DNA of 62,727 nucleotides, filler included, from Hausera hauseri (lineage: Eukaryota): assembly GCA_046269625.1 (NCBI GenBank). It is 10 parts of 10 records of this genome, joined end to end, with 100 filler letters (N's around TTAATTAATTAA, not from the genome) between each part and the next. Parts side by side here need not be neighbours in the genome. Positions count along the whole stretch, not along the records: positions 58,389 to 62,727 come from JBJURY010628663.1; 9 more parts are not named here. The stretch is one strand, 5' to 3'. Positions within the stretch are counted from its first letter, which is position 1. Every line of letters begins with the position of its first letter. Position numbers and translations under genes: made by a program. The notes under the pieces are model-generated. The model was not told where the DNA came from and did not search any database. It saw nothing but the letters and a program-made list of their open reading frames with translations. Below, piece after piece: positions 1-62,727 of the stretch.

Positions 1-258
1 TGTAGTTGATATATTCTGTACAACTAAATAATATTCATCTAATATTCAATTTCCAATGTGTAGTTGATATATTCTGTGCAACTAAATAATATTCATCTAA
101 TATTCAATTTCGATTGCGTAGTTGATATGTTCTGTGGAAATAAATAATATTCATCTAATATTCAATTTCTAATGTATAGCTGATATATTCTGTGCAACTA
201 AATAATATTCATCTAATATTCAATTTGTAATGTGTAGTTGTTTTTCTGTAGAACTAAA
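1..258. repeat. 58-bp tandem repeat, about 4.4 copies
   Basis: Unit TGTAGTTGATATATTCTGT(A/G)CAACTAAATAATATTCATCTAATATTCAATTT... restarts at 1, 59, 117, 175, 233. Confidence 0.95.
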
Positions 259-500
259 AGTAGGTAGATAGGAGCGCACCGGATCACACCCGCCCTGCTG
301 ATGGCAAATTGAAGTGGTTCGCGAATGAGTTATGGGGTAGAAAAAATGCTGCACATGCACGGTTAATATGGCAGAGATGGGAGGCATAAAGTCGCGTGTA
401 TGAGAATGAAGTACACAATATGTGCACTGTATGTTTTTAAGGTAGGTACAAAAATTCAAATTTGGTGCGAAAATTTTTTTCTTAAAATTTTAGTATAATT
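259..500 (-). mobile_element. Polinton/Maverick-like terminal repeat
   Basis: Begins AGTAGGTAG; homologous (reverse complement) to 26051-26235 and 32150-32384, both ending CTACT; lies just downstream of a pPolB remnant. Confidence 0.6.
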
Positions 501-699
501 GTTTAAACTGATCTCATCGTGGTTTCACTATTCTCACACCACTTTGTTTAAATTTTGCAAAGTTGATATTAATTACTATTACGGAAAGTGTACATATTTA
601 TTAGAAGCCTAAATAACAAACCAATATAGGATAGATTAAAAACTTATTTATATAACATATACAAATAAATACAAAATATGTACAAAGAAAATGTTCACA

Positions 700-1090
700 C
701 ATTTATATAATAATGTCCGTATGCGACACTTATTTTTCTGCATCCAGTGTCGTTTATCGTCAAAGGGGTCCAACGCCTTTTTTCTCCATTGGGTTGTCAT
801 CAACTGCTGATATTTGATCCCAATTTGCTCTTGATCCATCATGGGGCTACAACTGGTTTCGTATGCTTATAAGTAGTTGCTGAACTGTAGGTCTGTCTGT
901 TTGAGATTGATCCCTTTGCATTTGAGCACTGATTTGCTTTGGGTTTTCAGTGCATTATTTCGGCCGTAGGAAAATCCCCTCTTAATACTGGACACAGCCC
1001 TAAGTCTCATCCATAAATGTCGCTATTACAAATGCGAAGAGTTGCGTACAGGGGATCACTTTTATCATAGTTGGAAGTAGCATCATTGAC
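700..1090 (-). pseudogene. C-terminal remnant of protein-primed DNA polymerase B (Polinton/adintovirus type)
   Basis: Frameshifted translation SNYDKSDPLY..FMDET..EGIFLRPK..KCKGINLK..KKALDPFDDKRHW matches the pPolB C-terminal motifs SNY..HPLY/FKDE/LRPK/KAKG/KALSPFDDKR. Confidence 0.75.
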
Positions 1091-1149
1091 AAAGTTCGCA
1101 TTCAATAAAAAATTCGTCCAAATGCTATTTTCATTCTTAATTCCGAACA

Positions 1150-2650
1150 CTTTGAGTGATTGATGTTTAGAGGTTTTCTTACGTACGTTCGAAACAGAAC
1201 AAAAAGTGATAGAGCATTACGACCAAGACCACAGTTCATTGCTCATACCAGTTTTGGAAAATCATTTAAACCGTGGTAACCAGACTACTAGATGCTTTGG
1301 TTTTCTAAACACATCAGTACTTTGGATGAAAGATTCGTTTTTATCTTTGGAAATCCAAATGCTGTTTTAAACGTCCTGTCTACTGAAATTCAAAGGCTTG
1401 TTGCAAATACCGTTGACACACTTGTTAAAGAATTTGACGAAGAAACGCAAGAGAAAATCTGTGATAGTCTACTGGCGGTGCTTTTCAACAGAGATACCGA
1501 TGCCGAACGACGTGAAATTGCTTTTGGACTAGCCGGTGTCACCAAGGCTGTTGGAATAATTCGATTAATGCGTTACAAAATGCAGTATGTATTGAATGAA
1601 GCTACACAAAATAAGAAAAATGATAAGCATCGTGAAATCGCACTTTTTGCATATGAACAAATAACTCCTAAAATGGGATAAATGTTTGAACCATACATGC
1701 CGCAATTCATGTGCTTCCTGCATGACTCTTTTACCGATCTGCACATAAATGTTCGAAAGGCCGGAGACTACACTGCTAAGCCTGTATGCTCCCGCAGTGA
1801 AACTAGTTCCGACTCAACTTCTAGACGAGTTGAAGCACCAAATCAGTTGCAGTGGAACTGCTTGATTCCAGTGCATACTGTGCACGCACATAGTTGTCTA
1901 CTGGTTTACCGACGGTTGTTCCGAAGATGGTAACTATTATGTCCGGCTCGCATCCTAACTTTATAAAATCTTGTAAGCAAGCTCTGAGAGAAGTTCAAGT
2001 AAAAGTGTATTGTGTGAACCAATGAAGAAAACGAATGAAGGTCTTGATGTGTTCATGGCACTAAATTTATTCATAAAGTCGATGCTGCAATGTTGGCCTC
2101 AAGCATATCTATGATTATCTGCGCATTTAAAGAACGAAGCAGTGAAACAAAGCGAAAGGTCACTCAAATTACTACCAATTTTTATTCACTAACTGACGAT
2201 AAGGATTCACAACCTGCAAGAGTTTACTTCCAAGCTTGCTAAGTTGCTTGGTAGATCCGGATCCGTCTGTTAGAACTTTAGCCAATACAGGTCTAGGAAC
2301 GGAAGAGAAGGTTATGAAGTCTGATATACATGGTGAATTGATATATTGGTTGACGCAAACACTAAAATACGAAACTAGTTCGGTGAATCGATTTGTAGCA
2401 GCTCAAGGTTTGAGTGAAATATTACTTCAGAAGGGTGTAAATCATCTGCGCAAGTTTATCTCTCACATTCTGAAGAATTCACGAAATCAAAACTTGCTGG
2501 CTCACGTCAGAGATGGATATTTGATGTTAGATATATTTGCCAAAATTATTTGAAAATCGGTTTGTTGAATACGTGGATGTAATACTGCCTTCTTTTCTCC
2601 AGACCCTGTTGGATAAGGTTGAATTTATGCGAGAAACAACTATGGGAGAA
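1150..2650 (+). pseudogene. GCN1: GCN1 (eIF2alpha kinase activator) HEAT-repeat fragment, decayed
   Basis: AERREIAFGLAGVTKAVGI, REIALFAYE..MFEPY, DPDPSVRT, WLTQTLKYETSSVNRFVAAQGLSE, HVRDGYLM, LLDKVEFMRET follow the order of GCN1 motifs; stops, frameshifts and internal deletions; no obvious introns. Confidence 0.9.
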
Positions 2651-2809
2651 TCATTTAAAATCTCAAGAGATAATGGAGATAAATTGGTTAATGCAGCATC
2701 AGACGTTCCTTATATCGATTCGCCAATGATAATATACACTAGATTACCCAAATTAAACCGATCTTTATATTCATACATAACATATAACCAAGGGTTTCTT
2801 CTCCCTAGC

Positions 2810-5800
2810 ATCAACGTTCAAGCGAATCGTGTCGCCATCAAACCGGGTACCACTTTCCTAGCCGGATTCCACAATGGAAGGTTTTCTCCTGGCACCTCTG
2901 TGCCGTTGTTGCAGTGCGACGTACTCGGCTGTTTGTCCGAAGGCCGTGCGTCGCGCGTCATGCAGCGCGTGGCCATTACATCAAGCCCACCTTTTCTATT
3001 CTTAAATTTAATAAATATTCATATATACACCGCAAACCGCAATACGCTAGGGAAACACCTATACACTTCGATCTGTAATGACACTCATATCAAACTTCAC
3101 CTTATTTCTAAACGGACTCATCATTCACCATGACGATCTTTTATGCACTTTCCAATCACATCCTTCCTAATCTCTCTTTATCGATCTTAACTTTAAACTC
3201 CGTGGCGGTTCTGACCTTAACTCTGAGGTCTTCTCCGAGGTTATTTCTTGTCATCTTTGCCAATTCAAATTCGCGCACTCTTCACTGTAGTTTATAATTC
3301 TACGTCGCTCGACAACCTTGCGCAACTGGTAGATAAAAGTTATAAAATCTTTCATACCAATAATTTACAAACAACATTTTCAGCTTTACAAGCAATGCAA
3401 TCACCACCGAACACGAACAATATAATGAATCAAATTCAAAATTTGCAAGCCGAAAATGCAGCCCTACATGAGGCCATTTCGGCTATCTCTAATAAAATGG
3501 ACGCTTTGTCCCTACCGTGTTGCGATCGATTTAGGCGGATGGAAGCAGACAGTCGTCTGCAAATTCTAGGCACGCCCAGTCGCGTTCGTGACAAGTGGTG
3601 TGCTATTATCATTCAGAATTCAGTAGAAATACAAAGAAATATTGTACAGGCTGTCACTTCTATACCACAGTAAGTTCAAAGACAATTCAAAACGCTGCTT
3701 ACATTGGTGTAAGATTTGCTCCTTGAGCACTTCAGGTACTTCTATTTCATCTAATCAAAAACATATAAAGCCACCAGAAACTACGGCATATTCTGACAAA
3801 AATCCTGTTCCATTTTCACTGCCGTGAGTCTAGTAACTTCGACTTATTGGGCGCTGCATTCACATCTTTTTCACATACTAGATTTATTAATTCAAGTGCA
3901 ACTGTTTCCTTACTGTCCTCATCTTTTCCTTCACTAAAAATACATCCTACGTCTACCAAACTCTTCACTGCCAATGGGCAAGCCTTACGCATTTTTGACG
4001 CCGCAGAAATTTTCACTTTATCACATTTCTCTGACTTATTTCAATGAAAATTCATTGTTGCTGATATCAAAACCCCAATATTAGGCTCCGATTTTTCATC
4101 ACATTACAACTTACTAGTCGACTGTAGACAACATCGTGTGATAAAAAATACCAATACTCAAACATCACAGAATAGTCCCCACTGATTGCGCAGCTGACTA
4201 TGCCGAAATCTACATTAAAAAATTCTAAAATAAAAGATAAGTTGAATGTCAACAACACCAATTGTGATTGGTCCATTCATACTACCACGCCAAGTTGAAC
4301 CGCAGATATAAACCCCATTTTTTAGCCTTCATCGCCATTCATGCAACTCGATGTACTTATGTGAGACTACATCAGCACATCCTGTTCTAGAACAGTTAAA
4401 AACCCTAATTTCAAGCCTTCTACGACGTATTACCACATTGTTTACAAATACGTGTCACAATGCTCCGAATTAACTGCACCTTTTGCATTTTTATCGCGTG
4501 ACAAAAAAACAATTAATTCATTGGACCTCCGAACTTGTCAACCAATTCGACCACTTACGCGAGGGTTTAAAAAGCAATTGAAATCATAGCATAATCAGAA
4601 CCGGACGGAAAACGAATACTCATCGCAGATGCCTCTACCACAGCTGTTGACGCAATACTCCACCAAATATACAATGGTAACAGTGAGCCTCTGGAATTCT
4701 ATTCTCGCAAACGCACACCAGCTGAAAGCCGTTATTCAACCTTCGACAAAGAGCTCTTAGCCATAGTTTTAGCTTTAAAGCACTTCTCGCATCTATTAAT
4801 CGCTAGGGATTTTACCATCCAAACAGACCACAAACCTTTGATTGGCATTATGGACACGAAAACACCTTCACCTAAACAAGAACTTCACATTGTACTTGCC
4901 GACATTCAATTTTAAAATGGTACATACTTCAGGCACTGACAATCTAGTTGCCGAGATTTTGTCAAGATCAGTTAACACCATTGGAGTCGTTCCAATTTTT
5001 TCACAGGCAGTGCTTCAACAAAACGGCCAAACGCAGGGTTTTCTTAAATCCTTTAAATCACTCCAAATCATCGACGGAATTTCTTATGATACTTCTAAAA
5101 CCTGTAATCACAAACCCATACTATCCTCATCTTTTCAGAAAACTGCATTTTATAGCGTTCACTCTCTTCATCATCCAGGTTCCAAAGCAATCTTTCGTAT
5201 TTTGCAACGCAATGTTATATGGCCGTCGACAAGATCAGACGTACAGGCTTGGATTAAGGAGAGCGTGCCATGCTAAAAATTCAAAATTAACAAGCATCTG
5301 AAGCCACCACTATATCACTTTCTTTGTACGTCACGTTTTGAGTCCGTGCATATTGATCTAGTTGGCCCTCTTCGTCCAGACAACGGTCATCATTTCATAC
5401 TCACCATGATGGACCGTTCTCGATGAACAGAAGCCATTCCATTAGGCTCCACCAACACGGACAAAATCGCTGAGGTCTTCATAAAAACATGGATCAGCAG
5501 GTTTGACTCACCTCGTTTCATAGTCACAAACAAAGGTCCGCAATTCGAGTCAAACTTATTTAAGTCACTAGTTAATCGCTTGGGGATTAAACACATACAC
5601 ACTTATCCATATCGTAACCAAACGAATGTTCTACTGGAAATATTTAACCGCGCAATGAACACCTCACTTCAAATCCTTGCTGAATCACATAGCAACTGGA
5701 CAGCTTTTGTACCTCTTGTCCTGCTCGGTTTGCGAAATACACCATCCACAACTACGGGTTGTGCACCGACTGAAGCATTGTTCGGAACACCTATTCGCGC

Positions 5801-6630
5801 ACTGTGTTGACTGATCTGGATGAGACACCGACAGACGAAATGATTCGAAATGTGCAAGCTCACTTTATTGCACTAAATAAAGATTCATTTTGCAAAACAG
5901 TAAATAACGACAAGTCAAATATACCAAATGATCTTTACACCACCGAGTTTGTCTGGTTTCGTAATCCTTCACCTTATGGTTTTCAACCATAATATGTTGG
6001 GCCATTCAAACTACTCTCTTTATCCTCTCACACGACTACAATTCTTGAAAGTTGCCAAAAACAAACCATACACGTCATAAACTTAAAACTCGCTTTCTTC
6101 GTTGATGATTCTCCTGAAGACACAAACCAACACCAACTCTACTGGTTCTTTTCTTGAGTCCTTTGTCACTACATCATCCTCTTCTAATTTAACTAACCAC
6201 ACACCACCTCCATTTGATGGCAAACCTTCCCTCAATTCTTCTTTTCAGTCTCTCCTAAATTCTCAATCTTCTTCACATCTTCAACTTTCTTCAAACACGC
6301 ATTCTTCTAATTCTGGATCACTTCATATCTTTCCTCAATACTCTTCAAATTCTCAATCTTCGTTGAATCCTCCATCCTTCAATTCTTTTTCTCTTTTTCA
6401 CCTTCAGATAATTTTCCCTTGCAATCTTTACTTCCTAAACTAAAACAACACCCACGACAAAATCTGACAACCTTTCCAAAACCTACATCTCTGCAAGAAA
6501 GCTCAATGCATACAAACAAAACATGCAGAGTAACATTCAGCATCTACAGTAGAGAAATAAACTTATAACGAATTCAACACCTTATACAGACAAATTCTAT
6601 ACAGGCCCAAAACCCATTTTATTTTTTGCC
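2810..6630 (+). mobile_element. CsRn1-like Ty3/gypsy LTR retrotransposon copy 1 (U5, PBS, gag, PR, RNase H, IN; RT deleted)
   Basis: PBS-like TGGCGGTTCTGACC at 3203; CHCC gag fingers; degenerate protease FINSSATVSLL; RNase H ADAS/QTDHKPL; integrase HIDLVGPL. Confidence 0.9.
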
Positions 6631-6631
6631 A

Positions 6632-6938
6632 TGAATGCTACCTTCACACATTGGCATGCCACCCACAGGCACTGAAGCACACCAGCATCACGCATTCTGG
6701 CTTTTACACCTTTGGATGATGAAAGCCACAATCCAACATCAGTTTCTTTTTAAAGAAACAAGCAGAAAGTTGGACTCATTTTACCACAGATTTTGTGTCC
6801 ACTGGATTTCTGTCTGTCTGAGATAAGCTTGTGCCAAAATGAAACTCGGGAAATTTCTCTGCAGAGTTGATGAATGGCTTCCTCCTTGCACAATACATTT
6901 TCAGGTTGCATTTCTGGAGGTGGCGGCAAACTGTGCTG
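6632..6938 (-). mobile_element. Tc1-like transposase fragment
   Basis: Minus-strand STVCRHLQKCNLKMYCARRKPFI and a degenerate KP..VM segment typical of Tc1 DD34E transposases. Confidence 0.65.
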
Positions 6939-7038
6939 NNNNNNNNNNNNNNNNNNNNNNNNNNNNNNNNNNNNNNNNNNNNTTAATTAATTAANNNNNN
7001 NNNNNNNNNNNNNNNNNNNNNNNNNNNNNNNNNNNNNN
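6939..7038. other. Artificial contig linker N44-TTAATTAATTAA-N44 (also 12245, 21800, 25951, 31415, 41426, 47158, 53502, 58289)
   Basis: Identical 100-bp spacer with stops in all six frames occurs nine times. Confidence 0.98.
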
Positions 7039-7314
7039 TTATTAATATGATGATCCATGGATGTTGATAGGACACAAGTTGTGTCCGCGACCGCGGTACC
7101 ACCTCACCCCCCCATGGCAGAAGAGAAACTATATAAGGATGAACAGTGTTTACCGGCTATTCGGTTTTAGTATGAGTTTGACGTTGTGTACCAACACAGA
7201 ACTTTTCTCTGCTGTAGGTACTGAATGTCACCCTGCGTACGTTACTGGATGGATTTATGATAGGATGTTGAGTGATGTTTTCCGATGGAGATGATAGAGA
7301 AAATGAGTGTCAGT

Positions 7315-10300
7315 GCGATGAGTGTCAGCCAAGATTTTTAAGGAGACTTTCATTGTTCGATAGAACCTTTCAAGAAGGCCATTTTCTTGAGGATGATATG
7401 GTTTAGTATGAAATAGGGACATTCCCAAGCGTTTGACAAGTGATCTGAAAAGTTCCAACTCAAATTGCGGAGTTTGATCCGTTATTATGTAACGTGGGGA
7501 ACCTAAGCGACTGATCCAGATTTTAATAAAAGCGTCGGCAATTGAATCAGTGTTCGTTGAACGAACGGGAACGGCTTCAGGCCAGCGAGAAGCACGATCT
7601 ATCATGGTAAGTATATGTTGATGCCCGCTGTCTGAAGGTAAATGACCTACGAGATCAAAATGAACCGTATGGCAACGTGATGTACAGGGAAAATAGTACA
7701 GAAGCGGTTTAAGGTATTTGTTGATTTTGTATTTTTCACATGCTACACTTTCCTTAACCCAGCCCTGTACATCTTTGCGCATTGATGAGCATACTACATG
7801 ACGTTGAAGCAGGCGAAAGGTTGCTTTCGAACCCGGATAATGAAGTGAATGCGTATGAAGGAAAGCTGGCTTTTGTAAAGATGGAGTTAGAATTATTTTT
7901 TATTACCGGAATTCGACGTATCAAAAGCAATACCATCAATGATTTCCAAGGATTTGAAGGAACTAAAGAAGTCAGCAGACGGTTGATTGGCCTTTAAGAC
8001 TTCGGATGAGAAAATCGGTTCAACTGTAATGGACCCAACCGACCTCGATAGAAAGTCTGCTACCAAATTGTCTGTGCCTGAAATATGTTCCAAAACAAAA
8101 CTGAATGTAGACAGATATGATATATGTCGCTCTTGCCTCGGTGATGGCTCTTTTAACGACGTGGTGTGCAGCAGAGGCTTGTGGTCAATTTGAGTTACAA
8201 ATGGACGAGAGAGAAGTAGGTGTTTAAAATGTTTTACTGCCAGAACTATGGCGAGTAACTCAAGGTCAAATGTTGAATAACAGCTTTCGGGTTGTGTAAG
8301 CTTCCTAGAGTAAAATTCTAATGGCTCATCATCCCTGTTGGAAATTTAATGTAGTACTGCACCGGTGGCTGTGGTTGAGGCATCGGTGGTAAGTATAAGA
8401 TCTGCGTTGGGCTTTTGATAGGCCAGTATTCCGACGGATTTAGACCATCGCGTAAATGATCAAACTTTCTTACTAAACCAGAAGTCCAGTGAATCAACTG
8501 CCTCTTTTTTTCGGATGATAAATGTGCAAAAGGCGCTGTGAGCTCAGAACAATGAGGTACGTATTTGTGGATGAGGTGGAGTGTGTCTAAGAAGCTTCTC
8601 ATGTGCGTAGTAGTCGTTGGTAGAGTTATATGTTCAATTGATGTGGTCGATCCGGTTGTAGAGAATGGCCGTAAGGAGTGATGATGTGACCTAGGAAATT
8701 TACACGTTTTTGAAAGAAGTGACACTTGGAGAAGTTGATTTGCAAATTACTGTGATGTAATCTGTGAAAGATAATACGAAGGTGTTCTTGATGTTTTTTG
8801 ACAGACGTAGAGGCAACCAATATGTCATCAATATATGGATGAGCGAATTTAGGCCTGAAAGTACAGTATCAATGTGCCGTTGGAAAGTTTGAGAAGCACT
8901 ACGTAAACCAAATGGCATAAAGATATATTCGTAGAGGTCAAATGGGGTAATAATAGCACTTTTTAGAATATCATCAGATGAAACAGAAATTTGATGATAT
9001 GCCTTATGCAAGTCAATTGTGGAGTACGTATTAGTGTTGGCAAGGCTGTGCAGGATGTCATTTATGAGAAATGAAGGGTAAGCATCCAAGATTGTTAGAT
9101 TATTTAACTGGCGACAGTCACCACATAGTCTGTAAGTGCCATCTTTTTTGTTACTACATGCAATGGTGAAGCCCATAGTGATTTCGATCTTCGAATTATG
9201 CCAGTCTTTTCGAGTTCGTTGAACTCTGATTTAACAGCTTTTCCTCTGGAAAGTGACAGTGGCCTTACCTTTCGTCTGATAGGTCTTTGGTGCTCGGTGA
9301 CTACGTGGTGATATGTTGTAGAATGTGGCTTGAAATTGATGTCCTTTTTAAGAGTGTGGAACCAAGAAGTTTTGATGAAGGATTTAAGGTTGGATTCCAG
9401 CGATAAGAATGATGAGGGTATATTAGTGGAAGAGTCAGTGGCTTTAATTGATGTAGAATTACGGAATACTTTATTAATGATATTCGGTTCAATCGATTGT
9501 TTCAAGATTAATTTGTTCTCACTTGATAAGATTAAAAATATTGATGAATTATTAAATGTGTTGTTATCAGCCGACGAGGAGCATGTCACATTGACATTTG
9601 AGTGAACAGAGGAAGTCAAGATGTCCGAATGGTCGTTTGGTGAGCATTTGTTGGTATTTGCAACGGAGTTTTTATGCAGGAGGCATCTATGCTTACAGTT
9701 GCCTAACAAATCGTTTGCAGCCAGGAAATCGGAGCCTATTATGGGCGATCTGATATTGGTTATGTGAAATTTCCAGGAGAATTTCCCTGGTAGATTGAAG
9801 AATGTGAAAGTCAATTGTGTGGTACCTACAAAGTTTAAAGGTTGACCACAGGTAGTAAAGAGTAATGGAGAGAAAACTGTGTTAGATATAGGAGCAAAGG
9901 ACAAAGGGAAAAGTGAAAAGGCAGCTTCTGAATCGATAAGGAAGTCTATTTGTAATGTAACTCCAAGTAACATTTCAGCTTTCAACAGAAAGTACTGCAG
10001 AGGCGGTGTCGAAACAGCCAGACGTTTGAGCGATATTGTTTGTACCAGAATGTACCATGGCATCTGGTGGCGTTATTAGTTTTTTGAAGGTTTTGGAGAA
10101 AAGGAAGAGGAGAAGAAAAAACGAGATTTACTTTTGTAATGTTTACAACCAGGCACACATGATCTAGCCCGTGACTGAAACTTATTGTGATATACGCAAA
10201 TGGGGTTGTCCACACCGTACCGTTTGCTGTAGAACCGACAAGCCAAAAAACAATTCCTAGCATCCCTTCGAAATCGCGTGTGATAGAAGCAGGTCATGCA

Positions 10301-11400
10301 TCCGCCAGTTGAAATGGATCGAGTAGTGTCTGAAAATGCTTCTCTCTCTTGAAGGTCTGGTTTCGCTTTGTCTAGGCCTGTTAAGATTATTTAGTTTGGT
10401 AGTAATGGCTAGAATCGACTGCTGTCACTCGTATAACTGTTGCTGCATTATTTGCAATTGTTCTAAAAATGAAGTGTTTTCTGTGTATGATGGTGTGTGA
10501 GCCGTTGCTGCAGCTATTGTTTGTGAATTATAAGACTGCAAAATGTCAAAACTTTTGTCTGTCAATAGGGCGAGCTTTTTATGGGCCGTTGAGTCGTCTA
10601 CTACCTTGAGCAGCGCTCTGATGGAGGTTGGCGAAGACGAAAGGAAATACCGACGAAGAAGATCGGCATTGTTTATAGGAGTGACGCCTAAAGAACTCAA
10701 TTGAGAGATCGCAGTTTCAAGGAAATCTGATGGTTTTTGATTTCCGATGGCGTGTTTATTAACGTATTTCTAAATTATCCTGTCAATGGAAGGGTCGGTG
10801 ATATGCAGAACTGAATCATAAAGCATATCATATGGACTTGAAGAGGTTAGTATATCGGCCAGATTATTGATTTGCTGCTTGATATTAGCTGAAAGTTGTA
10901 GCAGCAAACTGTTCGCCCGCAAAAAAGAGTCTGTGATATTATTGGCTTTGAGCCATTGCAAATGAAACTGTAACCAAGTGCAACTCGAATTGGTTTTATC
11001 AAGAAAAAAATCTGTTCAGGGAAGATTTGGAGATGTAGTTTGTGTGGGGTCGGCAGAACGACGACCAGATCTGGTTTTGGTTAAATTTTCGGCGGAAGGG
11101 TCATGATCTGATCCACCACGGATAAGAAAATGAACAGTGAGTATCACTGAATGTTTTCCGAATGCAAAAGATGATAGAGTCGGAAGGTAACAGAGTCAAG
11201 CCATTGTGAATGCAATAAAAGTCGGAAGAGCCGAAAAAGGAAGACAATGCAAAATAAAGGATGTGCGCCGTATGTTTGCATGCAACCCTTAGTGTGTATT
11301 CATGTTTATTATTGAAAAAAAGAATGGAAAGGGGATGCAGTGCAGCGGGGGCGATCACGCACGGTTCCCCAGTCAGACAATTCCTTGGTTGATTAATCAA
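7315..11400 (-). mobile_element. CsRn1-like Ty3/gypsy copy 2 (diverged subfamily; gag-PR-RT-RH-IN, frameshifted)
   Basis: Gag WLKANNITDS..PYDMLY, double CHCC finger, FLIDSEAAFSL, MPFGLRSASQTFQR, YIDD near 8830, VHFDLVGHLP, YHPQENGLLERF. Confidence 0.93.
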
Positions 11401-12344
11401 TAGAGAAATGTCTAATAAAAATCCAATTAAAATTACTTTGACTCTAGCCCTTTTGGGTCTTTCCAGCGAAATGACTTTCCATTGAATGACTCATCGAATG
11501 GACGAATACACCATCGGTGAATATCACCAGATACGATTTAGGTTCAGGATTGGCATCTGTTAGTTGCAACATTTCCCCCGTAGTCATATTGACAAACTTT
11601 TTAAGAGCCCTTTGGTTTAAATCGCTTCTCAGTGAGTTATATTGGAAGTCTGAATACATGGATTGCTCAATAGTAGACGATGACAGATAGCTATCAATAT
11701 TAATATTCTTGAATTATGCTAACGGTCCAATTGTTTCGACATACATAGCATCAATCGTGATTGCGTTGGATTGTTTTGCGGATTTATCATTTTATGCATT
11801 TTAGTCAAAGGTCTTTGCCTTCCCAGTCATTTTGAACGCTGTACCATCATTAGGATTTGTTGGAGTTAATAGATTTTCTTGTTCCATATTGTCGGTGCTG
11901 ATCTTATTCTCACAATTTATCCAAATCAATGGTACCTGAACAAGCAGTTGAATAATCGACTTGTAATGCCGAAATCAACGAATAATATAATTTAAAGATT
12001 TTTTAATCGAAATATGGAAGCACTAATCAATGCTGCTCTGGCTTCTTGATAGCCTTGAAAATTATTCCAATAATTGAAAAATGCCATAATATCAGCAACT
12101 CGCATAATAGCAGTAGCTCGGTATTAAGTATGTTCTTCACGAAGTATTGAAAACACAAAAGTAGTTAGAAGGAAGGACTTCGCGCCAACCCCCCCCCCAC
12201 CCCTTTTCTATTTGGCTCTAGGTGTAGCCCAACTTTCGTATCTGNNNNNNNNNNNNNNNNNNNNNNNNNNNNNNNNNNNNNNNNNNNNTTAATTAATTAA
12301 NNNNNNNNNNNNNNNNNNNNNNNNNNNNNNNNNNNNNNNNNNNN

Positions 12345-27519: not shown

Positions 27520-28559
27520 TTGGATAATTGCAAAAGTTCGTGCCCGATTTGAAAATGAATCACAAACGCTTATATTTTATAGAAAACAATTTTATTAATC
27601 GATTATATAGTCACCACCATTTTCTGAAATTGCCTCCCAACGTTTTACAAGCTTGCGGATTCATTTTTCGTAAAAGCTGCGTGGTTTTTCGTCAAAGAAA
27701 GTCGATCCGTCCAAAGCTACCACGGAACGAAAGTTCTTGCCATTTAATCTATTCTGCAAAGAGTTTGGTCATTTGCTCACAGTACTTGTTCGCCGTGATT
27801 GTTTCGTCCTGTAGAAGAAGCTCAAAGAAAACTATTCCTTTTCAATCCCACCAAACAGACAGCAATACTTTCATTTGATGTAAACCAGCTTTTGCCACAG
27901 GTTCTGCGAAGGATCCATTTTCATCGCCTGTTACGATTCGATCCTAACAAGATTATTTTTCATGGCGACCAAGTAAGGAAATGACCACAGATGCGGTGCA
28001 GCTTATCCTTTTCTGTCAAAGAATGTGACACCCATGTATCGAGCTTGAAAGTAAATCCAACTTTCATTAAATCGCAAAATGCAGACAAATTGTCAATATT
28101 CAGCCTCTTAGCAATTTCCTCAGTTGTAATTCTTCGATTATTTCCCACTAAGTCTATCACAACATAATCATCAATGTCAGAAGGCCGCCCAAAGCGGGAT
28201 TGATCATCCAGGTTAGAATCACCATTGAGAAATCTGCCAAACCACTTTTTAACTGTTCTGAGAGCGGGAGCATGGTCCAAATAAACGTCCAGAATATTTT
28301 TGTTGCAGTTCCAACACTCACTTCTTTCTGAAACTCATATAATATGACATGGCGAAAATGTAATTTTTAGTTCTCCATTTTAAAAAATTTCTTTCCCACA
28401 AATCGACTTCTATTAACGGCTTCTGACATTAAAATGACTTACTATGTTATAACATATCTATCGATATATAATATTGCAATAAAGAAAACATTATCGCTGC
28501 GATGCGTCACTGTTTTTGCTAACTATCAAAATCGGACACGAACTTTTGCAATAATCTGA
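27520..28559 (-). mobile_element. mariner element, internally deleted, TIRs and TA target duplication
   Basis: TIRs TTGGATAATTGCAAAAGTTCGTGCCCGATTT / AAATCGGACACGAACTTTTGCAATAATCTGA flanked by TA; HFRHVILYEF, KWFGRF, GRPS, WVSHSLT. Confidence 0.92.
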
Positions 28560-28569
28560 TACTTTGACC

Positions 28570-30290
28570 GTAAAACGCGTAACCTGCTTCTGACTTTTTT
28601 CTTACTCCTCTAACAGAGGATTGATGGCGATGCTAAATAAGAGCATTGAGAAGAGACATCCTTGTCTCACTCCCAACCTTCCTACAGCGCCACTGTCATG
28701 TTGGCTGAGTCGAAATGACAGCCCATGCGGGTCAGTAACCCGTGGATTAGTTTTGATGGAATGGTCAAAGGGCGTCTTTGATATCTAGAAAGGCAATGTT
28801 GCATTTTAAGCAATTATTTCTTTTCTCGTGCTCAAGGATTAACGTAAGGACGAAATTGTTCTCGGCACATCCTTCGTGTAGACCCATATTGCCGTTTTCT
28901 GTTGTTACTACTCTTTTCCTGCAGAAACGACAAAAAATATGACAATCAAAATTGAACGACTTTTTGGGGTGCTGCAACCCATCCCCAAAACATGGGGGTT
29001 GTAGCACCCCGAATTTTGGATTGCCAGAACAAATAAGGGATTTACTGATTGGCACAATATTAGGTCCACGATACATCGATTATCCAAAAATGAATAATTT
29101 GCAATAAATTCTATTCGAACAAATCGGGATTACGTATTTACAGCAGGCAATGAGAATACAAAATTGTAATCAAAAGTAACATTGACTCGAATTAGAAAAT
29201 GTACAAAATTGGTCATACTGAATTTTTGAAAATTCTGGTTATTCTGCAGATATAATGTTGGGTAATTTGGTCCTGGATGATTTGGCAATTTTTGGGGAAA
29301 TTTTATCAATTATCCGATTAAAATTTTGTCGCCTAATTTAGTCATTCTGTTTCTCACGGCATTTGCTTACTTTCTACGTTTAAGATGATATTTAGATTTG
29401 TGGTTGTTTATTACTCAGTTAAAAAATTTTGAGTCAATAGTGTCAGTTTTAGCATTTCACTGTCAAAAGTTGAACTATTTAAACAAAATATTATGTCATT
29501 TAAAGTCAGTGAAGAATTTTCTTTGGGATTCATTGTAGGATAATTGTATATTTCGATTTGGCTTGCAAAAAAGTCAAAACAGAAAATTGGTAATTCTACT
29601 GCATTTCGAATATGATGAAACGTTCGATTGACTGCCACAGAAAAAAGAAACTAAGGAGCGGCAATTACGAGCGGAATTCGTGCCAGTCTAGGGACTTTGG
29701 GCGACCACCATTTTACCGAGAAATCGGGTTGTGCCCGGGACCGCCGCACTACACATACTTTTCTGGAACGAGTGTAACAGGTTGTTATTTTGGATCCATT
29801 TTTGAAGTTGTGACGTTAGTAGTCCGGTGATTATCTTTTAGGAGTTGGATAGGAGTACAATTGGTCTCCATGAATTTATGGAATTATACTCACCGTATTT
29901 ATCTTTCTTTGGGATAAGTAGGGTTTTGAACTGTTTCAAACATGATGGAGTAGTGGCGGCTGATATTATTTTGTCGAAGATAGATTCGAGAATTCGGCAC
30001 TCTGGGTCAGCCTATATGATGTCTTTTAATAAGATGGTGTCTTCACCAGCTGCGCAATTCTTGAGTTTTCTCATGTGTTTTCGAATTTCTTCAGTGCGTA
30101 AAATGGGAAATTGCTTCCTTGCTGCAAACAGAATCCGCCCTTCCAGGCCACGGACTCTGGTACTCTACTTTTCAGTGACTAGTAATCAACAATGTCTTCA
30201 CGGGATGGATGATCGAAGACTAGTGAGTCGTCCAGGATTTTTTCCCTGGAAACTTTCTTTTCCTTGAAGTATTGCTTTCTAATATTCCTT
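28570..30290 (-). mobile_element. R2/NeSL-like LINE RT fragments interrupted by other repeats
   Basis: TLLIPKK..SWRPIVLL, GCAENNFVL, AFLDIKDA, GVRQGCLFSMLLF. Confidence 0.7.
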
Positions 30291-30769
30291 TCATCTATTA
30301 GTCAGGCAAGGGTTTTGTGGTCTTGCTGGATGTTTTTCTTTGGAGTCTTCATCACGTATTTGCAGGATGTAAAAGTGTAATTTGAGGAGGATAGCGATTC
30401 TTATCAAATGTTATAGTTTATAAACTTCAAAGTTGAGAAAATAATTAGTGCGATCAAGATTCGAGCCTTTCCGACTCCCGAATTCCGACATGCTAGGCTA
30501 CCAAGGTTTGTGAATTTTTACCACTACCTGAATTTTCCAACGAAATGATTCAAAAATTTTTCAATTATCTATCAAAAGACGCTTTTAACGATGCCGTTTA
30601 TATGTTCATCGAATGGAGCTAGCTAAGACGGTTCGAGTCATGTACAAAACACGATTCTTTTCTTATGAAAAAATTGACGCTGTCGGGATTCGAAAATTTT
30701 TGACTCCAGGCTCAAAATGCAGTCAGCAGTTCTTCCCCCACAGTAGTATACAATTCTTCGATACCTGTA

Positions 30770-31414
30770 TACGACTGTGGATAAAAAGTAATAAAACTGA
30801 TTAAATAAAACACAGATGATATTTTATTCATCCAAATTTATTGTCTCCTTCAAGGTAATCCAACGTTTTTCCAGTCTTTGAAACAGTTATTATACGCAGC
30901 TTCCGGTATAACATGCAAAGCGGCCAGCGAATTCTTTTGGATGGCTTCTATTAACTCAAATCAATGTCCATGAAGTGGTAATTTCAATCGAGGAAGAAAG
31001 AAAAAGTCACACAGAGCCATATCTGGAGAATACGATGCTTGCGGTACGACATTTACTTGATTTTTATTGAAATACTGACAAATAATTAAGGCGGTGTGTG
31101 ATGGGGCGTCATCGTGATGCAGAAACCATGAATTGTCTCTCCATAATTCTGGTCGTTTTTACGAATTGACTCACGTAAACGCCTCAAAAGACCGAAATAC
31201 TATTCTTGGTTAACTGTTTGGCTAGTTGGAAGGAACTCTTTGCGAACAACGCCACGGTAGTCGAAGAAAAGTCAACATGACCTTGATTTTTTGACTTGCT
31301 TCGACGCGGTTTTTCCCGTTTTGGTTCACCTGCAGCACAATATTCACTGGACATTTTGTTGATGTTTTCATCATTAGTTGAGGTTGAGGGCCTTCCTGAA
31401 CGAGGCTCGTCTTC
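30770..31414 (-). mobile_element. Second mariner element, 3-prime part
   Basis: EDEPRSGRPST, LHHDDAPSH, YSPDMALCDFF; end TACGACTG..AAAAAGT. Confidence 0.85.
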
Positions 31415-32149
31415 NNNNNNNNNNNNNNNNNNNNNNNNNNNNNNNNNNNNNNNNNNNNTTAATTAATTAANNNNNNNNNNNNNNNNNNNNNNNNNNNNNN
31501 NNNNNNNNNNNNNNAATCTTTTTAAACAATTAACTGATACAATTGAAAGTGGTGTATTTCAGAAATCAAGAATTATGCCTGAAGCTAAATTACCAACAAC
31601 TGTCCGAAAACATATTGAATTATTCAAGCGTGTGTGATTATTTATGACACCATAATAAATATTGGTGCGAAAGAGATGGAACGAAGAAAAATCTAAAAGA
31701 CTTGCATGTTTAGTGTATTATTAGTAGTAATGTGTTATATAATGAAACTTTTGTGTTGTGTCCTATAAAAACAAGTCAATGATTACAAGATTTATTATAT
31801 TACAAATATCATTGCCCGTATTTAGTAAAGTCATTAATTACATTGTTCAGTTCCTTCTGATTGCTTTGCAATTCTTCCACCATTCCAATTATTTTACCTA
31901 TCATTGGAATGACATTAATTAATCTGTTTCGTATCACTTCCAACAATACCTGTGGTGCAACATACGGAAGATCGTCATTTGTAGCGAACAAGTTTTGCAC
32001 TTCATTCAATGATCCGTGAATTTATTCTTCTTTCAACTGTAACAACACTGAAGCATCAGGCATTCGCATTTTGAAATTGGACAAAGTTTTTAAGTCATTT
32101 TTCTGAGACATTTTACATTCATCTGATTTTAAAGCCTATATCTATACCC

Positions 32150-32384
32150 AATCACCAAAATTTAAACAAAAATTTTCTCGCGAAATTCAAAATTTTTAAA
32201 CCACTCCGAATCCATGCAGTACATGTGCTTGTGTGTATCCACTTTGTGACTGTGTGTCTTCTATCTTCATCATATTAACAGTGTATGTGTATATAATTTT
32301 TTCTACCCCATGACTCATTCGCAAACCACATCTTTTCCTTCTTTCCCTAGGGGGTCTGTGCTCATGCGCTCACATCCTCCTACT
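32150..32384 (+). mobile_element. Polinton-like terminal repeat copy
   Basis: Homologous to 259-500 and 26051-26235; ends CCTACT. Confidence 0.55.
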
Positions 32385-33951
32385 AATGTTATATCTAGAA
32401 TTCGAATTAAGTGTCGATTCTATCTGGATATCACTTGAATTGAACTATACTAATTTCGGATATCGAATTTTCTGCGAATTAATTTTGTCGCTTTAACTTT
32501 TCTTATTGGCAATAAAGTTAGCCATCACATTTGTTATAAGTGCATGCATTTCGGATTATTTTGATTTTGGAAATTAAATGTTGAACTATCAAAATCGTAT
32601 TTACGTTCGTGAGTTTCGTTTATCCGCGAATTGGATGAAGTTTACGGTGCCGAAGCTTTCGGTTATTATGGTCAAGTGTAGGCACCAAAAAACGCTCGTT
32701 ATGGATTTTATATTTAACACACTAACGCAACTAAGGTGAAACATGGAAGTTTTATCACTTGGAAACGACAATGGTGTCAGAATTTACTGATAAATTAACT
32801 TATGGAACCGGTTGCACCTTCATTCCATCATCTTTTGGCAAACCGCGCACACACCCGATACTCGCATGGCTACTTGGATGTGCACATACCCTACTCAACC
32901 GTATTATTCTTTCCGGACCAACTCGACCACCTGACATTCCGATGCAGCGTGGGGTTAGTCAATTGTTCATTTTGCGATGCACGGTACTTTTTATGTTTTC
33001 ATTTTTCTACAAACCATTTGAAGTTTGCTATTAACATTACAACGAACATTGGATTTTTATATGGCTATTTTATTTGCGACAATTTGTTGATAATTATCGG
33101 TGGGAATAACAGGAAACTTTTTGAGACCCATTCAGTGACATCTGCGAAAGACAAGATCGAAGTAAAAATAATGTACATGGCCGCGAAATACGTTGCCGAA
33201 AATGGTGAACATTTAATCATTATTTTACAAAAGGAAATAACATATGATAAAAATGTTCACCCGTATGTCTCAAAAATTGGTGGAAATAAAACGTTACAAA
33301 GCAAACAAAAAGATAGGTGAATATTTGCTTACACACTTCTTCCAGTTCATTTAACAGACATTGTTAAATGCCAGTTTGTCATAGTTTGTAACGACAGTCA
33401 TGATCGACAAATAAATAAATTCTTACCAAAAGGAACTGAACAACGAAAACGAAAACCAATAAATCAAGTTCCACATGAACCACCATTGAAAAAACACGCG
33501 CGACATTATGTGAATGTATTTTAAATATCAGAGTTGGAGTCGCAATCTTTTAAACCAATTATCGAAACTAATCGTGCCATAAATGAACTACATGTTCCCA
33601 TATCAACAGTAACGAGATTCAACTTATGTTATGATCAACATTCCAGATTTGGTTTCCATTCCGCGTGCATCACTGCAAAAGAATGATAGTGTACAATAGG
33701 AACACATCCGAAAGGAAAAATAAAAGTAATGGTGATATAAATATCAAATATATTATAGGCCGACGAAAACGAAACGAAACAATAAAGGAAGTCACAGCTA
33801 TCCCTCCGAAAAGAAGGCCTACCGATAGTAAATTGGATTTAGGTAAAAAAATACGCAAACGAAGAGAAATCCAAACGAAACGGCACGAATTGGTCATAAA
33901 TACGCGTCCGGCAAACCTTGCAATCAAACAATTGAACTATTTGAGAAGCAA

Positions 33952-34710
33952 TTGCTAGTGGTGTTTACGCTACAGGATGACGTTGGGGACACCCCATTAA
34001 ACAACATAATATTAAAAGATAATAATTTTATACAATCAGACAGAATTCTGAAAATAGTGCGCGCACATAAACCGTGGGCCTTGAATTTGGTTAACACAAG
34101 TGAGCATACACCTTTAAATTTAAGCCCAGTTTTTAATATACCAACCGACTTTGTCAAAAAGTCCCTGCACACAGAACGTAATACTAATATTCGCGATGAT
34201 ATAAATAAAAATTCTGTCTCATATGCCACCGAATATGAAAATGCACTCGCTTTGAACGTATTATTGAAATATGTAAAAGAACAAAAACTTCATTCGCTAC
34301 AAAGGGGAAAAATTACTAACCATTCGCTGCTACATATCGCAGTTATCAACATTTCCTGCGAAGGCGTAAAGATGTTACCTAATCCGAAGTTTTCTGATGG
34401 AAGCTATACGGCGAAAGTAAACGAATCAGGTTTAACGGAAGGCGCAACGTTACCGCACTTGGCTATTATTAATACTATCAGTTCGGAAATTATTGAAGCC
34501 GTGTTTAACAGAGAAAAAACGGACATTAATACTCTGTATTTTGACAATATCACTCCTTGTAAAGAAAACAAAATTGCCAACATGCTCACTGAAAAAGGAG
34601 CTGCCGAAACTTTATGCAGCGAAGTTAACAATGATCACAAGTCGCTGATCGTCTGCCATTCCTTGAGTTTATCATGTAGTTTCAGTTATATCAGATGGCC
34701 TCCAACATAG
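33952..34710 (+). pseudogene. Degenerate intronless ankyrin-repeat ORF
   Basis: LQDDVGDTPL, NTSEHTPL, SLLHIAV, GATLPHLAI, DIN..IANMLTEKGA. Confidence 0.7.
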
Positions 34711-34999
34711 ACGACTATTTTTATAGTTGGATTTACCACAAGATAGATGTATCGATTCTGGAGTTTTATGTTAACAATTCGAGAAGCATGGACAATGCCG
34801 TGCTAATAACCAAGCTTTAGAAAATACGCCAACCATTAAAAACAAACATAATCGCATTTTACCGGCATTTTGGTTTTGAAATCTCAAACGTTGAGACATC
34901 ATATCGTTCACACTGATGAGAAAAAGGTAGCCAGTATTTTAGAAGTTTTCTTAAAATTATCAGAATCTAATATTCTTGACTCGAAATTAGGTGACGAGA

Positions 35000-35700
35000 A
35001 ATAGGACGGCCAGGGAAATGTCCTTGGTATCGCGACCTGCGAGGTCGCCTGCGCGACCGATTCAAAAACAATACTAATAAATTCAGACGACCTGACATCG
35101 TCTGTTTATACCATAATAAATTTAACACCAAAGCACACAACTGCATTACCGGTTGCACCTTCATCAGCCGTTCCAATTCTTCACAGCTTACTCCTTCCAA
35201 CAATTTAAATCCTGTACCTTCAAAAAACGGATAAAGCCGCCAGATGTTTCGGCGTATGCTGACACAGGCAAATATCCTCACCGCAACAGCCGTTCTTATG
35301 CCATATTTACTCTAAACGCTTTAATAACAACTGCACCTATTCAATCAATTAATTTTTAATAGACTCTGGAGCAGCAGTGTCCCTTCTATCTCCGTCTATC
35401 AAAACTAAAACCCTTTCCTCGTCAACCAAAAAATTATATACAGCTAATGGCCAAACATTACGCGTGTGCGGCACGTCAAAAATCTCGTTCACGTTACAAT
35501 CTTTCCTTGACGTTTTCACCTGGACCTTCACCATAGCCGACACACAGTCATCAATACTTGGTTCCGATTTTTTATCTTTCTACAACCTACTCGTAGACTG
35601 TAGACACAGTAGATTAGTTAGAAACAATCAAGTATGTGCAACGTATACAGATAACCCCTCATCGGTTGCACAGCCTGCCTCGTTTGTCATGTCTATACTA
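35000..35700 (+). mobile_element. CsRn1-like gypsy gag end plus protease fragment
   Basis: CLYHNKFNTKAHNCITGC; AAAAAAC slippery site; LIDSGAAVSLL; ILGSDFL. Confidence 0.88.
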
Positions 35701-36859
35701 AAAATATCATTATTTTGTTTTTCTATTCGATAAGTTGTAACCAAAATCAATCCTCTTTGCAAATCTGCGTGTTTACGTATCAGAGGCATCATGATTGATC
35801 TAGAGGCAATTTTCAATCTAGATAAGTTCGACTCGGTACAAGACCACTCCTTTCAAAATATCGTAAGCAAAATAAGTAAAATCGTAGAAGCAAAAAAATT
35901 AAAAAGCATAAACCCCAAAAGTCAAATTCAAAATCGTGTATTTATTCTTTTCTTTTTTTTCTTATTTTAAACAAAAAAATCTTTACAAGTACATATGCAC
36001 ATGTATGATTCATTATATAGTGCAAATCTCACACGAGGCACTAGCACACATAGAGACTCGTAGTAAAACACAATTTCAATTGATATCACTTTGCTAACAA
36101 AAGAAAAGTATGAGAAATTCAATTATACCACAGTCGTATCCCGATATGGCAAATGTACATATTAGTAACAGTTAGTAAAATAAAGTACGTCTAATCACTA
36201 AGAAACATTTCAGTGTATAAATTTGGAAATTTCAATTGAGGTTTCGAATTTCGTGACTTCAAGATGGCCTATTGATGCTCGTATGTCCTGTCTGTTAGAA
36301 TTGGAAAAATGTCAAAAATACTGTCAATTTCATTTTGCCTGCTGCTGATTTCAGTCATATAGAGGTTCAATAAATTAATAGCATAATGACGCATCTCGCT
36401 GACTTTAGTCGAGTTTTGAAAAGATGTTGAATCTCCTTTAAAGAGTTCAATGTAGCAAATAAGAGAAAACAATGTTTCTTCAGGTTTCTTCGGTTTTATT
36501 AATCGGCCAGACGTTTTCACATGATAAGCGACGTTATTGAGTATGAAATACCTTGTTGTAAATGAACGTTGTACAGAAGGTACTTTGATGAAACGTTTGA
36601 TAAGTAGAAGTCTGAACTTGGTAATGACGCTGTACTTTGCAGATATCGAGATTGGCTGCTGGGTAGGCTGAAATCGATGTTCATTGATGATCAGTTATTG
36701 GGCAAATAGGCAGACAAAATCGACTGACCTGAATTGACATTGGTCATCGAATGAGTATGGGGAGAATCGTTGAAATGACTTAAACTCAGTGTTGCTTGTA
36801 TGCGACTAATTTCTTTGGCACACCAATGTGTGTGTTGACAACCCTTAAAATTGTTTCTC

Positions 36860-36930
36860 CGACAGTGAAAAACGGGCCCGTCTATGGGTCCGGCGTGGCA
36901 GCAACGGACGCCCGGCCGTGCCCGACCAAG
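36860..36930 (-). mobile_element. Truncated gypsy LTR 5-prime GC-rich segment
   Basis: Closely similar to 39390-39460 and 41805-41875. Confidence 0.75.
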
Positions 36931-37852
36931 TGATAAGAGCAAAGATTCTGAAGCTAAGCTGAATGTCTATGATGAATGTGTCAAGCGTGGCAAATGTGAT
37001 GTTTTCAATGAATTATTTGACATTGAGAAAGTGAATGGCCAGTGATTATCCTCAGAAAGTAAACCTCTAGACCATCAACAAGTGAAAAGTAAAGGACAAT
37101 TGGCAAGTAAAGAAACCATTTATTCTTCCGAAAGAAAAAAAGTCCAGTCTGGAACAGCATTACCCTCAACATCACAAGACCTGTCTCTCCAACAGACACT
37201 GGTACTGAATTTGAAAACAGCAAATATAAGAGTAAAGATGATGAAGACGACGAAGGTGATAAAGACAATGATGAGGACACTAGGGAAAAAACTAGAAAGC
37301 ACTACAAAACTAAATTTGCTATAAATTTGGCTACATCCATCACAACAAGGTATTGATATTCCAACTCCAAGTCAATCAGCAATTTACAAGTCCGCATTTA
37401 AAGAACCAGCTAAATTAAAGAAAGAAATGATATTACAACTACAAATGGAACAGTGGTCCTTACACTTTGACGGAAAACAAAGAGATGATAACAAATACCA
37501 GATAGTTATACTTCAGAATGAAAGAACGGACGTGAAACTTGATGCACTGCGTTTGAAAGACGGCAAAGCTGAAACTGTTGTTGAAGGAATTAATTGAAGG
37601 AAAGGGTGACACAAAACCACAATTTATCGGTTGTTAGCATCATGTACTGGACAGGATTCTCCGTTTGGTGATGGACGAAGAACTTGGAGGTGATACCAAA
37701 TCTCCAAACATTAAATACCCATCTGTTTCTGAACTGTTGAATACAAATGATGAAATGACAGATAAGTTTGTGAGCGGAACTGTAGAAATTCTTGATAAAT
37801 TAAGGTGGAGAGACGATATGAAGTTTTTGTACCATTTAAAAAGAGTGTTCAG

Positions 37853-38560
37853 AATTAGTTAAAGAATCCATTGGACTGGTGGAATATTGAGTACCAGGGG
37901 GACCATCCTGGCACCGTGACGCATGCTGAATTTTTGCTTTGTAAACAAGCAACGGTGGCGTAACGAGAAATGTATCGGCATTACCGCAAGTCAATACGGA
38001 ATAATTCCCATCGCCAATATGCATGATGACACCGTCAGACCAACATCGAAGACGACCAACCGAATTATTTCCTGATTTATTTAGAATAATTTCCTGTGTA
38101 TCAAATTTGATTGGCACCATCACATAATGAGTACTGTTCATAGAAATTCGTTACCAATTGGAAAAATTCATCGAATGCATCACTAGTTTCTCCTGCATAT
38201 CGCGCGTTATTGATTGTATCGTCACTCTGTTCATGCAATTTATGTTCCCAACGCTTTTCGAAACGTCGGACAAAATTCCCAGCTGGATAGACAGTTTTAA
38301 TTAATGGCAAATCCAATGACCATTCGCAGTCCCATGCATAACGCAAAAATTCCGCAATACGCTCTTCTTCTATTTCAGGCAAAACATTTTCAGATTTTCT
38401 CTCCACGGATTTCCTAAGATAATGTTCTGATAAAGTTGCCCACGGAATGCCGTGTAGTTTTGCAGCAGCTGAAACCGACATACCTTCATCGATTGACATA
38501 ACGGCTTTCAGAAGATCATCATGAATATAAGATAGACTGTTTCTTTTTGATGAATTTAAT
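37853..38560 (-). pseudogene. pogo/CENP-B-like HTH-psq plus DDE_1 protein fragment
   Basis: GMSVSAAAKLHGIPWATL; SVLTCGNA..PPLLVYKAK..GPPGTQY; truncated at the insertion boundary. Confidence 0.8.
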
Positions 38561-39490
38561 ATTCCAATTTTTTCTTTAAATGAGCAAAACCATTAAGATT
38601 AATAGAAAGATCAAAAAAATATGGCGCATCATATTATTTAACATTAATTCAAGCGTGTTCAAAAAAACTTTATTTCATTTTTTAAAACAACCAATCAAAA
38701 AAAATTTTTTACATATTTAACACGGCACAAATCCATCATGTCCCAAAAGTTATCTATTAAACGGTAACAAAAATGCGAATAAATATGGAATCAGATAACA
38801 AGATCAAAAGATATCGTCAGTTGGCTTGATCATGGAGAAATGTATTCTTCACTAATTCGGTGATAGTTTTTATCTCCAGAATTTTTGACTTCAAAAGTTC
38901 ATTATTTGTAATGTTAAGAGGCACCTGTGAACGATCCCCGATATTCATTGAACACAAATCCTGTGGACTTTCTGATGTAACCAATTCGCACGGCATAGCA
39001 CCATAAGTGTTAAAAACCATTTTACAAATAGCACGAACAGAATCCAAACTGATATTCGCACAAATATCATCGTTGAGGAAGTTTAAAAGTCTTGCTTGGA
39101 AACTCTTTCCTCAGATTTCTGTTGGACAAATTTGACAATTTCAACACAGTATTTGAGATCAGTTGCAAATGGAGTGACGGCTTCTCCTGGTTTAATATTC
39201 GCACCATTAACATGACCGAAACAAATGATATCTTCATTTTTCAAAATTGTACCATTTAAACTATGATCATATAACATATAATTTGCTTTGCTAAGCCTTT
39301 CAATTGTAGCATGATTTCTTGATGTCATTCGATTACTGACTGCGCTTTTCAAAGCATAATCTGGCGGCATTTTAGAATTCTTTCGGGGCGGAAGATCGGG
39401 GCCCGCCTATGGGCCCGACGCGGCGGCAACGGACGCCCGGCCGTATCCAACCAAATGGGCCAAAAGGCACCGGCCGATGTGGGCACCACA
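37853..39490 (-). mobile_element. LTR-headed cargo insertion flanked by TTCAG direct repeats
   Basis: Starts TGTGGTG on minus like the gypsy LTR; TTCAG at 37848-37852 and 39491-39495. Confidence 0.75.
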
Positions 39491-41789
39491 TTCAGGTTCT
39501 ACGAGGAACATGAATTTCCCACTAATTCACTTTCAGAACATTACAAATATGAACAATGCCAGATGGAACTCAAGAGCTATTCTCGCCCTTCTGGCGTTCA
39601 ATCTTATACGTAAAGCGAGAAAGAATTTGGAGACGATTTGCAGATTCATTTCGCATGAGTGGACAGAACATCAGTTTAGTAATTAGAAGTACAATGAGAA
39701 TGACATTAAGAATTTATATGATATATTGAAGCCTTACAAAAAGGCATTTCAGTCATTCAAAAACCACTGGAAAGAAGAGTCATCCGTCATTGACATACCG
39801 CAAAGTAATCAGATAGATGAACATGCAATCAAGGTGATGCAAGACTTCTATGCTTCCTGCAGAAACAAAGACAAACTGAAACTTAGATTCATTTTAAGTA
39901 ATAAGTGCTAGACTCTTTATAAATGGTGGGCATCCTGTGACCCCTGTATTAGACACTGTAAACAGTTATGCATATTATTGTACTGGACGCTTTGGTACTG
40001 TTTATTTTGTAATACATGTATAATTGTATATCAAATAATGTTTTTTGTTATATCACATCACATATGGCATAAATAAATAAGAACAAGAGTATGACTATTT
40101 TACAACATCTACTGTCTTAATATTGATTTACAATTTCTGTATATATTGAAAATTCAATTTCTTAGTTTGGCGGTGACCTTTTTTCAAAATATGTTAAAAT
40201 GAAAAGTCATATCCTTAATATATATATACATAATTGAAGTTATTACATTATTATGGAAACTAAAATAGAGTCAAAATCGCATCGTGCAAAATCACGAACG
40301 ACCGCCATTCTAAAGAACAGGTGGGATAAAAATTTCAAATAGGATGTAAACAACGATAAAAGAGTGACTGACTGGTTGCATCATGAAATAAACTTTGAGA
40401 AAAAAAAGAATGATAAAAGTTAGTGGAAATGAACCTAAAACAATTAACAAGTTCGAGGAGATTAAAACGGTCTTACAAAATAATAATTGCCTATACCAAT
40501 AGAAGGCTGTCCAAGGGGTTTGAATTGTAAAAATGTGCTCAGCCTTGTTAGAATAGGTTCCGGTGAAGCGGAGTTCTGCTAAACTTCCTGTATAAGGCCA
40601 AATTGTTCTTACAGTGGTTGTATGAAGGTGAACTAATTAAAGAAGTGAGAAGAGGTACCAAACTTATCAAAGCTCTGAGTTACTTAATTAACTTACTGAA
40701 AATACAAATTATCCATTCAAAACAAAAAATTGAAGTTAATTTACTGATCTACCTTGTCTTTGGGCGAAGTAAGAGTCGGAAAGCTCAAACTGGTAATCCA
40801 GCTAAGTCAGACAGTCATATATTCTTGGAAGTGACTTTACGAGTTCAAAGACAATTCAAGTCGATATAGTGGCTCTAGGTAAAAGAGTAAACTGTCTTAA
40901 ATCGACAATTGATTATAAAAGTACGGTCGAAGAGATACAACGTTTTAAAATAATCAAACCTGACAAACCCTTTACTGCGACAACAGCTATTAATGTTGAG
41001 GTTAGTTTAAGGCAAGGCCAAGTTATCTTCGTTGTGAGTGATGATCTCGACCTTTGTGTTGGTCGAACCCTTATAATCATGACATAAGAAGTTGTCCGAT
41101 TATTACAACAAACCGTCAGAACCAACACATTGGTGTATGAAGTCAGTATAGGCTCCACAACTCATATTGTCGAGAGTAAGGGCATAGTCCTAAGGGACCG
41201 AGTAAAGGGCGATAAATTACATTTGCAGATGAAGATAAACTCTAGTCCAATCGAGAGTGACATAAGTACTGGGTTTGGATTGGGGTTCCTACAAACTGTG
41301 AGGAGGGGGTGCTACATTATATAAATAAGTATTACAGTGCTATGAAATTAATGAGAATGGTGACGTAATCCGCATCACATTCTTTGCAATTATTTTATTT
41401 CAAATTATTCTCTGAATAAACATTANNNNNNNNNNNNNNNNNNNNNNNNNNNNNNNNNNNNNNNNNNNNTTAATTAATTAANNNNNNNNNNNNNNNNNNN
41501 NNNNNNNNNNNNNNNNNNNNNNNNNTAGCAACGGTGCCTAGCGGTACCGCTGCTAGGCACTTTATGATCCATCGTGCACAGTGTGCACTATGGATCGGCA
41601 CATGTGCAAAATCGACTTATTGATTACCCCCTGGGGGTGGGACCGAAAGCACATTTTCTCACTACTGTCATGAGTAAATCCACAAATACACTGTTGAATG
41701 AGATTCATAGATTTCGACAAATCGGACTTATCCAAATTGCCCGTTATAAAATTCCCAAACGGTTCGTTGTCCTATATATCTGGCGTTTT

Positions 41790-41907
41790 TTTTATTCTTT
41801 CTAGGCGGAAGATCGGGGGCCGCCTATGGGCCCGACGCGGCGGCAGCGGACGCCAGGCCGTGTCCAGACAAGTGGGCCAGAGAGGACCGGCCTCTGTGGA
41901 CACCACA
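41790..41907 (-). mobile_element. Gypsy LTR 5-prime end nested in the integrase of another copy
   Basis: CACCACA at 41901-41907 joined directly to integrase codons PCISRFESVHIDL. Confidence 0.8.
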
Positions 41908-43295
41908 CCATGTATATCGCGTTTTGAATCCGTGCATATTGACCTAGTAGGACCTCTTCGAACAGATAACGGCAATCAATTCATATTGACCATGATGGAC
42001 CGTGCTTCTCCATGGCCAGAGGCCATTCCATTACATTCTACCAACACAGATACTATCGCTGAGGTCTTCATCAAAACGTGGATCAGCAGATTTGGCTCCC
42101 CTCGTTTTATAATCACGGACCGAGGTCCACAGTTCGAGTCAAATCTCTTTAAATCCTTAGTAAATCGCTTGGGAATTAAACATTTGCACACTTCTCCATA
42201 TCATCCCCAAGCGAACAGTTTACTATAAAGATTTCACCGCACAATGAAGACCTCACTTAAAACCCTTACTGAATCACACAGCAACTGGACAGCTGTCCTA
42301 TCTCTTGTCCTGATTGGCTGGGGAAACACACCCTCCAGCACCACGTGTTGTGCACCAGCTAAAGCACTGTTTGGAACACCAATTCGAGAACTTTATGACG
42401 TAACTGATCTGGACGATACACCAGCAGAAGAGTTGATTCGGAATGCGCAAGATCACTTTGTTACACTAAACAAAGACTCATTTTGCAAGATAGTAAATTA
42501 TAACAAATCAAATATACTAAATGATTTGTATACCGCTAAGTTTGTCTGGCTTCGAAATCCTTCACCTTGTGGTTTCCAACCACAATACGTGGAACAATTC
42601 AAACTTTTATCTTTATCCTCCAATACAGCTACCATTCTTAAAAGTGGTAAAGAACAAACTGTGCACGTCACAAAGTTAAAACCAGCCTTCTTCGTTGATG
42701 ATTCTCCCGAAGACACGCAAACCAACACCAACTCTACTGGCACTTTTCTTGACTCCTTTGCCACCACTTCACCCCCATCCAATTTAACTAACCACACGCG
42801 ACCTTCACTTGAAGATAAATCTTCTTTTGATTCTTCTCTTCAACCTTTTCCAAATGCTCAGCCTCCTTCACATCTTCAACTTTCTTCAAACATGCATTCT
42901 TCTAATTCTGCTTCACTTTATATCTTTCCTTAATCCTCCTCAACTTCTGAATCTTCCATATATCCTCAATCTTTCACATCTCCATCTTTTCTTTCATCTT
43001 CACCTTTTACTAAATACTCGTTGCAACCTTCACTTTCCTCAACTAAAACAATACCCACGACAAAATCCCACATTTTTCCCCAACTTACATCTCGGCAAGC
43101 AAACTCAAAATACGCAAGCACAACACACAAAGTTACTTTCAGTAAGTACAATAGAGAACAAACTTTCGACGAAGTACAACGTCTGGTTCACACTAAAACC
43201 AAATATCGCACAAACACATTTCCCTTTTTGCAGATTTTGCTCGTTATTGCCTTTTTTTGTTTTATAGTTTTTAGTTTGCCACGGGAGGCGGATGA
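41908..43295 (+). mobile_element. CsRn1-like gypsy integrase, Ser/Thr/Pro-rich tail and PPT
   Basis: VHIDLVGPL, TDRGPQFES, YHPQAN; purine tract GGGAGGCGGATGA before TGTGGTG. Confidence 0.9.
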
Positions 43296-45789
43296 TGTGG
43301 TGTCTACGTGCTGTGCTGCCGCGCGGCCCATTTTGACCGGACACGGCCGGGTGCGTTGCTTCGCATCGGTGGTGCCGCTGGTCGGGTTTTTGATTTCTCC
43401 GTCGAAGGTTTTTGACATGATCGCAATTACCCCATTGCTTTATTCCAATCAAGCAGTTCGGTTTTGAAATGTCGACAGGGTCGAACATGATTTCCTAATA
43501 TTTGTTGACACGCTTTATTTTTATCAATATTTACTGGACTGAACCGTTTAACAGGCCTATAATTTAACATAAATTTCAAAATAAATGGAGCTGCAAAAAT
43601 GGGGGTTATCATACAATTGTCAGGTTTGCCCGGCATTCGTGTGACATTGTTTTGTTTTAGCGGAGTAAAAACATTACACAATTGCAATTTTCTTGATGAT
43701 TTTACAGCTATCTTTAAAAAAGAAACAGTATATTTTTCCTATCTTTTGGTTATTTCAATTTTGACGATGTATCTTTAAATATACGGTCGGGTCAATTATA
43801 ATGCAAAAATCCCCCTTTATGTCAATCAATCACATGTTTTTGATGCAACAAACCGTATTCAAGGAAAGTAGGTTTATGCACCACAAAATGCTAGGTCGGG
43901 ATTTCCTTTCATTTACTACTCAATTACTTAAGGAAGAATGGATTGACGAGATACATACGGACTCAACAAATGGTGTCAGATCAGCTTTTGTTCACATTAT
44001 TATCCAGAACGGCTCTCATTTATCTACAACGTCAGACTCCGCCGTTTCAATAATGCAAGATTCGGTGCATCCTGCCACCTTCGAATACATCAACGTTTCG
44101 GTGAGCTGCACATACCGTGGCCACAACGCAGATTACAGGTCGGTGAATTTGACTTATTGTATGGTAACGCTCTGCAGTTCCATTTTTTGTTATGCTATCA
44201 TCAAAAAATCCTTCATAATAATTCTGTATCATAATTCATGTGGTTGCGTTTCTGAAATTGCATTTGTATTTAAATATTTTGATTGGTCTTCTGTCACTAT
44301 ACACGTAAAAAATTTTTTGTTACAACATAATGAGGGAGTCATTGAATTTAAATCGTTGGTGCAATTTCTTTTACCTTTTCTTTTAATATTTAATGGTCAA
44401 CTGAAGGACAAAGAAATGTCTAGTAAAGAGGGAGTAAAATTATTTCTAATAAAAATGTATCCGATCGAAGACTGTCGACCGTTTCAATTTTCTGTCGGAC
44501 GTGGCGAAATACTTTGTGGAAATAGGCAACAAAAAAGTCAAACACACTAGCCAGTTTAAATTGAGTAAAAAACATAGATCTTAACAGTGCACGAGCATTG
44601 CTGGAATCATCATTCTTGTTACTATGGTTATATATCTTTAGGATCAATAGCGGAAAACATGCAGACACCCAGAGTAAGCTATACAATACCGTTATTAGTA
44701 CTTTTCTCAAAGGTCCAAAAACTTCCGTTACACGAGATATTTTCACTAATATTCTCGTCAGATTAAGGCACTTTATTTCTCAAGAAAAGTTAGATTTTGC
44801 CTCGGACGTAATAATCGATTTAATTGGCATTAATTATGGTCCTAAAAGCATTTATTCCAAGCGAATGAAGACAGGATTCTGTGCGTTTTCACTAATCATC
44901 TTAAGCCTACTGCAAAAGTCAAAGTGAAACACTCATGCAACAAAAGTCCAATTCTGACGCAACAGATTTATCAATAAATATCATACAGAAATTTCCGAAT
45001 TGGCGATTTAGGACCGTTCAGAGCCTTCTTGGTTTTGGTTGTAAAGAAATACCACACATCATAAAAGACAGAAATTTACAGAATTGCATAAAATCCTTGG
45101 GCAAAAATTCCACACACTTAATCAGATCAGCATTGGATATCGACTAGAAGTTCAACGCAACCGTGCAAAACTTACAAAATCGAGCCAATGAATTTCAATA
45201 CGGAACCGACGAAGCTATAAAAATGCTTAATGAATGCAACATGAAAACTCACTTACGCAATGATGCTATTGAACGATTGAAATTTGTTCACAATAAATGT
45301 CAAATATTATATTCGACAAATATGTCATCAATTCGAATCTGCAATTACAGCAGTCGAACTTAATCCACAATCGAATATCTTTGCAAACAACGTCAACTCT
45401 AAACCGGTTTTCATATCAACGGCCAAACTCTTTGACGGATATTTCTGCTGCTCGGCATTGCTTTGCCGTCCATGCGGGGTCGCGCGCTCGGTCGTTTGTC
45501 CCGGGGCTGTGGGTCTCGTGGCACGCAGCGCGGGGTTATCACGTCACGCCCCTGGCTCCAGCCAGCCCACTTTTCCATTTTCATTTTTAGATACAACACA
45601 CATCCATACGCATACCGAAAATCACAATACTTTAGGAAAAGACCTACATACTTCAATCTTACACGCCACCGACATGTCTGATTTAGTTTTATTTTTCAAT
45701 GGCTTCATCATCCGTCCACGTGATCGTCTGTACAGCTTTCCTTTGCATCCCTCTTCATCTATTTCTATCAAGCTTTAGCCTAAAATTCA
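43296..45789 (+). mobile_element. 2494-bp LTR (TG...CA) with internal host-gene cargo, shared between two tandem gypsy units
   Basis: Preceded by PPT, followed by PBS TGGTGGCTCTGAC; both ends match other copies; interior is unique. Confidence 0.75.
44240..45050 (+). pseudogene. FRY: Furry (FRY/FRYL) N-terminal domain fragment
   Basis: GVKLFLIKMYPIED, ARALLES..LLWLYIFRI..TQSKL, NILVRLRHFISQEKLDFA, RMKTGFCAFSLI..SLLQK match Furry GMKFFRIKMYPVED, ARVALES..LLWVYMIRI..TQSRL, NIFVKIIQFIAQERLDFA, RMNIGLRAFLVIADSLQQK. Confidence 0.85.
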
Positions 45790-47157
45790 TGGTGGCTCTG
45801 ACCCCAACTCTGACGAGATTAAGAAATCGCCAAACATAACCTTAGTGTCGCCAACTCTTTCCTCTTTTTCACACTTTCAGTGAATTGACTTCTTCCTCGA
45901 TAGTCAGAATTCCATTAGAAAATGGCTAGACGTCCACGCAAAGTGGCTAGCCTCACATAAAATTACCGATTCCTTTCAAAAAGCCAACAATTTGTTGATT
46001 CATCTGCCGCCCAACATAAAATCCTTCATTACTAATCTATTTGACATTTTCAATCACTCCGACGCTGTGGCTAAAGCAACTGAGCCTTCTTTGGACTGTA
46101 TAATTAAAAAATATTTCAATGAGAACGCTCTTGGGCAGCAAAAACCCACTGAATTCCTGTGCACTTCACTATCACAATTGAATTCTTTGGGAGTAAACAA
46201 AAAAAAAATAACTCCGATCTTCTCCGACGTTACTTCCTTTCAGCTCTGCTAATTTAAATACGCGCACTGCTCACTGTAGTTGAGGATTATACATCGCTCG
46301 ACAAACTGGCGCAACGTGCGGACAAAAGTTACGAAATTTTTCATAACAATAATACATATAAAACAATTTTAGCTCTACAAGCAACGCAATCACCAACAAT
46401 AGTTGCACGTCTACAATCAGCAAATTCATCAAACAACGAGAACACTATAGTTCATCAAATTCAAAATTTGGAAGCCAAAAATGCGGTCCTACATCAAGCC
46501 ATATCGGTCATCTCTAGCAAAATTGACGCTCTGTCTCTACCGCGTCACGCTGGGTTTAGCGCGGATCGAAGCAGACAATTGTCTGCAAACTCTAGGCACG
46601 GCCAGTCAACTTCGAGACAAATGGTGTGCTATTATTACACCAAATTTAATTAAAATTCCAAAAAAATGTTGTATAATCTGCAGGTTCTGTGCGCAGCATT
46701 TCCAATCACACTATGCGACCTGCATCTATCACATCAAGTTTAAAGACAATGCATAACGCTGCTTACATGAACGTTGCATTGAAATCTTTCCCGCACCACA
46801 CCAAATTTCTGATTAACTCGGGTTCAGCCGTCTCATTACTTCCTTCATCCTTCAACTCCTTAAAATTACTTCCCACGTCTGCCAGACTTTTCACTGCCAC
46901 TGGGCGAGCTTTACGAATTTCTGGTACTGCAGAACTTTCTTTTACTTTAGCACATTTCTCTGAAGTCTTCCGATGGAAATTCATAGTCGCTGACATCAAA
47001 ACTCCTATCTTAGGTTCTGATTTTCTATCACATCACAATTTACTTGCCGACTGCAGACAACATCGTGTCATCAAAAATAAAATCGATAATACAAAATCAC
47101 AAAACGGTACACAACTTGTCGCGAATCTTGCTGCGATGCCGAAATCGATATTAAAGA
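45790..47157 (+). mobile_element. CsRn1-like gypsy PBS, gag and protease
   Basis: PBS resembling tRNA-Trp complement; double CHCC finger; FLINSGSAVSLL; ILGSDFL. Confidence 0.9.
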
Positions 47158-47257
47158 NNNNNNNNNNNNNNNNNNNNNNNNNNNNNNNNNNNNNNNNNNN
47201 NTTAATTAATTAANNNNNNNNNNNNNNNNNNNNNNNNNNNNNNNNNNNNNNNNNNNN

Positions 47258-50200
47258 GACGGCAAGATTCCGCGACGGAAGACGAAATGCAGCAGCCACG
47301 AACGACATCGGGGCAAAACGCAGTACCAGGTTGTACTCGGCCAAATTGAGCCACAGGGGAACAATTTATGTGTTCACCACATCACCGCTGCCCGTGGCCA
47401 AGTGAAAACTGTAAAGGTAAAAACAATAAAAGACAAAATCCGCAAAAGTGAAAAGTGTTTCTGTCCTACTCGGTCTTTGTGTGAATCAGACGTTGTACTT
47501 TGTTGAAATTTTGTTCTGTACTGTACTTTCTGACGGTAACTCTGCGTGTTTTGCTTGCGTATTTTGAGTCTGCTTGCAAAGGTGTAAGTTAAGGAAAAAA
47601 TATCTAAATTTACCGTTGGAGTTGTTTTAGTTGTTAAAGGTGGAAGTTGCAAAGGAGAGTCAGCCGAGGGTACAGAGGATATAAACGTGGAGCAGGTGCG
47701 AAGAATTGAGGATTGGAGGGAGATTTGGCATTTGTAGAGAATTGAGGAAAAAATATCTGAATTTACCGTTGGAGTTGTTTTAGTTGTGAAAGGTGGAAGT
47801 TGCAAAGGAGAGTCAGCCGAGGGTACAGAAGATATAAAAGGTTGAGCAGGTGCGAAGAATTGAGGATTAGAGGGAGATTTGGCATTTATAGAGAATTGAG
47901 GAGGGATATGAAGTGGAGTAGAGTTAGAAAATGACGTGTTTGAAGAAGGTTGAATGTGTGAAGGAGACCGAGAATTTGGAAAAGGTTGAAGAGAAAAATC
48001 TAAGGTAGATATGTCTTTACGTGAAGGTCGTGTGTGGTTAGATAAATTGGATGGGAATAAAGTGATAGCAAAGCAATCAAGAAAAGTACCAATAGAGTTG
48101 GTGTTGGTTTGTGTCTTAGGGAGAATCATCAACGAAAAGGCTGGTTTTAGGTTTGTGATGTGCACAGTTTGTTCTTTATTACTTTTAAGAATGGTAGCTA
48201 TATGAAAGGATAATGATAAAAGTTTGAATGGTCCCAAGCACTGTGGTTGGAAACCACAAGGTGAAGGATTGCCAAGCTAGACAAACGTAGCGGTATAAAA
48301 ATTCATTGGCATATTTGATTTGTTATAATTTATTATTTTGCAAAATGAGTCTTTGTTTAATGGAAGGAAGTGATTTTGCGAATCTCAAATTACCTCATCT
48401 GTTGGTGTATCATCCAGATCAGTCAATTCAAATGTGACCGAATATGTGTCCCAAACGATGCTTCAGCTGGTGCACAACCCGTCGTGGTGGAGGGTGTGTT
48501 TCGCCAACCAAGAATGACAAATAATAGGAGAGCTGTCCAGTTGCTGTTTGATTCATCAAGGATTTTGAGTGAGGTTTTCATTGTGCGGTGAAATCTTTCT
48601 AGTAAGCCGTTAGCTTGGGGATGATATGGAGAAGTGTGCATGTGCTTGATCCCCAAGCGATTGACTAAGGATTTAAAAAAATTTGACTCAAACTGAGGAC
48701 CTTGGTCCGTGATTATGAAGCGAGGTGAGCCAAATCTGCTGATCCAAGTTTTAATAAAAACCTCAGCGATTGTGTCCGTGTTGGTGGAGCGCAATGGAAG
48801 GGCCTCTGGCCATCGAGAAGTACAATCCATCATGGTCAATATGGATTGAAGGCCGTTATCTGGTCGAAGAGGGCCGACTAGATCAATATGCACGGATTCA
48901 AAACGCAATGTACAAGGGAAATGATAAAGTGGTGGCTTCAGATGTCTGTTAATTTTGAACTTCTGGCATGCCGCACACGCCCTAATCTACGCTGTACGTA
49001 TGATCCCATTGACGGCCATATAACGTTTCGTTGTAAGAGCTAAAAAGTTGCTTTAGCGCCAGGATGATGAAGAGAATCACGCTATGTAATGCAGTTCTTT
49101 GCAAAGATGAACATAGTATAGGTTTGTGATTGCCGGGTCTAGAATTGTCATAGGCAACGCCGTCGATGATTTGGTATGATTTAAAGGATTTAAGAATATT
49201 CTGCGTTGGCACATTTTGCTGAAGCACAACTTGTGAAAAAATCGGCATGACTCCTATGATGTCAAGTGATCTTGATAAAAATAGGCAACTAGATTGTTAG
49301 TGCCTTAAATATGTACCATTTTGAAACTGAATGTCGACAAGTAAGATATGTGACGTTCCTGTTGGGGTGAAGGGGCTTTCATGTCCATAATGCTAATCAG
49401 AGGTTTGTAGTCTGTTTGGATCGTAAAAGACCTGGCAATTATCTAATGCGAGAAGTGTTTTAGAGCTAATACTATAGCTAAGAGTTCTCTGTTGAAAGTT
49501 GAATAACGACTTTCTGGTGGTGTAACTTTCCGAGAATAAAATTCCAGAGGCTCGTTGACGCCATTAGAAATTTGATCCAGTATTGCGCCAACTACTGTGC
49601 TAGAGGCGTCTGTGGTTAATATCAGCTCTGCGTCAGGCTTGGGGTATGCTAAAATTTCAGTGGTTTTTATACCCTCACGTAAATGTTCGAATTGGTTTAC
49701 AAGTTCAAGTGTCCTGTGAATTAACTGTTTCTTTCTTCCAGGTGATAAAAATGCAAAGGTGCAGTTAATTCGGAGCAATGTGGCACGTATTTATAAACAA
49801 AGTAGAATGTAACAAGAAAAGAGCGCATTTCAGTCGTTGTACGTGGTAGTTGAATGTTTTTAAGCTGAGTTATGCGATCTTGTTGAGGCGAGTGGCCAGA
49901 TTTGCTGATAACATGACCAAGAAAGTCGATTATCTGTTGGAAAAAGGATAATTTAGCGAAGTTAACTTCGAGATTAAATTGGCGGAGGCTCTGAAAGGCT
50001 ATGCATAAATGCTCAGAATGTTGTTTGGGAGACGACGAAGCGATGAGGATGTCGTCTATATACGGGAATGCAAAGTTTAGACCGGCGAACACTGTACCTG
50101 TGTACCTTTGAAATGTTTGTGAGGCACTACGAAGTCCAAATGGCATGAAAATATACTCGAAAAGGCCGAAAGGTGTTGTTACAGCCGTTTTCGGTATGTC

Positions 50201-52740
50201 AGCCAATGAGACAGGAATCTGATGGTAGGCTTTATGAAAATCTATGGATGAAAATATGGTGTTACCATTGAGTCTGTATAGGATATCATTGATGAGCGGT
50301 AATGAATACGCGTCCATTACCGTAATGGTGTTTATTTGGCGGTAATCGCCACAGGCCTGAAAGTACCGTCCTTCTTAAGCACTACGTGCAGAGGTGAGGC
50401 CCAAGTTGACTTTGATCTTCTTATAATTCCTGCCTTTTCTAATTCATTAAATTCCAACTCTACCACTTTGCATCTGCGAGGAGAAAATGGCCTAACCTTC
50501 TGTTTAATTTGTCTCTGGTGTTCAGTGACGATGTGATGGTATGTTGTAGAAACAGGTTTAAAGTTGGGGTCTTTCTTTAATGTTCTGGCACAAGAAATTG
50601 TTATGTAATCGCGAGGAGCTGAATCTAGTTGTAAGAATGGAGATGCAGGCTGAGAAGTCATGTTTGTATTTGTAGTTGTTTTTAATGATTGTACGAATAG
50701 AATCGTCACAATTGTAATTTCCAACACTCAGTTCATTTAGTTTGATTACAGATTTCTTTAATATCGATTTTGGCATTGCAGCAAGATTCGCGACAAGTTG
50801 TGTACTGTTTTGTGATTTTGTATTATCTATTGTATTTTTGATGACACGATGCTGTCTGCAGTCGACAAGTAAATTGTGATGTAAAAAAATCAGAACCTGA
50901 GATAGGAGTTTTGAAGTCAGCTACTATGAATTTCTATCGGAAGACTTCAGAAAATTGTGCTAAAGTAAAAGAAAGTTCTGCAGTACCGGAAATGTGTAAA
51001 GCTTGCCCAATTGCAGTGAAAAGTCTGGCAGACTTGAGAAGTAGGAGTTGAAGGATGAAGGAAGTAATGAGACGGCTGCACACGAGTCAATCAGAAATTT
51101 GGTGTGGTGCGGGAAAGATGTCACTGCAGCGTCCAAAAGAAAAACAGCGTTGGTACAAAGATTAAGTGATGAAAAATGGCTTTTTCCAGAGGCTGCCGTA
51201 GTTTTGGAGGCATTATTCATTTTTTGAATAGATGAAGATGTTGAAGTTTTCTGGTTGTAAAACGTACACCCAGGAAGCAGCGTTCTGCATTGTCTTTAAA
51301 CTTGCTGTGATAGATGCAGACCGCATCGTGTGATTGGAAACGCTGCGAATAGAACATGCAGCCTATACAGTATTTTGTGGCATTTCGAATGAATTTGGTG
51401 TGATAATAGCACACCATTTGTCTCGAAGGTGACTGGCCGTGCCTAGAGTTTGTAGACGACTCTCTGTTTCGATCCGTGCTAAACCGATTGCGACGCGGTA
51501 GAAACAAAGTGTCAATTTTGCTAAGATGGCCGATATGGCTTGATGTAGAGCCGCATTTTCGGTTTGCAGATTTTCAATTTGATGAACTATAATGTTCTCG
51601 TTGTTTGATAAGTTTGCTGATTGTAGATGTGCAACTATTGTTGGTGATTGCGTTGCTTGTAGAGTTGAAATCGTTTTATATGTATTATTGTTATGAAAAA
51701 TTTCGTAACTTTTGTCCGCCAGTTACGCCAGTTTGTCGAGCGACGTAGAATCCTCAATTACAGTGAGGAGTGCACGTATTTGGATTGGCAGAGCTGAAAG
51801 GAAGTAACGTCGCAGAAGATCGGCGTTATTTTGTTGGTTAACTCACAAAGAATTTAATTGTAATAGTGAAGTGTGCAGGAAATTACTGGGTGTTTGCTGC
51901 CCAAGAGCGTTGTCATTGAAATATTTTTGAATTATAGAGTCCAGAGAAGGATCAGTTGCTTTATTAATAGCATACAATAGAGATTTGTAGGGGTCGGAGT
52001 GATTGAAAATGCCAGATAGATTAGTAATTTTATGTTGGGCGGCAGATGAATAAGCAAACTGTTGGCTTTTTGAAAGGAATCAGTGATTTTATGTGGGGCT
52101 AGCCACTTCGCGTGGAAGTCTAACCATGTTCTGCTGGAATTCCAACTATGGAGGAAAAAGTCAACGCACTGTAAGTGCGAAAATGAGGAAGGAGTTAGCG
52201 ACACGAAGGTTATGTTTGGCGACTTCTTAACCTCGTCAGAGTTGGGGTCAGAGTCACTATGAAGTTTAGGCTGAAGTATGATACAAATGGATAAATAGGG
52301 ATGCAGAAAAAAACTATACAAACGATCATGTGGACGGATGATGGAATCGTTGAAAAACAAAACAAAGTCAGACATGTTGGTGGCGTGTAAGATTGAAGTA
52401 TGTAGCTCTTTTTCTAAGGTATTGTGGTTTGCGATGTGTGTGTGGATGTGTGTGTTGTATTTAAAAATGAAAATGGAAAAATTGTTCTGGCTGGAACTAG
52501 GGGCGTGACGTGATTGCCACGCGCTGCATGCTGCGCGACCCATGGCCGCAGGGTGAACAACGGCTACTACGGTTCCTCCGTAATGGCGCCGAAAAGGCAC
52601 AAAAGGAAGACTCCCGTCGGAGAAAACGACCGCCGGTACGGCATTTTCGGGAACCGCAATAAAACCACGGTGTTTGAGATTGGTTCTATCGGCAATGATA
52701 ACGTCGATCTCAAATGTAACATATTGATCGACCTTTTCTG
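47258..52740 (-). mobile_element. Near full-length CsRn1-like gypsy copy (frameshifted)
   Basis: LTR end CA at 52260 and PBS TAGTGACTCTGAC; gag, FLIDSCAAVSLL, FPYIDDI, TTDASS, VHIDLVGPL; PPT then TGTGGTG at 47381. Confidence 0.93.
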
Positions 52741-53141
52741 TCTTTTGCTTCATAACCATATTAAATGAATTACTTTTTGTACTGTCGTTCTTCCTGCTGG
52801 TGTTTGTATTGAAAAATTATCAATGAAGGACGGATTGTGTAACTTGATTTGATCAGGATTCTTTCTCTCCTCCGTCTTTGGTGTAACGTTATTTGAACTG
52901 AACACCGACTGTTTAGTGGCATTGGAAAAACTAAAATATGTGGGTTTCGAAGCGTTTTCCTGGGCCATTGATAACTTCGAGGGATTTTGAGAATAAGGAG
53001 TAGCGATTGCTTTTAAAACTAACGGTGGTGATTTGAGATTTCCGGAAAAATTTGACGTGGCAGAACCGGAAACGAAGGGTTTTAAAGAGGACTTTGTATC
53101 GGCAGTATTCGTGGTAGACCCCAATAGTAGAAGGAAAGGAG

Positions 53142-53501
53142 CACACTGGGCCATTCCCTCCCAGGATCGATGGTCAATATTCAATAAACAATTTCTTTGA
53201 ATTTTGAATTTTTGAATTTTTAAAAGTGCACCATTGATTTTTCGAAAGTGTGCAGCACTATTCGGTGCAAATTTCGAAAATTTTCGAAAAACGAAAAATG
53301 TGTATTTTTGAATTCTGTTCACGATGGTATTATTGAAAAAAAGTTTTCCTAAAAAAACTTTTTCGAACTTTAATATCTTTTCACCGAGTTTTCAAATAAT
53401 TTTGGTTGGAAGGGCAAAAATGTCCAGTTTTTTGAGCTCTATTCAATGGTATATGTCGCAAGTCTGTACAACCCTAAGAACCCAATATATAACGATTCGA
53501 A
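53142..53501. mobile_element. Possible Transib/Chapaev-like DNA transposon end
   Basis: Starts CACACTGGG, followed by AT-rich TTTTCGAAAA palindromic subterminal repeats; other end lost at linker. Confidence 0.4.
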
Positions 53502-53601
53502 NNNNNNNNNNNNNNNNNNNNNNNNNNNNNNNNNNNNNNNNNNNNTTAATTAATTAANNNNNNNNNNNNNNNNNNNNNNNNNNNNNNNNNNNNNNNNNNN
53601 N

Positions 53602-56600
53602 ACCACATGATATACAAGTACCAATCAGATGTACTAAATAATACACAAGTCCCAGCAACATGTATCACATAATATACAAGTACCAATGAGATGTATCACA
53701 TCATACACAAGTATCGACAAAACGTATCACATAACACACAAGTAACAACAAAATGTATCACATAATACACAAGTAACAATAAGATGTATGACATAATACA
53801 CAAGTAGCAATAATATGTACTACATAATACAGAAGTATTAAAAAGATGTATCACGTAATACACAAGTATCGACAGGATGTATGACATAATACACAAGTTC
53901 CAACAAGGGGTGTCACGTAATACACAGTTACCAACAAGACGTACTACATAATATATAAGTACCAACAAGATGTATCACATAATACACAATTACAAATAAG
54001 ATGTATCACATAATACACGAGTATCGAAAAGATGTATCACATAATACACAAGTACCATTAAGATTTATCACATAATACACAAGTACGAATAAGATGGACT
54101 ATATAATGCATAAGTATCAACAAGATGTATCACATAATACACAAGTATCGACAAGATGTATTATATATTACACAAGTACCAATAAGATGTATCACATAAC
54201 ACACAAGTACCAACAAGATTTATCACATAATACACAAGGATCGACAAGATGTATCACATAATAGAGAAGTATCTACAAGATGTATCACATAATACACAAG
54301 TACCAATAATATGTATCATATAATACACAAGAACCAGTAAGATGTATTACATAATGCATAACTACCCATAAAATTTACCACATAGTACACAATTACCAAT
54401 CAGATGTACAACATATTACACAAGCACCAACAACATGTATCACATAATACACAAGTACCAATAAGATGTATCACATCATACACAAGTACCAATAAATATC
54501 ACAGAATACACAAGGACCAATAATATTTATTACAGAATACACAAGTACCAATAGCATATACCACATAACACAGAAGTAACAATAAAATGTATCACAGAAT
54601 ACACAAGTACCAATAATATGTACCACATAATACAAAAGTACCATTAAGATGTACCACATAATACACAAATGCCACTAAGATGTATCATATAATACACAAG
54701 TATCGAGAAGATTAATCACATAATACACAATTATAACATAATGCACAAGTACCAATAAGATGTATCACATAGTACACAAGGACCAATAAGATGCATCACA
54801 AAATACACAGGTACCAACAAGGTGTACTACATAATACATAAGTACCAACAAGATGTATCACATAATACACAAGTATCGACAAGGTGTATCACATAATACA
54901 CAAGAATTAGCAAGATGTGTCACATTATACACAAGCACCAATAAGATGTATCACATAATACACAAGTAAAAATAAGATGCATCACATTATACACAAGAAA
55001 CAGTAAGATGTATCACAGAATGCACACCTACCAATAATATGTTCCACACAATACACAAGTACCAATCAGATGTACCACATAATGCACAAGTACCAACAAG
55101 ATGTATCACATAATACACAAGTACCAACAAGACATATCACATAATACACAAGTACCAATAATATGTATCACACAGTACACAAGTGCCAATAAGATGTACC
55201 ACATAATACACAAGTACGAATAAGACGTATAACATAATACACAAGTATCGACAAGATGTATCTCATAATACACAAGTACCAACAAGATGTATCACGTAAG
55301 ACACAAGTGCCAACAAAATGTTCTACATAATATATAAGTACCAACAAGATGTATCACATAATACAAAAGTACCAATAAGATTTATGACATAATACGCAAG
55401 TAGCAAAAAGATTTATAACATAATACACATGTACCAATAATATATATCACATATTACACAATTACCAACAAGATTTATCACATAATTCACAAGGATCGAC
55501 AAGATGTATCACGTAATACACAAGTATCTACATGATGTATCACATATTACACAAGTACCAATAATATGTATCATATAATACACAAGAACCAGTAAGGTGT
55601 ATTACATAATACACAACTATCAATAAGATTTACCACATAGTACACAAGTACCAATCAGATGTACAACATAATACACAAACAACAAGATGTATCACATAAT
55701 ACACAAGTACCAATAAAATGTATCACATCACACAGAAGTTCCAATAAGATGTATTACAGAATACACAAGTACCAATAACATGTATCACAGAATACACAAG
55801 TACCAAAAAATGTATCACATAATATACAAGTACCAAAAGATGTATCACATAATACACAAGCACCAACAAGATGTATCACATAATACACAAGGAGCAACAA
55901 GATGTATCACAAAATACACAAGTACCAACAAGATGTATCACATAGTACACAAGTAGCAAAAAGATGTATCACATAATACAAAATTAACAATAAGATGTAT
56001 CATATAATACGCATGTACCAATAACATGTATCATATAAAACACAAGTACCAATAACGTGTATCATATGATACACAAGAGCCAGTAAGATGTGTCACGGAA
56101 TTCACAACGACCCACAAGATTTACCACATAATACAAAAGTACCAATCAGAGATGCCACAAAATACACAAGTACCAACTGATATATCACATTATACACAAG
56201 TATCAACAACACGTATCACATAATACACAACAACCAACAAGACGGATCATATAATACACAAGTACCAATAAGATGCATCACATAATACACAACAACCAGT
56301 AAGATGCATCACATAATACACAACTATCAATAAGATATACCACATAATACACAAGTGCCAATCAGATGTACCACATAATACACAAGTACCTAAAAGTTGT
56401 ATCATATAATACACAAATACAAACAAAATGTACCGCCTTATGCACAAGTAGCAGTAACATGTATCACATAATACAAAAGTACCAAAATGATGAACCAAAT
56501 ATCACACATGTAACAATAATATGTATCACATAAAACAGATGTACAAATAAGATGAATCACATAATACACAAGTACCAACAAGACGTACGACATAATGCAC

Positions 56601-58288
56601 AAGTATCAATAAGAAGTATCACATAATACACAAGTACCAATAAGAGGTATCACATAATACACAAGAACCAATAAGGTGTATCACATAATACACAAGTCCC
56701 AACAAGATGTATCACATAAAACAAAAGTACCAACAACATGTATCACATAAAACTCAAGCACCAACAAGATGTATCACATCATACACAAGTACCAATAAGA
56801 TGTATCGCATAATTCACAAGTACCAATAACCTGTATCATATAATACACAAGTACCAGCAATCTGTATTACAGAATACACAACTACCAATAAGATTTACCA
56901 CATAGTACACAAATACCAATCAGATGTACCACATAATACACAAGTACCAACAACATATATCATATAATACTCAAGTACCAATAAGAGTTATCACATAATA
57001 CACAAGAACCAATAAGGTGTATCATATAGTACACAAGTACCAATAAAAAGTATCACATAATACACAAGAACCAGCAAGATGTATCATGGAATACACAACT
57101 ACCAATAAGATTTACCACATAATACTCAAGTACCGACAACATGTAACACATCATACACAAGCACCAATAAGATGTATCATATAATACTCAAGATCCTGTA
57201 AGATGTTTTACATAGTACACAACTACCCATAATATTTACCACATAATACACAAGTACCAATCAGATGTACCACATAATACACAAGTTCTAACAGATGTAT
57301 CAAATAATACAAAAGTACCAACAACACGTATCACATAATACGCAACAACCAACAAGACGTGTCATATATTACACAAGTACCAATGAAATGCATCACATAA
57401 TACACAAGAACCAGTAAGATGCATCACATAAAACACAAGTACAAATAATAATTATCACATAATACACAAATACCAACAAGATATATCACATAAAACACAC
57501 GAACCAACAAGATGTATCACATAATACACAAATACCAATAATACGTACCACATAATACACAAATACCAATAATATGTACCACGTAATACACAAGTACCAC
57601 TAAGATGTATCACATTATACACAAATACCAGCAAGATGTATCACGTAATACACAAGATCCAATAAGATATATTACATATTACACAAATATCAATAAGATT
57701 TACCACATAATACACAAGTACCAATCAGATGTACCACATAATACACAAGATCCAACAAGATATATCACATAATACACAAATACCAACAAGATGTATCACG
57801 TAATACACAAGATCCAATAAGATATATTACATATTACACAAGTGCCAATCAGATGTACCACATAATGCACAAGTACCTACTAATACAAATAAAACGTACC
57901 GCCTTATGCACAAGTAGCAGTAACATGTATCACATAATTCAAAAGTAGCAATATAATGTACCAAATAACACACATATACCAATAAGATGTATCGCATAAA
58001 ACGCAAGTACAAATTATATGTATGGCATAATGCACAAGTATCAATAAGACGTATAACATAATACACAAATACAAACCAGATGTATCACATAATACACAAG
58101 TGCCAATAATATGGACCCCATAATACACAAGTACCACAAAGATGTATCACATAATACACAAGCACCAATAAGAGGTATCACATAATACACAAGAACCAAT
58201 AAGGTGTATCACGTAATACACAAGTACGAATAAGATGTATCACTTATACACAAGTACCAACAAGATGTATCACATAATACACAAGTAT
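53602..58288. repeat. 31-bp satellite array (about 150 units)
   Basis: Consensus ATGTATCACATAATACACAAGTACCAA(T/C)AAG fills the whole contig. Confidence 0.97.
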
Positions 58289-58388
58289 NNNNNNNNNNNN
58301 NNNNNNNNNNNNNNNNNNNNNNNNNNNNNNNNTTAATTAATTAANNNNNNNNNNNNNNNNNNNNNNNNNNNNNNNNNNNNNNNNNNNN

Positions 58389-59220
58389 ATGTTAAATCGC
58401 ATCATTTCTTCGGGGTATTCCGAATATACCACCGTTGCAACTTCCGTCATCTTTACTTCTTTAACTCCTTTCTTATATGTTGTCTATTCTCTTTCGGCCG
58501 TTCTTCCAACCGTCTTATTAAATTTTTTTTCCTTTAATAACATAAGATGGCATCGATTCGAACTAACATCCCAAGTCATTTTAGATTCTCCACTATCACA
58601 CTCCCCGTTTTTATATTCGCATTTACTCATAATTGTCATGAGTTTAGTTTGTGACTCAAATAACCCCTCATATTTATTCAATTGAACTTGATAATCTTCG
58701 ATGGCTACTGTTCTTGATGCGGTAGTGCCTCCCACGACATAGTCTACCCCTTTACAGGTGCCTTCCATTGTTTTATCTATCCTTCCAGCTCGAAAAATTC
58801 GAGTATATTTTATTTTTTTTGTACTGCATATATTTGCGCGTTTTGTATTGTTATCACTCCGATTTTAAATGCATCTTGACATTCAGCTCGTGATATAATT
58901 ATCGGTTCGAAAGGTGTTGTTGGTTCGATAATAGCGGAGTTTCCAGAATAATATTCACAATTGAATTGTAAGTATGATTTCTTTACGTAGCACTCTCTGA
59001 TTTTAGCCTTGATGAATTCCGATTCTTGGTACATCCAATAACTATGACCATTAATTGTTGTTAATTGTTCGGGATCGGCTTTAGGGCACTTTTCTAAATC
59101 CACCAAGAAATACTTCTGCCTTTCTTTAGGTTTCGAACAATCATAAGCCACCACGCCCATAGCCTTAGGCATGCAGATGGATGCTATCAATAATAGTTGT
59201 AATATATCCATAAATATCAT
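58389..59220 (-). pseudogene. Chuvirus-like envelope glycoprotein N-terminal half
   Basis: Hydrophobic leader ILQLLLIASICMPKAMG then VVAYDCS..CP..YQ..EC..NC..ISRAEC..GTCKG..CEYKNGEC..W....C, the cysteine spacing of chuviral G proteins and their endogenous derivatives; stop/frameshift near 58800. Confidence 0.75.
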
Positions 59221-61807
59221 TCCACCTAAGCCTTGTTTTATAACACTAGGTTGTGTTGCAGTTATTCTTCCATATTGTCCTCCTTCGGGTCTCCTACCGT
59301 TCATTAAACTTGGTATCCATCCGCACCTATATTGCACCCAGTTTTCCCAAGTATCGGGTAGGATTTTAACTGTTACTCTTATGTTCCTTTCGAGTTCCTC
59401 AAGGTTTTGTGTCTGATAATTGATAACAATTACTTTATATAGCAAATAAGCAACAGCCTTTACAACTTTTTCTCTGGTAATACCTGTTGTAAACATCTTC
59501 TCCAATATGTCTTGTTCATGTAGTTTGTTAATTCTCTCTTCATTAATGTCCTCGTAAAATTGTCTGCTAATTCTCAGCATGCTGTTACGCAACGTCTGGA
59601 ACAAGTCGTCGGGAGTAGTCACTTGCATATCGAAAGATGCGAATGATATATGTAATTTTGATAGCAGCGTTCTCAACAATGGGTCTATATCTATAGTTTC
59701 TAATGTCGTATCTCTTCCTGCCAATAGTAAGCGTCGTACAATCTCTTCATTTCTATCTCTTATTCCGAATATCACTTATTTTAGTTCCTTTTGGCCGTCC
59801 TTTTCTTTTAGCCTCAGTTTGTACCGTGACATCCTGTATGTTACCGGTTGGTTGCTCTTCTACTTCCTGTGGTTGTAGTTCCTTTATTGTGTTTTCTATT
59901 GTTTCCTCCGCTCTTGCGTCAGGGTGTATCTTGGTTATCGTGATTGGGTTATAGTTTTCGCTTCTACATCCAATTCTTAGTAGTTTATCATAACCATATA
60001 ACGTTCTTCCATAAAAACTTAACCCATACAGAACGGTTCTAACTCTTCAATTCTCTCTCGAAACGTTAATATGTCATCTGTCTCATTCATTCTGATAACC
60101 CTCATATCGTGATTTCCTTCTTTTAATGTTATTCTTAATGCTTCGTTTCTTCCTCTTTTATTTTCAGCTACTTTAGCCAATATTGTCCGAGCTATCTCTT
60201 ANNNNNNNNNNTTCAATTCTTTCTCGCAACGTTAATATATCATCTGCTTCATTCATTCTAATAACTCTCATATCCTGGTTTCCTTCTTTTAACGTTATTC
60301 TTACCGTTTCGTTTCTTCCTTTTCATCTTCAGCTACATTAACCAATATTGTCAGTGCTATTTCTCTTATTGGACTAGTATCGTGGGCGAGTAATAGTAAC
60401 TGGAATAAAATTTCGTTTGTCTTAACTGTAGATACCTTACTATCTATTAATTTTAGTATGCTTGTCGCTTGATTTACGTCTATTATATTTTTAGGATCTA
60501 TAGCAATTACGCTGGGATAAGGTCTTCAGCATCTAAATCTACCTCTATATCATGTATTACTTGTTCAATAACGATTTCATCAAAAAATTTTGTGGGTTGC
60601 ACTTTTTCACTTTCCTATGACGTTGACTCGCCAGACTTACTTTTCTTTCGTCCTCTTTTGTCCTACATCGCTTTTCTCCACAGAAGTTTCTGGATTCCCC
60701 CCCCTTCTATCTTTTTATTACCCTTCTTTCTTGTAGAGGTTTTCCTCCTTTTGACTTTTTCGTTACGTAAATACTATTTTCTCTTAATCGTTTCTGTTGA
60801 ATTTTATAATCCTTTAATTCTATGTCTAGTTGCTTTCTCATATGTTGAGATAATATCTCGTTAACATAGTTTACACTCTCTTTTATCTTTTTTTATGCTC
60901 ACTATCCTATGTTTCATATTCTTTATCGGATGATTCATCCAATGTGGCTGACACATAATCCTTCTGTTTATTACCATTGGACTTAGAAGAATCTCTATCG
61001 TGACCTACGTGTTTTTGCTATGTGACCGTATTTATTACAATTAAAACACTTCAACCTCCCTTCTGAATCTATATTGGGTAATGCCCTTCCATCCTTCGTA
61101 GAGCTTTTTTTTCTTGTAATTGAACCTCACTTTCTTTTCTACGTCTGATTCAGCTTCTAATCTGACGTTTGCGAGGGACTTCGATTCCTGACATACCGCT
61201 GATATTTTTGTGTACTATTAATTTTCCTTTTATCTTGTTTACCTCCGTAACTTTTAGACTTGTTCCATTTATATAGGTCCACATCTCATTCGGCTTTACG
61301 AGCTTTCCTTATAGCTTTTTGGAACGTAGGTGGATCGGCTTGTAAAATTATTTCCATTAACTTTCCTTCTAATCCCTATTGGAATTGGGCCAACAATGCA
61401 TTGTTTCTTATCGTTACGTCAGGGCTGCCCGTGCTGCCAATTTTTCCAGTGCGCATAAGTAATCTTGGACTGACTTGTCTTTTCGTTGCCTTCTTCGTAT
61501 AAATTCTTCTATCCTCCCCTTTCCAGAGGGATCAACTAGAAACTTGTGTGGCAACTTTTCTTTAATGGATTTCCAGTCCTTCTTATCATCTTCTGGCATC
61601 TGGAAATAAATCTTTAGGGCTGTTCCTTTTAAATGAAGAGGCAATCTCCATCCGTTGTTGGTTGTTCCATCCAAAACTTCTTTAGTACACTTCGTACTCC
61701 ATCATAAAATCTTGTACATCTTACTTTCCACTAAACTTTTTCATAGGCAGGGTGAAATCAGCTTTTGACTGTATCATCCGTTCTACGTTATAGTTATTTC
61801 GGGCCAT
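58389..61807 (-). mobile_element. Retroelement B: Gag-CCHC, UBL, AT-hook, chuvirus-like Env (decayed)
   Basis: ATG at 61807; KFSG.DVQDF, LPLHLKGTALKIY, RRQRKDKSVQDY (retrotransposon gag); CFNCNKYGH at about 61045; LRITLK..DDILTFRERIE..LSFYGRTL; KRKGRPKG at about 59800. Confidence 0.8.
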
Positions 61808-62727
61808 TCTGTTTTCCTCTTCACTTGAATTATTTATAAATTCTAATCTAAACGGTAAGTTATCTTCTGAATCTGCTTGATATTGTGTTTCCTTCCTGGT
61901 CGCAATTTTTGATAATTTAATTACTTCTTCTTATCTAAAGGTTTCTGCGAGTTTTCCCGGGTCACAGTACCAGTTGTTGAAACCTCACTAATTCGAGTTG
62001 GGAGAGGCCTATCAATTGAACGTGCGTTGAATTAATGGAGAGAACAAATTTACTTCAATAATTATTTTTAACGTGTTGAGTAGGGCGAGACAGACGTAAG
62101 GATCTTACCTAGCCCTAACTTATAGGTAGTATGTGGGGGACAGTTGCCGTTAAGGCTGATTTTATCTCTTTTTCTACGGTTTACTTGAAGTCAAATTATT
62201 GATAATTATACTGGCCGCCGTCAAGTAGGCTTGACCTGGACGGCTATTTGTTCCAATTTACTTAAGGATTTACTTATTTAGTTACTTTAGTTACAGAAAG
62301 AGAACGATTCTCGGATAAAAATATATATTATTACCGATAACAAATTTGTAAAAAAATATACGCTTAAAAGATAATCTATCAATAAGACGTGCTACGATCA
62401 CCAAAATCACAATAAAAAATAATAGCAATACTCACATAAATTATTTGAAACACTACAAGACACCCAAGTCCGAAAACAAAAATTGCTAAATTATGACAGA
62501 AAACCTTCAATATAACGAATAGTTTTAGTAAGTCATTCTTTAATCCTTGTACTTATTCTATTAATGAAAATTTATGAAATGCACATATAATCATTCAAAG
62601 TTATCGAGGAAACGAATTTTACTATAAATAAAAGACGTACAAAATTGAATACTGATCAGCAAACAAGCGAATATTCGTTTATCTAGATCAAATATCCTGA
62701 TCTTTTTACCATGAATCTGAACTGTTT

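Follow-up and report, generated by a model that had tools for sequence, protein, structure and literature searches.

Gene capture by LTR retrotransposons, in its known form, sacrifices internal coding sequence of the element. In each of the 15 fly cases described in PMC5131818, a stretch of the internal ORFs had given way to the retrocopy, and the LTR-element captures described in PMC6431247 are placed downstream of pol or between the LTRs. Capture inside the LTR, if true, would spare gag-pol, double the cargo whenever the element inserts, and let solo LTRs retain it. By such a high-copy route retrocopies could form, exons could be shuffled and small RNAs could cross-talk with host genes, the last of which is described for gene-capturing telomeric elements (PMC13534243). 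A locus with this arrangement was analyzed in a 62,727-nucleotide stretch of DNA from Hausera hauseri (GCA_046269625.1; referred to here as the window). The window consists of ten short contigs joined by N spacers, so the other copies of the element sit on unlinked contigs. The contig at 41526-47157 contains, in order, integrase, a polypurine tract (PPT), a 2494-bp segment, a primer site, gag and protease:

41908-42933, plus strand: integrase core and C-terminal region, the upstream internal part (PF00665, E 4.1e-12; one stop; 82% identical to 47258-53501)
43283-43295, plus strand: PPT-like sequence GGGAGGCGGATGA, 11 of 13 bases purines, at the same position in the copy at 47393-47382
43296-43436, plus strand: LTR head, beginning TGTGGTG, and predicted 5' arm of a stem (from alignment and folding)
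43437-44385, plus strand: interior with no assignment; a 261-codon open frame (43765-44550) has its first ~207 codons here
44428-45099, plus strand: colinear Furry fragment in four profile blocks, with a weak extension to 44386-45282
45375-45570, plus strand: start of the conserved tail and predicted 3' arm of the stem, with an inverted copy of the PPT and head at 45402-45570
45571-45789, plus strand: R/U5-like end, with terminal CA at 45788-45789
45790-45802, plus strand: primer binding site (PBS), putatively of the tRNA-Trp type, by comparison with PMC2582038
45803-47157, plus strand: gag with a CHCC-type motif near 46721, and protease; decayed and ended by the contig end

The segment runs from TGTGGTG at 43296 to CA at 45788-45789, with the primer site starting at 45790. 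Both its boundaries and its length of 2494 bp agree with an earlier note on this DNA, which had delimited a single LTR by PPT-TGTGGTG at 43296 and CA-PBS at 45789. A TG...CA LTR between a PPT and a PBS, as in Ty3/gypsy elements, is present. The primer site, TGGTGGCTCTGAC, resembles but is not identical to the published TGGTGAG/CCCCGT/A (PMC2582038), and no tRNA was found in the window. The CHCC Gag motif CX2HX9CX3C occurs exactly at 10198 (minus strand), whereas at 46721, 51318 and 10291 the sequence is CX2HX9C and the final Cys is shifted or absent. Together with the CHCC-type motif, the primer site is compatible with the description of the CsRn1 clade in PMC2582038. A ribozyme-type LTR was excluded, there being no Rfam family and no tRNA. 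Two related LTR tails, at 3200 (plus strand) and 11120 (minus strand), have CG and not CA before the primer site. Related internal regions, with coding parts 65-90% identical, are found on three further contigs, and a domain search identified RT, RNase H and integrase in them in Ty3/gypsy order. The gag-PR-RT-RH-IN order is complete in the sister copies at 47258-53501 and 7039-12244; the contig at 41526-47157 has IN and gag-PR only, with five stops and three frame changes in gag-protease over 45690-47157. Judged by its sequence, this contig is a decayed CsRn1-like Ty3/gypsy element. No partner LTR or target site duplication (TSD) was found within it. The succession PPT-LTR-PBS in one contig requires either a tandem or recombinant array or the collapse of two identical LTRs and, because the two LTRs of a decayed element should differ, plain assembly collapse is unlikely and a tandem or recombinant junction would then be required. 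The earlier note mentioned neither this topology nor the inverted arms, rich in G-U pairs, on either side of the cargo.

Among the copies in the window, only the segment at 43296-45789 has both LTR ends, and no element has two LTRs. The ~400 bp at its 3' end that were said to be common to other copies were recovered, with similarity to two copies beginning at ~45375-45390. The corresponding claim for ~110 bp at the 5' end held in part: the match is real but weak, and its length is ~120-140 bp. Blastn returned the first 7 bases only; alignment of the head with that at 47381 gave 73 identities over 119 aligned bases, and 0 of 1000 shuffles were as good, with or without those 7 bases. A head profile identified five heads. 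Four had been used to train it; the fifth, at 36932, was new (E 1.8e-8). Similarity among the copies ends at roughly equal places, which are the borders of the arms. The interior is unique, as had been proposed, with no match elsewhere in the window below E 0.17. A candidate poly(A) signal lies near 45590-45600, where AATAAA is found in two of four tails and variants in the other two; this site would place the cargo in U3 or R. A variable U3 would imply a promoter in the tail, and downstream promoters occur in LTR elements of flies.

The interior matched Furry (Pfam PF14222, E 3.6e-12; 79 matches at E<=0.001), and a profile was built from 16 of the 79 matches. Profile positions 271-285, 290-311, 387-510 and 646-686 occur in order on 44428-45099. 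One of the blocks is strong (105 bits) and the others are weak, but credible because their order and position fit. The fragment lacks ~75 and ~135 profile positions through two large internal deletions, and the description of it as collapsed is borne out by the colinear blocks and the two gaps. On these profile matches, the Furry identity of the fragment is certain. Furry makes up 35% of the interior, or 46% including the weak extensions; the view that the interior is mainly Furry was not upheld, since ~1 kb lacks an assignment and 43437-44385 has no Furry signal. An impression by eye that the 221 codons upstream of the fragment are Furry was not supported (116 of 200 shuffles were equally good), and the profile did not bear out a 38-residue match that would put more of Furry, out of sequence, at 45245-45358. 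A word-indexed protein search with the Furry ORF, which had a 2000-aa ceiling, gave no match. At its end, the 261-codon open frame at 43765-44550 continues into Furry without a change of frame. A simple composition model puts the chance of 221 open codons upstream of Furry at ~1e-7, and these codons had no match in Pfam, the Atlas, a protein search or Furry N-terminal profiles. The Furry piece is continuous across a position where the gene models of four relatives break or differ, and across a second position where 12 of the 79 matches end. Reading through both positions suggests a spliced source, and the piece may thus derive from mRNA.

The PPT and the first ~140 bases of the LTR are inverted-complementary to 45402-45570, with few gaps (95 identities over 162 aligned bases; 0 of 300 shuffles as good). 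The predicted energy of the sense duplex of the arms is -163 kcal/mol, against -102+/-7 for composition-preserving shuffles (0 of 300 as good), and that of the antisense duplex is -98 against -80+/-6. A fold of the whole LTR gave 111 arm-arm pairs in the sense strand and 51 in the antisense; each arm folded alone was no better than shuffles. Mismatches of the G-U type exceeded those of the A-C type by 29:3 at 43296-45789 and by 16:4 and 8:3 in two other elements; the pooled ratio of 53:10 was stable across three scoring schemes. Control comparisons of direct copies gave 17:9 and 36:49, with no significant bias. The plain reading of this bias would be selection on an RNA stem. A-poor arms alone favor G-U by ~70:30 (a hand estimate), and A-to-I editing of a stem gives a bias of the same sign. 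In the sister element the arms are unlike as DNA (145 of 300 shuffles as good) and their RNA pairing is modest (1 of 300). In the divergent element sense pairing, weaker than at 43296-45789, was reached by 0 of 300 shuffles and antisense pairing by 2 of 300, and its head pairs with its own tail, yet has no match to the head at 43296. Conserved sequence stops where the stem stops, so the variable part would be the loop of a stem that presumably forms in vivo. The arms offer a concrete candidate reason for captures accumulating at one site.

Other LTR ends in the window were examined together with their neighboring sequence:

1292-2650, plus strand: GCN1 fragment upstream of the related tail at 2800-3200 (E 4.2e-10 and E 8.6e-11)
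11119-12123, minus strand: tail of the divergent element with a RasGEF/SOS-like piece (12123-11995) upstream; weak (E 0.0087 and E 0.094)
36272-36932, minus strand: partial LTR head (36932-36858), then an ORF with a nuclear-receptor ligand-binding-domain lead (0.91)
39089-39490, minus strand: related LTR head (39490-39373), then directly a TCF19 FHA fragment from which 11 residues are deleted in frame
41526-41907, minus strand: related LTR head (41907-41790) and unassigned sequence, lying within the integrase gene and oriented against it
47258-53200, minus strand: sister element with a near-complete internal region, a tail at 52700-52260 preceded by unassigned sequence, and a head at 47381-47258 that ends at the contig end

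The GCN1 fragment aligns over residues 1309-1778 with a PDB chain of 2898 residues that is labelled ribosomal protein L19; yeast GCN1 and the Pfam EF3/GCN1 repeat matched it less well, and a search of the PDB with the piece at 1682-1930 was blank. That chain (8i9x, chain LR), which matches GCN1-like HEAT repeats under its L19 label, is probably a fused gene model. The FHA fragment is closest to one protein at 77%, and next come TCF19-type proteins from Protopolystoma at 62% and from Cichlidogyrus at 55%, these being three matches among 49 candidates; they identify the host as a flatworm. The first bases of the TCF19 piece coincide with the last of the head at 39490. Neither the head at 41907 nor that at 39490 has a PPT; both begin directly with TG (the former with exactly TGTGGTG). 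Approximately 25 bases after them are alike (41790-41765 and 39385-39360, minus strand) and form the start of the TCF19 piece; they are ambiguous between a shared cargo remnant and microsimilarity at the junction. Neither Pfam nor the PDB gave a match for the nuclear-receptor lead that follows the head at 36932. On these matches GCN1 and TCF19 can be firmly assigned as host pieces at LTR ends, and RasGEF and the nuclear receptor weakly so; two slots have no assignment. The cargo is in sense orientation in three of three firm and two of two weak cases, for which the chance expectation is 1 in 8 for the firm three and 1 in 32 for all five. Apart from the ~25 ambiguous bases, no cargo was shared in any of the 21 pairs among seven cargos. 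The three other tails had no recognizable head upstream (the best candidate was equalled by 10 of 200 shuffles), and none of the three orphan heads was followed by a tail. The proposal of an LTR with a host gene fragment inside it is supported at 43296-45789, where host coding sequence lies between head and tail, and other ends adjoin host pieces in sense orientation, but each other copy is one-ended.

In a control scan of 226 ORFs of at least 65 residues, with the satellite contig left out, six host-type domains were found at a cut-off of E<=0.001, three of them in LTR slots (P ~0.04); without Furry, two of five were in LTR slots (P ~0.10), a weak enrichment. The satellite contig (53604-58287) consists entirely of a 31-bp repeat in ~150 copies. 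Other observations in the window include an ABC transporter fragment with no adjoining LTR part (26980-27225, minus strand), a Mariner-type HTH (27963-28366), a weak ankyrin ORF (33847-34710) and a piece of Psq-type transposase downstream of the TCF19 cargo (38104-38592). A Ser/Thr/Pro-rich open frame upstream of the sister element's tail (52750-53391, minus strand) was blank in domain searches and is possibly unrecognized cargo. Two contigs stop inside an LTR head, 124 bases (47258) and ~60 bases (7039) into it, which fits reads diverging into many continuations.

The best explanation, to which we assign a probability of roughly 60%, is capture of mRNA by template switching into the dispensable loop of one long CsRn1-like LTR. 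The LTR plan would be head, variable loop, inverted head and R/U5. In the element RNA, the PPT and head would pair with the inverted copy and close the loop at the 3' end; alternatively, if the inverted copy lies in R, the pairing would join the two RNA ends. Only the arms and the end would be needed, leaving the loop free. During minus-strand synthesis the reverse transcriptase would jump to a co-packaged host mRNA and then back. We infer template switching as described in PMC5131818, with the regaining of the PPT and integrase end as the filter. Products returning before the head would retain both and could integrate. The LTR, and with it the partner LTR, would then contain the mRNA piece, which later slips would shorten. 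Standard reverse transcription copies cargo in U3 or R to both LTRs alike. Counted against this explanation is that GCN1, TCF19 and the rest are one-ended and could be flanking DNA. The lack of shared cargo, the weak enrichment without Furry, the modest pairing in the sister element and the A-poor composition of the arms also tell against it.

A one-off capture at the DNA level appears improbable. Gap repair, or a gene-carrying element inserting itself, would have patched host sequence into LTRs that were already integrated, with hairpin-prone arms helping and no spread by retrotransposition. All cargos differ, nested insertions abound in the contigs, and the single-copy animal Pack-TIRs described in PMC8277862 are explained by gap filling, all of which would be expected of such events. 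However, the cargo is in sense orientation in all five assignable cases, none of six other informative LTR ends belongs to a short, empty LTR, and neither a TSD nor poly(A) was found at the cargo borders. Introns are apparently absent from the Furry piece, whose lesions (three frame changes and two stops over 44428-45282) have a density like that of gag-pro (5 in 0.86 kb against 8 in 1.47 kb). We consider it distinctly improbable that the segment is not one LTR but two elements flanking a Furry pseudogene, or a chimeric contig, with each LTR truncated. The short contigs, the PPT-LTR-PBS topology and the lack of a partner LTR would fit this arrangement, but head and tail end at borders found in other copies and the flanks on the two sides are similarly close to the sister element at 47258-53501 (82% and 85% identity). 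Moreover, the head scores highest against the inverse of its own tail (96, compared with 81, 82 and 47 for other tails). Although ~140-bp GC-rich inverted repeats around gene fragments recall Pack-MULEs and Pack-TIRs, it is very improbable that the arms belong, as terminal inverted repeats, to a non-autonomous Pack-TIR DNA transposon targeting one spot in a retrotransposon, given that the left arm includes the PPT and the TG start of the LTR, the mismatches at this locus lean towards RNA pairing, the inner borders lack TSDs (the outer were judged by eye) and the divergent element has an arm pair of its own.

For mRNA capture into the LTR loop, translation of the cargo was also considered. The likely gag ATG, at 45674, is inside the LTR. 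The third-position excess from this position was 23 of 38, versus 11 and 13 of 39, in one comparison and slight in the other. In three of three copies no stop interrupts the gag frame when it is followed upstream across the tail (14, 5 and 32 of 5000 shuffles), and in one copy it continues the GCN1 frame, the last frame of that fragment running on into the tail at 2800-3200. The arm has no clear third-position bias, and the open frame upstream has no clear codon bias. A gag frame that extends into the LTR and is open further upstream makes a cargo-Gag fusion possible. A broader and tentative proposal, which we hold to be doubtful, is that a whole flatworm Gypsy lineage maintains the RNA stem with its loop as a standing mRNA-capture cassette, in which cargo would be exchanged faster than the arms diverge, doubled per transposition and translatable as an N-terminal extension of Gag.

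The segment at 43296-45789 is a real feature and probably a new form of LTR-mediated gene capture, and its framing by a predicted RNA stem is unreported in the literature searched. Viral genes in U3, namely MMTV sag and HIV nef, are parallels. Variable protein-coding cargo inside LTRs was described in no title or abstract among the papers listed by full-text literature searches, a scope outside which lie subscription journals, Repbase and supplements with possible repeat libraries. In gene order (RT-RNase H-integrase), CHCC-type Gag and flatworm host, and in a PBS that is putatively of the tRNA-Trp type, the element is like the CsRn1 clade members PwRn1 and AgCR, but the LTRs given for that clade are short (381 bp in PwRn1 and a mean of ~330 bp in the CsRN1 training set), compared with 2494 bp with cargo here (PMC2582038, PMC3601003). 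Long LTRs are shared with Ogre and Burro, and planarian Gypsy elements also capture host domains, although in Burro these are described within the internal polyprotein rather than the LTR (PMC6431247). One contig of the window contains, at 58487-61701 (minus strand), frames for a retrotransposon gag, a weak Bcl-2-like stretch and a mononegavirus-type fusion glycoprotein, and resembles the Burro elements of planarians in PMC6431247, a likeness that hints at a planarian host. A long, broken ORF series at 21900-25950 (plus strand), with a zinc knuckle, coiled-coil-like stretches and a ubiquitin-like domain, is perhaps a piece of a giant Gypsy polyprotein.

The TRIMs Cassandra, Helenus and Ajax also have host-derived sequence within the LTR, but as described in PMC10886601 this is a fixed 5S- or tRNA-derived promoter in short, non-autonomous elements with a proposed SINE origin, whereas the pieces here are variable, protein-coding and accompanied by gag-pol. 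The TRIMp3 definition, a small-RNA-derived LTR in a short non-coding element, does not describe this element, which has no tRNA, no Rfam match and a gag-pol. Pack-MULEs and Pack-TIRs likewise carry gene fragments between inverted repeats, but are DNA transposons (PMC8277862). RNA pairing near the PPT or U3 has been linked to reverse transcription in the CYC5/CYC3 interaction of Ty1 (PMC3681743) and the PPT stem-loop of Sireviruses (PMC3601003); as described there, those pairings enclose no kilobases of exchangeable host sequence, in contrast to the arms of ~140 nt at the level of the LTR seen here. The BARE-2 and Veju chimeras are similar in that foreign sequence entered the LTR region by abnormal template switching, and differ in that the donor described in PMC13317346 is another retrotransposon or unknown DNA, in single events. 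A close parallel is LTR-mediated retroposition in animals (Tan et al. 2016, PMC5131818), in which partial host pieces lacking poly(A) and TSDs are joined to LTR-element sequence and multi-gene chimeras can arise by template switching, as is proposed for 43296-45789. Unlike the fly retrocopies described there, the cargo here lies between the PPT and the PBS, is surrounded by inverted arms and leaves the internal ORFs unreplaced.

Follow-up and report, generated by a model that had tools for sequence, protein, structure and literature searches.

A Decayed and Very Probably Burro-Like Gag-Env-Pol Errantivirus Copy with Ubiquitin-Like and Bcl-2-Fold Domains in Hausera hauseri

The minus strand of the last contig in a 62,727-nucleotide stretch of Hausera hauseri DNA (the window) very probably carries a decayed errantivirus, truncated by the contig end, that belongs to a high-copy Ty3/gypsy-type family with the Gag-Env-Pol layout of Burro/GYPSM1-like elements. 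The window is composed of ten short contigs chained via N44-TTAATTAATTAA-N44 spacers, and the element takes up the greater part of the final contig, which spans 58389-62727. Its minus-strand order is Gag, zinc knuckle, ubiquitin-like domain (UBL), AT-hook, helical (Bcl-2) domain, signal peptide, and chuvirus/gB-type Env. An earlier note on this DNA had listed its parts in the same order, which is borne out by the Pfam matches to Gag, knuckle, and Env, by the positions of the motifs, and by the collinearity of the UBL with that of the relative P0001. The "helical region" of that note is indeed a helical domain, the Bcl-2 fold of which had been missed.

Searched by phmmer against 1.84 billion representatives, the 321-aa window ORF returned 36 matches, the best being P0001 (1130 aa, 42% identity, E 5e-73). 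P0001 combines Gag, knuckle, UBL, the motif KRNRGRPKG, helical (Bcl-2) domain, signal, and Env in a single ORF. It is collinear with the present copy from Gag through to the contig end and is its sister in both Env trees, of which the short one is mostly unresolved. A word-index search from the window ORF to longer proteins returned none, while residues 430-830 of P0001 returned P0001 itself only. No relatives were found in viral contigs or prokaryote genomes.

Terminal Repeat, Gag, and Env

The putative 5' LTR (61975-62295, minus strand) is ~320 bp long with TG...CA ends, starting with TGTAAC and ending with CAACA two bases ahead of the primer-binding site. The latter (61961-61972, minus strand) is tentatively assigned as tRNA-His-like, 10 of its 12 bases being equal to the His_GUG 12-mer in Supplementary file 1 of PMC13524379. 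The summed depth of run X1 drops from 1840 (62159-62303) to 53 (62304-62448), coinciding with the outer edge of the putative LTR. This LTR is present as one copy only, and its 3' partner would lie outside the visible contig.

The Gag capsid region (61290-61807, minus strand) contains stops and frameshifts and aligns by tblastn to residues 19-178 of P0001. Pfam places Retrotrans_gag (PF03732, E 3.2e-6) within 61417-61701. The nucleocapsid part is represented by a single, degenerate zinc knuckle (61007-61048, minus strand; PF00098, E 5.6e-4), which in this copy is without the fourth ligand. The distance from the Gag start to the AYDC motif of Env, located at 59148, is 2660 nt, corresponding to ~890 codons between the Gag start and Env.

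Env is preceded by a hydrophobic segment (59155-59220, minus strand) that is found right before AYDC both here and in relatives and is assigned as the internal signal peptide or signal-anchor, cleavage at which is probable. Only the N-terminal third of the chuvirus/gB-type class III Env is visible (58389-59154, minus strand; one frameshift, one stop), as the contig ends at 58389, about one third into Env, with the 3' side of the element lying beyond the visible sequence. Two fragments match Monjiviricetes_fusion (PF24664, E 2.8e-10 and 2.9e-5), covering model positions 4-226 of 653. The Env model of P0001 finds its best matches among the chu-like virus glycoproteins in BFVD (E 8e-21) and matches HSV gB and GP64 in the PDB (E ~6e-6). 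The prediction that Env is a chuvirus-like class III fusogen is thus supported. The AYDC region accordingly has, through the P0001 model, a structural match to chuviral G, which is consistent with the earlier reading as a chuviral-type glycoprotein and supports that of an enveloped endogenous virus-like element.

AT-Hook-Like Motif and Bcl-2-Fold Domain

The basic motif KRKGRPKG (59786-59809, minus strand), with KRNRGRPKG as its P0001 counterpart, is AT-hook-like. Of 17 relatives, 6 have its GRP[KR] core in the interval from UBL to Env, compared with 0.08 expected from shuffles. As far as the sequence suggests, the motif may serve in nucleic-acid binding or as a nuclear signal.

The domain that follows (59293-59706, minus strand) is assigned as a Bcl-2 fold, with a divergent BH1 at 59464-59502 and a BH2-like segment at 59317-59340. 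The helical region of this copy gives a weak Pfam Bcl-2 match (E 0.012), and the fold is complete, most of the top rows aligning over 127-136 residues. The structure model of the window ORF is poor (pLDDT 46). Ankyrin look-alikes of this region from the ESM Atlas (0.82) were below threshold and are contradicted by the Bcl-2 fold matches. The NWGR motif of BH1 is not kept, reading GITREKV here and similarly in relatives, and canonical BH3 binding is therefore uncertain. The W-x3-GGW of BH2, on the other hand, recurs among the relatives.

Cellular Bcl-2 proteins bear a tail anchor behind the fold. In the relatives the Bcl-2 domain, wherever it is present, is the last recognised domain ahead of the signal, and in the present copy the signal segment lies ~30 residues behind BH2, such that this segment can act as a tail anchor of the Bcl-2 type.

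An anti-apoptotic role for the domain is an even call. A repurposed scaffold, involved in the binding of innate-immune adaptors or acting as a matrix-like membrane tether instead of inhibiting apoptosis, is somewhat less probable. Several poxviral Bcl-2-like proteins bind innate-immune adaptors. The replacement of the BH1 Trp-Gly-Arg in all aligned members is in line with such a scaffold, as is the fact that the domain is undetected in many intact relatives (P0004, P0018, P0040, and P0042-P0047) and hence appears dispensable. However, the whole fold is kept over the residues aligned, BH2 recurs, and a hydrophobic anchor follows. The scaffold alternative bears solely on function and leaves room for the identification of the element as a Burro-like errantivirus.

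State of the Copy, Place of pol, and the UBL

The alignable segments of the copy change frame ~7 times and contain 8 or more in-frame stops. The copy cannot make the polyprotein itself, and since it is so heavily broken the single-ORF reading rests on the relatives. A total of 9936 contigs of run X1 map on the element stretch, with a summed depth of ~2,200-58,800 across the coding part versus 9.5 in the last flank bin, which indicates a repeat family, the depth figure not being equal to a copy number. Several of the frame breaks lie close to places where other copies in X1 differ in length, a pattern that copy-specific decay would be expected to leave.

A 10-N gap (60202-60211) lies between the Gag and Env sides and is straddled by a tandem duplication of 166 nt (60046-60364, minus strand; units 86% identical), which comprises the end of the helical domain preceding the UBL and the N-terminal half of the UBL. 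The duplication is either copy-specific or an assembly join, because some X1 contigs cross the gap with a single unit, skipping the other. An assembly chimera, in which the gap would link two sides derived from separate copies or elements, is in our view improbable. The gap does sit exactly between the two similar units, and the family is highly repetitive in X1, but both sides match P0001 in order, X1 contigs span the junction with one unit, and a joining of two copies would stay within one family and leave the architecture unchanged.

The three minus frames of 58389-61807 are free of D[TS]G protease and YxDD motifs, and neither PR nor RT lies ahead of Env in any of the 24 matches scanned with Pfam, in agreement with the earlier statement that no aspartic protease or RT separates Gag from Env. 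That pol is not visible in this copy is due to the contig stopping inside Env. P0001 likewise stops inside Env, on a 4786-nt contig, with its 3' part out of view. The Env TM is reached by 9 of the 36 matches. Seven of these run in frame into an aspartic protease, two of the seven (P0005 and P0018) extending to RT and IN, and the other two (P0003 and P0008) end just past the TM. P0041 (4057 aa) and P0051 (3181 aa) have Gag, knuckles, UBL, Bcl-2, Env, PR, RT, and IN in one ORF, P0053 has the series from Gag to protease including UBL and Bcl-2 plus ankyrin, and L001 is an open frame of 3426 aa with UBL-Bcl-2-Env-PR-RT-RH-IN. The single ORFs of P0001, P0041, P0051, and P0053 thus uphold the proposal of one Gag-to-Env polyprotein, this copy itself being broken. 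They speak against a deletion of pol between Gag and Env, an option also raised earlier, as P0041 and P0051 carry pol in frame downstream of env.

Not every relative is a single ORF, because L002 has Gag-knuckle-UBL-AT-hook-Bcl-2, then a TGA, and then signal-Env. This single in-frame TGA (L002 3058-3060) lies between Bcl-2 and the Env signal in frames that are otherwise open, and is either a nonsense change or a site of read-through. L001 and L002, which were outside the profile building, match both the UBL (1e-7 and 9e-14, respectively) and the Bcl-2 (5e-16 and 5e-21) profiles.

A search with L001 yielded 61 long proteins. Among the 28 Env-bearing proteins longer than 700 aa, 20 reach RT, and Env comes first in 19 of them, a count that is biased as the query is itself an Env-Pol ORF. 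The RT-RH tree retained 58 of the 63 rows given (four near-duplicates were dropped and one had no match of sufficient length), and all 16 rows with Env before Pol fall inside one clade of 18 rows with an SH-aLRT of 100. UBL and Bcl-2 are scattered within this clade, which suggests, at the level of sequence, repeated loss or divergence beyond detection. The pol (PR-RT-RH-IN) of P0005, P0018, P0037, L001, and P0040-P0052 is of the Ty3/gypsy type, the gypsy-type domains of the relatives including Retrotrans_gag, RT_RNaseH, Integrase_H2C2, and YIDD. PF05380 and PF03564 are absent from the relatives' pol in Pfam. The pol of the present family, extrapolated from distant kin with Env about 30-40% identical, most likely lies beyond the contig end.

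A non-autonomous Gag-Env family without its own pol, whose RNA would be packaged and whose RT and IN would be borrowed from a Burro-like partner, is in our view quite unlikely. The visible part without pol, the end of P0001 inside Env, and the compact N-terminal half would fit such a family, but the seven of nine TM-reaching relatives that continue into a protease do not, and the contig end fully accounts for the missing pol here.

Some further features of the relatives are mentioned here in their own right. P0037, P0004, P0005, and L001 contain several aspartic-protease domains per polyprotein, with seven gag-asp_proteas stretches in P0037, and this group also has C2H2 fingers, ankyrins, and extra hydrophobic segments past the integrase. 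An RNase_T-type exonuclease (PF00929, E 1.7e-5) is encoded at L001 10617-11795 as a separate ORF after the polyprotein, and a segment similar to it by eye is found at ~640-760 of P0008, inside the polyprotein and upstream of the UBL.

The UBL, a beta-grasp domain (59936-60150, minus strand), is split by a frameshift into halves in different frames (60034-60150 and 59936-60049) and has no C-terminal di-glycine. The UBL of this copy alone has no Pfam match and is collinear with that of P0001. The family profile A2 matches the ubiquilin-2 UBL in the PDB with E 8e-9, and also RAD23A, ISG15, and ubiquitin, confirming the ubiquitin-like fold that the earlier note had recognized. The P0001 model showed this region as helices and was set aside, since alignment A3 is poor over that part. 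The UBL call rests on sequence profiles because of this misfolded region.

The UBL is preceded by a probable remnant (60320-60525, minus strand), similar by eye, of a helical domain that is conserved ahead of the UBL in relatives. The remnant was not matched by a profile built without it and was assigned to no family, and for the domain itself the ESM Atlas gave no usable match. A TFIIS-N/LEDGF-IBD identity, suggested by resemblance, was considered for this domain and found no match in PDB sequences or Pfam to confirm it.

The top single-domain matches of the UBL profile are integral UBLs of ubiquilins, and the UBL is, by its sequence, most likely an integral interaction module and not a cleavage tag. 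The earlier suggestion of a cut behind the UBL by host deubiquitinases or SUMO proteases, separating Gag from the remainder, is the least likely of the alternatives, for although the fold is that of a true ubiquitin-type UBL and P0053 (ARILGG) and P0008 (KKKKGG nearby) have a di-glycine near the UBL end, the other 15 of 17 relatives, including P0001, and the present copy have none, the best matches are integral UBLs, and the relatives have a protease of their own, frequently more than one copy of it. P0053 is the one relative in which cleavage by a host DUB looks plausible, its UBL ending being close to the C-terminus of ubiquitin itself in both motif and position.

On the basis of the relatives, the following scheme can be proposed for an intact Burro-like errantivirus of this family. 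The order Gag(CA-NC)-helical domain-UBL-AT-hook-Bcl-2-signal-Env-TM-PR-RT-RH-IN, seen as sequence in the relatives, would be translated from one ORF. From membrane-protein topology, the part from Gag to Bcl-2 would remain in the cytosol, while the internal signal would direct Env to the ER lumen, where signal peptidase would release it. The Env TM would bring the chain back to the cytosol, and the aspartic protease of the element would then cut Gag and Pol. The signal segment that remains after this processing would lie ~30 residues past the Bcl-2 fold and probably has a second use, anchoring both the Bcl-2 domain and the Gag precursor in the membrane. The UBL would work as an integral interaction domain, and the Bcl-2 domain would most likely keep the producing cell alive or damp its stress and immune signalling.

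Relation to Known Elements and Significance

The layout has been published, and the element represents a compact version of it, not a new system. The earlier note had considered it new. However, in the section of PMC6431247 on Burro (citing Grohme 2018 and Jurka 2007), a single ORF with retrotrans_gag, CCHC knuckles, Ubi2/SUMO-like, BCL2, Env, PR, RT, RH, and IN was described in 2019 for Burro1-4/GYPSM1, giant gypsy-like LTR elements of planarians. According to the same section, the Burro Env is mononegavirus-like and lies in frame between gag and pol, and the elements, from dugesiid planarian hosts, exceed 30 kb with LTRs and have an ORF of ~4,900 aa in which Smc/MATH-type regions precede the UBL. 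BURRO1 transcripts are stated in PMC8532177 to rise upon smedwi-2 knock-down.

Compared by description, the present element and Burro share the N-terminal Gag with retrotrans_gag and CCHC knuckle, the UBL followed by Bcl-2 before Env, and the Gag-Env order, the in-frame pol after Env being seen in the relatives and not on this contig. The ankyrin repeats listed for Burro are also present in P0037, P0041, and P0053. The differences are the single knuckle, compared with 2-3 in Burro, the distance between the Gag start and Env, which leaves no room for Smc/MATH/MDN1 regions, and the AT-hook-like motif, which is unmentioned in the PMC6431247 section on Burro. In addition, the element does not have the giant size, its short putative LTR contrasting with elements of >30 kb. 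As giant size is lacking and Burro was compared by description and not by sequence, we file the element as a Burro-like Gag-Env-Pol errantivirus and not as Burro proper.

GAG-ENV-POL "ancient errantiviruses" with an HSV/gB-type ENV are reported for Nematoda, Bryozoa, and Platyhelminthes in the main text of PMC13524379. They are similar in having a Ty3/gypsy pol (here in the relatives) and a gB/chuvirus-type Env after a signal peptide, between gag and pol. Ubiquitin, AT-hook, Bcl, and Burro are absent from that main text, while the figure supplements or external annotation may show them. Anakin, a mosquito Pao element with a chuviral glycoprotein as described in PMC7642597, is likewise an LTR retroelement that has acquired a glycoprotein of this broad family. 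In the present case, however, Gag is PF03732, Env is fused in frame upstream of pol, and the relatives' pol is of the Ty3/gypsy type, so that BEL/Pao, with which the earlier note had compared the element, is not its group. In contrast to the viral Bcl-2 homologues of large DNA viruses (BHRF1, A179L, CNP058, KsBcl-2, and GIV66), the Bcl-2 domain here is embedded in a retroelement polyprotein, with the Env signal segment as its likely anchor.

Other parts of the window hold related and unrelated sequences. A second, larger element of like kind, which shares no DNA similarity with the first and is cut by the contig end, is found at 21900-25950 (plus strand). It comprises, in order, the Gag end, a zinc knuckle (PF00098, E 1.8e-4), ~800 residues of helical and coiled sequence, the same pre-UBL helical domain (E 4.5e-7), a UBL (PF00240, E 1.6e-5), and KPKRPFGRPRK, and its spacing is closer to that of the giant Burro than is that of the copy at 58389-61807. 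An ankyrin-type fragment at 33883-34437 (plus strand), similar to residues 1837-2023 of the 4844-aa Env-Pol polyprotein P0037 (E 6e-18), is possibly a third Burro-like piece. The region 53604-58287 is a satellite array of ~150 copies of a 31-bp unit that fills its own contig. It lies past the assembly spacer (58289-58388) and, as a separate contig, is uninformative on the 3' half of the element.

Several decayed ordinary Gag-Pol gypsy copies, 75-91% alike and without env, occupy 3200-11000 and 41500-52800 on both strands. Broken host-gene-like fragments are found at 1292-2700 and 43765-44927 (both plus strand), with HEAT repeats and a furry/MOR2-PAG1 N-terminal piece (PF14222, E 3.6e-12); the HEAT-repeat fragment resembles GCN1. 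The other contigs contain gypsy, mariner-type, and Psq-type transposon remains, which together with the furry-like fragment fit a repeat-rich animal genome.

In the literature searched, outside which most subscription papers lie, we found neither a compact form akin to Burro nor any retroelement Bcl-2 that had been put to the test. What is new is the compact form, with its putative LTR of ~320 bp and ~890 codons, the AT-hook-like motif, and the broad clade with its intermittent presence of UBL and Bcl-2. The patchy distribution of UBL, AT-hook, and Bcl-2 over one RT clade represents accessory domains kept or lost within a Gag-Env-Pol polyprotein. The compact relatives make testable the 2019 suggestion that Burro-type elements interfere with host apoptosis and ubiquitin pathways, as the 140-residue Bcl-2 domain and the 80-residue UBL, of which natural intact versions exist in the relatives, can be assayed alone. 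If it is working, a retroelement-borne Bcl-2 would extend viral control of apoptosis from large DNA viruses to reverse-transcribing elements.
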